From a virus, in the IMG/VR virus record IMGVR_UViG_3300028601_000010, positions 1 through 37,720 of that record: 37,720 bases of DNA, one strand, 5' to 3'. Numbering within the stretch: the stretch's first letter is position 1; every line of letters starts with the position of its first letter. This document shows, in pieces, positions 1 through 37,720 of the stretch. The translations under genes were made by a program, and so were the position numbers. Under the pieces are notes generated by a model that did not search any database, had not been told where the DNA came from, and saw only the letters and a program-made list of their open reading frames with translations.

Positions 1-127
1 CTTATTACGGGAGTTCCCATCGTCTGCATTTCAGATACAACTTCTTTCAGGTGTTCTTCATCGTAGTACCCATGTAATAGTATTACTGTTGTCATTTTGT
101 CTTTCCTCTACTTACTATATTAGCTTC
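1..127. repeat. Terminal direct repeat copy 1, identical to 37594..37720. Most simply a circular-assembly overlap; unique genome length 37593 bp.
   Basis: Bases 1-127 match bases 37594-37720 base for base. The repeat cuts through the 5' end of minus-strand CDS 37353..37688, so the window wraps. Confidence 0.95.
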
Positions 128-129
128 TA

Positions 130-143
130 AAGTATATATACTT
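130..143 (-). promoter_or_regulatory. BRE/TATA-like promoter palindrome AAGTATATATACTT driving 37353..37688 across the circular junction
   Basis: 14-nt palindrome with an ATAGATA flank on the upstream side, followed by a conserved GAAGCTAATATAGTAAG block and an AGGAAA SD before the ATG. Confidence 0.7.
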
Positions 144-157
144 ATCTATCCCAATGG

Positions 158-181
158 ATTAAATTATAAGATTTTAATATT
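158..181. promoter_or_regulatory. 24-nt site attaaattataagattttaatatt: A/T arms around an asymmetric 9-nt core TTATAAGAT, inside IR-L
   Basis: Identical 24-mer at 20344..20367 in the same absolute orientation, although all flanking IR sequence is inverted. Confidence 0.8.
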
Positions 182-312
182 TGTTTATAATGAGGAGTTA
201 GAAAATATTCGGGGCTCAAATTGAGCCGCTTTTGTCTATCTACCACTATACTACTAGTATATTATATATATATATATTATTATATATAATAATAGTAGTG
301 TGTATTACTGTG

Positions 313-354
313 TGGGTAGGGGTGGTCAAACCCACCCCCGCCCAGCCCCCGGAG
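313..354. other. GC island in IR-L with four C-runs on the plus strand (331..350), giving G-quadruplex or i-motif potential, plus hairpin GGGGTGG/CCACCCC
   Basis: The sequence gggtaggggtggtcaaacccacccccgcccagcccccgg is embedded in otherwise extremely AT-rich sequence. It lies next to a 38-nt pure A/T tract (257..294). Confidence 0.7.
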
Positions 355-529
355 ACGAGTGTCGTAAAAAGTTATAATTTAATATTTTTGGAAAAAATTG
401 GAGACCATACTAAACCCCAATCACCGAAAGGAGCCCAGTATGAACCCGCCTTATTTTATAATACCTTGTTGTTTTTTATTATTTTTAATTATAAATAAAT
501 AATTTAAGAGGTGGTTGTGAAAAGTGGAA

Positions 530-817
530 TTATTTGATTGATCTTTTTGATATCTCCTCCGTGATGTTTGCGTATGTCTGTCTCCACAAGGGGGCGTCTA
601 TTGACGGACTCCCAAGATTGCCCCGTTCAGTTTCCCGCTCAATGTCATCTCTAATGACCTTGAGAGTATTATCTGTCAGGTCATGCAATCGGGTATTGAT
701 GATCTTACATACATCATGCGGGGCATATGTCATACGCCCGATGGCATACCGCTCAGCGTAAATCAGGATATCCTCAAAAACAAACCGTGAGAGGGTCACG
801 GGATCGTAATGATTCAT
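530..817 (-). CDS. Hypothetical protein (95 aa)
   Basis: ORF 530..835. I moved the start to Met7 because it gives an ATGA stop/start overlap with 814..1245 and has GGAGG 5 nt upstream. No motif recognised. Confidence 0.6.
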   Translation of the reverse strand: MNHYDPVTLSRFVFEDILIYAERYAIGRMTYAPHDVCKIINTRLHDLTDNTLKVIRDDIERETERGNLGSPSIDAPLWRQTYANITEEISKRSIK

Positions 818-1245
818 TTCGCCCTCCACCTCCACAGTTTACACTTCATACCCGCGGATACGCTCATAGGCTCACTGGCGCGTTTTACGACGCTTTGGTT
901 GTCGGATGACTCTCTTATCAGGCAACCGCCATAAAACGCGCTGTAGGCCTCACAGTTGACGCACGTGTCACTGTAGATATACACGCCGCTTTCCGTTATG
1001 GTTTGTTTCCGCTTTGGGGTGACCCTGAGGGGGTCGTTTGGGTATGATGGTTCGATTTTAACGACTATCTCTTTTTTCTTTATGTTCTCGCGTTCTGGCT
1101 GTCTTACCCTAGTTTTATTAAGTTCACTCCTACACGATTTGCACCAAGCCTGTAACCCGTCACTACGTGATTTATTTTTAGTGTACTCACTCAGTGGCAA
1201 TTCTCTCCTACATTTCGTGCATTTTTTAGTTAACTCTTCTGTCAT
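814..1245 (-). CDS. Zinc-ribbon protein, paralog A
   Basis: The N-terminal CTKCRRELPLSEY..DGLQAWCKSC motif is shared with the adjacent 1249..1674. Confidence 0.7.
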   Translation of the reverse strand: MTEELTKKCTKCRRELPLSEYTKNKSRSDGLQAWCKSCRSELNKTRVRQPERENIKKKEIVVKIEPSYPNDPLRVTPKRKQTITESGVYIYSDTCVNCEAYSAFYGGCLIRESSDNQSVVKRASEPMSVSAGMKCKLWRWRAK

Positions 1246-1248
1246 GAT

Positions 1249-1674
1249 TTATGTCTCCTTTTTGATACGTTCAATCTCTTTAGCATACTTTGATTTGTGG
1301 GATTTACGCAAAGATTCAACTCGGCATTCTTTCGAACAAAACCGGGGTAAAATCCCACGTTGTTCATAATTCCAATCGACATTAGACTTACTTCTCCTGA
1401 ACTCTTTCCCGCACACTTCACATGTAAATAATTCAAATTGCGCCCCCCGCCCCCCTACACGTGGGCAAGATGGTTTAGTTATACATGTATAATATTTGTG
1501 CCGGTGGGTTAGCGCGTCTGATCGATGTGTTTTATACCTAATTACATTATATTCTCTGACGCATGTTTTGCACCAAGGGATGAGTCCATCTTTAGTTGCT
1601 TTTTGTTTGGAAAACTCACTCAATGGTAACTCCCGCCCGCATTTTGTACATACTTTAGTTTTCTCTTCTGTCAT
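1249..1674 (-). CDS. Multi-zinc-finger protein, paralog B
   Basis: Start at Met24 of ORF 1249..1743, giving an ATGA overlap with the upstream stop. Motifs are CTKCGRELPLSEF..DGLIPWCKTC and CEVCGKEF..RFCSKEC. The latter finger type recurs in the intein HNH ORF. Confidence 0.7.
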   Translation of the reverse strand: MTEEKTKVCTKCGRELPLSEFSKQKATKDGLIPWCKTCVREYNVIRYKTHRSDALTHRHKYYTCITKPSCPRVGGRGAQFELFTCEVCGKEFRRSKSNVDWNYEQRGILPRFCSKECRVESLRKSHKSKYAKEIERIKKET

Positions 1675-1925
1675 TTTATCTGGGTTCCTAAAAATTCTTG
1701 GTATTCCCGGTATTTTTTTACGGATGGACGCCATGTTGAACACAGTGTTTTATTAGTGACGTTTTTCCCCATTACTTTCATGGGGAACGTGTCAATATCC
1801 CCCGTTAAGATCTCGCGTAAGGGGATTTTTGGAATGATCCGATTCATCGCATTATCGCATCGAATAGCTGTCCCGTGTGAATATGATTGGACTTTCGTCA
1901 TAAATTCGTAAAAAGATAAGGTCAT
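1671..1925 (-). CDS. Hypothetical protein (84 aa)
   Basis: ORF 1671..1970 trimmed to Met16, which forms an ATGA overlap with the stop of 1922..2110. Confidence 0.5.
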   Translation of the reverse strand: MTLSFYEFMTKVQSYSHGTAIRCDNAMNRIIPKIPLREILTGDIDTFPMKVMGKNVTNKTLCSTWRPSVKKYREYQEFLGTQIK

Positions 1926-2110
1926 TCTGGAAATACCTCGTATATTTCGGTACATGTTTTCCGGGAACACCCGACTTTAATTTTAGGTTTCGTCAGTGCG
2001 GATATAGGTTCATACTCGCACGAAAATACACGAGACGGGCAATTCAGGCACATGTGATAATACAAATCAGTTCGCATGTGATACGTTGTTTTTGTTCGTT
2101 TCTCTTTCAT
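1922..2110 (-). CDS. Small Cys-containing protein (62 aa), first gene of the operon
   Basis: The first codon of ORF 1922..2131 is GTG. The ATG at 2110 has GGAG about 10 nt upstream. Contains CLNC. Confidence 0.5.
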   Translation of the reverse strand: MKEKRTKTTYHMRTDLYYHMCLNCPSRVFSCEYEPISALTKPKIKVGCSRKTCTEIYEVFPE

Positions 2111-2167
2111 TTTTTGTTTGCTCCGTGTCACCTTAATTAAAAAGTAACATACTATAATTAGATTCTT

Positions 2168-2181
2168 AAGTATATATACTT
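2168..2181 (-). promoter_or_regulatory. Promoter palindrome for the minus operon 2110 to 530
   Basis: Exact AAGTATATATACTT. The downstream block GAATCTAATTATAGTAT is the same as at the 5803 promoter. Confidence 0.65.
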
Positions 2182-2189
2182 TGCTTAAT

Positions 2190-2310
2190 AGCTTAGAGAT
2201 TTTACTTCTTCGAGGTTTTTGAATCTAAGAGATTTATTTATTCTTCGAGGTTTTTTGTATCTTCGAGGTTTTTGTATCTAAGAGATTTATTCCTTATTCG
2301 AGGTTTTTGC
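2190..2310 (-). repeat. Iteron array A: 4 copies of CTTCGAGGTTTTT interleaved with 2-3 copies of (A)TCTAAGAGATTT
   Basis: 13-mers at 2208-2220, 2243-2256, 2261-2273 and 2296-2308. TCTAAGAGAT at 2224-2235 and 2276-2288, with a variant at 2191-2204. The array lies immediately upstream, in the transcription sense, of the 2168 promoter. Confidence 0.9.
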
Positions 2311-2360
2311 ATTAACGTCGATTAAAAAAGGGGAGTTGTGTTATCCAGAATCCCAGTCAA

Positions 2361-2852
2361 TCATAACAGCGGATCCCGGCCGGCTCGTTTTGTGAGCCAC
2401 ATGTAGTATTTCGTCTGCCAGAACGGGATATCGACCGGCGCACCGAACACACGCCAGATGTGCCATAAGATACGCTCTAACGGTGTCTGCCAGTCTGCGG
2501 CGAGGATAACCATATCATCTGCCGGCTGACCCACTGCATGAAGCAGTTCGTGCCAGATGCGGAGCGTGATAATCTCGTCTGTATCCTCATCTCTCACTCT
2601 GATACTCACCCGCATATGATACGCCCCACCGAGGGCCAATGCGGGAATATCGTCATCGAAAATATACACATCACCCTCGTGTATCGGCATAGGAAACCCG
2701 TTCCAGATCGGGTCGGATGCGTCGCCGATTGATACGGTGGGAGTGTCAATGCGGATGTGAGAGATATCAAAAAAAAGGGGCAAATTTGGGAGGAGTTTGT
2801 AGACTCGCCAATAAACGTTTTCGTTTTGACAGTAGACGCTAAAGGCCGGCAT
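2361..2852 (-). CDS. Hypothetical protein with an HExxH motif (possible zinc metallopeptidase)
   Basis: The motif WHELLHAVGQPAD. The gene is clear but the function rests on this motif alone. Confidence 0.5.
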   Translation of the reverse strand: MPAFSVYCQNENVYWRVYKLLPNLPLFFDISHIRIDTPTVSIGDASDPIWNGFPMPIHEGDVYIFDDDIPALALGGAYHMRVSIRVRDEDTDEIITLRIWHELLHAVGQPADDMVILAADWQTPLERILWHIWRVFGAPVDIPFWQTKYYMWLTKRAGRDPLL

Positions 2853-2855
2853 GGT

Positions 2856-3359
2856 TTAGTTGGATATTGCCGTTATCGGCGCACCTGCCGCGCGGTTGCA
2901 TGCCGCATAGACACTATTGGCCGACATTAAAACGAACATGCCATACGAGATAAATGCGCTATCGCATGTAGTATCCACGTCGCCATCGTGATCTTCTACG
3001 ATGATGCCATACTCCACAATCCCCTTGCTTTCCATAAGGTCAATGGTTGCCCGGAGTCCGCGCTCATTAACTGCCGCGCCGCCAGCAACAAGCTGTTTGT
3101 AAAGCTGGGCATAAATCTCGTCCGACATTTTCCATGTCCGCGCCGGAATATTGTTCAGCTGTTTCGTCTGGGATTCGGTCTGCGGGACTTCGGGGTCAAA
3201 TAAATCAACGATTGTATTATACCCGTCAAGGGCAACAGACAGTGCGCCGGACAGATCTTTGTTCTTATACTTCTCAATCACTGCGGCGACAACGCCCAAA
3301 ACAGTGGTAATAATAGTAATAACCAACCCGATTGAGGTTGGGTCAAAAAGTGTTTCCAT
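2856..3359 (-). CDS. Membrane-anchored protein of unknown function
   Basis: N-terminal hydrophobic helix IGLVITIITTVLGVVAAVI. The gene is tightly packed with its neighbours. Confidence 0.7.
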   Translation of the reverse strand: METLFDPTSIGLVITIITTVLGVVAAVIEKYKNKDLSGALSVALDGYNTIVDLFDPEVPQTESQTKQLNNIPARTWKMSDEIYAQLYKQLVAGGAAVNERGLRATIDLMESKGIVEYGIIVEDHDGDVDTTCDSAFISYGMFVLMSANSVYAACNRAAGAPITAISN

Positions 3360-3425
3360 AGAGGTATATTACCTCCATGAATGCTTAATAGTTTCGTCCG
3401 TGGATGACGATACTGTCACCTCCTA

Positions 3426-4811
3426 TCATTTTTTGATCTGTTTATGCTCCGACGTCCTTACCACTCCTTTTGAGTCTGTCAGGGGTATCTGATAGACGTT
3501 CAGGGGGCGGCCACGTTTCGAGTTGTCTTGTACACATTCAACCCCACAATCTTCCAGATAATCGCTTATCAACTTCCAATCGTTGGAGTTTACATTAATA
3601 CCGCTATTCTTGATCTCTTCCCTCGTGGCTGACAGGTTGCCGTTGACATGCAACAGATTGTATATTGCTTCTCCCTGCCGGACTATCCGCGGGGGATATG
3701 TCTGGCGTTCCGCCTGATATTTTTTCATGACCTTGTTACTCTTCCCGGCAATTTCAAGAGCGTCTGACATGGCTTCCTGAGTAATAATAACCCCGTTGTT
3801 TCGGATGCTTGATACAGTCTGCATGCTCTTATACGGCTGGTTCAGGAGAGATAACACAATAGCCAGCCGTTTCGCTTTGTCTAAATGACGGGTATGTAAG
3901 GTCTTTTCTATGATATCCTCACACTCCAAGGTCAGTTTCTGCTGATTCCGGTCTAATTCCTTGAGGTTGAGCTTTCCGGGTTCCAGACTGCATTTAACCG
4001 GTTCTTTAAGCGGGGCGTTGTAATCGCTTAACTTCACATACTCCGCGCCTTCCATCCGGCTGACATAGTTTCCGCCTAAAAATAACACCTCGGCGATACG
4101 ATCAAATACACGATATGGAAGTCGGGTGTCCTTAAGCTGATAATCGACCACTGCTTCGGGGATGTAAAAAAACATATACCGGGACATATCCCCTGACTCA
4201 AAGTTCTCTTCGCAGAGGATTTCCGACATCTGGCTGTGTGTTCCAAAGCCCAAGAGGGTCATTGCCGGGCGGATAATTATTTGTTCCCGGTCGGTATCAT
4301 TATTGGGAGTGTTCCGTTTGTCCTTCGAGTATTTTTTGGGTCTCATCGACATATCAGACAGGGTGTATGCTTTTGTCAGCGCGACAAGAGCCGTTTTCCC
4401 GATGATATCAGACGCGAGATTGGCCAGCGTTCTTCCAAACTCATCTACACACATAATGGCTTGTGGTTGGGATACAATCGCCGAATGCACGCCGGCATCT
4501 GAGGAAAAAGACGACCCGTTCATAATCAGTCCCGGGCAGTGAATATCATCACTCCATCGCGTGATCATTTTTTCAAGGTCAGCTTTTCCGCTTCCAGACG
4601 CGCCAAACACCACAACATACACATTTGAGTATGACCCATCAAATACAAAATTCCGTGAACATATCCCCGCCCCAAACACAAGAGCCGACAGATACGCACT
4701 GATACGGTGTGGGCGATATGCGTTCTCAAGAAAATTATTCGCGAGATCTGCAAGGACGCCTCTAAGGACTGGCAACCCCTCCAAAATAAACTCGTCATTC
4801 TGGCTTGCCAT
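3426..4811 (-). CDS. P-loop NTPase, DUF3987-like putative replicative helicase
   Basis: Walker A VVFGASGSGKA and Walker B-like IMCVDEFG. GGAGA SD. Size and replication-module context fit. Confidence 0.7.
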   Translation of the reverse strand: MASQNDEFILEGLPVLRGVLADLANNFLENAYRPHRISAYLSALVFGAGICSRNFVFDGSYSNVYVVVFGASGSGKADLEKMITRWSDDIHCPGLIMNGSSFSSDAGVHSAIVSQPQAIMCVDEFGRTLANLASDIIGKTALVALTKAYTLSDMSMRPKKYSKDKRNTPNNDTDREQIIIRPAMTLLGFGTHSQMSEILCEENFESGDMSRYMFFYIPEAVVDYQLKDTRLPYRVFDRIAEVLFLGGNYVSRMEGAEYVKLSDYNAPLKEPVKCSLEPGKLNLKELDRNQQKLTLECEDIIEKTLHTRHLDKAKRLAIVLSLLNQPYKSMQTVSSIRNNGVIITQEAMSDALEIAGKSNKVMKKYQAERQTYPPRIVRQGEAIYNLLHVNGNLSATREEIKNSGINVNSNDWKLISDYLEDCGVECVQDNSKRGRPLNVYQIPLTDSKGVVRTSEHKQIKK

Positions 4812-4814
4812 GGT

Positions 4815-4961
4815 TCATTTCTCCGTCTTTTTCGATCTAAAATATTCCCAAAGACAGGTCTCGATACACGCAGACCGGGAATAAATACCGCGTTCCACAT
4901 CAATCATCTCAATGATTCGGTCACTGAGATAAATAGAGTAATTATCTTTCTTAATACTCAT
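4815..4961 (-). CDS. Ribbon-helix-helix (CopG/Arc-like) regulator, 48 aa, absent from the ORF track
   Basis: Hand translation gives MSIKKDNYSIYLSDRIIEMIDVERGIYSRSACIETCLWEYFRSKKTEK. This has a beta-strand then two-helix pattern with the SRS..I motif. The gene is leaderless and its stop is 3 nt before the helicase ATG. Confidence 0.6.
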   Translation of the reverse strand: MSIKKDNYSIYLSDRIIEMIDVERGIYSRSACIETCLWEYFRSKKTEK

Positions 4962-4983
4962 AGGTATATATTAGACTCTAATA

Positions 4984-4991
4984 GTATATAA
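4984..4991 (-). promoter_or_regulatory. TATA-like box (TTATATAC on the minus strand) for the leaderless RHH-helicase operon
   Basis: 22 nt separate the box from the ATG at 4961, placing the box centre about 26 nt upstream. No SD is present. Confidence 0.5.
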
Positions 4992-5029
4992 TAGTAATTA
5001 TTTGTGAAAGTGGGTTAAAAAAGAGAAGT

Positions 5030-5803
5030 TTAGAATATGCCTTTTTGTTCGATACTTTTATTAGCGATATCGACATACTCCTGAGATATCTCAAACCCGA
5101 TATACTTTCTTCCCGTTTCAATTGCCATCTTTGCAGTAGTGCCTGACCCGATAAAAGGATCTAAGATAATATCCCCCGGATTGCTCCATGATAATATATG
5201 ATCCTTTGCTAGATGTTCTGGGAATCTCGCAGGGTGCATACTCTTCCCATTTGCTGGCGGTATTTTCCAAATATTAAACCTCATACCATATTCACCAACT
5301 ATATTCCCTGTGGCTGAATTATACACTGTATTTCCATCAGGATTTCTAATAGTTCCATGAATTTTACATCCTGCATATTTATTCTTACGGTCTTTAATGG
5401 GATTGAATGTTTTCGGAAGTCCTTTACTAAACACAAACATATATTCAAAAATTGAAAAATATCGTTGTTTTATTCCCCCAACGTTAGAACATTGTGGTTT
5501 CTGCCATATCATAGTATCATGCAGATTAAACCCACAATCCATAAAATACAAGGCCTGCCTGAATGACGTTCCAGTTTCACTTCCATTTATGGTAGCATCC
5601 CCAACAACCCATACAACGACACCACCAACCTTTGTAACGCGGAATAGTTCTTTTGCCAATCCTTCAAAATCCCATGTAAACCCGTTATAGGTTCGAAGAT
5701 TGTCATACGGTGGGCTGGTCACCGTTAAATCAATACAATCATCATCTAACTGTTTTATCAAAGTCAGATTGTCGCCACAATATACTTTGTTTAAATCTAA
5801 CAT
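5030..5803 (-). CDS. Orphan beta-class DNA methyltransferase (N4-cytosine/N6-adenine family; the SPPY motif favours N4-C)
   Basis: Motif IV TSPPY near the N-terminus and motif I DPFIGSGTT near the C-terminus. No adjacent restriction endonuclease gene. Confidence 0.9.
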   Translation of the reverse strand: MLDLNKVYCGDNLTLIKQLDDDCIDLTVTSPPYDNLRTYNGFTWDFEGLAKELFRVTKVGGVVVWVVGDATINGSETGTSFRQALYFMDCGFNLHDTMIWQKPQCSNVGGIKQRYFSIFEYMFVFSKGLPKTFNPIKDRKNKYAGCKIHGTIRNPDGNTVYNSATGNIVGEYGMRFNIWKIPPANGKSMHPARFPEHLAKDHILSWSNPGDIILDPFIGSGTTAKMAIETGRKYIGFEISQEYVDIANKSIEQKGIF

Positions 5804-5822
5804 ATACTATAATTAGATTCGA

Positions 5823-5836
5823 AAGTATACATACTT
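5823..5836 (-). promoter_or_regulatory. Promoter palindrome variant AAGTATACATACTT for the leaderless methyltransferase gene
   Basis: Exactly 19 nt between the palindrome and the ATG at 5803, placing the palindrome centre at -26. No SD is present. Confidence 0.7.
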
Positions 5837-6054
5837 AATCAAAAGAGTTGAGGGTTTGGGGCAGAAGAAAGACCCTTGCGATGTATGGCAACGTGTTATT
5901 AGGTATCCTTAAGGTGTGTGGTATCTATGGCAAAGTGGAGATGTCCCGTTATACGTGTCATTATGGATAGGAGGTGGTGTAAGATGTTCCCCATTTCCTC
6001 AACAAATGATAATTGGTGTGGGATATATTAATCCTTTCGGTAAAAAAAGAGGGA

Positions 6055-7701
6055 TTAGCAGAATTTTGAAAGCATCCAATCCTTTGTATCGGGTATTTCT
6101 TTTTTCGGTTTGGCGTCGTCAGGGATGTCCATTCCCAAAACCCGCCAGAATTTACCGTCTCTTTGCGCCTTAATCCGTGTCGGAAGTTTCCACGTGTAAG
6201 CATATTCCTTAAGCGCTTCGTCTATATTGGTGGCGTATCCACCTAAAGCTGTGACAAACTCAAGAGCCTTTTTGTAAGGGAACGATTGAGGCGGATGATC
6301 TAAACATATCCACTGTGAGATAGGGTGGTATGACATATCGGTGAAATAATCCACCCTGAGAGTATCGGTTTTGCCGTTTTTACCCAAGTGGCGGGAAAAC
6401 ATTACGTCTTCCACATCTATCCATTCGGGTTCGCTCTGTATCATTTCCCCATCGTATGCTGTCGGGTCGTGGGGAGCCGGCGCGGGAAACTCATGCCCAC
6501 ATTCCGGGCACGTGCGAACGGAGATAGGAAGGATGGTATGACATTTAGGGCATTCTTTTGCTGGAGCTTCATGGGTTCCGTCTTTCCGGGACCGTGTCTT
6601 TTTAGGAGGTTGGATATTGTCAATAGTCCCGAGTCTGGTAGTGTTCCCGCCGAAATCCAGAACTAAACAGTCCTTCTTGCCTTCACATACCCGCATACCC
6701 CGCCCGACAGCCTGCACGAATTTACTGGGACTTTTGGTCGCCATGAGCAGGACAACCATATCGGTTTGCGGAGCATTGAACCCCTCTGTCAGGATATTGA
6801 CATTAACAATACACCGGAGGGTCCCCTCCTTGAACCGTTTGAGGGCCAACTCTCTCTCCTCTTGAGGACTCTCGGACGTAACGACATGGCTCACAATCCC
6901 ACGCGCTGTTATCTCGTCTGATACATGCTGGGCGTGTTGGATTGATGTGGTGAACACCATCCATGCTTTACGATCATGCCCGTATGTAATCATCTCATCC
7001 ACTGCCCTTCGGGTAAGTATAGTGCTGTCCGCGGCAACCTCCAGATCTTTGGTATTATAATCGCCTGCGGTTGTTCTGACGTCTGAAAGGTCTATTTTTT
7101 CGACTCCTCCTTTTGATATCACCGGGCACAGATACCCGTCATTGATAAGCCGGACGATATCAATCTCATAATATAACGTATCAAACAACCGCCCCTCACC
7201 CTCGTATAACAGCCCGCTATCGAGCCTATACGGCGATGCGGATAATCCAAGTATGACAATGTTAGGGTTAGTGGTTTTCAGGTCTTGAATCAGTCTGGCG
7301 TAGCTCGTTCCGTCCGCGCTATTGACCTTATGCGCCTCGTCTATGATAAGCAAGTCCACTTTTCCGAACAAAAATCCTTTCGTTGTAATGCTTTGGATAC
7401 CCGCAAAAATAGCCCGGTTTTTCGTGTTGCGGGAAGATAACCCGGACGAATATACACCCGTGTCCGCTTCAGGATAATGCCGGAGAAGTTCCTGACGGTC
7501 TTGTTCAATAAGTTCATACCGGTGTGTGCACACGATGATTTTCGTATCCTCCCAGAGGGTCAGGAGGGTCTTGCAGATATCTGCAAGAATGGCGCTCTTG
7601 CCAGAACCGGTCGGGGCTGAGATAATGCCGCTGTATTCTTTGAGTTTGACATGAGCAAAAAACGCATCTATTGCGTCCTGCTGGTAGGGTCTCATATCCA
7701 T
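6055..7701 (-). CDS. SF2 DEAD/DEAH-box DNA helicase with a C-terminal zinc ribbon
   Basis: Motif I APTGSGKS, motif II IIDEAH, and CPKCH..CPECGH. Confidence 0.9.
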   Translation of the reverse strand: MDMRPYQQDAIDAFFAHVKLKEYSGIISAPTGSGKSAILADICKTLLTLWEDTKIIVCTHRYELIEQDRQELLRHYPEADTGVYSSGLSSRNTKNRAIFAGIQSITTKGFLFGKVDLLIIDEAHKVNSADGTSYARLIQDLKTTNPNIVILGLSASPYRLDSGLLYEGEGRLFDTLYYEIDIVRLINDGYLCPVISKGGVEKIDLSDVRTTAGDYNTKDLEVAADSTILTRRAVDEMITYGHDRKAWMVFTTSIQHAQHVSDEITARGIVSHVVTSESPQEERELALKRFKEGTLRCIVNVNILTEGFNAPQTDMVVLLMATKSPSKFVQAVGRGMRVCEGKKDCLVLDFGGNTTRLGTIDNIQPPKKTRSRKDGTHEAPAKECPKCHTILPISVRTCPECGHEFPAPAPHDPTAYDGEMIQSEPEWIDVEDVMFSRHLGKNGKTDTLRVDYFTDMSYHPISQWICLDHPPQSFPYKKALEFVTALGGYATNIDEALKEYAYTWKLPTRIKAQRDGKFWRVLGMDIPDDAKPKKEIPDTKDWMLSKFC

Positions 7702-7901
7702 TTGTCACACCACTCAATATCTACAAGATATATTACCGTGCCTTTTGGGGTCAACATGGCTGTCATTCCGCCATCTCCATAATATCTAATATGCTTATCC
7801 CCGGTATGTTTGTCCAGATAGTTACTCCGCAGACACCCGTTAGGATGTTTATACTCGCATCCGCGACATTTTGATTCCAGTCTTGCTATTAAGTTACACA
7901 T
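7692..7901 (-). CDS. Small Cys-rich protein (69 aa)
   Basis: Overlaps both neighbours by 8-10 nt, which suggests translational coupling. Contains CRGC..C. Confidence 0.5.
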   Translation of the reverse strand: MCNLIARLESKCRGCEYKHPNGCLRSNYLDKHTGDKHIRYYGDGGMTAMLTPKGTVIYLVDIEWCDKWI

Positions 7902-8190
7902 AATTTACCTCTAATTGTTCCCTTGATACAATCAAATCATAATCCAAATTGTTGGCTTTGTGTGCGTTACATCGATGACACAGCGCACAAACATTATCCC
8001 TCGTATCTTTTCCGCCTTTTGATAACGGTATGACGTGATCGCGGGTCGGTCGCTCATCCTCCGTGAACTCTTTCCCACATTTCAGGCACCTATTATTCTG
8101 GGCTTGTATGATACGTTCGAATGCTTCGGTTGTTAATCTATCTGTTCGTTTTGTGTTGCGTATAGCGTTTTCTCTTCTTTTCCTTTTCAT
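7894..8190 (-). CDS. HNH endonuclease
   Basis: The motifs CLKCGKEF..RDHVIPLSKGG..DNVCALCHRCNAHK. Confidence 0.9.
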   Translation of the reverse strand: MKRKRRENAIRNTKRTDRLTTEAFERIIQAQNNRCLKCGKEFTEDERPTRDHVIPLSKGGKDTRDNVCALCHRCNAHKANNLDYDLIVSREQLEVNYV

Positions 8191-8214
8191 CAGATCACCT
8201 CTAAAAAATTGGTG

Positions 8215-9201
8215 TTAGGGGTTTAATTTTTCATCGAGATACTTTTTAAGCACGTGGCTATATCCATCAGACCCATTAGTGTATGTCTCGTCTCCTATCA
8301 TGTATGATATTGACGGGTATTTATCATCCATACATACCGCGGTCACTGGATACGGGATCAAATCCGGGATATACAGATGGTCTGCACAAGATATACAATC
8401 GTAGTCAGTATATCCCATACCACAATCAAACATACCGGTATTAGGGTTCGGGGTGGCATGCGCACATGTTCGGCATGATACATTAGGGATACATTTGCCG
8501 TGACAGATGTCCTTAAAATCACAGTATCGGCACTGATAATAATCCGGGTTGTCGTTCAGCCGGGCTGGCGGCACGGTCGCAGTCGTAACAATGTGGGCTT
8601 TTTCCCGCAACCGGTCAGTATATGCCCGGTCAAACTTGACCCGTTCGCCGTAGATGTCGTCTGTGTCTTTCTGGACGGCGAAATAGTATGCACGATCTAA
8701 CCCGGACCACAGCATATACAACTGCATTTGTGCGTAATGCTGGGGTTTGGATTTCAGGACGCCTGCGGTTTGCATCGCCTTGAAGTTCGCGGTGTTCATG
8801 GTTTTAACTTCGACGACGTGTTTCGTTTTCGGAGCTTCGACAAACCCAACCCCTATCCCATCTACACTCCCCGACAGGAACTTATTATCTGCATCTACAA
8901 AGTGGAATTGTCTGCCGTTTTTGTCCCGGGTCTGGATGTCGATACCGATATCCGCGAGGTTCTTTAAGAGTCGCTCCTCTTCCCGGTTGCCGGTCTCAAA
9001 CAGCCGAAGCATACGACCGTCGAACGAGTTCTTAGACTCTGCGCACCACCGGAACTGATACCAAAGATATCTTAAACATGGGTGTCCTATCTGGGATGCG
9101 CCAAGGTGTTTCCGGGGTTGCATGACGGCCGCTGATTTAACATAATGCTCGTAAATCTGTTTTACGGTCGGGGTTTCCGTTTCGATAAAAATGTCTACCA
9201 T
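8215..9201 (-). CDS. Cas4/RecB-like PD-(D/E)XK exonuclease with an extra Cys-rich C-terminal extension
   Basis: N-terminal Cys (GHPCLRY), D..EVK core (SVDGIG..VVEVKT), and the CRYCDFKDIC cluster. Further CxxC pairs follow downstream. Confidence 0.8.
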   Translation of the reverse strand: MVDIFIETETPTVKQIYEHYVKSAAVMQPRKHLGASQIGHPCLRYLWYQFRWCAESKNSFDGRMLRLFETGNREEERLLKNLADIGIDIQTRDKNGRQFHFVDADNKFLSGSVDGIGVGFVEAPKTKHVVEVKTMNTANFKAMQTAGVLKSKPQHYAQMQLYMLWSGLDRAYYFAVQKDTDDIYGERVKFDRAYTDRLREKAHIVTTATVPPARLNDNPDYYQCRYCDFKDICHGKCIPNVSCRTCAHATPNPNTGMFDCGMGYTDYDCISCADHLYIPDLIPYPVTAVCMDDKYPSISYMIGDETYTNGSDGYSHVLKKYLDEKLNP

Positions 9202-9225
9202 TTTTACATACCTAAAAATAGGGGG

Positions 9226-9687
9226 TTAGTTCCCGAAGGGAAGTCCGGATTTCAGGTCGTCTACTGGCAGAGTGTGCCCGCCGTTGATACTGTGATGTTT
9301 CCTAACCTCATTGTTAGCGGAATAGATGCCGACGGCTGGCTTAATCACAACGTCAATACACATGATTTTGTTGTGCAGTTCCTCGGTTCGTTTGATTCTG
9401 AGCACACCGCACGCTTCACAGATTTCTGCAAGCCTGATGTTTGCGATCTTCATGGTTTTTACATCGTTCTCTGATGTGGTGGCCCGCCACAGGTTGAGCG
9501 TTTCAAAAACCACGCGGTTTTTGTATTCCCCGTCCACAATGTTCCACCGGATACTAAGATACCTGTTTCCGGGTGTTTTTGCGTCTTTGATTTCAGTGGA
9601 TGCGATCAGAGCTTTGTAAGTTCCTGCGGGGATGGGGTCAAATGACGAGTCTTTTTCTACAGTTGTTGAGTCAAAATTAAATTCCAT
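9226..9687 (-). CDS. DUF669-type phage ssDNA-binding protein
   Basis: Start at Met37 of ORF 9226..9795, with an AGGAGA SD. The sequence MEFNFD..PIPAGTYKA..GEYKNRVVFETLNL and an acidic/PF tail fit the family, as does its position next to Sak4. Confidence 0.75.
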   Translation of the reverse strand: MEFNFDSTTVEKDSSFDPIPAGTYKALIASTEIKDAKTPGNRYLSIRWNIVDGEYKNRVVFETLNLWRATTSENDVKTMKIANIRLAEICEACGVLRIKRTEELHNKIMCIDVVIKPAVGIYSANNEVRKHHSINGGHTLPVDDLKSGLPFGN

Positions 9688-9691
9688 TGTT

Positions 9692-10456
9692 TCAGTTCTC
9701 CTTGTTTGTCTTTTTCGTGTTCGCAGTCTGTTCGGTTGGATACAGGTATTTGGCAAATTCTGACCATACCATAGGGATCTCATCCGGCATTTCATACCGG
9801 GTTTTTGCCGTGTATGCCGGGTTGCTGTGTGTCAGTATCACATGCTCGCCCGCCGTAGTGGCGAGGTTGCGTTTACCGTCGTTTGTAGTATAGGTTTTTA
9901 CGAGGGCATAACCGACAACATCACACCATTCAACAACTCTCAGGGATTCAGTTTTGTAGAGATGGATGCTCTGTTTGTCGTATTCCGGGAGTAATGGGTC
10001 AGCGACCTTGACAACAGCCGCATGGGCGATAAGGATAATTGTCATGCCCTTCTCTCGGAGAAGGTCAAGGCACTTGAAAAAGTTCGCCCATACTGCTGTC
10101 CGTGCCTGATATCCTGCACCGTATGCTCCTTTACTGATATCGGTGTATCGGTTCTCAACGCATACCTTGTGGGTTATCATTTCCTCTATGACATCCAGCG
10201 AATCGACAACGACGGTTTTAAAATCGTGGTCTTGGGTGTAAAGTGCTTCAAGGACGTCCATACATTCCGCGTATGTTTTCACGAGGACGCTTGGGACGGA
10301 CGATAATGCCGGTGGGATACCATCTTCCAGATTAAGCACAAGTGGTTTATGAGACTTGCACGCAAAAGTGGTTTTCCCTACCCCCTCCCCACCATAGATA
10401 CAAATCCGTGGAGGTTTAGCGAGGTTAGTTTTTAGTTCAGCCAAATTATAAGCCAT
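9692..10456 (-). CDS. Sak4-like core-RecA ATPase (AAA_24 family recombinase)
   Basis: Start at Met14 (MAYNLAELK), downstream of the promoter and SD. Walker A is IYGGEGVGKTT. Confidence 0.8.
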   Translation of the reverse strand: MAYNLAELKTNLAKPPRICIYGGEGVGKTTFACKSHKPLVLNLEDGIPPALSSVPSVLVKTYAECMDVLEALYTQDHDFKTVVVDSLDVIEEMITHKVCVENRYTDISKGAYGAGYQARTAVWANFFKCLDLLREKGMTIILIAHAAVVKVADPLLPEYDKQSIHLYKTESLRVVEWCDVVGYALVKTYTTNDGKRNLATTAGEHVILTHSNPAYTAKTRYEMPDEIPMVWSEFAKYLYPTEQTANTKKTNKEN

Positions 10457-10524
10457 GTTCGTTTCCTTTTTGTTTTGTTTAGTTTGTAACAACATTTCTG
10501 CTGTTACTAGTATATTGGGCTCGT

Positions 10525-10538
10525 AAGTATATATACTT
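10525..10538 (-). promoter_or_regulatory. Promoter palindrome for the Sak4 to helicase operon
   Basis: AAATAGATAAGTATATATACTT read on the minus strand, upstream of the 5'UTR and the AGGAAA SD of the ATG at 10456. Confidence 0.7.
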
Positions 10539-10584
10539 ATCTATTTGTAATGAGGTGTAAAAAAAGGGGTTGTTAGGACGTGTA

Positions 10585-10803
10585 TTACCACGCATTGAGG
10601 TCAATAATAAACAACACGAAGTCGTCATATTCAGATTCGCTAAGGTTCTTTTTAGCCATCTTAATAATATTGCTAAGATGTCTCGCGTCGTCTTCTGACG
10701 CATATCCTACTGTATTAAGATGCCACATACTCTCGTTGTAGACAGATTCATATTTCCGAATTAATGTGTTGTATGATTTAGAATGTTTTGTTTCAGTTGT
10801 CAT
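10585..10803 (-). CDS. Hypothetical early protein (72 aa)
   Basis: Has its own promoter, a conserved 5'UTR hairpin and a GGAGAAAC SD. Confidence 0.65.
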   Translation of the reverse strand: MTTETKHSKSYNTLIRKYESVYNESMWHLNTVGYASEDDARHLSNIIKMAKKNLSESEYDDFVLFIIDLNAW

Positions 10804-10849
10804 TTTAGTTTCTCCTTGTAGTCTTGCTACAATAATATATTATACTCCA

Positions 10850-10863
10850 AAGTATATATACTT
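10850..10863 (-). promoter_or_regulatory. Promoter palindrome for 10585..10803
   Basis: Same 22-nt core, followed by a conserved 5'UTR with the TGTAG/CTACA hairpin and a GGAGAAACTAAA-ATG. Confidence 0.7.
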
Positions 10864-10885
10864 ATCTATTTGTAATGCAACAAAT

Positions 10886-10899
10886 AAGTATATATACTT
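10886..10899 (+). promoter_or_regulatory. Promoter palindrome for leaderless 10919..11149
   Basis: Exactly 19 nt to the ATG at 10919. It sits back to back with the 10850 promoter. Confidence 0.7.
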
Positions 10900-10918
10900 A
10901 TACTTACAATTAATACAT

Positions 10919-11149
10919 ATGTCAACCGAAGTCATTTGCCCATACTGCGGGCATGTATGGATACGTAAAACCAATACGAAAAGCAGAGCATGCCCCAAAT
11001 GCCACCGAACGGCTGTCCCGAGAACACCGCGGGAGATGTTGACGTGTAACCGGTGCGGGAATGTTTGGGAACCGAGAGCATCGGGTAAGCTCCCCGGCAC
11101 GTGCCCCCAGTGTAAATCGCCATACTGGAACAAGGAGCGGGTGCGGTGA
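10919..11149 (+). CDS. Double zinc-ribbon protein (76 aa), leaderless
   Basis: CPYC..CPKC and CNRC..CPQC. The ATG lies 19 nt after the promoter palindrome. The longer ORF 10766..11149 would run through two promoters. Confidence 0.7.
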   Translation: MSTEVICPYCGHVWIRKTNTKSRACPKCHRTAVPRTPREMLTCNRCGNVWEPRASGKLPGTCPQCKSPYWNKERVR

Positions 11150-11337
11150 CAGCCGCCCAATCCGAAGAATCACAAACGAACATGAAAAGAGCGTATGCAT
11201 GTTATACATGCGCATACGCTATATTACCGGATGAATATTGGTGGAACCCGGCGCACATGGTCACATGCACAAAGCCCCGGACACCAACGATCATTCCCGC
11301 TAAGAAAAAATGCCAGAAATATACTACCATTCCATAA
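11146..11337 (+). CDS. Hypothetical protein (GTG start overlapping the upstream stop); weak call
   Basis: GTGA overlap with 11149. No clear SD. An alternative start is the ATG at 11182. Confidence 0.35.
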   Translation: MTAAQSEESQTNMKRAYACYTCAYAILPDEYWWNPAHMVTCTKPRTPTIIPAKKKCQKYTTIP

Positions 11338-11384
11338 ATCGTATGTTAGTTTATAGATTTTGAAATAATAAAAAAAAGAAAAAA

Positions 11385-11672
11385 TTAATCGGTGTAAACG
11401 GTTATTGGTCTGCCGTTTACAATGTTACCGATATCATCGGTTTCATACCATTCAGGGTTGGTTCCGTTCTGGTAGGTTTCAACCTCATTGATCCAGTAGT
11501 TTTTCAGGTCGTCGTAATCAGCTTGACTGCATACAATGTTCCCGTCCTCGTCTCTGCCGGGGTGGTCGTGTGGAAATCCGACTTCCATATCCCAGAAACA
11601 ATCGCATCCGGTGTAGTCGTCTATAATTCTGATTTCTTTTACTTCTCCCGTTTCAATGATTTTAAAGTTCAT
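11385..11672 (-). CDS. Acidic early protein (95 aa), unknown function
   Basis: Has a promoter, a 5'UTR hairpin and an SD. The protein is rich in D/E/W/Y. Confidence 0.7.
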   Translation of the reverse strand: MNFKIIETGEVKEIRIIDDYTGCDCFWDMEVGFPHDHPGRDEDGNIVCSQADYDDLKNYWINEVETYQNGTNPEWYETDDIGNIVNGRPITVYTD

Positions 11673-11717
11673 TTTAGTTTCTCCTGTAGTCTTACTACAA
11701 TAATCTATTAGACTATA

Positions 11718-11731
11718 AAGTATATATACTT
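11718..11731 (-). promoter_or_regulatory. Promoter palindrome for 11385..11672
   Basis: Forms the left arm of the 11673..11839 palindrome. Confidence 0.7.
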
Positions 11732-11775
11732 ATCTATTTAATCACGATAGATAAGTTCAGTAATATTAAATAGAT

Positions 11776-11789
11776 AAGTATATATACTT
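11776..11789 (+). promoter_or_regulatory. Promoter palindrome for the plus-strand operon starting at 11840
   Basis: Forms the right arm of the 11673..11839 palindrome. Confidence 0.7.
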
Positions 11790-11839
11790 TCGAGTCTAAT
11801 TAATTATTGTAGTAAGATAAACTACAGGAGAAACAAAAA

Positions 11840-12046
11840 ATGAACTTCAGACAAGAATCACCAGCAAACAAATACCTTGAGAGCATCCACACAGCACAGT
11901 CCGAATTAGCAAGGCGCCACATCTCCAGAGATGAATTTATAGACACCCTCGGACAGATCTACCGGGTGGCCATAATGGATTCAGACATCTCAGAAGTTGA
12001 GTTCGGATTTATCAGAGCAATTTACGAAGTCGCAAGGGTTGAGTAA
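11840..12046 (+). CDS. Hypothetical early protein (68 aa)
   Basis: Has a promoter, a 5'UTR hairpin and an SD. It is the first gene of the plus arm. Confidence 0.7.
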   Translation: MNFRQESPANKYLESIHTAQSELARRHISRDEFIDTLGQIYRVAIMDSDISEVEFGFIRAIYEVARVE

Positions 12047-12048
12047 TA

Positions 12049-12885
12049 ATGGCAACAAAACTTACCACAAACGATAAGATTGTAGACGAACTGATAAAAT
12101 CCATCGAGTCTACTGAAACACTCCCGTGGCATGCGGGGTGGGTGTCAGGAGGACTCCCAATCAATTTTACGACTGGGAGACGTTATAACGGCATCAACAT
12201 ACTTATGCTGTGGTCTCGTGGATTCACCCACTCTAAGTTTGCCACATACAAACAAATCAAAAACAAGGGAGGGCAAGTGAAGAAGGGGGAAAAGGGAACG
12301 CCTGTTATCTATTATAACATCTCTGAGAGGATTACAACAGATCCAAAAACAGGGTTGGACAAGATAACTCATATCCCGTTCGCTAAACTTTCATATGCGT
12401 TTAACATCTCTCAGACCGAGGGAATCATGGAAGATGCGGTTGAAACAGGCGAACATGCAACAGCCGAACAGTTCATTAGTTCAATCCCGGCAACTATCAT
12501 TCATGGGTACGATCCTTGTTATGTTCCAAAGAGCGATGAGATACGGGTACCACTGAGAAGCGACGTGGAAACAGAAGAGAGATATTACAGTGTTCTGTTT
12601 CACGAGCTTATACACTGGACCGGAGCGGAAGGGCGTATGGACAGGGATTTGACTCTCCACCACGAAAACAAAGACAAATACTCGTTCGAAGAACTCGTGG
12701 CAGAAATCGGAAGTGCGTTTTTACTGGCCGAGTTTGGAATGAAACCGTGTGAAGAGCAGAACGCGGCATATGTCAAAGGCTGGGCAGAAAGAATAAACGC
12801 TGATAAAAACATGATTATCAAAGCCGCGTCCCAAGCATCCAAAGCAGTTGAGTATTTACTCAGCTTATCGAACACCTCTTTTTAA
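12049..12885 (+). CDS. ardC: ArdC-like antirestriction protein (ssDNA-binding N-terminal domain + zincin metalloprotease domain)
   Basis: The motifs LPWHAGW..GLPINFTTGRRYNGINILML..KGGQVKKGEKGTPVIYY, then HELIHWTG and EELVAEIGSAFL. Confidence 0.9.
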   Translation: MATKLTTNDKIVDELIKSIESTETLPWHAGWVSGGLPINFTTGRRYNGINILMLWSRGFTHSKFATYKQIKNKGGQVKKGEKGTPVIYYNISERITTDPKTGLDKITHIPFAKLSYAFNISQTEGIMEDAVETGEHATAEQFISSIPATIIHGYDPCYVPKSDEIRVPLRSDVETEERYYSVLFHELIHWTGAEGRMDRDLTLHHENKDKYSFEELVAEIGSAFLLAEFGMKPCEEQNAAYVKGWAERINADKNMIIKAASQASKAVEYLLSLSNTSF

Positions 12886-12936
12886 TATATCTTATAATCA
12901 ATAGATTAATGTATATATAAAATAACATAATATTAT

Positions 12937-13596
12937 ATGTTTTCTTCTAAAACAGTTAAACGTTTTCTGCCGGAAAAATATCTGATGATATTATCGGCAT
13001 TTTTTGTAGTATCGTTAGTCATTAGTAATGTTATCGCGGCAAAGGTTGTTCAGATCGGTTGGTTTGAAATCCCGGCCGCAGTATTGGCTTATCCTATTAC
13101 TTTTTTAATGACAGATATTATAAGTGAAATCTTCGGAAAACATTACGCTAAAACCCTTGTTAAGATCGGGTTTGCTGTACAGTTGTTCTCACTTGTCCTT
13201 ATCTATCTCGCAATCTATCTCCCACCTACTATATACATGGTAGAGTTTGATAGCGTATTCCAAGCTACATTAGGTTCCTCTGCCCGGTTTGTAATTGCAT
13301 CATTAATTGCGTATTTAGTTGCACAAACCATAGACGTACATATGTTCCATGCTCTTAAGGCAAGGTTCACGCCCAAATGGATCAGGAATAATGGTAGTAC
13401 TATGATAAGCCAATTGGCAGATACTTCTATATTTATTACTATTGCATTTATCGGAGTAGTGCCAAACATCGGGATTATGATTGTATCTCAGTATGTAGTG
13501 AAATTCTGTTTTGCCGCTCTGGATACTCCTATATTCTACTTCATCACTCGAAGAATGGAGAGAAAACTCAAAGAGGTTAATTATGAAAATAGTTGA
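12937..13596 (+). CDS. yhhQ: YhhQ/DUF165 queuosine-precursor (preQ0/preQ1) transporter
   Basis: Multi-pass hydrophobic protein with the signature VISNVIAAKV..AYPITFLMTDIISEIFGK. Confidence 0.85.
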   Translation: MFSSKTVKRFLPEKYLMILSAFFVVSLVISNVIAAKVVQIGWFEIPAAVLAYPITFLMTDIISEIFGKHYAKTLVKIGFAVQLFSLVLIYLAIYLPPTIYMVEFDSVFQATLGSSARFVIASLIAYLVAQTIDVHMFHALKARFTPKWIRNNGSTMISQLADTSIFITIAFIGVVPNIGIMIVSQYVVKFCFAALDTPIFYFITRRMERKLKEVNYENS

Positions 13597-14092
13597 TATT
13601 CCAATTGAAAAACTTAATTTTTACGAAAAGAATCCTAGAAAAAACGATGAATCAGTTTCATTCATCGCAAATTCTATTTCCCGATTCGGGTTTAAAGTGC
13701 CTATTTCAGTAGATAAGAACAATATAATTATCTGCGGTCATACTAGAGTAAAGGCGGCAATTGAACTTGGATTAAAAACCGTTCCTTGTGTTATTGAATC
13801 GGAGATGACAGATAAGGAAATAAAGGCATTTAGATTAATCGAAAACAAGTCCCACGAATTATCTTTCTGGGATAAATCACTCTTAGAGAGTGAGATGGAT
13901 GACCTTATGGGAGAGTTTGAGTTTGAAGATTTTGGGTTCCTTGATATTGGTGAAACTTTAACTGATAAAGATATAGATATGTTCTTTAAAGAGAATGCAG
14001 TACCCAAACCAGACCAAGTATCAGATGAACATATCGAAGAGAAACCAACTACTATTATCTGCCCCCATTGTGGAGGAGTTGTTGATATTTGA
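13583..14092 (+). CDS. ParB-like nuclease-domain protein (candidate DpdB analogue) with a C-terminal CxxC
   Basis: Start at the ATG at 13583 with an AAGAGG SD. Motifs are NPRKND and ICGHTRVKAAIELGLKTVP. It overlaps both neighbours. Confidence 0.8.
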   Translation: MKIVDIPIEKLNFYEKNPRKNDESVSFIANSISRFGFKVPISVDKNNIIICGHTRVKAAIELGLKTVPCVIESEMTDKEIKAFRLIENKSHELSFWDKSLLESEMDDLMGEFEFEDFGFLDIGETLTDKDIDMFFKENAVPKPDQVSDEHIEEKPTTIICPHCGGVVDI

Positions 14093-14844
14093 GGGTTCAT
14101 CTCGCCGGTATAGGAGTTTATCAAAGACATATGTGGGAGTCAAAACCACCTTATACCTTATATAATTTTTATAGCCCTACCAAAGGGGATATTAAATATT
14201 CACATTCTAATCACTGTAAAGGATATTTAGTGGATTCTGGGGCATTCAGTTTTATGAACTCATCCAATATTAAAGGTGAGGTTAATTTTGATCAGTATGT
14301 GAAAGACTATGCTAAATTCTTAGTTGAGAATAAAGTTAAAAGATATTTTGAATTGGATATTGACTCTATAGTTGGTCTTAAACAAGTTGAGAAATATCGT
14401 ACATATTTAGAGAATGAAACTGGGATCCAATCAATACCTGTATTTCATAAATCCCGTGGTAAAGATTATTTCTTACAGATGATTGATGAATATGATTATG
14501 TATCTATAGGTGGAATTGTAACAAAGGAAATTAAGAGGTCTGAATTACCTCTTTTGAAATGGTTTATTGATATGGCTCATAAAAATAACACTCAGATACA
14601 TGGGTTAGGATTAACTAATGTTCCTATGTTGAAGAAACTAAATTTTGACTCGGTAGATTCTACATCATGGGTGTGTGGGAGGTATGGTACTATAATGAGA
14701 TTTAATCCTGTAACACATATATTTGATAAATTTAATTTTTCTGATGTATGTCCTAACACACGAATGCAAAACTCAGATGAACTTGTTCCCATAAATATTA
14801 AGGAATGGGTTAAGTTTCAATATTGGGCGGAAAACAACCTATGA
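14089..14844 (+). CDS. dpdA: DpdA-like 7-deazaguanine DNA transglycosylase (TGT superfamily)
   Basis: TTG start in a TTGA overlap, with GGAGGAG 11 nt upstream. Landmarks are LVDSGAFSF (compare TGT DSGGFQ), IHGLGLT and NFDSVDSTSW. Confidence 0.8.
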   Translation: MRVHLAGIGVYQRHMWESKPPYTLYNFYSPTKGDIKYSHSNHCKGYLVDSGAFSFMNSSNIKGEVNFDQYVKDYAKFLVENKVKRYFELDIDSIVGLKQVEKYRTYLENETGIQSIPVFHKSRGKDYFLQMIDEYDYVSIGGIVTKEIKRSELPLLKWFIDMAHKNNTQIHGLGLTNVPMLKKLNFDSVDSTSWVCGRYGTIMRFNPVTHIFDKFNFSDVCPNTRMQNSDELVPINIKEWVKFQYWAENNL

Positions 14845-14930
14845 TATTTGAGAGATAATCATATATATGATAACACTTATATTTATGCATATCTTATTAT
14901 TGAATAAACAGAATAATATTTAGGTAAACC

Positions 14931-15338
14931 ATGACTAAACCAAAGTTACCAGAGGACCTCCAGAAGAGAGGGCGCAAACCCATAGAGATAGATTATGACA
15001 TGGCAGAGAAATACTCATCTATTATGTGTACTCAGTCTGAAATCGCTTCTTTATTGGGCGTATCGTTATCAACATTGGAACATGACCCAGAATTTTTGCG
15101 GATTCATAAAAAAGGAATGGAGTCTGGCAAGGCATCTTTAAGGAGAATGCAATACGGTGCGGCCAAGAAAGGAAATGCCACTATGCTGATATGGTTAGGT
15201 AAACAATATTTAGGTCAGAATGACAAACAGGAAATAACAGGATTAATGGGTATCCAGTTTGTTGATAATGTGCCGAAAGACGCGACCAAACCAAACAGTA
15301 TGGCTGATAATTTAGATGAAGTTGAAGAAATATATTAA
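14931..15338 (+). CDS. Terminase small subunit
   Basis: HTH-like segment QSEIASLLGVSLSTLE. It lies directly upstream of TerL and overlaps it. The size is typical. Confidence 0.7.
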   Translation: MTKPKLPEDLQKRGRKPIEIDYDMAEKYSSIMCTQSEIASLLGVSLSTLEHDPEFLRIHKKGMESGKASLRRMQYGAAKKGNATMLIWLGKQYLGQNDKQEITGLMGIQFVDNVPKDATKPNSMADNLDEVEEIY

Positions 15339-17556
15339 AGATCTTTTAACCCCCGCTTTTTATCATGCGTGGTTAGCACTGACCGACCCGAAATATACGT
15401 ATTATGTGTTTAAGGGCGGTAGGAACTCCGGGAAAAGCACATTTGTATCTATGTGTATCATCATCCTGATGATGAAGTTCCCCGTGAATACTCTCGTCGT
15501 TCGTAAGGTGGCCAATACTCTCAGCGAGTCTGTTTATGAACAGCTGATAGAAGCCATTGAACTTTTAGGGGTTACGGACTACTGGAAACGGTCGAAATCC
15601 CCACTCGGCCTTACCTATCTGCCCACCGGAAACCGGATCATATTCCGGGGGGCTGATGACCCGATGAAGCTCAAGTCAATCAAAACCCATCGGTATCCTA
15701 TCGCTATTCTGTGGATTGAAGAGGTCACCGAGTTCAAGAACGAGGATGAAGTATCGACTATCGTAAACTCCGTTATCCGTGCTGGATTACCTGACGGTCT
15801 GAAATATCATATATTTTACACATACAACCCGCCGAGATCTCTTAGTTCGTGGGTCAATATCAAATACAATACCTCGCTTATATCCAATGATACGTATGTG
15901 CATCATTCGACGGTCAATGACAATCCATACCTTAGCAAACAGCTTAAAACCACGCTGATAGAGCTTAAAGCGACGAATCCCGAACGGTATAGATGGGAGT
16001 TCCTTGGCGAGGCTGTCGGGTCCGGAGTTATGCCGTTTGATAATCTCGTGTTCCGCGAGATCACAGACGAGGAGTTACGGGCCTTCGATAATTATCGGTG
16101 TGGTATTGACTGGGGATATGCCAACGATGCGTTTGCGTATGTCAGGTGGCATTACGACCGAACACGCCGGAAAATCTATGCAGTAGATGAACGGTATGGG
16201 GTTAGGCTGACTGACCGGTCTAATGCAGAATGGCTCAAAGCTAAAGGGTATGCGAACGACCATACGTATATCAAGGCGGACTCATCAGAACCAAAAACAA
16301 TTGACCTATATCAAAACGATTACAATGTAACTAATATGCTGGCGGCGACTAAAGGACCCGGCAGTGTTGAGTCAGGAGAAAAATGGTTGAACGATGAGAT
16401 ACTGGAGATTGTTATCGACGAGAGACGGACCCCGAATATAGGGCGGGAGTTTAGGACGATCGACTATGCTCGGACGAAGGATGGGACGATATTGAGCCGG
16501 TTAGTTGACTTTGACAACCATTGTATTGCAGAGGGGACACTGATTACAACCGACGAAGGACAAAGACCAATCGAAACGGTATGTATTGGTGATAAGGTCT
16601 TAACAAGAGATGGATTCAAACGAGTATCAAAGGTTTGGGATAATGGGGTTAAGGACGTTGTTTCGGTTAAATTATCTAATGGTTATTCATTGACAGCAAC
16701 CCACGACCATAAACTATTTGTTAACTCGGAAAGGTATATACCCATAGACACCATACGTTATACTGATGAAGTATGTTGCCTAAAAAAATCGTTTATGAAG
16801 GGATCCCTTACCGATTATCTGAAAATGGATATTATAGATCGTCCCGCTGTAGTAAAAACAATTTCACGACCAGATACTTACACCGTGCGATATGGGAAAC
16901 AGAAACCAATTCTAAGGTACCTGAAGGATATCATATTCACCACAAAAACGAGGATAAATCTAATAATGACATATCCAATCTTGAATGTATTAAAGGGTCA
17001 GAACATCTATCGTTTCACTCAAAGGGGTTTCATAAAAATAATCCAGAGTTTGCGAAAGCAAATTTGGATATCCAAAGACCACTCACCTTGGAATGGCATA
17101 GGTCAGAAGCCGGTCATTTGTGGCATACAGAACATGCTAAAACAAGTCTCGGGAGTAAAGAACCAACCAAACATATATGTGAACAATGCGGGAGAGAGTA
17201 TTTCGCGATCAATACCGGAAATAATAGATTTTGTTCAAACGCGTGCAAAGCAAAATACAGACGCGAATCTGGAGTTGATAACGTCACACGGATATGTAAG
17301 GAATGCGGCAAAGAGTTTGTATCATCCAGATTTAGCGACATTGAATGTTGTAGTCACGGGTGCGCAAATCGTATCGGTGCAAGACGCCGGAAAGATGCAA
17401 GTTTATGATTTAACTGTTGAAGATTCTCACGAATATTTTGCCAATGGTATCTTAGTCCACAATTGTATCGACGCCACACGTTACGCTTTTGAGGATGATA
17501 TAGGCGTTGGAACTTACGAGGATTATGGGTTTATGTCGGGCGGTGGACTGATATAA
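15316..17556 (+). CDS. Terminase large subunit (PBSX/Terminase_3-like) interrupted by a 314-aa intein
   Basis: Walker A KGGRNSGKS. The nuclease motif is split as DFDNH / CIDATRYAF. The extein totals 432 aa. Confidence 0.9.
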   Translation: MKLKKYIKDLLTPAFYHAWLALTDPKYTYYVFKGGRNSGKSTFVSMCIIILMMKFPVNTLVVRKVANTLSESVYEQLIEAIELLGVTDYWKRSKSPLGLTYLPTGNRIIFRGADDPMKLKSIKTHRYPIAILWIEEVTEFKNEDEVSTIVNSVIRAGLPDGLKYHIFYTYNPPRSLSSWVNIKYNTSLISNDTYVHHSTVNDNPYLSKQLKTTLIELKATNPERYRWEFLGEAVGSGVMPFDNLVFREITDEELRAFDNYRCGIDWGYANDAFAYVRWHYDRTRRKIYAVDERYGVRLTDRSNAEWLKAKGYANDHTYIKADSSEPKTIDLYQNDYNVTNMLAATKGPGSVESGEKWLNDEILEIVIDERRTPNIGREFRTIDYARTKDGTILSRLVDFDNHCIAEGTLITTDEGQRPIETVCIGDKVLTRDGFKRVSKVWDNGVKDVVSVKLSNGYSLTATHDHKLFVNSERYIPIDTIRYTDEVCCLKKSFMKGSLTDYLKMDIIDRPAVVKTISRPDTYTVRYGKQKPILRYLKDIIFTTKTRINLIMTYPILNVLKGQNIYRFTQRGFIKIIQSLRKQIWISKDHSPWNGIGQKPVICGIQNMLKQVSGVKNQPNIYVNNAGESISRSIPEIIDFVQTRAKQNTDANLELITSHGYVRNAAKSLYHPDLATLNVVVTGAQIVSVQDAGKMQVYDLTVEDSHEYFANGILVHNCIDATRYAFEDDIGVGTYEDYGFMSGGGLI
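16522..17463 (+). mobile_element. Intein in the TerL nuclease active-site region
   Basis: Block A CIAEGTLI, block B TATHDHKLF, blocks F/G VYDLTVEDSHEYFANGILVHN, followed by the +1 Cys (17464). The region is visibly more AT-rich than the exteins. Confidence 0.9.
16773..17408 (+). CDS. Free-standing HNH homing endonuclease, encoded entirely inside the intein but in the +2 frame relative to TerL
   Basis: Motifs are YLHRAIWE..GYHIHHKNEDKSNNDISNLE..EH, plus two CxxCG(K/R)E(F/Y)..FCS/CCS..C fingers. Two in-frame stops (16764, 16767) precede its ATG. Confidence 0.85.
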   Translation: MLPKKIVYEGIPYRLSENGYYRSSRCSKNNFTTRYLHRAIWETETNSKVPEGYHIHHKNEDKSNNDISNLECIKGSEHLSFHSKGFHKNNPEFAKANLDIQRPLTLEWHRSEAGHLWHTEHAKTSLGSKEPTKHICEQCGREYFAINTGNNRFCSNACKAKYRRESGVDNVTRICKECGKEFVSSRFSDIECCSHGCANRIGARRRKDASL

Positions 17557-17657
17557 TATCTCTCTTTTTTGTAAATACCTATACAAACAATAATCATTTA
17601 TAAGCGCGTATATACCACTCAATGCGTTATCAGACGTGATACGCCGGAAATATTGAC

Positions 17658-19013
17658 ATGCCAGTAGCAAAAAAGCCATCTAAAACCGAACCCGAAGGGG
17701 TTGTTTCGGGCGGGGTTCGCAATCTCCCTAAGAAAGTCACTGTAGAAACCGTCAGGGAATGGACGAATAGCGTATATCTTGCCAAGAATATTAAGGATTT
17801 TGGCGTGCAGATTTACCCCGAACCGCCGACAATTACCGTAATAAACGACGATAAAGAAGAGGAAGTCCCTGAATTAACGAAAGAAATTGCGCAGAACTTT
17901 AAAGATGTTCGGGCGTGGTCGGCCATTCAGAACGTATATCCTGACGTCGGGTTCTGGGGCGCGTCTCTAAATAGTATCGGGCGCGCTCGGGTTAATGGTA
18001 AATGGACTATCACCGAGATCAGACATCTTCCTGCCGAATCGTTCACGGGATATCAGACTGGAACCATTATTAATCCACTGTTACCGGGTATTACACTCGA
18101 TTCGGACGGCACACCTATGTTTTTCCAGACGGATTATGAAACATACCAGACCAAACTCCTCACCAATGTAACATCTATTACAGATCTTTCCACCCCGAAA
18201 TATGCGGGTAAGGCCATTTGTTATCCGTTGTATAGGCTGATGGCAACGATCGAACTGGTAGATACAGCACTGTGTCAGCAGATTAACCGCATCGGTGCGC
18301 CCACTATCATGCCGCAGGTCAATCCTGACTATACACCGAAACCTACCAAAGCCGATATAACAACGTGGTTTACCGCGTTTGCCAAACGGTGGGGTAAGGA
18401 TTCTGCGTTTGTCATACCCCCGTGGGCAACGTTCCCGGAGTTGAGGATTAGAGAGAGCACGTCTGCCGCCGACCTGAAAGCCGTGCTTGTCAAGTATATC
18501 AACGATTATTTCAATCCCCTATCAGCATTCCAAACCGAGTCACGGGCCCTTGGCACCTCAGACTCAACCCGTGGTCAGGTCTATGCGGATTATATTAAGA
18601 GTCTGCAGGAGATGTCGGTCGAATGGTTAGAGCGGGAGTATAACACAATCCTTGAAATGAATGGGTACGTTAACCATTCGTGTCACATCGAGTTGAAACG
18701 CCCGACCGTTGATAAAACATCCGCCAAACTGGAACAAATCAAGGTAGGTATCGCCGGGAAGAGCCTGACCAAAGCCGAAATACGGAACAACTTAAATGAT
18801 CTCGAATTGCAGGAGACCACCCCAGAGCTTGAATTAGCTTTGGAAAAAGAGTATCAAGCCGCAGGAGGGTTTGGTTTCGGGAATGTCGCCGATGTAGAGA
18901 ACTTTACATCACCTGAGGAGAAAATCATGTCCGATACTGAGAAGCGCATCATCGAACTTAACCGGAAGGCAATGGACGGGATATACGGAATAATGAACTT
19001 GCCCACGGAGTAA
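17658..19013 (+). CDS. Portal protein (called by synteny and size)
   Basis: A 451-aa ORF between TerL and the MuF/gp7-like gene. No motif verified by eye. Confidence 0.7.
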   Translation: MPVAKKPSKTEPEGVVSGGVRNLPKKVTVETVREWTNSVYLAKNIKDFGVQIYPEPPTITVINDDKEEEVPELTKEIAQNFKDVRAWSAIQNVYPDVGFWGASLNSIGRARVNGKWTITEIRHLPAESFTGYQTGTIINPLLPGITLDSDGTPMFFQTDYETYQTKLLTNVTSITDLSTPKYAGKAICYPLYRLMATIELVDTALCQQINRIGAPTIMPQVNPDYTPKPTKADITTWFTAFAKRWGKDSAFVIPPWATFPELRIRESTSAADLKAVLVKYINDYFNPLSAFQTESRALGTSDSTRGQVYADYIKSLQEMSVEWLEREYNTILEMNGYVNHSCHIELKRPTVDKTSAKLEQIKVGIAGKSLTKAEIRNNLNDLELQETTPELELALEKEYQAAGGFGFGNVADVENFTSPEEKIMSDTEKRIIELNRKAMDGIYGIMNLPTE

Positions 19014-19019
19014 TAAGTC

Positions 19020-19751
19020 GTGGTATCGAAACAGCAACAGACCCAAATAGATAAGCTCATGCGATTACGACAGACCGCTATGGCTACCATTTACGCGCAG
19101 GCGGCACGAGAGATGTCTATGGTTGCATCGCAAGAAGCGTTGTCAGGGTTGGCAAAGACGGGATACACGGTCGCAAGTGCACAAGGTATCACAGATAAGA
19201 TAGTATCCGATTACACCCGTAATATCCTCAATGGCGGCACAGACTGTATAGAGCGTGTTCTGGCGCTTCAACCCAACGGGATGTATAAAGCAACCACCCG
19301 ACAGACGTTCGTGCCTTGGCTGGCTGATATGAGCGTCAGAGACACATCTAACATTATCACCCTGATAGGCGACGCGGAAAAGGCGGGTGTTCACCCTCGA
19401 CAGATAGCCAAAGAGTTAGAGGGATACTTCGAAGGAACTCGACACAACGCTATGACTGCCGCCCGGACAGAGGCGAGTAAGATCCGTAATGATGCACGGT
19501 CTGCATCGTTTGAAGAGTCTGGAGTCCAGTATGTTGAGTATGTGACAGCGGGAGACGAACTTGTCAGACCTGAACATGCGATGCGGAACGGGAAGATATA
19601 CGAACATAGGAGCGCTCCAATGCTCGGGGAGTTCCAATGCAGGTGCTTGCTAGTCCCAGCGGATTATAAGGTCAATCGGAAAGGGGCCAAAGTGACCGAA
19701 TCCGAGGCCGAGTATCTGACTAAAGATCAAGCAGGGATGGTGTCAGCATGA
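19020..19751 (+). CDS. Minor head protein, Mu F / SPP1 gp7 family
   Basis: The hallmark motif DELVRPEHAMRNGKIYE. GTG start. Confidence 0.8.
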   Translation: MVSKQQQTQIDKLMRLRQTAMATIYAQAAREMSMVASQEALSGLAKTGYTVASAQGITDKIVSDYTRNILNGGTDCIERVLALQPNGMYKATTRQTFVPWLADMSVRDTSNIITLIGDAEKAGVHPRQIAKELEGYFEGTRHNAMTAARTEASKIRNDARSASFEESGVQYVEYVTAGDELVRPEHAMRNGKIYEHRSAPMLGEFQCRCLLVPADYKVNRKGAKVTESEAEYLTKDQAGMVSA

Positions 19752-20026
19752 GCCGACTTCCAGCGCTTACACGTGACCAGAGGCAGACGATTGCCGAGAA
19801 CCTATACCTATTCCCCGCTGATATTATGCGTATGTCTGGGATGGAAAACGTGTCAAAAGGACAGATAATCGCTGAACAGAAGCGGATTAGGGAGAGAGAC
19901 AACACCCCTGACTCCGAGTATCTGTATTATATAATAACAAATTATATCGAAAAGCACGGATTACGGGCTATTTACTCAAATGGCGTCTTTGGCTGGCTTG
20001 AATCACTCAAACCACCCAAAAAATAA
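19748..20026 (+). CDS. Hypothetical protein (92 aa)
   Basis: ATGA overlap with the upstream gene. It is followed by the IR-R hairpins and T-runs. Confidence 0.6.
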   Translation: MSRLPALTRDQRQTIAENLYLFPADIMRMSGMENVSKGQIIAEQKRIRERDNTPDSEYLYYIITNYIEKHGLRAIYSNGVFGWLESLKPPKK

Positions 20027-20168
20027 TTTATTATTTTATATACTTATCCCATTTATTTATAACGCCTATTATAAAATAAGGCGAGCTGTTTCCGAGCTCC
20101 GTTTGCCAAACGGGCTTTTGTATGGGTGTAGATTTTTTTCAAAAATATTAAATTCTTAAAAAACAATA

Positions 20169-20210
20169 CCCCCTGTCCGGGGGCCCGTCCACCCGCCCCC
20201 CTCCACCCCC
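20169..20210. other. GC island in IR-R with C-runs on the plus strand (20184..20210), next to a 37-nt pure A/T tract (20228..20264)
   Basis: The sequence ccccctgtccgggggcccgtccacccgcccccctccaccccc. The C-rich strand is the plus strand in both IR copies. Confidence 0.7.
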
Positions 20211-20343
20211 ACAGTAATACACTACTCTAATATTATATATAATAATATATATATATATATAATACTAGTAGTATAGAGTTAGATTGGTAAATCGCGCCCA
20301 AATTCGGCTCCGAATATTTTCTAACCCTCTATTGTAAACAAAT

Positions 20344-20367
20344 ATTAAATTATAAGATTTTAATATT
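20344..20367. promoter_or_regulatory. Second copy of the 24-nt 9-9-9 site. The full arms here are AATATTAAA / TTTAATATT.
   Basis: Exact 24-nt identity with 158..181 in direct orientation. The perfect 9-bp inverted arms span 20341..20367. Confidence 0.8.
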
Positions 20368-20377
20368 ATAGATAGAT

Positions 20378-20391
20378 AAGTATATATATTT
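20378..20391 (+). promoter_or_regulatory. Promoter palindrome variant AAGTATATATATTT for 20426..20650 and the micro-ORF operon
   Basis: Part of IR-R. It has a GATAGATA upstream flank and the same GAAGCTAATATAGTAAGTAGAGGAAAGACAAA-ATG leader as IR-L. Confidence 0.7.
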
Positions 20392-20425
20392 TGGAAGCTA
20401 ATATAGTAAGTAGAGGAAAGACAAA

Positions 20426-20650
20426 ATGAAATCAAACGAGCTTAAAAACCTGAGAAGAAATTTAGCAAGACTTTCTAAGAATTGTAAGAGGATCACCGAG
20501 GACCCGACCTTTAATCAGGAGTTGAAAGAAAAAATTATCCGGTCTACAATCATCGGTAAAAACGCGGTAATGATAGAAGGCCTTAGAATCCTCAACATAG
20601 AGGAAACAACCGACCTTAGAAAATACTGCGAAAAACTTAATTTTTATTAA
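20426..20650 (+). CDS. Hypothetical protein (74 aa), first gene after IR-R
   Basis: Shares its promoter, leader and SD with 37353..37688. A T-run follows immediately after the stop. Confidence 0.65.
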   Translation: MKSNELKNLRRNLARLSKNCKRITEDPTFNQELKEKIIRSTIIGKNAVMIEGLRILNIEETTDLRKYCEKLNFY

Positions 20651-20711
20651 TCTCTTTTTTTCCCGGACTGCCTAACCTGATGCGTCAGGCGGGCACGGAG
20701 AAGAAACTAGA

Positions 20712-20804
20712 ATGGTAGCCTTAAATCATGACTACGACGTTGATTATCGCACTCGGATTATCGCAGTATCGGCATTCGAAGCATTAGTTATGTTGGATGG
20801 ATAG
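20712..20804 (+). CDS. Micro-ORF (30 aa), tentative
   Basis: Hand-translated. GGAG lies 11 nt upstream. Its stop is adjacent to the next ATG. Confidence 0.3.
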   Translation: MVALNHDYDVDYRTRIIAVSAFEALVMLDG

Positions 20805-20805
20805 G

Positions 20806-20970
20806 ATGATACCAAGTCAATGTGAAACATGTACGGAGGGGCTATATAATCCAGATCATAACAGATGCAATAATACATTGGATGATATTAAAAAAGTATT
20901 TTATTGCAAGTTCGCCAATGGGGGACGTGGAGCATGCGACGAAAGATATGTTACAGGTGAATTAATATGA
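20806..20970 (+). CDS. Cys-rich micro-protein (54 aa)
   Basis: Hand translation gives MIPSQCETCTEG..RCNN..YCKF..GACDE. Its stop overlaps the next start (ATGA). Confidence 0.5.
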   Translation: MIPSQCETCTEGLYNPDHNRCNNTLDDIKKVFYCKFANGGRGACDERYVTGELI

Positions 20971-21137
20971 CTGATTCATGGTATATTGTCGTGGATCATA
21001 CAGTCTGCCTAAATCATCTCCGCGGTACGTGTAATGCGTATAATGATGGAGTATCACGCATATGTTGCCGTGAGAATTGCGTTATGTGCATCATCGAGAA
21101 AAAAGAATTACTGAAAGATAATAGGAGTGAAGAATGA
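20967..21137 (+). CDS. Cys-rich micro-protein (56 aa)
   Basis: Hand translation gives MTDSWYIVVDHTVCLNHLRGTCNAYNDGVSRICCRENCVMC. ATGA overlaps at both ends. Confidence 0.5.
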   Translation: MTDSWYIVVDHTVCLNHLRGTCNAYNDGVSRICCRENCVMCIIEKKELLKDNRSEE

Positions 21138-21283
21138 CATCCGAGAGAATGAAAGAGATAAACCGAGAATGGCGTAAGGCATGTATGCCGATATACATCA
21201 AGATATTTACATTAGTAACTATTTTCTTCATAATTATGACGATAGTCTCGATTATAGGGGCTATTATTACAGGGGGTTTATAA
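21134..21283 (+). CDS. Single-pass membrane micro-protein (49 aa)
   Basis: Hydrophobic stretch IFTLVTIFFIIMTIVSIIGAII. ATGA overlap upstream. Confidence 0.5.
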   Translation: MTSERMKEINREWRKACMPIYIKIFTLVTIFFIIMTIVSIIGAIITGGL

Positions 21284-21285
21284 TT

Positions 21286-21438
21286 ATGAGTGATTGCTTT
21301 GATTGTAAATTTTGGGAAGAGGATGAGCGGGATATGGAGTATGCATATGGCACATGTAGCAATCCGTTACGGGAGGATACAGAAGACCCGGTCGAGATTA
21401 CTGACTGCCCAATGTGGAGGCGAAGGTATGATAATTGA
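21286..21438 (+). CDS. Cys-rich acidic micro-protein (50 aa)
   Basis: Internal Met36 of ORF 21181..21438. Sequence MSDCFDCKFWEE..GTCSNP..DCPMW. Confidence 0.5.
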   Translation: MSDCFDCKFWEEDERDMEYAYGTCSNPLREDTEDPVEITDCPMWRRRYDN

Positions 21439-21649
21439 CACTATCGACAAAAAGGAACTTGAGTTGCATACGTCAGCTCCTTCGGTTGAGTTGGCAAATG
21501 ACGCCGCAAGAAACGCGAGATGTAAGGGGTGTGACCATATGCAACTTGTTTACATGAACACCCCGGGACTGCCAATGCGGTATGCATGTAAGGATCTTGG
21601 ATTCAGACTCTGTGTTGATATCTGCGATGATGCATGCCCCCGGATCTAG
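21428..21649 (+). CDS. Cys-rich small protein (73 aa) with a DTIDKKEL N-terminus
   Basis: Internal Met47 of ORF 21290..21649. Contains CKGC..C..C..C..C. Confidence 0.5.
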   Translation: MIIDTIDKKELELHTSAPSVELANDAARNARCKGCDHMQLVYMNTPGLPMRYACKDLGFRLCVDICDDACPRI

Positions 21650-21668
21650 GAAAGAGGCGAAGGATAAA

Positions 21669-21842
21669 ATGACTGACACTATCGACAAAAAGGAACTTAT
21701 CTTAAAGATAATCCTACTCAGGGAAAATATAGAAGAGTGCGCCGAAGAAGTAGACGGGCCGCACTGGAGAGCATACAAATCATCATATTATAGAGGGTAT
21801 CTGGATGCTGTATCCGATATCTTAAACAAGATATACGAATAA
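21669..21842 (+). CDS. Small protein (57 aa) with a DTIDKKEL N-terminus
   Basis: Internal Met30 of ORF 21582..21842, with a purine-rich SD. It shares a 25-nt exact repeat (21674-21698 = 21436-21460) with the previous gene. Confidence 0.5.
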   Translation: MTDTIDKKELILKIILLRENIEECAEEVDGPHWRAYKSSYYRGYLDAVSDILNKIYE

Positions 21843-21846
21843 TAAT

Positions 21847-21988
21847 ATCTCGAAGAATGAATTAATCTCTTAGATGTAAAAACCTCGAATAAAAACCTCG
21901 AAGAATAAATTCATCTCTTAGATACAAGAACCTCGAATAAAAACCTCGAAGAATAAAATCTATCTCTTAGATCTAAAAACCTCGAATG
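21847..21988 (+). repeat. Iteron array B: reverse complement of array A. It has 5 full copies of AA(A/G)AACCTCGAA(T/G), 3 copies of ATCTCTTAGAT, and a ~49-nt higher-order unit.
   Basis: Copies at 21878-21890, 21891-21903, 21926-21938, 21939-21951 and 21975-21987. ATCTCTTAGAT at 21865, 21913 and 21962. The array lies immediately upstream of the structural operon start at 22063. Confidence 0.9.
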
Positions 21989-22062
21989 TTCCTGTTGGCC
22001 TCTTTGGTGCGGATCTCTTTTTTGACGAAAGCATAATACCTATATACCGCACATACCTATAT

Positions 22063-23067
22063 ATGGGAGAGCCATATCAGCATTCGCTGACGTTACAACG
22101 GTTAGGGACGTATCTCTCTAACGACGGTAAACAGGTGTTTTATACTCCCGAAGCGTTTTCAAACACAGAAACGTGGACAAACATTCCCGTTATTTTCGCT
22201 GAGGCTGTAGCAGGCATGCCTATAAAGCATCCTGATATGGGCTTAGTTTCTACTCGTTCTCCTTTACCGGACGGTTTTCGATACGTTGGCACTATCAACA
22301 CTGCCAATATCGCACCGACCGGTACACCGAGGATGGACGGACTCATTACATTTTCCGACGATCACGCTGAACAACTCGCGAAACTCGGCAAACTAGCCCC
22401 GTCGACTGGGTTCTGGTCTGATATATCGCCGGAAAGTGGTAAGAATAGTTGGAAGATAACCGGCAACGTCAGACCGAATCACCTCCTTGTTTTTGAACAG
22501 GGAGCCTGCCCGAATTGTTACAGTAACGATAACGGCGCGATGTTTTTAAACGTGAAACAGGAGACCAACACAATGGAACCCGAAACAGCAGATACAGAAT
22601 CTAAAGGATGGCTTAAAGCCATTTACGAGAAGCTCTGTAACACCAAACCTGATGCAACAGAGCACAACTCGAAACCAGAGGAGAAAATGGAAAATACCGT
22701 TAACCCGGAAATCTCTGCGCTTACCGCACAGATTGAAACTCTGAAAGCCGCGAATGTGGCGATTAGTGCCGAACATGAAGCACTGAAAGCCGCGACCATC
22801 AAAGCACAGAGAGATTCAGAATGGACCGCACTTAAGAACACTCTGCCGCCGGCATGGGTCGACGCAGAACACGAAGCGGAAACCCGCGAACTCGCTGAAA
22901 CCAGCCCGCTTGGGTTCGCACTGAAACTGACCGCGTTTAATACGAAAATCGGCAATGTGAAATCTGCCGAAGGCTCGTGCGCTTGTTCTGCCTCTGAAAA
23001 AGAGGTCATGCTCGCGAACGTGAAACAGCAGGAAGAGAAGATTGGTTACAGACCACTTGAGGAATAA
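22063..23067 (+). CDS. Putative scaffolding or prohead-maturation protein
   Basis: First gene of the structural operon, with no SD, so probably leaderless. It has a C-terminal coiled-coil (ISALTAQIETLKAANVAISAEHEALKAA) and lies upstream of the decoration and capsid genes. Confidence 0.55.
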   Translation: MGEPYQHSLTLQRLGTYLSNDGKQVFYTPEAFSNTETWTNIPVIFAEAVAGMPIKHPDMGLVSTRSPLPDGFRYVGTINTANIAPTGTPRMDGLITFSDDHAEQLAKLGKLAPSTGFWSDISPESGKNSWKITGNVRPNHLLVFEQGACPNCYSNDNGAMFLNVKQETNTMEPETADTESKGWLKAIYEKLCNTKPDATEHNSKPEEKMENTVNPEISALTAQIETLKAANVAISAEHEALKAATIKAQRDSEWTALKNTLPPAWVDAEHEAETRELAETSPLGFALKLTAFNTKIGNVKSAEGSCACSASEKEVMLANVKQQEEKIGYRPLEE

Positions 23068-23069
23068 AA

Positions 23070-23474
23070 ATGGCTTATAATTTAGGAGAAATTCAGCCCG
23101 GCGCGTATGTCATTAAGGCAACGGCGTCCGCGGCAATCACGAAAGGATATTTCGTTGTGATCACACCGTCCGGAGCGGCGCCAGCTGTGGCACTTTATGC
23201 CGGTGCAGAACCTACTGGAGTTGTCGGTGTCGCACTCGATGCCGCGGGGGCAAGCGGTGACGTTATCCGCGTTTGTATCGACGGCATGGTAGGTGTCAGA
23301 TGTGACACGACCGGTGTAGATGCATTCGATTTCGTCTCTAGTTCCAACGCCGGAAAAGCAGAAGTTGCAGATCTTGACGTAGATTATGTCCTTGGCATTG
23401 CTCTTGATGTGGGAGCCGCCAATGGTGTCGCACTTATCAAACTTAATCAGATCACAGGAGTACTGAGCGCATAA
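23070..23474 (+). CDS. Head decoration protein (DUF2190-like)
   Basis: A 134-aa Gly/Ala/Val-rich beta protein immediately before the capsid gene. GAGGA SD. Confidence 0.7.
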   Translation: MAYNLGEIQPGAYVIKATASAAITKGYFVVITPSGAAPAVALYAGAEPTGVVGVALDAAGASGDVIRVCIDGMVGVRCDTTGVDAFDFVSSSNAGKAEVADLDVDYVLGIALDVGAANGVALIKLNQITGVLSA

Positions 23475-24319
23475 TGGCAGTTAATGGAGTAATTTCAAAG
23501 GATAAACTTGAGAATATCCTCTATCAGCGTCAGATTATCAATGACGTTCTGATTGCATCGCAGAGCTACGGCTCACTGATGAACCCGGCAATCATTAAAC
23601 GTGTTGCTGTCAATGGGACCAAGGTCTCTCTTTCCACTATGGACGCGGTCTCTATCGCAACCGACCTGCGGGAGTTTGAAGCGTCTAACGTCCAGTCACC
23701 GGACTTCGGGTCAATTGATGTAGACCTTTACGCTGATGAGATGCGTATCGCATTCAGCGATGAAGCACTGATGAACCCGACCATTGCCGACCCCATGTCA
23801 CTCGCAAAGGCCAACGCGGCAGTTGGGTTCGCATCCAAGCTTGATTACAAAATTGGAAAAGCGCTTGACCTTACCCCGACGGCAGGAACCACGTGGGATT
23901 ATGACGGGGTTTCATTCCTTGACGCGGTCGCAGATGCAGTTGGCAAACTCTCACCATACAGACTGACCGGTATTGCATGCGGTGCAAAGGCATACGGTCA
24001 GATCATGTCGTCCGTCAATTCCAGTGTTTACAGAGTTTCTGGTATGACCGTCCAGAACGGCATTAACATGCTTCCGGGTTATAACGTCCCGATCGTCATG
24101 TCTACCGTCCTTGACACCATCGACGCTGACTCTGTGTATTTCGTGTCCAACGAAGCACCCGGCGCATACCTCTTTGAGGGTCAGTATAAAGCCCGTGTCT
24201 ACGACGACCCAGACACCCGTTCGACTATCCTGCAGGCAAACGTCTGGAACGCTGTCAAATCCAACATCCGTCAGGTGTCCAATACTAACAAAGGCGTCGT
24301 CGAGACGGCAATCACTTAA
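23474..24319 (+). CDS. Major capsid protein (called by synteny)
   Basis: 281 aa, TAATG-coupled to the decoration gene. The position is canonical. Confidence 0.7.
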   Translation: MAVNGVISKDKLENILYQRQIINDVLIASQSYGSLMNPAIIKRVAVNGTKVSLSTMDAVSIATDLREFEASNVQSPDFGSIDVDLYADEMRIAFSDEALMNPTIADPMSLAKANAAVGFASKLDYKIGKALDLTPTAGTTWDYDGVSFLDAVADAVGKLSPYRLTGIACGAKAYGQIMSSVNSSVYRVSGMTVQNGINMLPGYNVPIVMSTVLDTIDADSVYFVSNEAPGAYLFEGQYKARVYDDPDTRSTILQANVWNAVKSNIRQVSNTNKGVVETAIT

Positions 24320-24344
24320 TCTGGTTAAATAGGAGGTCTTTTTA

Positions 24345-24797
24345 ATGACTAATTTACCGAGAGATAATATAAAGGGCGTTATGGGGAGTTTAGTTGATGC
24401 TATATCCCCCCAGAACGTTTTTCCGTATCGCACTTCGTTATCTCGCACGATCATCGCCAGCCAGTCTGCTGTATCAGTAATTACGGTACCTGCGGGTAAC
24501 CAGTGGTTATGTCATGTGTATGGCTCATCTGACGAGGTCACATATGCCATCTACAAAACACCGACATTTACCGGGGGCACGGACTCGAAGATATACCACG
24601 CCGATTTATCTAAAGCTGGGTTAGCCGCAGGGACGCTCAAGAGGGATGTAACTGCCACGGCTGACGGCACGCTGAAATTTGTCGGGTCGAAGGAGTTCAC
24701 AGTGATGTTTGAGGCGGGATCTGTCTACCTTATAAAAATGACCAATCCAACCGCTGGAAACGTGACTATCCTGACCGATGTCAGTATTAGGACGTGA
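24345..24797 (+). CDS. Structural protein, unknown role
   Basis: AGGAGG SD. Lies within the head-completion block. Confidence 0.6.
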   Translation: MTNLPRDNIKGVMGSLVDAISPQNVFPYRTSLSRTIIASQSAVSVITVPAGNQWLCHVYGSSDEVTYAIYKTPTFTGGTDSKIYHADLSKAGLAAGTLKRDVTATADGTLKFVGSKEFTVMFEAGSVYLIKMTNPTAGNVTILTDVSIRT

Positions 24798-25255
24798 TTA
24801 TCTTGATTAGTTATGACACAGGTGCATATGATGCGTATGGTGTCGTATCGTCAGGATTTTCCGAAATAAAACATTTGATGCCGCTTCTCACCCCATACAC
24901 ATTAGAGGATAATACCTCTAACGGCGCGTATTACGCAATTGCACATAACCGCGTGTATCAAGACGCACCGGGAATATCCGGGTTAGACGCGACCTTTGCC
25001 ATGTGCTGGTATATTGCATATCTGATATCAGGCACAGACGGACCGCGGGTTATTACTTCCGAAAAGATAGGTAATTCCGCGTGGGGGTATGGAGCACAGA
25101 CCGAAAGCGACGGATATCTGGCAAAATACGAATTGGCGATACAGAAATATGTGAACAATGATATAGCTTCGGTTTATGCAACCGGAGTTATCCACGAGGA
25201 CGCCGTAGAATGTTCTTCCGACGTCATACCCTGCTGGTGTTTAAATTATGACTGA
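24794..25255 (+). CDS. Structural protein, possible head-tail connector
   Basis: GTGA overlap with the upstream gene. Called on position only. Confidence 0.5.
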   Translation: MIILISYDTGAYDAYGVVSSGFSEIKHLMPLLTPYTLEDNTSNGAYYAIAHNRVYQDAPGISGLDATFAMCWYIAYLISGTDGPRVITSEKIGNSAWGYGAQTESDGYLAKYELAIQKYVNNDIASVYATGVIHEDAVECSSDVIPCWCLNYD

Positions 25256-25490
25256 GGACTACAGCGCACATACACCCCAACTTTCTAACCGGTCAAGAAC
25301 GTTTGAAGATAATGTTATTGACAGATTGGGACGCATTGAAACGAGGATAGATTACATCGAAGCCAATATCCGCGACTGCTCGACTGATAAAAAGCAACTG
25401 AGTAACGTCTTTGTAGCGGCTGTATGTTCATCCATAGGTGCAGTTGTTGCCTCCGTGATAATTTACATGATCGGGTTAGGACCCCTCTAA
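25248..25490 (+). CDS. Small protein with a C-terminal transmembrane helix
   Basis: The helix VFVAAVCSSIGAVVASVIIYMIGLG lies at the extreme C-terminus. Confidence 0.6.
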   Translation: MTEDYSAHTPQLSNRSRTFEDNVIDRLGRIETRIDYIEANIRDCSTDKKQLSNVFVAAVCSSIGAVVASVIIYMIGLGPL

Positions 25491-25609
25491 AATATGGGTA
25501 TGAGTATGATGTTTAACACCACCAACCAAACAACAATGGATTACAGACACGCTACAGAGCCACGCCACGCGGTTTTAAGGCGCTTTAATCACGAGGAGGT
25601 ATAAACACT

Positions 25610-25918
25610 ATGGCATCATACCCAATATCAGGACTCCTGAACCAGTCTGTAATAGTTGCCCCGTTTGTGTCTCGTGTAGATGGTGACGCCACATATGGCA
25701 CTCCCGTAACCCACGCATGCCGGATAGATTACACTATCAGACGGACATACAACGCAACGGGGACGGAAGTCACATCTACCGCCACCGTGTTCATCGCGGC
25801 TTTTATCGGCAAAGAGGATAAGATCACGTTCCCAGACGGCACGATAAAATCAGTTATCGGTGTAAACTATGGGTACGATCGTGCGGGTGTATTTGGGCAC
25901 TCGGAGGTTATGGTATGA
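25610..25918 (+). CDS. Head-tail adaptor or head-closure protein (putative)
   Basis: GGAGG SD, 102 aa. Called on position and size. Confidence 0.55.
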   Translation: MASYPISGLLNQSVIVAPFVSRVDGDATYGTPVTHACRIDYTIRRTYNATGTEVTSTATVFIAAFIGKEDKITFPDGTIKSVIGVNYGYDRAGVFGHSEVMV

Positions 25919-26364
25919 CTGGACTTACAACCGTCACTAAGAAGGATACCGGCATGTATATCGCGAACGTTGAGGGACTCACTGCGAAACTTGATAGATA
26001 TGCTGATGATATGCTGGATAAAGTGATTCAGGGTCTCAAGGAATGCGGGGGGGAACTGTCGGCGGAATCGGTCAAACTAACACCGGTAGATGTCGGAGAA
26101 ATGCGCTCGCGGTCGTTTGTATCTGACGTCTACGTCAACGAATCCGGTAACCTTGAAATTGCAGTCGGGTTTGAACGGCACGGAGTCGAGACGGGAACAG
26201 TTAACCCGAAATCAAAGGGTGTATTGTATGCCGTCCCTCTGCACGAACGAACAAACGTCAGGCACAAGGTCGGACAGGCGAAGTTTTTAGAAACCGCCCG
26301 GAACAACTTCGAGCGTGAATTTTTACAGTCGATGAGGGAATACTGCAGAGAGGCGAAACCATGA
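25915..26364 (+). CDS. HK97 gp10-like neck/tail component (putative)
   Basis: ATGA overlap. Called on position and size. Confidence 0.55.
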   Translation: MTGLTTVTKKDTGMYIANVEGLTAKLDRYADDMLDKVIQGLKECGGELSAESVKLTPVDVGEMRSRSFVSDVYVNESGNLEIAVGFERHGVETGTVNPKSKGVLYAVPLHERTNVRHKVGQAKFLETARNNFEREFLQSMREYCREAKP

Positions 26365-26753
26365 GCGTTGGCGACGATATGAAAACCCTGTTAACCACTG
26401 CCGGGGTGACGGCTAACAAGAACTATCTTGATATGTCAGTCCAGAACGCAGTGGCTATTATGGAAACAGGTGGGTTTAGTCCGATAAAATGCCACGGTGG
26501 GCATGCAACAACCGTTACATTCGACCGCCCATCATTTCAGATCCTCGTGCACAACGCTTCAAAAGCTACCGCGAACACGGTTATTGATACCATCATAACC
26601 GCGCTCGATAACCGGGCGAATGAAACGATCAACGGGCATTTTTACCAATCCGTTCGGATGAGCACCCCGCCGTATTATTTGGGTCTTTTACAGACCGGAG
26701 CGGGCGAAACAAACGAGTATTCAATTAATTTTGTTACTCAGAAAAACAGGTAA
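26361..26753 (+). CDS. Tail completion/terminator protein (putative)
   Basis: ATGA overlap. It lies immediately before the major tail protein. Confidence 0.55.
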   Translation: MSVGDDMKTLLTTAGVTANKNYLDMSVQNAVAIMETGGFSPIKCHGGHATTVTFDRPSFQILVHNASKATANTVIDTIITALDNRANETINGHFYQSVRMSTPPYYLGLLQTGAGETNEYSINFVTQKNR

Positions 26754-26759
26754 TTTATC

Positions 26760-27164
26760 ATGGTAAGCATTGGAAAAACTAGTACATTACTCAGCACGAC
26801 CGTAGTAACTCTCGGGACCGTGCTGTCAATTGGCGAATATTCATTTAGTCGCGGCGACATTGAGGACACTGCATACGGTGTAGGACTCTGGAGAACATTC
26901 ATTGCCGGTCTTAACGACGGGGGGTCAATCTCGTTCACGATCGCACAGGCAAAAACAGAAGCGGGAATCGCTACCCTTGATGGGCTGTTTGCATCCGGCG
27001 CGTCTGAGACATGGACGTTAACGTTCCCGGACGGATCTAAATGGGTGTTTTCCGGATTTGTGAACAGCATTGGCGGTAGTCAGCCGCTGGACGGACTTGT
27101 AACCATGACGTTCAGTATCCGTATTGATGGCAAGACCCCGCCAGATTACACGGCAGGAACATAA
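26760..27164 (+). CDS. Major tail protein (non-contractile tail tube)
   Basis: 134 aa with the typical pattern ..EDTAYG..FIAGLNDGGSISF..WTLTFPDGS..FSGFV. It is followed by the G/G-T chaperones and the tape measure. No sheath gene is present. Confidence 0.8.
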   Translation: MVSIGKTSTLLSTTVVTLGTVLSIGEYSFSRGDIEDTAYGVGLWRTFIAGLNDGGSISFTIAQAKTEAGIATLDGLFASGASETWTLTFPDGSKWVFSGFVNSIGGSQPLDGLVTMTFSIRIDGKTPPDYTAGT

Positions 27165-27166
27165 TA

Positions 27167-27475
27167 ATGAAGATTGTGAAAATCAAAGGCGAGGAGTATA
27201 AAATACTCCCCTCTTTAAAAAACATGTGTCTCATTGAAGATGATATGCCGGGGTATAATTTAGCTCTCGGCGTGCCCGCAGATAAAGCCAATTTGCATTT
27301 CATGGCATCATGTATCAAACGGTGCATTGTGACAATGGACGACAAACCCCTGCCCAAAGAGGTATTTGAGGATATTTTCACCCGCGACACTGACGAGGAA
27401 TTTAACGAGATATTTCTTGCGGTGTTCACTGAAATGTATAAACTCCCCCCGAAGGACGAATCGGCAAAAAACTGA
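27167..27475 (+). CDS. Tail assembly chaperone (gpG-like)
   Basis: Lies between the tail tube and tape measure genes. It ends in the slippery site A_AAA_AAC. Confidence 0.8.
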   Translation: MKIVKIKGEEYKILPSLKNMCLIEDDMPGYNLALGVPADKANLHFMASCIKRCIVTMDDKPLPKEVFEDIFTRDTDEEFNEIFLAVFTEMYKLPPKDESAKN

Positions 27476-27813
27476 AACCGTTTACCGGCGGTAATTTACA
27501 CGATTACTGGGACTCTCTCGTGACTAGTGGATTATTTGACGACCCGATACAGGTAGGGAGATACACATTATACCAGATATCTTTAATTGTCAAGGGCAAA
27601 CATGCCAGAAATCGCCGGGAAGATATGTATAACGGGAACATCGTAGCTATGTTATATAATGTCAATCGCGGTAAGGGTGTAGATCCGATCACGTGGAAAG
27701 ATGTTTATCCAGACGAAATTGTGGAAATCCGGGAACAATCGGTAAATGAAATGCAGGAAATAGCCAAAGCAATCACAAAAGCACTTGGAGGGACAATATC
27801 AGAATGTCGTTAG
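27167..27813 (+). CDS. Tail assembly chaperone G-T fusion, produced by the -1 frameshift at 27466..27472
   Basis: ORF 27520..27813 is in the -1 frame relative to 27167..27475, with no intervening stop after the slip site. Confidence 0.7.
27466..27472 (+). other. Programmed -1 ribosomal frameshift heptamer A_AAA_AAC
   Basis: 0-frame codons are GCA AAA AAC TGA. The -1 frame is open from 27472 through 27813 (CTG AAA CCG TTT ... GTG ACT AGT). Confidence 0.75.
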
Positions 27814-30422
27814 ACGTCGGTACATTAAATGCATACCTTAAATTGGATTCAACCCAGTTCACCGCGGCATTACTCACGGCTCAGGCAAAAACCCAAGAGT
27901 TTACGGCGAGTATAGTTGCATCTGGTAAAGTCGTATCGTCTTTCGGAACAAAACTGATGTTAGGCGTAACTGCCCCGCTTACTATAATGGGGGGTCTTGC
28001 TGTCAAGACCGCGGCAAGTTTTGACGACTCAATGAGACAGGTTCAGGCCGTTACGGGTGCGACCGGTGACCAGTTTGACATGCTTCGGCAACAGGCTATA
28101 GATTTAGGTGCGGACACTGCTTGGTCTGCGTCAGAGTCGGCAGAAGCAATGCGGTATCTTGGTATGGCAGGCCTGACAGTCAACGAAGTGTATGAAGCCA
28201 CACCTCAGATGTTATCTCTGGCGTCCGCCGGAGTGATGGACCTTGCCACAGCCGCTGACATTGCGACCAATGTATTATCTGGATTTAATCTAAAGGTTGC
28301 GGATTTGGCGCATGTATCAGATATCCTCGCGGAGGCATCTAGATTATCTAATACCTCAGTCGAACAACTGGGGAGTGCTATGGCTTATGTTGGTCCGGTA
28401 GCATCCGCCGCTAACCAATCAATTGAGATGACGACCGCCGCAATTCAGGTTATGTCTAATGCCGGTATTCAGGGCACTATGGCGGGCACTGCGTTACGTG
28501 GGGCGTTAACGGGTTTGTTATCTCCAACCTCGGAAGCCAGAGATATCCTCGCTTCTTACGGCATAACCGCCGCAGAAGTCAACCCCGAAATAAATTCATT
28601 GTCTGAAATTATTGATGTTCTCGGCACTGCCGGATTATCAACCGCCGACGCCATGGTTATCTTTGGAGACCGCGCCGGGCCGGGTATGTTAACACTTCTT
28701 GCCGCAGGGAGTCAGACGATAGACGAATATACCGCCGCGCTTGAAGATTGCGACGGAGCCGCCCAGACAATGGCAGAAACCATGGAAGGCGGTGCAGGAG
28801 GAGCACTCAGGCAGTTAGAAGGACAGATCGAAACGTTATCTATCACGTTTGGCGACCTTTTATCAGACGCTATTATGCCCGTGGTTGTGGCTATAGGGGA
28901 CATGGCGGATTGGTTATCCAATCTAGACGAAGGCACCCAACGGGTTATTGTAGTTACGGCTATGTTCGCCGCGGGGTTAGGTCCAGCGCTGTGGGCTGTC
29001 GGGTCGCTCGCATCTGGAGTGGGCGCACTGATTACCGTATATGGAGCTTATCAAGCGTCCACAATCGCGGCAACCATTGCGACAAAGGGATTAACGGTCG
29101 CGATAATGACAAACCCGGTTGGGCTTGCTGTCGTTGGAGTGGCCGCTCTTGCCGCCGCGTTATTGCCTCTGATATTACGCACAGATGACGCGAAAGTATC
29201 GCAGGTGGAGTATAACAAAGCACTCGCTGAAACGCCGAACGTCGCCAAAGTGGCAGACGATGAACTTAATAATTACATCGAGACGTTGATTAAGGCCCGG
29301 GATGAAACACGGGCTATTATTGATGTTCTTGAAGGTAATAAAACCGCAAACGACAATCTGACATATTCAGTCCGTGAACAAACCGACGCGCTCAGATACC
29401 TTACTGATAATCAAAAAGAAGCGTACGCATCCACCCTTAAGCTAAAGGCGGCCGAAGATGACGCCGCGATAGCCATTTATATGACGGAGCAGGCGACTAG
29501 GTCTCTTGCGGCCGGGGCAAAGGTCGCATACGATGAAGCTTCTAAATCTGTAACCAACCATAAAAAGGAAGTTTCCAGTTTACAGTCTGAGTATGACGAC
29601 CTGAAAGACACTATCGACCGTGCGCTTGGTATTGACAAAGAGATTGAAGTGGCAGACCGCGGGGTCGAACGCGCCGATATCAGCTTGATACGTGCCAAAC
29701 AGGATTTGGAAAATATCCGCAAAGAGTTGGAAGAGGCGCGCAAGTCTGGATCTACCGAAGATATCGCGGGGTTACTTCTCCGTGAACGGTCAGCAATACT
29801 TGATGTGGCCGACGCAGAAGATCGTTACGCCAAAGCACTCGAGGAAGCGTCCACAAAACAGGCTGACAAGGTCGAGCTCGAAGAGAAACTGAACGGTGAC
29901 AGTATCGAAAGTGCGCAGACCAGATTAGAAACCCTCGCGGCACAACTGAAAACCGAACAGACCGACCTTGAAAACGCACTGGCGGCACAGGAAGAAGCGC
30001 AGATATCACACGAGAATCTGATGAACCAGATTGATGTTGACGCACTCACCACGAAATCCGCGAACTGGGCGGCGTATGTGCAATATGTTGCTGACCATCC
30101 AGCAATAGCGGCAACGTATCATGTTGAATACGACGCGGACGGTAATGCTATAGGTGGATTACCCAAGATACCGCCGGTTGTGGATATTCCGTTGCCATCT
30201 TATGCATCACTGCCGACCTATACCTCATTACCATCAGACGGATTATCTAACATGACCCGAGGGTCTGCGGTTGATGTGAACGGTGGAAACACCCCACAGA
30301 CAGTGATAACGAATAGCCCTACGGTGGTAGTTAATGCGCAAACCAACGCCAACCCCGGTGAAATAGCTATGACAGCCTCGCGGGAAGTTGGTAGATTATA
30401 TGCGGGAGGAATGGGGATATGA
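27804..30422 (+). CDS. Tape measure protein
   Basis: 872 aa with hydrophobic central segments and a long coiled-coil. The position is canonical. Confidence 0.9.
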   Translation: MSLDVGTLNAYLKLDSTQFTAALLTAQAKTQEFTASIVASGKVVSSFGTKLMLGVTAPLTIMGGLAVKTAASFDDSMRQVQAVTGATGDQFDMLRQQAIDLGADTAWSASESAEAMRYLGMAGLTVNEVYEATPQMLSLASAGVMDLATAADIATNVLSGFNLKVADLAHVSDILAEASRLSNTSVEQLGSAMAYVGPVASAANQSIEMTTAAIQVMSNAGIQGTMAGTALRGALTGLLSPTSEARDILASYGITAAEVNPEINSLSEIIDVLGTAGLSTADAMVIFGDRAGPGMLTLLAAGSQTIDEYTAALEDCDGAAQTMAETMEGGAGGALRQLEGQIETLSITFGDLLSDAIMPVVVAIGDMADWLSNLDEGTQRVIVVTAMFAAGLGPALWAVGSLASGVGALITVYGAYQASTIAATIATKGLTVAIMTNPVGLAVVGVAALAAALLPLILRTDDAKVSQVEYNKALAETPNVAKVADDELNNYIETLIKARDETRAIIDVLEGNKTANDNLTYSVREQTDALRYLTDNQKEAYASTLKLKAAEDDAAIAIYMTEQATRSLAAGAKVAYDEASKSVTNHKKEVSSLQSEYDDLKDTIDRALGIDKEIEVADRGVERADISLIRAKQDLENIRKELEEARKSGSTEDIAGLLLRERSAILDVADAEDRYAKALEEASTKQADKVELEEKLNGDSIESAQTRLETLAAQLKTEQTDLENALAAQEEAQISHENLMNQIDVDALTTKSANWAAYVQYVADHPAIAATYHVEYDADGNAIGGLPKIPPVVDIPLPSYASLPTYTSLPSDGLSNMTRGSAVDVNGGNTPQTVITNSPTVVVNAQTNANPGEIAMTASREVGRLYAGGMGI

Positions 30423-31300
30423 CAATCTTAAACCAACCATACGGTATGATCGGTTCAAAAGGCGAACTGTTACAGTTTGACGGTGTTAAATATAGTTTGC
30501 TTGTTGAAGGGTTAACGGGGGTATCCCATTATCCCGTGTCTCATGACTCTACCGCCACGCCCGGGATGATCGGCGAACTGTATCATACTTCGACGATAGG
30601 CAAACGGTTATTATCGTTTGTCCTGATGGTTTACGGCGCGAACCGTGCCGAACTTGAGACTAACAGAAGCGCGTTTATCAGTGCGATTAACCCAATTTAT
30701 GGAAAAAGTGTATTGTTGTGGAAACGCGCTAATGGGGTTATCGTCGCGCTTGATGTAATCCCGGACGACGGGACACCGTCTTTTAGAAACGATGTTCTCG
30801 ACAATGCCACGTCATGGAAGGGATACTGTGATTTTATCGCATTTGACCCATGTTATTATGACGAAAATGAGGTGGAATCCACAGTTCAGGGGTATATCGG
30901 CGGGTTTACAATACCGTTTACCGTGCCGTTTACCCTCGGAACATCTGACAGTCTCGCATCGCTTTATAACGCCGGTGATACTCCCACACCGTGTATTATT
31001 ACGCTCACCGGGATGATGGAAAACCCGATAGTAACCAATGTTACAACGGGCGAATTTATCTTGGTGAAGCAGACGATAGCGGACAATGAAACGCTCGTTA
31101 TCAATACAAAACACGGGAGTAAATCAGTTACTTTGATTGATTCAGACGACCTAGAAACAAATGCACTAAACTATGTGACCAGCACCAGCAAGTTTTTCCA
31201 ACTCGCCCCGGGGTTTAACACAATCAGGTTTACTGCAACGACACAGGGAATTAACGCGAGTGGGAAACTCGTTTATAACCCTAGATGGATATCATTATGA
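30419..31300 (+). CDS. Distal tail protein (Dit-like)
   Basis: ATGA overlap with the tape measure gene. 293 aa. Called by synteny. Confidence 0.7.
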   Translation: MTILNQPYGMIGSKGELLQFDGVKYSLLVEGLTGVSHYPVSHDSTATPGMIGELYHTSTIGKRLLSFVLMVYGANRAELETNRSAFISAINPIYGKSVLLWKRANGVIVALDVIPDDGTPSFRNDVLDNATSWKGYCDFIAFDPCYYDENEVESTVQGYIGGFTIPFTVPFTLGTSDSLASLYNAGDTPTPCIITLTGMMENPIVTNVTTGEFILVKQTIADNETLVINTKHGSKSVTLIDSDDLETNALNYVTSTSKFFQLAPGFNTIRFTATTQGINASGKLVYNPRWISL

Positions 31301-33585
31301 CGACACTTAAAACAATGTACGATGGCGTAGCCGGTTCGCCAGAAACTATTATAACCGCCCAGTATATAGCGGGGGTATCTCCAACCATCCTTGTTGAAGA
31401 TGCATCCGTTTTGCCGGACGCCCCTAACCGGGTCGTATTGCAGAGATCTTCCGATTCAGCGTTTGTAACCGTCTTTTACGGCACTCGTGTGGCTAATGTA
31501 TTGGGCGCCCTGACCCCAGAAGCAGGTTTGACCGGAACTTACCCGGTAGGCTCAACCGCGGCGCGTAGATTTTGCGAAAGCGACCACAAAGAACTTAGGG
31601 ACAATATCACTACATTAAACAGTGGTAAATTAGATATCTTACAAGGTCTTGATTTAGTATTTACTACGGACGCAGTATCAGGTGAAATTATTACAGATGA
31701 TAGAAAAACAGCGTTTAACTCTGATTTTGCTACTGCAACACCCCTAATTGCTGGAACTGCCGCGGTTGGTTCATCATCTAAAGTAGCTAAAGAGGACCAC
31801 GTACACCCGACAGATACGAGTAGAGCTCCAACCTCACACGCATCATCCGCGACTACATACGGCGTACCATCTGCCACAAATTACGGTCATGCAATGGCGA
31901 GTTCCACCCCCCCTATTGTCGCAGGTATAGCGGCAGTGGGTTCGGAAGATTCAAAGTTCGCCCGCGGAAACCATGTTCATCCGGCTCAAACTGCAATTAC
32001 AGGTAATGCGGGAACTGCAACCAAACTCGCGACCGCTCGCGCCATAGACGGAGTAAGCTTCGATGGGTCCGCCGCTATTAGTCGGTATGGAGTTTGTGCA
32101 ACCATCGCAAAAACGGCGGCAAAAGCTGTATCCATTACAGGTTATACACTGGTTTCCGGTGCAGTATCGGTGGTTAAGTTTACCTACGGCAACGTCGCAA
32201 ACTCGCCAACGCTGAACATCACTTCTACCGGCGCAAGACCCATCACCCGAAAGGGTGTTGTGATATCCCCGGAAAAAATCGAGGTTGGCGGAACATACGT
32301 GTTTGTCTTCGACGGAACCAACTACGAAATTATCGGTAGTTACATAGATAAATCGCCAATCACCGTTCACGGGATGATTATTGACGAGACCAACAGCGAC
32401 CCGAAAGCATGTATATCATACATCGGGGCTTCTGCAGGATTGGATTTAGCCGCAAGAAAAGCTGTGTTTGAATCAACACACCCGTTCGTTGTTGTCAAAG
32501 CGGCGGAAGAATTGTTTACCGTGAACCCTAACGACTGGTCGAAAAAGCTTGATGGCACTGACAGCGGAGTTACTACTGATGGACTCTCGTTAGACGGAAA
32601 CTTTGTAATCAGGTATCCTACGTTCTGGTTCCGCATCCAGACCCTCGGGACTGATATACACTCCATCGAATGGACACATGATAATCCCGGAAGTGGAAAC
32701 GGGTGGGTATGCTGTCATTGGAGAAACGGCACTATCAGAGATAATATCTGGGTCGGTGTAACCAAAGGGATCGTCAGTGATAACAAACTCCGCGCTATAT
32801 ACAGTGAGACAGAACTCCCGGCAGTATCACTCACGTCAGAGCAGTTTTACACAGCGGCTCAGGCAACCGGGACGGCAGAGGGCGTCACCGGAGAAAATCC
32901 ATACACCATCACTCAGCCATTGGTCTATATCATGCGGTGCATCTACAAGTATTGGACATACGGCACACTCAATCTGCAAACAGATGTAGCCCGCGGACTT
33001 GTGGATGACAGTGGTTCTGTAATTGGCAGACGCCCGGTATGTGTCAGCGTATCTCCCACCGGCGGATATACACAGGGAATTGCGGCAAGCTCGCAGGCAT
33101 ACATAGAGAACGTATCCGCGGTTGTCTGCGGGGAGATTGATCCATATGGGAACCTCTTGGAGCATATGATCGATATCGCGTGTAGGTTCGGCGAGATTGC
33201 ATTTGCGATAGATTCCGCTGACCACTTCAACGTCGGGACCCTGACATTAACCCCTGACAATTGGGATAGTGCGATACCTGCAACGTGGAGCAAGGTCACG
33301 GGAGTAGGTACAACAAGTGGGTATGTCCGCAAGATGCTTTGGAATGCATCGTTCCCACTCATTTCGGCATTCACAAGCGGCGCGTCCTCACTGACATACT
33401 GGTCAGACTTCACGAATTTCAACGCAGAAGATACGGCAGAAAACAAAGTGCCGCGTTGTTGTGTTTCGGGCGGGAGTTGGGGTGGTGCCTCGAATGGGGG
33501 GCCAGCGTGTTTGGATCTGCGTTATGCGGTCAACACTTCCGCCATTCTTTTCGGCGCTCGCCTGCAGATTTTCAGCAAGGAGTAA
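31285..33585 (+). CDS. Tail fibre / receptor-binding protein
   Basis: Duplicated motif AG(T/I)AAVGS..K(V/F)A(K/R)..HVHP, plus a fibre repeat TATKLATARAIDGVSFDGSA. An alternative start is 31297, giving an ATGA overlap. Confidence 0.75.
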   Translation: MDIIMTTLKTMYDGVAGSPETIITAQYIAGVSPTILVEDASVLPDAPNRVVLQRSSDSAFVTVFYGTRVANVLGALTPEAGLTGTYPVGSTAARRFCESDHKELRDNITTLNSGKLDILQGLDLVFTTDAVSGEIITDDRKTAFNSDFATATPLIAGTAAVGSSSKVAKEDHVHPTDTSRAPTSHASSATTYGVPSATNYGHAMASSTPPIVAGIAAVGSEDSKFARGNHVHPAQTAITGNAGTATKLATARAIDGVSFDGSAAISRYGVCATIAKTAAKAVSITGYTLVSGAVSVVKFTYGNVANSPTLNITSTGARPITRKGVVISPEKIEVGGTYVFVFDGTNYEIIGSYIDKSPITVHGMIIDETNSDPKACISYIGASAGLDLAARKAVFESTHPFVVVKAAEELFTVNPNDWSKKLDGTDSGVTTDGLSLDGNFVIRYPTFWFRIQTLGTDIHSIEWTHDNPGSGNGWVCCHWRNGTIRDNIWVGVTKGIVSDNKLRAIYSETELPAVSLTSEQFYTAAQATGTAEGVTGENPYTITQPLVYIMRCIYKYWTYGTLNLQTDVARGLVDDSGSVIGRRPVCVSVSPTGGYTQGIAASSQAYIENVSAVVCGEIDPYGNLLEHMIDIACRFGEIAFAIDSADHFNVGTLTLTPDNWDSAIPATWSKVTGVGTTSGYVRKMLWNASFPLISAFTSGASSLTYWSDFTNFNAEDTAENKVPRCCVSGGSWGGASNGGPACLDLRYAVNTSAILFGARLQIFSKE

Positions 33586-33866
33586 TGAGTAATATGACAA
33601 AACCAAAAGATCACAGCGTGGGCGAACAGCCCACTAACCCCATTATCACAGACAAATGGGTGTATAGCATATCAAACATCCAGCGTGAATATCCCGCGGA
33701 GGACGACGGGCTTATCCACTGGTCGTATGATATCGACGAACAAATTCCGATCGTGGAATACACGAAAAAGAGGGAGTCTGAAATCGCAGAATCTATCTCA
33801 ATAGCCAAAGCGGAAGCGACAACTGACGCATTTGAAGCCACGTTAGAGATTCTCGGAGGTGTCTAA
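33585..33866 (+). CDS. Hypothetical tail-associated protein (93 aa)
   Basis: Internal Met of ORF 33285..33866. AAGGAG SD and a TAATG overlap with the fibre gene stop. Confidence 0.6.
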   Translation: MSNMTKPKDHSVGEQPTNPIITDKWVYSISNIQREYPAEDDGLIHWSYDIDEQIPIVEYTKKRESEIAESISIAKAEATTDAFEATLEILGGV

Positions 33867-34003
33867 TGGCAGAATTAAGCCCCGCATTAGAGCGCATGGC
33901 TGGATTATACGTTGAACAGATACGGAAAGGAGTTAAGTCAATTGACGAAGTTCCATCCATGTTACGGGCACGTGTTGAAGAGTTGCTCATAAATGACCCT
34001 TGA
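33866..34003 (+). CDS. Small helical protein (45 aa), absent from the ORF track
   Basis: Hand translation gives MAELSPALERMAGLYVEQIRKGVKSIDEVPSMLRARVEELLINDP. TAATG overlap. It resembles the small proteins common in tail-fibre regions of siphoviruses. Confidence 0.5.
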   Translation: MAELSPALERMAGLYVEQIRKGVKSIDEVPSMLRARVEELLINDP

Positions 34004-34775
34004 TTACGATACGGATAGATATGATGCTGGTGGATCTTCCACCACACCAACCCGTAAACTACCCCCATCACACCTTCTTGATTATGATACGGGTAGTTAT
34101 GATGCTGGCGGATTTTCTACCACACCTCCCCGCGTATTACCTGCATCATACCTAATCACCGCGCCGGAAATACGGATTTGTGACGAGGATTATATCCCGC
34201 GTATTGTCCTTGATGGATACAAAAACCTGACTTATACGGAGCGACACCGGAACCGCGATTCATGGAGTTTTGAAGTATCCCGGCATTCAGTCTATGCGCA
34301 ATACCTTATCAAAGGGCGGATTATACATTACGTTACAGGGTCGTCTGTGTATGCGCTGATAATCAAACAGATAGACGCGACTAGGGACACTATCACGGTG
34401 TCGGGTAATGAATACGCAGACGATTTATTATCCGCGAGAATTGCACTTGTAAACGTCCAAGACGGGGTCGGTGCGGACGAGATACAGGACTCCGCAGAAA
34501 CTGCGTTCCGCCATTACGTCAATGGAAATATCATCGAAGCCACAGACACATACAGACGCGACCCGTTTCTGACTCTGGAACCTGTTGATTACGGACGAGG
34601 CGAAACTGTGACGATATCGGCAAGGTTTGAAAATCTTTTAGATCTTTGTGAAACGATCGGGTCGCTGGGTAGTATCGGATGGCGGTCTGTGGTTGTAGAC
34701 GATGACACGAAACCATGGGGATGGAAAATAGTTATGTCGGTTGTTGAAGGGAACGATTTGGGAGAAGTCGTATGA
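33993..34775 (+). CDS. Baseplate/tail-tip protein with a tandem 26-aa N-terminal duplication
   Basis: 78-nt tandem units at 33999..34076 and 34077..34154, encoding LDYDT(D/G).YDAGG.STTP.R.LP.S(H/Y)L. Confidence 0.65.
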   Translation: MTLDYDTDRYDAGGSSTTPTRKLPPSHLLDYDTGSYDAGGFSTTPPRVLPASYLITAPEIRICDEDYIPRIVLDGYKNLTYTERHRNRDSWSFEVSRHSVYAQYLIKGRIIHYVTGSSVYALIIKQIDATRDTITVSGNEYADDLLSARIALVNVQDGVGADEIQDSAETAFRHYVNGNIIEATDTYRRDPFLTLEPVDYGRGETVTISARFENLLDLCETIGSLGSIGWRSVVVDDDTKPWGWKIVMSVVEGNDLGEVV

Positions 34776-35263
34776 GCTGGGTTATTTTGTCTGAGGAGAT
34801 GGGCACTGCGGTATTATCCCGGTTTGTTGACACTATCCCTGAATGCACGGTCGCGGTCGTCGGGGGGCAGGGTGAAGCGGCGGTGCGAACCATACAGTAT
34901 GTAGGCGATACAACATTGACCGGTATCGAACGGAGGGAAGTATTTGTTGACGCGAAATATGCCACGACGGCCGACTTACTGACGACAGCGGGAGAAAAAG
35001 AGATCGCCGCGAATGTAGGGACCGTTATCGAGATGCAGTTTGCGGACTCGTTAGGATGTGTTTACGGCGAAGATTTTATTCTCGGCGATATTGTTACAGT
35101 CGACGCGGGTATTTACGGGAAATATGATATTGAGGTTGTTTCGGCCGAAATCAATTATACCGCAGACAAGAGAGATATTATTATAGTCCTTGGGAGCGAA
35201 GGAACTAATATAGTCCGGATGATAAAGGACGTATCGAAGAACAATCCAATATTGAGAGTGTAA
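34772..35263 (+). CDS. Tail-tip protein, unknown role
   Basis: ATGA overlap with the upstream gene. Confidence 0.6.
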   Translation: MSWVILSEEMGTAVLSRFVDTIPECTVAVVGGQGEAAVRTIQYVGDTTLTGIERREVFVDAKYATTADLLTTAGEKEIAANVGTVIEMQFADSLGCVYGEDFILGDIVTVDAGIYGKYDIEVVSAEINYTADKRDIIIVLGSEGTNIVRMIKDVSKNNPILRV

Positions 35264-35266
35264 AAA

Positions 35267-36469
35267 ATGACAGTTAAATCAGGATTTTTTAGTGACGGTT
35301 CGAGTTATAATCAGGCAGATTTTAACGCGTTCCTCCTTGACTCTATCGGGTCTGGGTATGTATTAGGATATGGATTTGAGTTAAGGGTAATACAAAACTC
35401 ACCCGCTAATATGGGTGTTTACGTCCGGACTGGGCGGTGTTACGTGCAGGGGTATTACGGATGGGTCACCACCAACGAGGCTCTGACCGTACCGACAGCT
35501 GACGCCACAAACCCGCGTATTGATCGGGTTGTTGCACGGTTGAGTGTATCCGTCAACCAGTCTGTTACATTTGCCGTATTGACGGGCACACCGGCGCCAT
35601 CACCAAGCGCACCCGCACTTACACGGACGTCCGAAACATACGAAATATCTTTGGCACGGATAGCCGTTGGCGCGGGAGTAACGTCTATTGTCGCGGCTAA
35701 TATCACCGATGAGCGCGGAGATGCTACTGTATGCGGTGTTGCAGGTGTCAAACATTCATGGTCATATCTCAACAATGTGGCAATAGACGTTTCCCAGATG
35801 ACGGTTGACGCGGGTGTTAGTGACCGAGATCCGGTATATTTCAACGGGACAAAATGGGTTGTATCTACATCCGGTGCGGTTGGATTTTACGATGCGGCAA
35901 ACGATGCTGTTATTACCGCTGGATATCTCGGCGGGTTTACCGGGCTGACTCCGGGCGCAATAGTCGGCAATAGAGGGGTGGCGATTACTGCGACCGAGAT
36001 CATAGTTTTAGAGTCACCGGTGGATACAAATGGAGTTAAACAAGTTGGGGATATTACTGGTAATTTGACGGGGGATATATCTGGTTACCTATTACGCAAA
36101 GGTGCATACACCGCGGATACTGGTGCAACACACGTTATCACAGCCGGCACAAGTTATACAGGATATACGTGGGATGGTAAGTTGTTCGGCGGGTTGTGCA
36201 AAATCGTGACCACTACTAACACGGGGACCATAACCATAGGGGCATACTGGCAGTCGGGGCAAGGTGCGACCACAGCCACGATAACTTTTTATGATGTTGA
36301 CGATGCGATAACAGGTACAGACTCGGTTACAAACTTTAATCAAAGTGGATGGAAGACCAAGATAGTTACTATACCTGCAACTACAGTTAAGATAACTATT
36401 GCCCGCACGAGCGCGGAATATAATCAGATAAACTGGACTGATGTATATATGACCGTGACTGCGATATAA
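35267..36469 (+). CDS. Receptor-binding/tail-spike-like protein
   Basis: The N-terminal domain pattern F.S..YNQADFNAF....GYV....L.V......M.V.V..G...V.G......NPRIDRVVARL....TG.PA..P.AP.LT is common in prophage distal tail proteins. It is the last plus-strand gene. Confidence 0.6.
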   Translation: MTVKSGFFSDGSSYNQADFNAFLLDSIGSGYVLGYGFELRVIQNSPANMGVYVRTGRCYVQGYYGWVTTNEALTVPTADATNPRIDRVVARLSVSVNQSVTFAVLTGTPAPSPSAPALTRTSETYEISLARIAVGAGVTSIVAANITDERGDATVCGVAGVKHSWSYLNNVAIDVSQMTVDAGVSDRDPVYFNGTKWVVSTSGAVGFYDAANDAVITAGYLGGFTGLTPGAIVGNRGVAITATEIIVLESPVDTNGVKQVGDITGNLTGDISGYLLRKGAYTADTGATHVITAGTSYTGYTWDGKLFGGLCKIVTTTNTGTITIGAYWQSGQGATTATITFYDVDDAITGTDSVTNFNQSGWKTKIVTIPATTVKITIARTSAEYNQINWTDVYMTVTAI

Positions 36470-36481
36470 AAAAAATGAGAT

Positions 36482-36934
36482 TTAATCCTCTATTTTTTCC
36501 ACCGAGTATGTAACCGTTTCTTTTACGTCTATGTCAACGTATGGGAGGGAGTTGGACTTACCGCCGGTCATTACATCCAGTTCTGTTAATCCAACCTCGT
36601 AATGAGTAAGGGCGTCCTGTTTATACCGGTCTTTGTCGATGTCTGGGATATCAACCGATTTGTAAACAAACTTCCCACCGGTAAAGATTAGGTCAGGGTT
36701 CAGGTCAATGATACGGTCAATGACAACTTTCCGCATTTCCCGCGTCTTGCGGTTGACTTGTAACCGGTATTCCCCGATTGCCTTCGCTCCGTTTGCCGAC
36801 TTGATACACGCCTCTTTTTTAAGTTCCAGTGCCCCGATCTGTGCTGTAATGGTCTTAAGCTGTTCGTTGAGCTGGGTGAGCTGTGAGTCTATTTTGTAGA
36901 CTCGTTCATAGGGGTTTTCCTCAAGTTCTATCAT
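36482..36934 (-). CDS. Hypothetical protein with an N-terminal coiled-coil (150 aa)
   Basis: The ATG at 36934 has a GGGTGGG SD and a TAATG overlap with the upstream stop. The ORF-track start at 36943 is GTG. Confidence 0.6.
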   Translation of the reverse strand: MIELEENPYERVYKIDSQLTQLNEQLKTITAQIGALELKKEACIKSANGAKAIGEYRLQVNRKTREMRKVVIDRIIDLNPDLIFTGGKFVYKSVDIPDIDKDRYKQDALTHYEVGLTELDVMTGGKSNSLPYVDIDVKETVTYSVEKIED

Positions 36935-37185
36935 TATACCCACCCGATTTGTATATTACTCTTCATCAGAGCTTTGTATGGTACGAGGATATCATAGACC
37001 ACGCCGGCAGTATTTTTATCACCGCACAAAATTTGGAATGGCATATCGAAACAATGCCATTTTCCCGGGATAATATCATTTGATTTACTCTGCCTCATAC
37101 CTTCAAGTTTTTCTCTATCTGTGTCAGACAGAGTTATATTGAGTCTCTGCTCAATATCTGTTGTTTTAAGATCTCCTAACTTCAT
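36934..37185 (-). CDS. Hypothetical protein (83 aa)
   Basis: ATGA overlap with the upstream micro-ORF. Confidence 0.6.
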   Translation of the reverse strand: MKLGDLKTTDIEQRLNITLSDTDREKLEGMRQSKSNDIIPGKWHCFDMPFQILCGDKNTAGVVYDILVPYKALMKSNIQIGWV

Positions 37186-37292
37186 TCGTCTATTTCCTCC
37201 GCGATAATAATCTCCGGTTGTGCTCTTACTCGCGTCTCGTTTCGGGTTGCCTGTTCGGTGTCCGCGTCTATAATGGGTTTCTGTGTTTTCAT
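37182..37292 (-). CDS. Micro-ORF (36 aa, acidic), absent from the ORF track
   Basis: Hand translation gives MKTQKPIIDADTEQATRNETRVRAQPEIIIAEEIDE. The GGAGAAAACA-ATG SD is present and the stop overlaps the next ATG. Confidence 0.45.
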   Translation of the reverse strand: MKTQKPIIDADTEQATRNETRVRAQPEIIIAEEIDE

Positions 37293-37352
37293 TGTTTTCT
37301 CCGTGCTCCTGTCACGCATGACCGGGAGCATTCCGGGAAAAGTTAAGGTGGG

Positions 37353-37688
37353 TTACTCATCTTCAAACACAATCATTCCGCCGCGGTTAGCTGACGTAGA
37401 CGCGGTGCTTATGACTGATTCAAAGGTGTCATCATCCACTAAAATCCCATCGCACACATCATTTACAACTTCTGTGATATCCTTAAACTCAACCTCTTCA
37501 AACACTGGGACTAATCCAAGTTGCTTAGCGGCTCTGATTCTGTGGCAACCTTCAAGGGCTAAAAAAGCCCCAAAACATTCACAGTAAAACCCTCTTATTA
37601 CGGGAGTTCCCATCGTCTGCATTTCAGATACAACTTCTTTCAGGTGTTCTTCATCGTAGTACCCATGTAATAGTATTACTGTTGTCAT
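37353..37688 (-). CDS. Small ParB/Srx-like domain protein (111 aa), first gene after IR-L
   Basis: The motif ALEGCHRIRAAKQLGL. Its 5' end is duplicated at 1..95 by the circular overlap. Confidence 0.65.
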   Translation of the reverse strand: MTTVILLHGYYDEEHLKEVVSEMQTMGTPVIRGFYCECFGAFLALEGCHRIRAAKQLGLVPVFEEVEFKDITEVVNDVCDGILVDDDTFESVISTASTSANRGGMIVFEDE

Positions 37689-37720
37689 TTTGTCTTTCCT
37701 CTACTTACTATATTAGCTTC
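37594..37720. repeat. Terminal direct repeat copy 2, identical to 1..127
   Basis: Exact 127-nt identity with the window start. Confidence 0.95.

Follow-up and report, generated by a model that had tools for sequence, protein, structure and literature searches.

Lambdoid phages carry paired control elements, nutL/nutR and OL/OR, one per divergently transcribed arm. Herpes simplex oriS, present in two inverted copies, combines an A/T palindrome with flanking inverted sites, and RSF1010 has the paired single-strand initiation signals ssiA/ssiB; in origins of viruses and plasmids, an A/T palindrome with inverted sites around it is often found together with a GC-rich segment and a promoter close by. 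To our knowledge, little has been described of the transcription or replication layout of the tailed viruses of methanogens. The PeSLs (promoter-early stem-loop) of T4-like phages are small bacterial cassettes made up of a sigma-70 early promoter and a stem-loop (PMC2839356, PMC4122927). In Pyrococcus furiosus, symmetric BRE-TATA-BRE promoters give sense and antisense starts about 49 to 50 bp apart, as confirmed in vitro, and the antisense products are considered mostly nonfunctional noise (PMC6640164).

The window analyzed here is a 37,720-nt stretch of viral DNA (IMG/VR record IMGVR_UViG_3300028601_000010). As positions 1 to 127 are identical to positions 37594 to 37720, it represents a circular unit of 37,593 bp, in line with the circle originally proposed, with arms of about 19.5 and 17.3 kb between the two modules described below. 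Domains of a terminase (with an intein), a tape measure, Dit, and Mu-F mark it as a siphovirus-like, uncultivated tailed virus. Relatives were found inside Methanomicrobiales and Methanocorpusculum genomes, and archaeal promoter and terminator rules therefore hold for this virus. A megablast search of an annotated phage collection with 25 kb gave 0 matches, and a distant blastn search of the same collection with the module returned only 33-nt chance matches in enterobacterial phages.

Two diverged, reverse-complementary noncoding cassettes of ~430 bp occupy positions 93 to 520 (module A) and 20005 to 20428 (module B) of the window. Like the PeSLs, they appear to join a noncoding operon end and a restart promoter in one unit that is repeated within the genome and that flanks spots of gene insertion or replacement between close relatives, so that both kinds of element act as homology anchors for modular shuffling. 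Unlike PeSLs, the modules use archaeal TATA/BRE and oligo-T signals, are much longer at their ~430 bp, occur just twice rather than in many copies, and contain a 225-bp structured core that has no counterpart in PeSLs. With the P. furiosus promoters they share a near-symmetric TATA element, BRE-like purines on either side, and predicted starts about 50 bp apart; here, however, what would be the antisense side is a 225-bp unit that is conserved, covaries, and has a putative T5 stop of its own. The likeness to the lambdoid elements lies in homologous noncoding control elements placed one per arm, an arrangement that makes the copies mutually inverted yet co-directional with local transcription, but the two resemble each other in neither sequence nor structure, this virus yielded no N-like or CI-like factor, and the modules are 17 to 19.5 kb apart at operon ends rather than beside divergent promoters. 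An A/T-rich palindrome between inverted repeats, beside promoters and in two opposite copies, recalls oriS and ssiA/ssiB; the modules differ in that neither initiator-binding repeats nor a nearby initiator gene nor a skew signal was found, and the likeness is architectural only.

Using positions 93 to 520 as a BLAST query against the window, the opposite strand was recovered from 20428 to 20067 (75.7% identity over 374 nt; E = 1.1e-66), and a repeat search found three collinear inverted arms, 87 to 150/20371 to 20434 (94%), 158 to 325/20197 to 20364 (79%), and 376 to 463/20067 to 20154 (74%). The inverted similarity on which the original prediction was built thus survived formal alignment far beyond chance, and it ran slightly past the ends first assigned, to about 520 and about 20005. 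In an alignment of 15 copies, A and B were 65.7% identical over 437 columns, close to the two-thirds estimated by eye, and the mosaic pattern was borne out, as invariant blocks alternated with GC islands that could not be aligned (29 to 43% identity). The longest identical stretch between A and B of the window, which includes the ATG as had been seen, is 35 nt (93 to 127, the reverse complement of 20394 to 20428). Both modules are intergenic, with genes ending at 530 and 20026 and genes starting at 95 (minus strand) and 20426 (plus strand), and both run with the local transcription of their two neighbors.

Module A begins with the start codon (95 to 93) of the gene at 37353 to 37688 and its 5′ leader (93 to 129, minus strand), which contains a GAGG Shine-Dalgarno-like motif. 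The promoter (130 to 149, minus strand) is centered on the palindromic AAGTATATATACTT, which is flanked on either side by AAAG/AAG in a BRE-TATA-BRE-like arrangement, and has a conserved upstream flank, ATAGAT. IR-L (158 to 170) lies within a 24-nt near-palindrome (158 to 181) that recurs as an identical direct repeat at 20344 to 20367. The next segment (197 to 244) comprises the invariant block GTTAGAAAATATTCG (197 to 211), the stem-loop at 213 to 227 recognized from the start, and the 3′ partner TCTATCTACC (235 to 244), corresponding to helices 2 to 4. It is followed by an A/T-rich palindrome, pure A/T from 258 to 294, the stem base of which covaries between lineages, and by the invariant GTGTATTACTGTG at 300 to 312 (together 246 to 312). 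The GC island (314 to 363), unalignable with that of module B, contains the hairpin GGGGTGG-TCAAAC-CCACCCC and a small hairpin at 354 to 363. The segment from 371 to 398 comprises IR-R (371 to 383) and, after it, the invariant ATTTTTGGAAAAAAT, a putative bidirectional oligo-T terminator that reads T5 along the plus strand and T6 along the minus strand, here the sense strand. The 3′ zone of the upstream operon (415 to 529, minus strand) carries small hairpins, the conserved GCCTTATTTTATAATA at 448 to 463, and an A/T-rich tail leading to the stop of the gene at 530 to 835.

In module B, the 3′ zone of the upstream operon (20005 to 20131, plus strand) includes the last codons and stop of the gene at 19748 to 20026, a conserved block at 20067 to 20082, hairpin b (20083 to 20099), and hairpin a (20099 to 20114) followed by TTTT; a degenerate promoter-like motif lies within this zone at 20032 to 20048, on the strand opposite to module B. 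The invariant oligo-T block, which reads T7 along the plus (sense) strand and T5 along the minus, and IR-R (20147 to 20159) span 20132 to 20159. The GC island, which forms a hairpin and, as read from the sequence, carries G-quadruplex-type G tracts on the minus strand, precedes an invariant block at 20210 to 20222 (together 20169 to 20222). The A/T palindrome (pure A/T from 20228 to 20264), the partner block (20278 to 20287), a stem-loop (20294 to 20310), and an invariant block (20311 to 20325) occupy 20220 to 20325. IR-L (20352 to 20364) lies within the flipped near-palindrome (20344 to 20367), the asymmetric center of which is reversed between A-type and B-type copies, and the module ends with the promoter core (20378 to 20391), the leader, and the ATG of the gene at 20426 to 20650 (20372 to 20428, plus strand). 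The pure A/T tracts are 37 nt each and are the two longest in the genome, and both adjoin a GC island, as the original prediction had it.

The core AAGTATATATACTT had 17 matches over both strands against 0.21 expected, making up nine promoter elements in the genome, and every one of the nine lies upstream of a gene, on the strand of that gene, 28 to 59 nt before its start codon. The promoter-leader part (~55 to 75 nt) is therefore present in nine copies, and the full module in two. Across 11 aligned full-length copies, the terminator block TTTAATATTTTTG(G/A)AAAAAAT was near-invariant, reading T6 to T8 in the sense direction and T5 on the opposite strand; T6 to T8 tracts are also found downstream of the convergent operon ends at 36.47 kb. 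Since oligo-T is present on both strands, the block could terminate transcription in either direction. The recurrence of the TATA-type motif at the correct distance and on the correct strand, and of the same oligo-T tracts at other operon ends, agrees with the proposal that the ends of the module are transcription signals.

The core of ~225 bp is bounded by IR-R and IR-L (12 to 13 nt) and contains the GC hairpin, the A/T palindrome of ~57 nt, and the nested stem-loop. In most copies IR-L and IR-R are complementary at 12 of 13 positions; two compensatory positions distinguish A-type from B-type copies, and a third compensatory event was found in contig L095. In the structure derived from the alignment, 92.4% of cells pair and 14 pairs have changed on both sides. 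The covariation score was 0.213; shuffles gave 0.130, with none of 500 reaching the observed value, and slid controls gave at most 0.086. Folding z-scores were −5.7 (A) and −3.95 (B) for the antisense strand and −6.05 (A) and −3.79 (B) for the sense strand, so that neither strand stands out above the other when measured against shuffled sequences. The asymmetry of G-U against A-C pairs favored the antisense strand within the core and the sense strand at the hairpin nearest the operon end. Searches of Rfam 15 (at gathering thresholds and, for the modules, also at E values up to 5) gave no family match, and ARAGORN found no tRNA or tmRNA.

A tRNA fragment or attP site was considered for the A-type GC hairpin, as its loop, TCAAAC, is T-loop-like; this was rejected because the loop is one base short and is absent from B-type copies, and because neither a tRNA (ARAGORN) nor an integrase was found. 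A centromere serving the small gene downstream of A was also rejected, as this gene has no Pfam match and another gene takes its place in close relatives that still carry the module.

All 17 copies of the module found in metagenomes lie in the two known contexts. Among the samples, ERZ27247324 and SRR8449815 yielded contigs identical to module B. Exact 16- to 17-mers searched against IMG/VR gave mostly chance matches, with the module in only three contigs, and 7 of 19 metagenome pattern matches were attributable to chance; no third copy of the module was found with nhmmer. The core is confined to one narrow clade, with nucleotide identities of ~82% or more, and is absent from relatives at 48 to 64% protein identity, and an nhmmer profile of the core detected no homolog in L077 to L080, L102 to L104, and others. 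One of these, L080, has kept the promoter alone in a spacer of 87 nt. L077 and a 30-kb relative have spacers of 313 to 335 nt that are unrelated to the module; in L077 only the promoter-leader is repeated, and the 30-kb relative, which has the same gene layout, carries its unrelated 335-nt spacer once. It had been anticipated that related genomes would retain the central blocks, and this held for the close relatives, which keep every block, and failed for the distant ones.

When the window was compared with L021, the core without its GC island was 83% identical, against 58% at 107 fourfold sites of the adjacent gene (p of about 1e-11), with module and flanks of L021 equal in overall divergence. 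The ~225 bp at the center of the module are thus under purifying selection and, with their covarying inverted repeats, are more than a spacer, as was suggested at the outset. In L096 the module is 96% identical and the neighboring gene 82%, a mosaic history that means part of the apparent conservation stems from recent exchange rather than selection. In addition, A-type and B-type copies from different genomes have lineage-specific variants in common in three patches. The statement that the blocks reflect selection without homogenization was therefore upheld in its first half, whereas its second half was contradicted in part by these shared variants. The leader common to A and B of the window also differs from the leaders in close relatives. 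The window is the one case in which A and B are proven to come from the same genome, as the protein query for the A site of the 34-kb relative (IMG/VR contig 3300038321_000129) returned only L003. The genes directly after both promoters are replaced between relatives that are 88 to 95% identical; they differ in L003, L020, L093, L094, and L099, the modules of which are 88 to 97% identical, and in L093 a B-type module is followed by a homolog of an A-side gene. L105 and L106 are from an error-prone assembly with broken ORFs, and the inverted duplication of the AAA_24 region of L105 was left out as evidence of rearrangement. A and B are real, diverged copies of one cassette, kept by selection at the two main operon boundaries.

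The reading that we favor, with a probability of about 40%, is that a terminator-core-promoter cassette was duplicated and that divergent transcription of its core yields a structured RNA of ~225 nt. The upstream operon would end at the small hairpins and the invariant oligo-T block, and the standard near-symmetric BRE-TATA-BRE of the virus, with its leader, would restart transcription into a short, highly exchangeable cassette of accessory genes. The symmetric TATA would fire backwards too; the divergent start is expected about 25 nt from the TATA center, which places it on IR-L. In the divergent direction IR-R is directly followed by the first conserved T5, which would be the stop, so that the core would be made as an RNA of ~225 nt with pairing 5′ and 3′ ends. 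Such an RNA may be a small viral regulatory RNA, or it may be a buffered, terminated outlet that prevents divergent transcripts from extending, in antisense, into the operon upstream, and the cassette may double as a homology anchor in the swapping of downstream genes. Several observations count against an RNA. The other seven promoter copies have the same symmetric core without a comparable hairpin core behind it, the structure conservation index within each type is 0.64 to 0.73 for sequences that are ~90% identical, and a 37-nt pure A/U hairpin is unusual in a functional RNA. Moreover, T6 precedes IR-R in most B-type copies, and such an RNA could thus end before its terminal helix forms.

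The core could instead be an origin of replication or a signal for single-strand priming. The A/T palindrome would then serve as the unwinding element, with melting held in check by the GC island; a viral initiator, namely, the DUF3987 helicase-like protein (3426 to 4811), would bind to the inverted repeats on either side, and one copy per strand would serve two strands or two arms. This would account for the location of the two longest pure A/T tracts beside GC islands, for selection on the core, and for nested palindromes kept by compensatory change, including a long-range stem that requires a single-stranded state; it also fits with the other replication initiators carried by relatives that have no core, as L077 encodes D5_N and the 30-kb relative Prim-Pol. 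However, GC skew, proposed earlier as a check, turned near 11.7 and 36.5 kb, at strand switches, and at neither module (0.3 and 20.2 kb), although transcription and gene orientation could mask such a signal. Forks entering the 19.5-kb arm from A or B would collide head-on with transcription, module B sits inside the morphogenesis cluster between head-morphogenesis genes and remote from replication genes, and the DUF3987 gene is separated from A by about 3 kb and from B by about 15 kb. The modules contain nested inverted repeats and no tandem iterons, they have no above-chance match to a mini-ORB consensus (a virus-specific site may exist), and a scan of 40 predicted proteins turned up no Orc1/Cdc6, MCM, or Rep domain. 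A protein-bound GC island should also be conserved between A and B, where it is in fact unalignable, and two origins would be unusual in a 37.6-kb virus. As none of the tests run here supported the origin, recombination, or packaging role first put forward, an origin is regarded as doubtful. It is distinctly unlikely that the IR-bounded 225-bp core is a single-stranded or transcript-primed start or priming element for replication, one per strand, whose two copies would start synthesis of the two arms of the circle; a divergent transcript from the symmetric TATA could act as the primer, in which case the RNA and the origin would be halves of one mechanism.

Equally, the core might need neither RNA nor single-stranded structure and act solely as double-stranded DNA that controls the two promoters downstream of it in concert; the three AATATT-centered motifs, GTTAGA...TCTAAC, and GTGTATTACTGTG would then be operators bound by a transcription factor of the virus or its host or by a chromatin protein. 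The blocks best conserved between A and B are indeed short motifs, some of them palindromic, both modules directly precede promoters that have an identical leader in this genome, and the virus reuses upstream arrays at other promoters. Operators alone would leave unexplained the compensatory changes in four separate helices, one with arms about 200 nt apart, and the retention of a GC hairpin whose sequence has been replaced, and no DNA-binding domain was found in the small neighboring proteins; we consider this explanation unlikely. Compensatory change also argues for constraint, and it is improbable that the module is a neutral or selfish leftover with function limited to the terminator and promoter, a hairpin-rich segment or small palindromic insertion that reached the A site by a single duplication of the B site and has since been maintained by recombination and gene conversion. 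The restriction to one narrow clade, the patches common to A and B, the faster movement of the L096 module than of its neighboring gene between lineages, the weak similarity of the right end of A to the last codons of the gene upstream of B, and a 21-nt palindrome resembling an insertion into the standard promoter flank are all consistent with such an origin, but the 83% identity of the L021 core against 58% at neutral sites is not, and no target-site duplication, third site, or empty site was seen across the 17 copies. With respect to a MITE, terminal inverted repeats are present (IR-L/IR-R) and target-site duplications are not (flanks AATGG/ATTTT and ATAAT/ATTTT); host genomes were scanned only with a protein query. 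Finally, crossover between the modules could invert the 19.5-kb arm and yield two genome isomers. Either isomer would leave every gene co-directional with its module, a crossover within the core would presumably preserve the transcription logic, and L093 joins a B-type module to a homolog of the gene that follows A in the window. That gene is 76% identical against 93% for the module, however, which makes gene shuffling a likelier cause than recent inversion, and the arrangement of the window is found in all 11 other spanning contigs (L003, L020, L083, L089, L090, L092, L094, L095, L099, L100, and L107). As none of the 11 aligned full-length copies is an A/B chimera, no recombinase domain was found among the 40 proteins, and A and B of the window are identical over just 35 nt at most, inversion is highly improbable.

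If the core is transcribed divergently, as we favor, the virus would encode a structured RNA that starts from the "wrong" side of a symmetric archaeal promoter, a concrete use of bidirectional initiation that is otherwise usually dismissed as noise. Should the core prove to be an origin, its architecture would be the first on record for the tailed viruses of methanogens and would provide a first handle on replication in this group. The genome layout comprises one promoter-leader family, oligo-T stops at operon ends, and two large conserved noncoding cassettes, which mark the hand-over from long operons to exchangeable accessory-gene cassettes. Whatever its function, the cassette can serve as a clade marker in biogas and fermentation metagenomes, and it accounts for the breaks of assemblies at these positions. 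A second repeat family, of 48- to 53-nt repeats, forms arrays at 2207 to 2308 and 21836 to 21987, upstream of promoters; following the same logic as the modules, these arrays are mutually inverted yet co-directional with transcription.

Modules A (~93-520, minus-sense) and B (~20005-20428, plus-sense), two intergenic cassettes of ~430 bp each, were confirmed as inverted homologs sharing 75.7% identity over 374 nt (BLAST; E = 1e-66). A repeat search of the window resolved them into three collinear inverted arms, and in a multiple alignment they were 65.7% identical over 437 columns. The mosaic similarity of the original prediction was also upheld, with an identical 35-nt leader and start codon, several identical blocks of 13 to 25 nt, and GC islands that could not be aligned (29 to 43% identity). 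Both modules separate the end of one gene from the start of the next and share the direction of these genes. The predicted coordinates were correct, as were the stem-loop at 213-227 and the pure A/T tracts of 37 nt, which are longer than any other such tract in the genome. The GC islands of B-type copies, those in the B gene context (20169-20210 in the window), carry on the minus strand at least four tracts of three or more G with short spacers, a G-quadruplex-type motif antisense to local transcription; A-type islands lack such a motif.

Bases 1-127 are repeated exactly at the window end, closing the assembly as a 37,593-bp unit, and the predicted proteins mark it as that of a tailed virus. 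These proteins include a Mu-F/SPP1 gp7-type head protein, tape-measure and SPP1 Dit-type tail proteins, an AAA_24 ATPase, DUF669, a PD-(D/E)XK nuclease, an SNF2/DEAD helicase, an N6/N4 methylase and a DUF3987 helicase-like protein. The large terminase gene (15316-17556) is interrupted by an intein with Hint and Intein_splicing domains (~16790-17349), which is missing in the otherwise 80 to 91% identical terminase genes of the related contigs L020, L021, L105 and L107. The sole annotated match of the major capsid candidate was a Caudoviricetes genome assigned to Methanomicrobiales, and relatives of the Mu-F protein were found in an uncultured Methanomicrobiales MAG, a 304-kb Methanocorpusculum parvum contig and a Methanomethylophilaceae MAG. 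As these relatives lie in archaea, noncoding signals were read on the archaeal model, with TATA/BRE elements as promoters and oligo-T tracts as terminators.

The motif GATAAGTATATATACTT gave 17 matches across both strands, compared with 0.21 expected, corresponding to nine elements, each positioned on the correct strand with a start codon 28 to 59 nt downstream. These promoter-leader units (130-146, 2168-2184, 5823-5839, 10525-10541, 10850-10866, 10886-10902, 11718-11734, 11773-11789 and 20375-20391), many of which continue with a leader hairpin TGTAG...CTACA and GGAG, are absent from the structural block at 22 to 36.5 kb. The unit is retained in related viruses (60 to 64% protein identity) even where all else differs, and its promoter core, the perfectly palindromic AAGTATATATACTT, has AAG on either side. 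On the operon-end side, every module copy has the block TTTAATATTTTTG(G/A)AAAAAAT, which presents T6 to T8 in the sense strand and T5 in its complement; both convergent operon ends at 36.47 kb are also trailed by oligo-T tracts (T8 and T6). Reading the module ends as a terminator and a promoter is well supported at the sequence level. A second inverted pair, consisting of tandem arrays of two to three 48- to 53-nt units containing AAACCTCGAA and the near-palindrome ATCTCTTAGAT, was identified at 2207-2308 and 21836-21987. Each array is co-directional with local transcription. The first lies immediately upstream of the 2168-2181 promoter and the second upstream of the scaffold and late genes (22063); both probably serve as binding arrays for a regulator.

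In total, 17 module copies were recovered by scanning for a two-block pattern and by look-ups anchored on proteins. Six were A-type (the window, L003, L081, L089, L099 and a partial copy in L090) and 11 were B-type (the window, whose copy is identical in L100 and L101; L020, L021, L093 to L096, L106, L107 and partial copies in L083 and L092). All 17 occupy one of the same two contexts, several originate from samples labelled fermentation metagenomes, and no A/B chimera was present among the 11 full-length aligned copies. The ~225-bp core between the module ends was not found beyond close relatives. Viruses at 64% identity in Mu-F, the head protein encoded near module B, have an unrelated 313-nt spacer. 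In a relative at 60% the spacer is 87 nt long and holds the promoter alone, and in a 30-kb relative at 48%, which has the same gene layout, an unrelated spacer of 335 nt occurs as a single copy; the paired module is thus confined to a narrow clade. In the close relative L107, an HNH endonuclease gene (2730-3509) is inserted between the Mu-F gene and a 92-amino-acid gene, just upstream of module B.

The main point of interest is the conserved core. At 107 fourfold degenerate sites of the adjacent Mu-F gene, the window and L021 were 58% identical, compared with 83% (130/156; P ~ 1e-11) across the core without its GC island and 85% (P ~ 2e-8) across the segment from IR-R, the right arm of an inverted repeat bounding the core, to the operon end; the GC island, at 66%, did not differ significantly. 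Judged by these comparisons, the core is under constraint. As a caveat, in L096 the module is 96% identical and the neighboring gene 82%, implying that recombination also carries the module from one lineage to another. The claim that the copies are conserved without homogenization did not fully hold, as A-type and B-type copies of different genomes have variants in common at three patches, namely CAAAAG, TTAGAAAGTATT and the A/T-palindrome base, and the leader common to A and B in the window differs from that of most relatives, indicating short-tract exchange between A and B.

The core is bounded by a 12- to 13-nt inverted repeat, IR-L (158-170 in A; 20364-20352 in B) and IR-R (371-383 in A; 20159-20147 in B), which encloses ~200 nt and is complementary at 12 of 13 positions in most copies. 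Two positions per arm distinguish A-type from B-type copies, and each change on one arm is exactly compensated on the other (A-T to C-G and A-T to T-A); in L095 there is a third such event. For the predicted structure as a whole, pairing holds in 92.4% of cells, with changes on both sides at 14 pairs. The covariation score was 0.213, compared with 0.130 in shuffles (0 of 500 reached 0.213) and at most 0.086 with slid partners. Concerted changes across lineages occur at the base of the A/T palindrome, and the GC hairpin keeps its position despite replaced sequence. Folding of the two strands was far stronger than that of shuffles in both module A (z = -5.7 and -6.0) and module B (z = -3.95 and -3.8), and wobble-pair counts gave no clear choice of strand. 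IR-L belongs to a 21- to 24-nt near-palindrome whose center is flipped between A and B, so the plus strands of both modules carry an identical 24-mer. The 21-nt form, ATTAAATTATAAGATTTTAAT (158-178 and 20344-20364), thus keeps its strand while all its surroundings are inverted, an orientation fixed across all A-type and all B-type copies, which could reflect either a strand-specific signal or no more than a flip of the hairpin loop.

Compensatory change over ~200 nt is hard to explain by protein sites on duplex DNA and points to a single-stranded form, for which RNA is the simplest candidate. In Pyrococcus furiosus, BRE-TATA-BRE elements drive transcription both ways from starts 49 to 50 bp apart, as confirmed in vitro (PMC6640164). 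If the symmetric core AAGTATATATACTT likewise fired divergently, the start would fall on IR-L, and the first conserved T5 on the divergent strand, directly after IR-R, would provide a stop. The core, placed between a two-way promoter and a two-way terminator, would then yield a ~225-nt RNA with paired ends, serving either as a small RNA of the virus or as an outlet that keeps divergent transcription contained. On the strength of the compensatory change, the palindromic promoter, the predicted start on IR-L and the T5 after IR-R, we give this proposal a probability of roughly 0.4. Against it stand the T6 preceding IR-R in most B copies, the lack of a comparable unit behind the other seven promoters and the 37-nt pure A/U hairpin, which would be an unusual feature in a functional RNA.

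A control region bound purely by protein is doubtful, as it would leave the covariation unexplained. The suggestion of a replication origin or priming signal could draw on the extreme A/T tract adjoining the GC island and on the maintained palindromes, but every specific mark tested was missing: GC skew does not turn at the modules, no iterons or ORB-like sites were found within them and no initiator gene was found nearby among the predicted proteins scanned. One copy, moreover, lies within the head-gene cluster, and we consider this function unlikely. That the module is a neutral or mobile leftover is improbable, since it conflicts with the L021 identity comparison and no target duplications, extra sites or empty sites were found. 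Least probable is inversion of the arms between the modules, as none was seen in 11 spanning contigs; in L093, the one odd case, a B-type module is followed by an only 76%-identical homolog of an A-side gene, which gene shuffling fits better than recent inversion.

The closest described kind is the PeSL composite terminator/promoter cassette of T4-like phages (PMC2839356, PMC4122927), which, like these modules, marks gene-swap points between close relatives. The modules differ from PeSLs in their large full unit, archaeal logic, presence in only two copies and structured core.

The gene arms diverge from ~11.75 kb and converge at ~36.47 kb, the only points at which cumulative GC skew turns. 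At the site of divergence and skew minimum, two back-to-back promoter-leader units form a palindrome (11690-11817) with 53-nt arms that are 92% complementary; judged by gene orientation and skew, its claim to be an origin is no weaker than that of the modules. A block at ~11400-15220, encoding ArdC-like, Vut_1 (YhhQ-type transporter) and ParB_N proteins and a 251-amino-acid protein, is absent in the relatives L045 and L105, where 11390 joins ~15225-15320 directly. Behind the plus-strand promoter at 10886-10899, ~480 nt without a credible open reading frame (10900-11385) are conserved at 78 to 88% in L021, L047 and L105; this stretch, for which no Rfam family matched, may be a noncoding RNA gene. 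A 77-nt tandem duplication (33999-34153; 81% identical) at the start of the gene at 33993-34775 encodes the repeated peptide LDYDT..YDAGG.STTP.

Follow-up and report, generated by a model that had tools for sequence, protein, structure and literature searches.

7-deazaguanine DNA modification constitutes a major counter-defence of phages, which protects DNA from restriction enzymes and, in vitro, from Cas9. In the bacterial Dpd system of Salmonella Montevideo, a DNA transglycosylase with the fold of tRNA-guanine transglycosylases (TGT), DpdA, is encoded together with a ParB-superfamily protein and takes preQ0 from the cell pool for the purpose of host restriction-modification (Gedara et al. 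2023). Bacterial DpdA requires this ParB-fold ATPase, DpdB, and the roles of its own catalytic and base-binding residues have been shown by mutagenesis (PMC10164549). In the Queuovirinae, the DpdA1 clusters of the Escherichia coli phages 9g and CAjan, whose function is protection from restriction, contain the full FolE/QueD/QueE/QueC set and a DpdA of ~306 aa, with no ParB partner; deletion of dpdA in CAjan abolishes both modification and restriction resistance. Mycobacteriophage Rosebush encodes a ParB-like protein, DpdA, QueC, QueD, QueE and FolE as gp1-gp6, makes its own preQ0 through the four synthesis genes with no transporter, and carries dPreQ0 at ~28% of G (Hutinet et al. 2019, PMC6884629). 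In published work, the 'DpdA-only' phages form an unexplained majority group, and a phage partner protein was not analysed; a dpdB-like ORF1 was already suggested in the CRB2 paper. Among the deposited phages, Fusobacterium phage phiFN37 (OR492271), which has a bacterial host, carries genes for a ParB-like protein, a queuine tRNA-ribosyltransferase, a hypothetical protein and a queuosine-precursor transporter, known from automatic annotation, and we found no experimental or published analysis of them. ParB N-domains are also found fused to DNA methyltransferases of many phages, as in Methanoculleus virus Blf4 gp05 and in the PADLOC model MTase_II. To our knowledge, only DpdA4 has been described so far in archaeal viruses.

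Here we analyse a cassette of three genes, coding for YhhQ, ParB-like and DpdA-like proteins, in a stretch of 37,720 nucleotides from IMG/VR (IMGVR_UViG_3300028601_000010; hereafter the window), which is the closed genome of a 37.6-kb tailed virus, positions 1-127 being identical to 37594-37720 (a 127-nt terminal repeat). Our preferred reading, which we consider probable when taken as a whole, is that a single operon, made up of these genes, serves the post-replicative 7-deazaguanine modification of viral DNA, fed by salvage and not by synthesis. The features considered are collected in Table 1.

Table 1. Location of the cassette and associated features in the window
Feature	Position	Strand	Description
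Stand-alone N6_N4 methyltransferase	5030-5803	opposite to cassette	
Accessory island	11356..14930	+	Two small ORFs, ArdC, YhhQ, ParB, DpdA; between early genes and packaging module
ArdC-like anti-restriction protein	12049..12885	+	Pfam ArdcN 3e-28 and MPTase-PolyVal 3e-34 (zincin metallopeptidase domain)
AT-rich intergenic region	12886..12936	+	TATA-like element TGTATATATAAAA at 12910-12922, ~21 nt 5' of YhhQ ATG
YhhQ/COG1738 queuosine-precursor (preQ0/preQ1-type) transporter, 219 aa	12937..13596	+	Pfam Vut_1, TIGR00697
Small ParB N-domain protein (CTPase-type ParB/Srx fold), 169 aa	13583..14092	+	Acidic linker, C-terminal CPHCG knuckle
DpdA1-like DNA-guanine transglycosylase, 251 aa	14089..14844	+	Minimal TGT TIM barrel, no Zn or PUA modules

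The three open reading frames, with the motifs quoted for them in an earlier sequence-only reading, and the overlap of their stops and starts were all confirmed. The genes are translationally coupled in the order YhhQ, ParB, DpdA, and independent gene calls in two other assemblies returned the same genes of 219, 169 and 251 aa. The virus is carried by samples such as those of the assemblies ERZ27247324 and SRR8449815. AAAGAGG precedes the ParB ATG at 13583, which lies 14 nt within the end of YhhQ, while DpdA starts with the TTG at 14089, which overlaps the ParB TGA as TTGA and has GGAGGAG ~10 nt upstream; its N-terminus (MRVHLAG) aligns with homologues from residue 1. In phiFN37 the three components likewise lie in one same-strand cluster with a 4-nt ParB/DpdA overlap and with no synthesis genes in the 12.8 kb examined, but its order is the common one (ParB, DpdA, an intervening gene, YhhQ), whereas YhhQ comes first in the window.

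The 251-aa protein matched phrog_887 (2e-45), and an alignment of its family (A1) was related to the experimentally validated DpdA of CAjan by hhalign (probability 99%, E 4e-18, 189 columns), a homology also retrieved by phmmer (6e-11). Its AF2 model (pLDDT 90.1, pTM 0.87) returned tRNA-guanine transglycosylases as all 50 of the top 50 PDB matches in Foldseek (probability 1.00, E to 8e-7, TMq ~0.6). Across 34 homologues D49, D90, H171, D187 and D190 were invariant and F53 nearly so, corresponding to the Asp95, Phe99, Asp130, His181 and Asp256 of S. Montevideo DpdA, and the motifs align with those of CAjan; the earlier proposal of a TGT-type DpdA thus found its barrel and its conserved catalytic Asp residues. 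The nucleophile would be D187 or D190, only the equivalent of D190 being kept in CAjan and Rosebush. Rosebush DpdA shares the core motifs DSGAFS, IGG, HG.G and VDSS. The protein had no Pfam match at E<=0.01, hence neither to PF01702 (canonical TGT) nor to PF20314 (DpdA4, DUF6610), and scored 19.8 bits against the bacterial DpdA equivalog NF041059 (cutoff 200). The A1 profile gave a chance match only among PDB sequences (Homer, E 0.54), TGT being reached by the fold search, and a single-sequence DpdA pattern scan of IMG/VR returned nothing, the matches having been obtained after A1 was built. Homology and modelled fold support the assignment to DNA-type (DpdA) rather than tRNA enzymes, with a predicted exchange of G in double-stranded DNA; the window's DpdA is 36% identical to that of phiFN37.

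The identity of the transporter, likewise anticipated as YhhQ/DUF165, was established by profile searches, in which it matched Vut_1 over its full length (E 4e-46, positions 1-152 of 152) and, with 146.5 bits, exceeded the cutoff of 50.95 set for TIGR00697, the equivalog of the 'queuosine precursor transporter', remaining below that of the E. coli-specific model NF008406 (57.8 vs 252). Its identity reached 54% with the YhhQ of Clostridium phage CDKM15 and 50% with that of phiFN37. The substrates of the YhhQ family are not readable from sequence, which weighs against our preferred reading, and the putative cargo here is preQ0 or preQ1. Other 7-deazaguanines have been reported as cargo of some members of the family.

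The ParB-like nature of the 169-aa protein was borne out by Pfam ParB_N (PF02195; 37.7 bits vs a cutoff of 26.3, E 2e-9) and phrog_620 (3e-46), and its AF2 model (pLDDT 85) had Noc, PadC and CTP-bound ParB as best PDB matches, with an rmsd of 1.8 A to M. xanthus ParB-CTPgammaS over ~92 columns. The NPR, SI, GHTRxKA and NK motifs are invariant across the family (N17-P18-R19, G52-H-T-R55, A58 and N88 in the window), and the motifs of the NTP pocket (NPR, GxxRxxA, N88) were 85-100% conserved among DpdA-adjacent ParBs. The protein thereby shares with the canonical ParB/Noc/KorB clamps a ParB_N domain that bears NPR, GxxRxxA and ENxx-type motifs, but it is devoid of the HTH domain that binds parS in the middle of these clamps and of the dimerisation domain at their C-terminus. 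The ~75 residues that follow the N-domain are partly disordered (pLDDT <50 at 140-152), and neither the Pfam scan nor the AF2 model revealed an HTH or any further domain that could be recognised as DNA-binding, which counts against our preferred reading.

With DpdB the protein shares a ParB/Srx-fold N-domain encoded beside dpdA, the gene overlap and the fold being both matched. It bears GHTRVKAA (GxxRxxA) and not DGQQR, however, and has neither the ~400 aa nor the SspE-like helical C-domain of DpdB (PMC10164549); no NCBIfam DpdB model matched at E<=0.01, and among PADLOC models at E<=0.1 the only hit was to the N-terminus of MTase_II. Its initial description as DpdB-like does not hold, therefore, in the sense of orthology: its motifs and size place it with the canonical CTPase-type ParB N-domains, in another ParB lineage. 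DpdC and DpdD-K of the bacterial system are also missing from the window. The lineage is rather that of the ParB-methyltransferase fusions, the protein being 42% identical to Blf4 gp05 and matching the N-terminus of MTase_II with E 2e-20. As in the window, the ParB domain of these fusions is tied to a DNA-modifying enzyme and lies just upstream of the terminase genes, but they are single polypeptides, whereas the window's ParB stands apart as its own subunit, which has an acidic linker and a CPHCG tail and is partnered by a transglycosylase. The nearest ParB homologues either neighbour DpdA or form fusions with a DNA methyltransferase, so that the domain tracks DNA-modifying enzymes. The stand-alone methyltransferase of the window itself was considered as the enzyme served by ParB and rejected, as it lies 8 kb away on the opposite strand, and ParB conserves its overlap and synteny with DpdA.

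In ~66/83 viral loci and in ~55/68 GTDB bacterial genome loci, a ParB gene of the same orientation lies directly 5' of DpdA, the exceptions being mostly contig ends, and the pair was syntenic in 38 of the 48 DpdA clusters defined at 70% identity. The adjacent genes often overlap, and the arrangement spans many bacterial phyla while the genes downstream change. In Rosebush a homologous ParB N-domain is encoded directly 5' of dpdA, with overlap, in a cassette directly upstream of the terminase genes, even though both proteins exceed their counterparts in the window in size (263 and 385 aa) and are only ~24-25% identical to them, and the Rosebush ParB has GNHT, without the Arg of GxxRxxA that the window's ParB retains. 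Judged by this synteny, ParB followed by DpdA is the conserved core of the window's DpdA clade, Rosebush included. The view that viral DpdAs usually lack such a partner is consequently incorrect for this clade (Rosebush gp1-gp2 being a case in point), and the cassette is not the unusual combination that it had seemed, because gut and rumen prophages commonly carry ParB-DpdA-YhhQ cassettes and phiFN37 has an annotated one. The genes of ParB and DpdA were not found at either genome end of the unmodified phage Orion.

Translational coupling and synteny in 38/48 clusters support a functional coupling of ParB to DpdA, as originally suggested, and we regard ParB as a putative accessory subunit and dedicated partner of DpdA, with which it may be in contact. 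Alternatively, DpdA and YhhQ would act as proposed and ParB would be an unrelated, generic phage protein with a DNA-binding, nuclease or regulatory role, for instance as a packaging mark near the terminase. Small ParB_N proteins are indeed abundant in phages, with more than 3100 clusters, three of them occur within 10 kb in phiFN37, and fusions of ParB to DpdA, as would be expected from a Rosetta-stone pair, numbered zero among 120 DpdA homologues, whose long forms bear other N-terminal extensions. Moreover, the DpdA1 of 9g and CAjan works with no ParB at all, and such a partner is therefore not a general requirement; like the lack of fusions, this also counts against our preferred reading. 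An unrelated protein would nonetheless hardly keep its place on the same strand beside so many divergent DpdAs of many phyla as the downstream genes change, nor would its closest homologues be those linked to DpdA or to methyltransferases; and the CPHCG tail is enriched in DpdA-adjacent ParBs and absent from 48 long non-adjacent forms, some of them recognised methyltransferase fusions. We thus consider a bystander role for ParB unlikely.

The supply side of the cassette points in the same direction. The module 3' of ParB-DpdA consists of QueC(D)E plus FolE, of YhhQ only, or of QueC plus YhhQ, and a conserved pair followed by alternating supply modules is what would be expected if ParB-DpdA were the insertion machine and the remainder the source of the base. 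The window and ~150 related loci hence describe a conserved unit of ParB and DpdA with a swappable supply (full synthesis, transporter, or QueC with transporter), whose transporter-only version is the one frequent in gut and rumen prophages. The window belongs to the latter, since phmmer searches with the FolE, QueD, QueE and QueC of CAjan found nothing in it and Pfam scans of its ~37 ORFs detected no precursor-synthesis gene, in agreement with the sequence-only reading. The idea of salvage was not new, on the other hand: dependence on host-made or imported preQ0, and the existence of phage YhhQ homologues, were already proposed in a paper that also discussed DpdA-only phages (Hutinet et al. 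2019), and yhhQ is annotated in CAjan. There the transporter is dispensable, its deletion being without effect where the synthesis genes are present, which weighs against our preferred reading.

The borders of the accessory island were obtained by blastn against two close relatives with 90-95% identical portals: L089 passes from window position 11355 straight to 15246, L088 has other cargo in place of 11380-15306, and ArdC is missing in both. GC content is 0.366 in the island against 0.459 in the remaining genome, and 0.343 in the cassette against 0.45 for the genome, which places the latter among the lowest 2.4% of windows of the same size; GC3 of the cassette is 0.25-0.35 against ~0.5 in core genes. 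ArdC, in contrast, has a genome-typical GC of 0.447, so the compositionally foreign genes are those of the cassette only; its AT-richness, noted beforehand, stands. Low GC and absence or replacement in close relatives identify the cassette, from its composition and its distribution, as a horizontally acquired island, as had been surmised, located between the early and packaging modules. We infer that ArdC and the cassette constitute an acquired counter-defence island directly upstream of the terminase genes. A blastn search of the cassette against INPHARED gave two short matches only, and thus no close DNA relative among deposited phages.

An archaeal host, raised previously as a possibility, is favoured by the structural genes, as the tail module resembles that of Methanoculleus virus Blf4 and the head module that of Methanomicrobiales virus vir524. 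TerL was discarded as an uninformative host marker, since its 59% identity to Brevibacillus/Bacillus phage TerL is at odds with what portal, MCP and tail indicate; owing to this conflict, a methanogen of the Methanomicrobiales is a probable host and not a proven one. With head and tail genes of Methanomicrobiales type, and all 68 genome-encoded cassette relatives found being bacterial, gene content suggests an acquisition across domains, from bacteria to an archaeal virus. Should the host be a methanogen, this would document the cross-domain movement of a DNA-hypermodification cassette.

Such an origin also raises the explanation that the cassette yields no useful modification of viral DNA, being a recent and unadapted acquisition, poorly expressed or short of a suitable base. 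The divergent GC3, the strictly bacterial set of relatives in a virus whose virion genes point to a methanogen, and the precedent of DpdA-only phages that may be unmodified or barely modified (Orion, none; Salmonella phage 7-11, 0.02% of G; PMC6884629) argue in its favour and against our preferred reading, since in an archaeon a cassette of bacterial type, recently acquired and compositionally unadapted, may have poor expression or fail to function. Yet the three ORFs are intact with their catalytic residues conserved, the cassette is 99.6-100% conserved in the two other assemblies, a 92-96% identical variant (P0001, P0130) keeps both proteins intact, and an importer is there to secure the base. 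Euryarchaeal hosts, furthermore, synthesize preQ0 for the archaeosine of their tRNA. An idle cassette is accordingly, in our opinion, improbable, and somewhat more so than a bystander ParB. It is very improbable that YhhQ and the TGT-like enzyme act on RNA or host physiology, adjusting translation in infection through a higher level of queuosine- or archaeosine-type modification of tRNA, since, although the TGT fold is common to tRNA enzymes and phages with pathway genes but without DpdA may boost Q in tRNA (Hutinet et al. 2019), the 251-aa barrel has neither Zn subdomain nor PUA/tRNA-binding domains, its homologues have been shown to act on DNA, its conserved partner belongs to a DNA-clamp family, and no tRNA is encoded in the genome.

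Under the salvage-fed modification that we favour, YhhQ in the host membrane would import a free 7-deazaguanine base, most likely preQ0, with preQ1 or a related base possible, and the pool made by the host, including the preQ0 of a methanogen, would add to the supply. DpdA would then swap guanine for this base in double-stranded viral DNA through the double-displacement mechanism of TGT, with D49 as putative general acid/base, D187 or D190 as nucleophile, and F53, D90 and H171 binding the base. The intact nucleotide-binding pocket of ParB suggests an NTP-dependent step, probably with CTP or ATP, in which it would load the enzyme on DNA or move it along; it would be a functional analogue of the ATPase DpdB, in spite of the different ParB lineage. 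Viral DNA so modified may withstand host restriction, a proposed counter-defence in contrast to the restriction-modification served by bacterial Dpd. Taken alone, the window virus is one further member of a large and mostly undescribed family of phage cassettes, which likely swap guanine for a 7-deazaguanine base and evade host restriction.

The same observations raise the hypothesis that phage DpdA depends on a nucleotide switch of ParB type in the way that its bacterial counterpart depends on DpdB, which would link the unexplained ParB domains of phage methyltransferases to the same role. In a joint and more tentative reading, to which we give somewhat less than even weight, the small CTPase-type ParB N-domain lineage with acidic linker and CPHCG knuckle would be the obligate partner of a large clade of minimal phage DpdAs and a non-orthologous, convergent counterpart of DpdB, and the cassette would have crossed into a Methanomicrobiales virus. 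Nucleotide-gated loading or sliding on DNA would give the base exchange its efficiency or its selectivity for viral DNA, and the same module would serve phage methyltransferases as a fusion. If true, this 7-deazaguanine system would be the first of DpdA1/ParB type from an archaeal virus.

As to expression, scans for sigma-70 promoters and for terminators over 11.7-15.4 kb gave no enrichment over shuffles and defined no operon boundaries, and no Shine-Dalgarno sequence was read before the YhhQ ATG in the intergenic region. This region may constitute the cassette's own promoter, giving a near-leaderless mRNA, and kindred TATA-like palindromes occur upstream of other early genes.

Three genes coding for a YhhQ transporter, a ParB-like protein and a DpdA transglycosylase were found where the sequence-only reading had placed them, with the quoted motifs in their translations, and their identities are near certain. 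The same genes occur in two further public assemblies with independent gene calls (ENA ERZ27247324 and Logan SRR8449815). They are translationally coupled: the ATG of the ParB gene lies 14 nt inside the 3' end of yhhQ and is preceded by an AAAGAGG site, and the TTG start of the DpdA gene, which shares TTGA with the ParB stop, is preceded by GGAGGAG. This TTG start is supported by the N-termini of homologues (M[KR][VI].LAG), which align from residue 1. YhhQ matched Pfam Vut_1 along its entire length (4e-46), and its score of 146.5 bits against TIGR00697, a curated equivalog of NCBIfam named 'queuosine precursor transporter', lies above the cutoff of 51. The nearest annotated relatives, the YhhQ genes of Clostridium phage CDKM15 and Fusobacterium phage phiFN37, share 54% and 50% identity with it.

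Features of the window and of related loci
Feature	Position	Strand	Remarks
YhhQ	12937-13596	+	219 aa
ParB-like protein	13583-14092	+	169 aa counted from ATG
DpdA	14089-14844	+	251 aa, TTG start
Terminal direct repeat	1-127 = 37594-37720		exact, 127 nt
AAGTATATATACTT palindrome	130, 2168, 5823, 10525, 10850, 10886, 11718, 11776, 20378		9 copies
Repeat arrays	2200-2305; 21844-21988		CCTCGAAGAAT...ATCTCTTAGAT
N6_N4 DNA methyltransferase	5030-5803	-	stand-alone, GC3 0.32
Double zinc-ribbon protein	10919-11149	+
Stretch missing in L089	11356-14930
Large terminase (TerL)	15316-17556
TerL intein	about 16522-17465		Hint/Intein_splicing matches
HNH_3 endonuclease ORF	16773-17408		211 aa
Sipho_Gp37-like tail protein	33993-34775; 34772-35263		overlapping ORFs
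Alternative cargo of L088	L088 1591-3388		GCA_043955425.1, contig JBINOG010001965.1; 401-aa ORF with faint radical-SAM signal
Blf4 gp05	L159 1242-2486		ParB N-domain::methyltransferase

The 251-aa protein had no match in the Pfam search and scored below threshold against the bacterial DpdA equivalog (19.8 bits, cutoff 200). It matched phrog_887 (2e-45), and its family profile aligned with the experimentally validated DpdA of the E. coli phage CAjan (hhalign probability 99%, E 4e-18). An AlphaFold model built from 34 homologues (pLDDT 90, pTM 0.87) found tRNA-guanine transglycosylases in 50/50 of its best 50 PDB matches, with probability 1.0. D49, D90, H171, D187 and D190 show no variation in the family, and F53 hardly any; they reproduce the Asp95, Phe99, Asp130, His181 and Asp256 set defined by mutagenesis and structure in Salmonella DpdA (PMC10164549), and the protein carries no Zn, PUA or other tRNA-binding modules. 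Family match, fold, conserved residues and the lack of such modules together identify it as a minimal, DpdA1-like transglycosylase of the DNA type, in agreement with the earlier reading of a TGT-fold DpdA.

The second protein matched the Pfam ParB N-domain (37.7 bits, cutoff 26.3) and phrog_620 (3e-46), and its model (pLDDT 85) superposed best on the CTP-binding ParB family, i.e. Noc, PadC, Caulobacter and Bacillus ParB, and KorB, with an rmsd of 1.8 A to M. xanthus ParB-CTPgammaS. The ParB nucleotide-pocket motifs NPR, SI..FGF, GHTRxKA and NK are invariant in its family and 85-100% conserved among DpdA-adjacent ParBs. C-terminal to the N-domain, the protein consists of just an acidic linker, disordered in part, and one CPHCG knuckle that is almost invariant. 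DpdB, in contrast, has about 400 aa, a DGQQR motif and an SspE-like helical domain, and no DpdB model was matched; the 'DpdB-like' label of the sequence-only reading is therefore withdrawn in the sense of orthology.

Related loci were fetched with the DpdA family alignment (80 from IMG/VR and 68 from GTDB species-representative genomes) and annotated locally by phmmer and hmmsearch. A ParB-like ORF lay directly 5' of DpdA, on the same strand and often overlapping, in about 66/83 viral loci, in 38/48 DpdA clusters at 70% identity and in about 55/68 genome loci, those without ParB upstream being mostly contigs terminating at DpdA. Downstream, about 47 viral loci had QueC(D)E and FolE and about 10 had QueC with YhhQ; YhhQ was alone in about 21 loci of the viral set and about 24 of the genome set. 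Since the pair is conserved while the downstream genes change, ParB-DpdA is the core, and precursor supply a swappable module. The window cassette belongs to the transporter-only type, with an unusual gene order in which YhhQ comes first. A third type, ParB-DpdA-QueC-YhhQ without QueD, QueE and FolE (e.g. L013, L022, L024, L034, L035, L055, L065, L069, L101, L115 and L119), points to salvage of CDG, an earlier intermediate, or to another role for the QueC-like enzyme.

A reciprocal search started from ParB returned, among the 80 closest viral homologues, 20 short forms with DpdA downstream of them. Most of the others had 300-490 aa, with the same N-domain and a C-terminal extension, recognisable as a DNA methyltransferase in at least 11; several further homologues adjoined a separate methyltransferase ORF. 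A C-terminal CxxC tail was found in 101/138 DpdA-adjacent ParBs vs 0/48 long forms not adjacent to DpdA. No ParB-DpdA fusions were seen among 120 DpdA homologues. Fusions of the ParB N-domain to a DNA methyltransferase occur in many phages (L160-L239), and also in gp05 of Methanoculleus virus Blf4 (42% identity over 102 aa); DpdA-adjacent ParBs carry the acidic linker and knuckle in place of the Blf4-type fusion.

The likeliest mechanism, in which we place fair confidence, is a salvage modification shielding viral DNA. YhhQ would import a 7-deazaguanine base, DpdA would exchange guanine in viral dsDNA for it, and the ParB-type protein would act as the nucleotide-gated DNA-engagement partner of DpdA, analogous but not orthologous to DpdB, the modified DNA being protected against restriction. 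Both DNA modification itself and the role of ParB are what we infer here, and caution comes from the DpdA-only phages Orion and 7-11, with no or trace modification, and from 9g and CAjan, whose DpdA is active without ParB.

The identical ends of the window indicate that the genome is complete and circularly closed, with a length of 37,593 bp. CAjan FolE, QueD, QueE and QueC found no counterpart by phmmer in any window ORF of at least 40 aa, although dozens of related loci yield them in the same search, and Pfam scans of about 37 window ORFs did not find synthesis genes either, so that their claimed absence from the genome holds. No tRNA genes were found in the window.

Both the salvage idea and its components were already known. 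In the study of Hutinet et al. 2019 (PMC6884629), the largest group comprised 76 phages that have DpdA and lack synthesis genes; the authors proposed dependence on host preQ0 or uptake, and noted phage YhhQ homologues. ParB is mentioned neither in that study nor in Cui et al. 2023 (PMC10516641). In CAjan, the phage yhhQ is dispensable while synthesis genes are present. Mycobacteriophage Rosebush, with about 28% of G as dPreQ0, encodes ParB-like, DpdA, QueC, QueD, QueE and FolE proteins as gp1-gp6, with the terminase directly downstream; in Fusobacterium phage phiFN37, automatic annotation gives a ParB-DpdA-x-YhhQ cluster. The CRB2 paper suggested ORF1 in passing as a dpdB homologue (PMC6392294), and a 2025 paper reported ParBc domains accompanying phage DNA-modifying enzymes, with function given as unknown (PMC12783734). 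The searched literature gave no account of the strength and breadth of ParB-DpdA coupling or of a recurrent ParB-DpdA-YhhQ module. The cassette is a variant of an established type of system, from a family with many members; its main interest lies in the ParB-partner hypothesis and in a possible transfer from bacterial to archaeal viruses.

The proposal of an AT-rich acquired island was borne out. The cassette is the genome's lowest-GC stretch (0.343 vs 0.45; GC3 0.25-0.35 vs about 0.5), and low GC3 is shared by other mobile or accessory genes (N6_N4 methyltransferase, HNH gene, intein). Two close relatives, L088 and L089, have portals 93-95% identical to the window's and are otherwise collinear; L089 lacks the entire stretch, and L088 carries instead a 204-aa ORF and a radical-SAM-like ORF. 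The ArdC-YhhQ-ParB-DpdA block therefore constitutes a variable counter-defence island, and its site could act as a hot spot at which different genes for DNA modification or counter-defence alternate. It lies at the early/packaging gene boundary, a position shared with the Rosebush cassette and the Blf4 ParB::methyltransferase gene, just upstream of the terminase. The N6_N4 methyltransferase is a second DNA-modification gene of the genome. The TerL intein is missing in close relatives (TerL of 431-432 aa); nested in it in another reading frame, across which the TerL/intein frame remains open, the HNH_3 ORF looks like an overprinted homing endonuclease.

A Methanomicrobiales host is reasonably likely. 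The portal and putative capsid protein had the Methanomicrobiales-assigned virus vir524 as sole INPHARED match, the tape measure proteins of the window and of Blf4 share 44% identity (E 3e-105), and four further tail/baseplate proteins also match Blf4. A small double zinc-ribbon protein matched the TFIIB zinc-ribbon family (6e-10), an archaeal/eukaryotic-type feature. The 14-nt TATA-like palindrome AAGTATATATACTT (0.11 copies expected) is always intergenic, in early or divergent regions, with centres 26-57 nt upstream of start codons (26 nt before the ATGs of the methyltransferase and zinc-ribbon genes), which fits archaeal promoters and leaderless mRNAs; alternatively, it could be an operator. 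Against a methanogen host, TerL shares 59% identity with the TerL of Brevibacillus and Bacillus phages. Each of the 68 genome loci with the DpdA family comes from a bacterium (Clostridia, Bacteroidales, Veillonella, Staphylococcus, Saccharibacteria and others), so the gene pool of bacterial phages is the probable source of the cassette. A host from the Euryarchaeota would make its own preQ0 for archaeosine, which YhhQ would supplement.

Of the two ORFs of the split Sipho_Gp37-like protein, one corresponds to the N-terminal half of the family model and the other to the C-terminal half, and both match adjoining Blf4 regions. The two repeat arrays, about 19.6 kb apart and each with about three repeats of roughly 35-50 nt, look like reverse complements of one another and could be iterons or binding sites for regulators.

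Follow-up and report, generated by a model that had tools for sequence, protein, structure and literature searches.

A phage large-terminase intein with an HNH_3 endonuclease gene nested in its -1 reading frame, probably a composite mobile element

The large-terminase (TerL) gene of the phage in IMG/VR record IMGVR_UViG_3300028601_000010, analysed over positions 1 to 37,720 of that record (the whole stretch of 37,720 nucleotides, hereafter the window), probably carries a composite selfish element, in which a class-1 mini-intein contains a complete HNH_3 gene nested in its -1 frame and which would combine protein splicing with homing in an essential gene. The features of the locus are as follows.

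15316..17556, + strand: TerL precursor ORF, 746 aa, a Terminase_3/PBSX-type large terminase with an intein (Pfam Terminase_3, E=7e-48, and Terminase_3C)
15316..16521, + strand: N-extein, 402 aa, with the C-terminal sequence RLVDFDNH, 54-61% identical to intein-less TerLs
16522..17463, + strand: class-1 intein, 314 aa, which starts with CIAEG, contains TATHDH and ends in VYDLTVEDSHEYFANGILVHN followed by Cys
16522..16800, + strand: N-terminal HINT part of the intein, residues 1-93, with Cys1 (CIAEG) and block B (TATHDH); Pfam Hint_2, pLDDT above 90
16801..17337, + strand: intein linker in the TerL frame, residues 94-272, stop-free, not conserved as a protein and predicted to be disordered; its -1 frame is the body of the HNH gene
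17338..17463, + strand: C-terminal HINT part of the intein, residues 273-314, with blocks F/G (VYDLTVEDSHEYFANGILVHN); Pfam Intein_splicing, pLDDT above 90
17464..17556, + strand: C-extein, 30 aa and the stop codon, beginning at the +1 Cys of CIDATRYAF in the TerL nuclease motif
16773..17408, + strand: HNH_3 (I-HmuI-like) homing-endonuclease gene, 211 aa, in frame +2 (equivalent to -1) relative to TerL; Pfam HNH_3
16773..16800, + strand: 5' shared zone of the first HNH codons and the structured HINT residues 85-93, from the coordinates and the AlphaFold model
17338..17408, + strand: 3' shared zone of the HNH C-terminal helix and the HINT beta-strands (intein residues 273-295), from the AlphaFold models and the substitution pattern
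16733..16742, no strand assigned: palindrome GGTATATACC, a proposed promoter element that is unsupported
16782..16788, + strand: A7 run, A_AAA_AAA, a formal -1 slippery heptamer in TerL phase, at which a slip would shift ribosomes into the HNH frame

The intein and its splicing blocks had been recognised in a preliminary description made from the sequence of the window, and all of its coordinates were reproduced, with Pfam scores of 59.2 bits for Intein_splicing (cut-off 35.8) and 32.9 bits for Hint_2 (cut-off 28.4). The block A nucleophile Cys1 begins the motif CIAEGTLI at position 16522; among the aligned relatives covering its column, three deviate from Cys, namely P0245 (Val), P0241 (Met) and P0250, in which the residue is missing. 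Block B (TxxH) is represented by TATHDH, in which T60 and H63 are invariant in 21 sequences, and blocks F/G close with N314, invariant in the aligned relatives and followed by the +1 Cys. The intein is inserted in frame at a conserved site of the host protein, the TerL nuclease motif, and its excision in silico yielded a 432-aa TerL with the junction DFDNH-CIDATRYAF, which aligns colinearly with TerLs of 414-459 aa that have no intein. The N-terminal HINT part has a TerL-frame dN/dS of 0.14-0.24. In the AlphaFold model of the intein, residues 1-93 and 273-314 form a beta-rich HINT domain with pLDDT above 90, and the intervening residues 94-272 are a disordered linker devoid of secondary structure (pLDDT below 50). 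In agreement with the preliminary description, Pfam identified neither an HNH nor any other endonuclease match in this TerL-frame middle part. Searching the window with tblastn identified one TerL copy and no second one that might render the intein allele dispensable. The TerL gene had no megablast match among GenBank phages, indicating that the window phage has no close cultured relative.

The HNH ORF was likewise recovered as previously delimited, in the +2 frame and with two stops before its ATG (TGA TGA at 16764-16769). Its product matched Pfam HNH_3 with E=9e-14 (51.3 bits, cut-off 24.8), the only family found at E<=0.01, the EndoVII-like family (IPR004211) not being among the matches; it also matched phrog_15471 (E=1.4e-40). 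The protein can be aligned end to end with free-standing homologues of about 200 aa, and the ORF termini coincide. An N-terminal beta/HNH core is followed by two C-terminal Cys4 zinc ribbons; all eight Cys residues are invariant among the aligned homologues, as are H56, H57, N65, N69 and H78 in 86 sequences, with a conservation of 90% or more for H82. The AlphaFold model of the protein has a pLDDT of 94.7. A sequence search of the PDB gave no match, and I-HmuI (PDB ID: 1U3E) was identified by fold search only, as the top match with a probability of 0.99 but with E=7.6e-3 and a TM-score of 0.25-0.30. I-HmuI, the intron-encoded HNH nicking homing endonuclease of phage SPO1, is the best structural match and shares with the window protein the Pfam family HNH_3 and the conserved HH...N...N...H...H residues. 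However, the two are only 18% identical, the C-terminal DNA-binding part consists of helical/HTH modules in I-HmuI rather than two Cys4 zinc ribbons, and the I-HmuI gene resides in an intron, whereas the family described here resides in an intein or beside TerL. Site-specific homing activity of the enzyme is putative, the indirect indications being an intein younger than its exteins and a sporadic distribution.

Between 16773 and 17408 no stop codon occurs in the TerL frame and only the terminal one in the HNH frame, whereas the third frame contains 28 and the reverse frames 9-10 each. When the HNH ORF was shuffled among synonymous codons, the TerL frame remained open in 3 of 20000 sequences (mean of about 5 stops), and resampling by the codon usage of the window left it open in 87 of 20000. 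Host-frame stops are absent from all 37 unique nested sequences, whereas the 35 unique free-standing homologues have a mean of 7.4, compared with 7.6 expected from shuffles. These results support the view that both reading frames are kept open by selection, as had been suggested from their openness in the window. The nature of the selection differs between the frames: dN/dS over the HNH region is 0.085-0.18 in the HNH frame, which is maintained among relatives, and an apparent 1.3-2.3 in the TerL frame, so that the HNH protein is under selection, whereas the TerL frame is just kept open. Accordingly, identity over the same bases is 23% in the host frame and 43% in the HNH frame. Between 16773 and 17361, substitutions are located on HNH third positions in 38 of 54 cases for the window and L006 and in 33 of 51 and 15 of 27 cases for the other two pairs; from 17362, in the C-terminal splicing region, they again favour the third positions of TerL codons. 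The overlap of the HNH 3' end with this region, pointed out in the preliminary description, corresponds to a structured overlap at 17338..17408 in the AlphaFold models.

Relatives were surveyed in a set of 89 sequences, comprising 88 fetched loci and the window. A nested HNH gene was identified in 50 of the 89, always in frame -1 of the host, and none of these 50 has an in-frame HNH. The nested loci are flanked by HINT blocks and by TerL exteins that are only 24-30% identical to those of the window. A Pfam scan of ten diverse host ORFs detected Hint or Intein_splicing in all ten and a terminase family (Terminase_3 or Terminase_6) in eight, with intein families alone matched in L060 and L064. 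The arrangement is not rare, since about half of 80 IMG/VR loci carry it, and it is also found in three cultured phages (Clostridium phage phiCDHM19, Tetrasphaera phage TJE1 and Acinetobacter phage Highwayman), in each of which the nested HNH lies under a single annotated TerL CDS. The phages with a nested HNH infect Bacillota, Actinomycetota and Pseudomonadota, and their TerLs belong to both Terminase_3 and Terminase_6. Alleles lacking the intein or carrying the intein alone were both found: L009/P0123 and others have a mini-intein without HNH at the same insertion site of TerL, and most related TerLs have neither element, giving a sporadic distribution. In at least 22 of 38 loci, TerL is immediately followed by a free-standing HNH gene of a sister clade, and in L048, within the same HNH family, TerL is fractured (split) and the HNH 3' end overlaps the intein C-part by 89 nt. 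The same-site mini-inteins, the downstream sister clade and the fractured L048 fit the earlier suggestion that a mini-intein was invaded by a free-standing endonuclease gene. Each of the refuting conditions named in the preliminary description was checked and none was borne out: independent assemblies show no compensating frameshifts, the terminase frame of homologues is free of stops, and the HNH frame is conserved. The nested arrangement is old and stably inherited and does not represent a recent or transient 'invasion snapshot'. The neighbour-joining tree was rough and placed two 'free' HNH sequences, L081 and L030, among the nested ones; in the search with the 314-aa intein, P0121 and P0122 were missing from the matches owing to a word-index limitation.

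The divergence of HNH and that of HINT are correlated (Spearman rho 0.46). Values of dS are 0.13-0.39 for the singly-coded intein N-domain and range from 0.54 to saturated for the N-extein, and identity shows a peak of 88-96% centred on the intein vs 67-86% in the N-extein. The intein thus appears younger than its exteins, as a mobile element should be. Overlapping constraint, and not recent transfer, could explain some of the lower divergence of the dual-coded part, but the same effect is visible in the singly-coded N-domain.

A mechanism consistent with these data can be proposed. Ribosomes in the TerL frame would produce the 746-aa precursor, reading the HNH-coding bases as an unstructured, stop-free linker of ~180 aa, and the two HINT halves would fold together and splice despite the disordered insert, releasing functional 432-aa TerL. 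Splicing is presumably required, because the window contains a sole TerL and cultured phages have the same arrangement. Ribosomes would initiate internally and independently at the HNH start codon to produce the 211-aa enzyme. During co-infection, it would nick or cut intein-less TerL alleles, and recombinational repair would then copy intein and HNH together; this homing step is suggested by the relatives of the family and by an intein much younger than the exteins. Selection on TerL purges stops and frameshifts from the linker and thereby also shields the HNH ORF from frameshifts, which may account for an overprinted state that has lasted through deep divergence.

Co-option of the nested HNH by the phage, for cutting the TerL gene of competitors in co-infections or as a packaging accessory resembling cos HNH enzymes, is considered unlikely. 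In its favour, purifying selection has maintained the arrangement through deep divergence, beyond what the classical homing cycle would predict; the entire HNH family is associated with TerL, and it has been proposed that packaging is aided by HNH nickases located near terminase genes (PMC3592412). However, the sporadic distribution, with most related TerLs free of both intein and HNH and some with a mini-intein only, and the younger age of the intein relative to its exteins are those of a mobile element. The domain also differs: the HK97 gp74-like packaging enzymes are small, have a CxxC2 core and are encoded beside TerS/cos, upstream of TerS, whereas the HNH_3, I-HmuI-like domain of the window is encoded inside TerL and its relatives downstream.

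Internal initiation has to be weighed against -1 frameshifting at A_AAA_AAA, which would mainly or additionally make the HNH as a ~697-aa fusion of N-extein, HINT-N and HNH. The heptamer is phased to TerL such that a -1 slip enters the HNH frame exactly, and each of the three alleles that form the window clade (the window, L004 and L006) carries it. In these alleles, a Shine-Dalgarno sequence before the HNH ATG is near-absent, being limited to a 4-nt TGAT match; low HNH expression is implied for this clade. However, the other nested clades are without the heptamer, most having SD-like motifs (GGAGG/AAGGAG-like) before the HNH start codon instead, and the ATG corresponds to the ancestral N-terminus of the HNH family. 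Conservation of the heptamer is uninformative, as only three closely related alleles carry it. A search for RNA folds that could stimulate frameshifting or mask the start in a hairpin gave no support, with z-scores of +0.61 (downstream of the A7 run), -1.24 and +0.02. Confined to the window clade and with no downstream structure, the heptamer has a speculative role, and frameshifting as the main or an additional route to HNH is regarded as improbable. The palindrome GGTATATACC was correctly positioned in the preliminary description, but its interpretation there as an internal promoter was rejected: no sigma-70-like site is located at it, promoter-like matches in the region (4) do not exceed those expected from shuffles (5.0), and it is broken in allele L006 (GGTATATAGC).

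It is very improbable that the TerL frame is untranslated through the region owing to RNA-level intron removal, bypass or a split gene. Group I introns commonly house free-standing endonuclease genes and L048 provides a split version, but an Rfam search of 16000..18000 identified no family, group I and II introns included, even at E<=1. Such an arrangement would need no open host frame, yet stops are missing from that frame in all nested sequences and interrupt it in the free-standing ones, and TerL of the window is not divided by stop or start codons. Two compensating indels near 16770 and 17410 that conceal an ordinary in-frame HNH intein were an a priori possibility for a lone metagenomic contig, but nothing was found in favour of it, and its chance is negligible, given that the identical frame relation, with both frames open and no indels, recurs in five other assemblies from different samples and assemblers representing two diverged alleles (L004/L005 and L006/L007/L008, with 8% and 15.5% nucleotide divergence from the window, respectively), that it is repeated in 37 unique IMG/VR sequences and the three cultured phage genomes, that TGA TGA immediately precedes an HNH ATG whose ORF ends at the termini of free-standing homologues, and that the 3' end of the HNH ORF runs into the coding sequence of folded HINT strands.

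The nested gene in a spliced TerL, as interpreted here, was compared with known systems. Inteins with a same-strand, out-of-frame EndoVII-like ORF ('frame 3') have been described in actinobacteriophage genes including TerL, together with antisense endonuclease ORFs inside inteins, HNH being listed solely as in-frame (Gosselin, Arsenault and Gogarten, bioRxiv 10.1101/2025.01.02.630785). Those inteins and that of the window are contiguous, have intact splicing blocks with the endonuclease between them on the same strand at an offset of +2, encode a host-frame peptide without recognisable structure, show evidence of continued transfer, and are proposed to have arisen when a free-standing endonuclease gene invaded an intein. 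However, the nuclease is EndoVII-like there and HNH_3/I-HmuI-like with two zinc ribbons here, and the present analysis provides figures for frame-specific selection and for that against stops. A link to the EndoVII-like actinophage family received no support: tblastn with the TJE1 HNH revealed no SEA-PHAGES actinophage among the 60 rows listed or the ten commonest organism names (395 further records were unlisted).

An out-of-frame, 'hidden' HNH, the ShiLan domain, is also known from a mycobacteriophage DNA methylase gene (Arsenault et al. 2025, PMC11855218). It shares with the window an HNH overprinted in an alternate frame, an open host frame and the behaviour of a homing element. However, the ShiLan insertion lacks splicing domains and is retained by the host protein, whereas the insert in the window would be removed by a bona fide intein, making residence in an essential gene possible; unlike ShiLan, most nested TerL clades have a visible Shine-Dalgarno sequence. 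In view of the methylase gene and of the intein cases from 2025, the novelty implied by the preliminary description was overstated: the general arrangement has been known since 2025, and it is the HNH_3 version that is new and unusually widespread.

In fractured genes, split inteins have a free-standing endonuclease gene between their halves, the endonucleases being GIY-YIG and Vsr-like with no HNH (Dassa et al. 2009, PMC2677866). These share with the window a free-standing endonuclease gene at the insertion point of the intein, its 3' end overlapping the intein C-part. Such genes are defined by two host ORFs, the first of which stops behind the intein N-part and the second of which has its own start ahead of the C-part; these are found in L048, the layout of which is exactly that of the Dassa type, but not in the window, where the continuous host frame implies splicing in cis and a single TerL gene. 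Canonical inteins with an in-frame endonuclease use the same HINT insertion loop and presumably the same cycle of splicing followed by homing, but in the window the endonuclease is a separate polypeptide from another frame and the in-frame read-through is a disordered spacer.

It is conceivable, although rather doubtful, that overprinting represents an evolutionarily stable strategy and not a way-station to an in-frame endonuclease domain. Under such a strategy, the -1-frame HNH would borrow the purifying selection of TerL against frameshifts and nonsense mutations while keeping a separately tunable, low translation, and the window clade might additionally express HNH through -1 slippage on A_AAA_AAA. 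If true, the intein/HNH pair would escape the homing cycle of invasion, decay and loss, which would explain its persistence in phages of at least three bacterial phyla with a constant frame relation.

For intein evolution, the loci form a large natural data set across phyla for the model in which the splicing domain comes first and the endonuclease invades later, as one HNH family contains every stage: free-standing beside TerL, in a fractured TerL, nested out of frame, and the mini-intein without HNH. They are also among the clearest cases of dual coding with selection for the protein product in one frame and just for the absence of stops in the other. Because gene callers report the long TerL ORF only, hundreds of endonuclease genes are left unannotated, including those of the RefSeq phages phiCDHM19 and TJE1. 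In the cultured carrier phages, internal initiation, homing and splicing around a disordered insert of 180 aa are accessible to experiment.

The large terminase (TerL) precursor, its intein and the HNH gene are arranged in the window as follows:

15316..17556: TerL precursor, a single ORF of 746 aa
16522..17463: intein of 314 aa, starting with CIAEG, with an internal TATHDH and ending in VYDLTVEDSHEYFANGILVHN followed by Cys
16773..17408: HNH ORF of 211 aa, in frame +2 (= -1) relative to TerL
16782..16788: A_AAA_AAA heptamer (a run of seven A), -1 slippery and phased in the TerL frame

Terminase_3 and Terminase_3C were assigned by Pfam to the two ends of the 746-aa ORF, and residues 403-716 were covered by Hint_2 and Intein_splicing (56-59 bits, cut-off 35.8). 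Excision of the intein gives a 432-aa TerL with the junction DFDNH-CIDATRYAF. A beta-rich HINT (splicing) domain was modelled confidently by AlphaFold from TerL-frame residues 1-93 and 273-314 (pLDDT above 90), with residues 94-272 devoid of secondary structure (pLDDT below 50). This host-frame linker matches a PHROG TerL profile at positions 589-707 of 799, indicating that such precursors already sit in reference sets, named just TerL. The 211-aa ORF, preceded by two TGA codons and then a single AGT codon before its ATG, matched HNH_3 in Pfam (E=9e-14) and phrog_15471 ‘HNH endonuclease’ (E=1e-40). Its AlphaFold model has a mean pLDDT of 94.7 and the HNH homing endonuclease I-HmuI as best PDB neighbour (probability 0.99), at a low TM-score because both proteins are elongated. 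The C-terminus carries two CxxC...CxxxC units resembling small zinc ribbons, and H56, H57, N65, N69, H78 and eight Cys are invariant among the aligned homologues. As these homologues align over the full length of the ORF, first residue through last, the ancestral gene ends are its ATG (16773) and its stop (17406), which do not mark domain boundaries. Directly after TerL, a 451-aa ORF (window 17658-19013) occupies the portal gene position of relatives; no PHROG match at E<=0.001 was found for it. At the related locus L006 (5099-5778, corresponding to window 17557-17657), two minus-strand ORFs of 130 and 98 aa separate TerL from the late gene that follows and are absent from the window and from the related locus L004.

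A search of 5.8 billion proteins yielded 207 HNH homologues, and among the 120 matches listed all were stand-alone proteins of about 170-270 aa with 36-51% identity; the two closest homologues on long contigs lie between a Terminase_3 TerL gene, which they directly follow, and the portal gene. An alignment scan of IMG/VR matched at least 600 stretches, at least 556 of them confirmed, and returned 80 loci. The final survey set comprised 88 fetched loci and the window (n=89), and stops were counted at each locus in the frame at offset +1 from the HNH match. This frame was fully open in 50 of the 89, classed as nested, with HINT N- and C-blocks on either side and TerL exteins just 24-30% identical to those of the window. 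Another 38 sequences, with 1-13 stops in that frame, were free-standing, and in at least 22 of them the HNH gene follows a recognisable TerL at a distance of ~670 nt or less. Hint or Intein_splicing was matched by all ten diverse host ORFs submitted to Pfam and a terminase family (Terminase_3 or Terminase_6N/6C) also by eight, those of loci L060 and L064 matching intein families only. The HNH frame is conserved among relatives, being host frame -1 without exception in the nested sequences. By neighbour joining, the free-standing genes fall into a single clade and the nested genes lie apart from it, with two exceptions. For pairs of nested sequences below 60% identity in HNH, the same bases gave a mean identity of 43% in the HNH frame versus 23% in the host frame, and HNH and HINT divergence were correlated (rho 0.46); the composite has thus long been inherited as a unit. 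At L019:2940-2960 and about 20 related human-gut IMG/VR loci (L020-L046), the HNH ATG is drawn from the conserved Gly-Trp codons of the intein (GGATGG), so that the HNH N-terminus overlaps ~15 more structured HINT N-domain codons than in the window. The 888-aa TerL precursor at L015:1094-3757 contains two inteins, the first close to the N-terminus (Hom_end_hint/Hint, residues 48-129) and the second C-terminal and HNH-nested. At L071:689-2770, ~940 nt interrupt the TerL match between TerL residues 308 and 325, with a free-standing HNH just 3' of this TerL; a further inserted element, be it an intein, an intron or an endonuclease gene, may account for the interruption.

In most nested clades a Shine-Dalgarno-like purine-rich motif (e.g. 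GGAGG, AAAGGAG, GGAGGTG or AAGGTG) lies 5-12 nt upstream of the HNH start, and these motifs argue for independent internal initiation. The clade of the window, L004 and L006 has almost no Shine-Dalgarno, just a 4-nt TGAT match. A minor possibility is that HNH is made by -1 frameshifting at A_AAA_AAA, which is phased to carry ribosomes reading TerL into the HNH frame if they slip by -1. However, the run is restricted to this clade and no standout structure lies downstream of it (z=+0.61). The palindrome at 16733..16742, put forward in the preliminary description as a possible internal promoter, did not hold up, as it is accompanied by no sigma-70-like hexamers and is broken in L006; four promoter-like matches were found in the region, below the shuffle mean of 5.0. 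No Rfam family matches the region, which makes an intron unlikely.

Across 16773..17408, the TerL frame contains no stop, the HNH frame its terminal stop only, the third frame 28 and the reverse frames 9-10 each. With the HNH protein held fixed, the TerL frame stayed open in 3 of 20000 synonymous-codon shuffles, and it was open in 87 of 20000 resamplings from the codon usage of the window; the openness is therefore not due to chance, and the coordinates first reported for the intein and the overprinted gene were all correct. In three pairwise comparisons of the doubly-coded stretch, HNH third codon positions take 38 of 54, 33 of 51 and 15 of 27 substitutions, and dN/dS by the Nei-Gojobori method is 0.085-0.18 for the HNH frame versus 1.3-2.3 for the TerL frame, indicating purifying selection on the HNH protein; substitutions return to TerL third positions from 17362 onward. 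In the TerL frame, protein sequence is not conserved over this stretch, but no stop ever arises. The AlphaFold models agree with this pattern, predicting a folded HNH and an unstructured TerL-frame linker. After deduplication, all 37 nested sequences had zero host-frame stops, and the 35 free-standing ones averaged 7.4 versus a shuffle expectation of 7.6. A split gene or relic was rejected for the window element. A search with the precursor protein returned two close relatives, P0121 (745 aa, 93% identical) and P0122 (695 aa as called, 87%), the DNA of which was taken from five contigs that differ in sample and assembler (L004 and L005; L006, L007 and L008). A sequencing artefact was ruled out by these five contigs, which show the same frame relation: they align to the window with zero indels at nucleotide divergences of 8.4% and 15.5%, and the alleles of both relatives keep two frames open across the same 636 nt, excluding compensating errors and confirming that the dual open frames are real.

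In three cultured phages, tblastn against GenBank phages put the HNH match inside a single CDS annotated as ‘terminase large subunit’:

NC_028996.1 443-2842: Clostridium phage phiCDHM19 (L090), gp2, 799 aa
NC_019930.1 13379-15565: Tetrasphaera phage TJE1 (L091), terL, 728 aa
OZ038341.1 10078-12360: Acinetobacter phage Highwayman (L092), TerL CDS, 760 aa

In all three the TerL CDS is without internal stop and the HNH ORF has a start codon of its own and occupies the -1 frame, the nested HNH gene and the intein being unannotated in the RefSeq/GenBank records. Weaker HNH matches were obtained in Vibrio phages 1.245.O and 1.238.A/B (matches H45-H49, e.g. NC_055736.1 6334-6963), under the features ‘hedgehog/hint domain protein’ and ‘terminase large subunit’, and in Clostridium phage phiCD119 (NC_007917.1 1962-2462), under ‘hypothetical protein’; such matches may represent additional copies in nested, split or decayed form.

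Out-of-frame endonucleases have been reported before, and the architecture in the window is therefore of a known kind. Gosselin, Arsenault and Gogarten described actinobacteriophage inteins, including those of TerL, with unusual endonuclease ORFs, either EndoVII-like in same-strand ‘frame 3’ or LAGLIDADG/Vsr-like and antisense, and proposed that free-standing endonuclease genes invaded inteins (bioRxiv 10.1101/2025.01.02.630785). HNH is given there as in-frame only, unlike the out-of-frame HNH of the window. An out-of-frame HNH was reported by the same group in a methylase insertion without splicing domains (PMC11855218), and the title of a September 2026 preprint names a cyanobacterial dnaX intein with an out-of-frame endonuclease. 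In the literature searched, no report was found of the HNH_3/I-HmuI-like family as nested intein endonuclease, of the breadth of nested HNH over TerL families and host phyla, of its constant -1 frame relation or of quantified frame-specific selection on it. With the TJE1 HNH as tblastn query, no SEA-PHAGES actinophage turned up in the 60 rows listed, nor under the ten organism names that occur most often, with 395 records beyond these, and the nested HNH family is suggested to be separate from the EndoVII-like one.

Several TerLs (including L009/P0123, P0244, P0247 and P0257) carry at the same site a mini-intein of ~130 aa without HNH, and the HNH and linker fill the loop that normally holds an intein endonuclease domain. 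At L048:1288-3691, a fractured TerL consists of three ORFs:

1288-2883: N-extein and HINT-N, ending in a stop
2923-3534: free HNH, of the free-standing clade
3446-3691: HINT-C and C-extein (+1 Ser), with an 89-nt overlap with the HNH 3' end

The same split-intein layout was described by Dassa et al. for GIY-YIG and Vsr-like genes (PMC2677866), whereas the endonuclease of L048 is HNH-type. The dS of the singly-coded intein N-domain is 0.13-0.39 and that of the adjacent N-extein 0.54 to saturation. Sliding-window identity between the window and L006 is 67-86% in the N-extein, 88-96% in the intein and 87-95% for ~300 nt 3' of it, then 72-89%, the signature to be expected of an intein/HNH unit transferred between lineages more recently than the divergence of the TerL genes. 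In the proposed mechanism, TerL would be spliced in cis through a disordered read-through linker and the homing HNH would be translated separately from TerL. The TerL intein with an overprinted HNH gene is real and well supported, and its first interpretation was mostly right. The window element is a new, unusually widespread case of a recently described arrangement, and the same-site mini-inteins and the fractured TerL together support an origin by entry of a free-standing endonuclease gene into a mini-intein, as had first been proposed.
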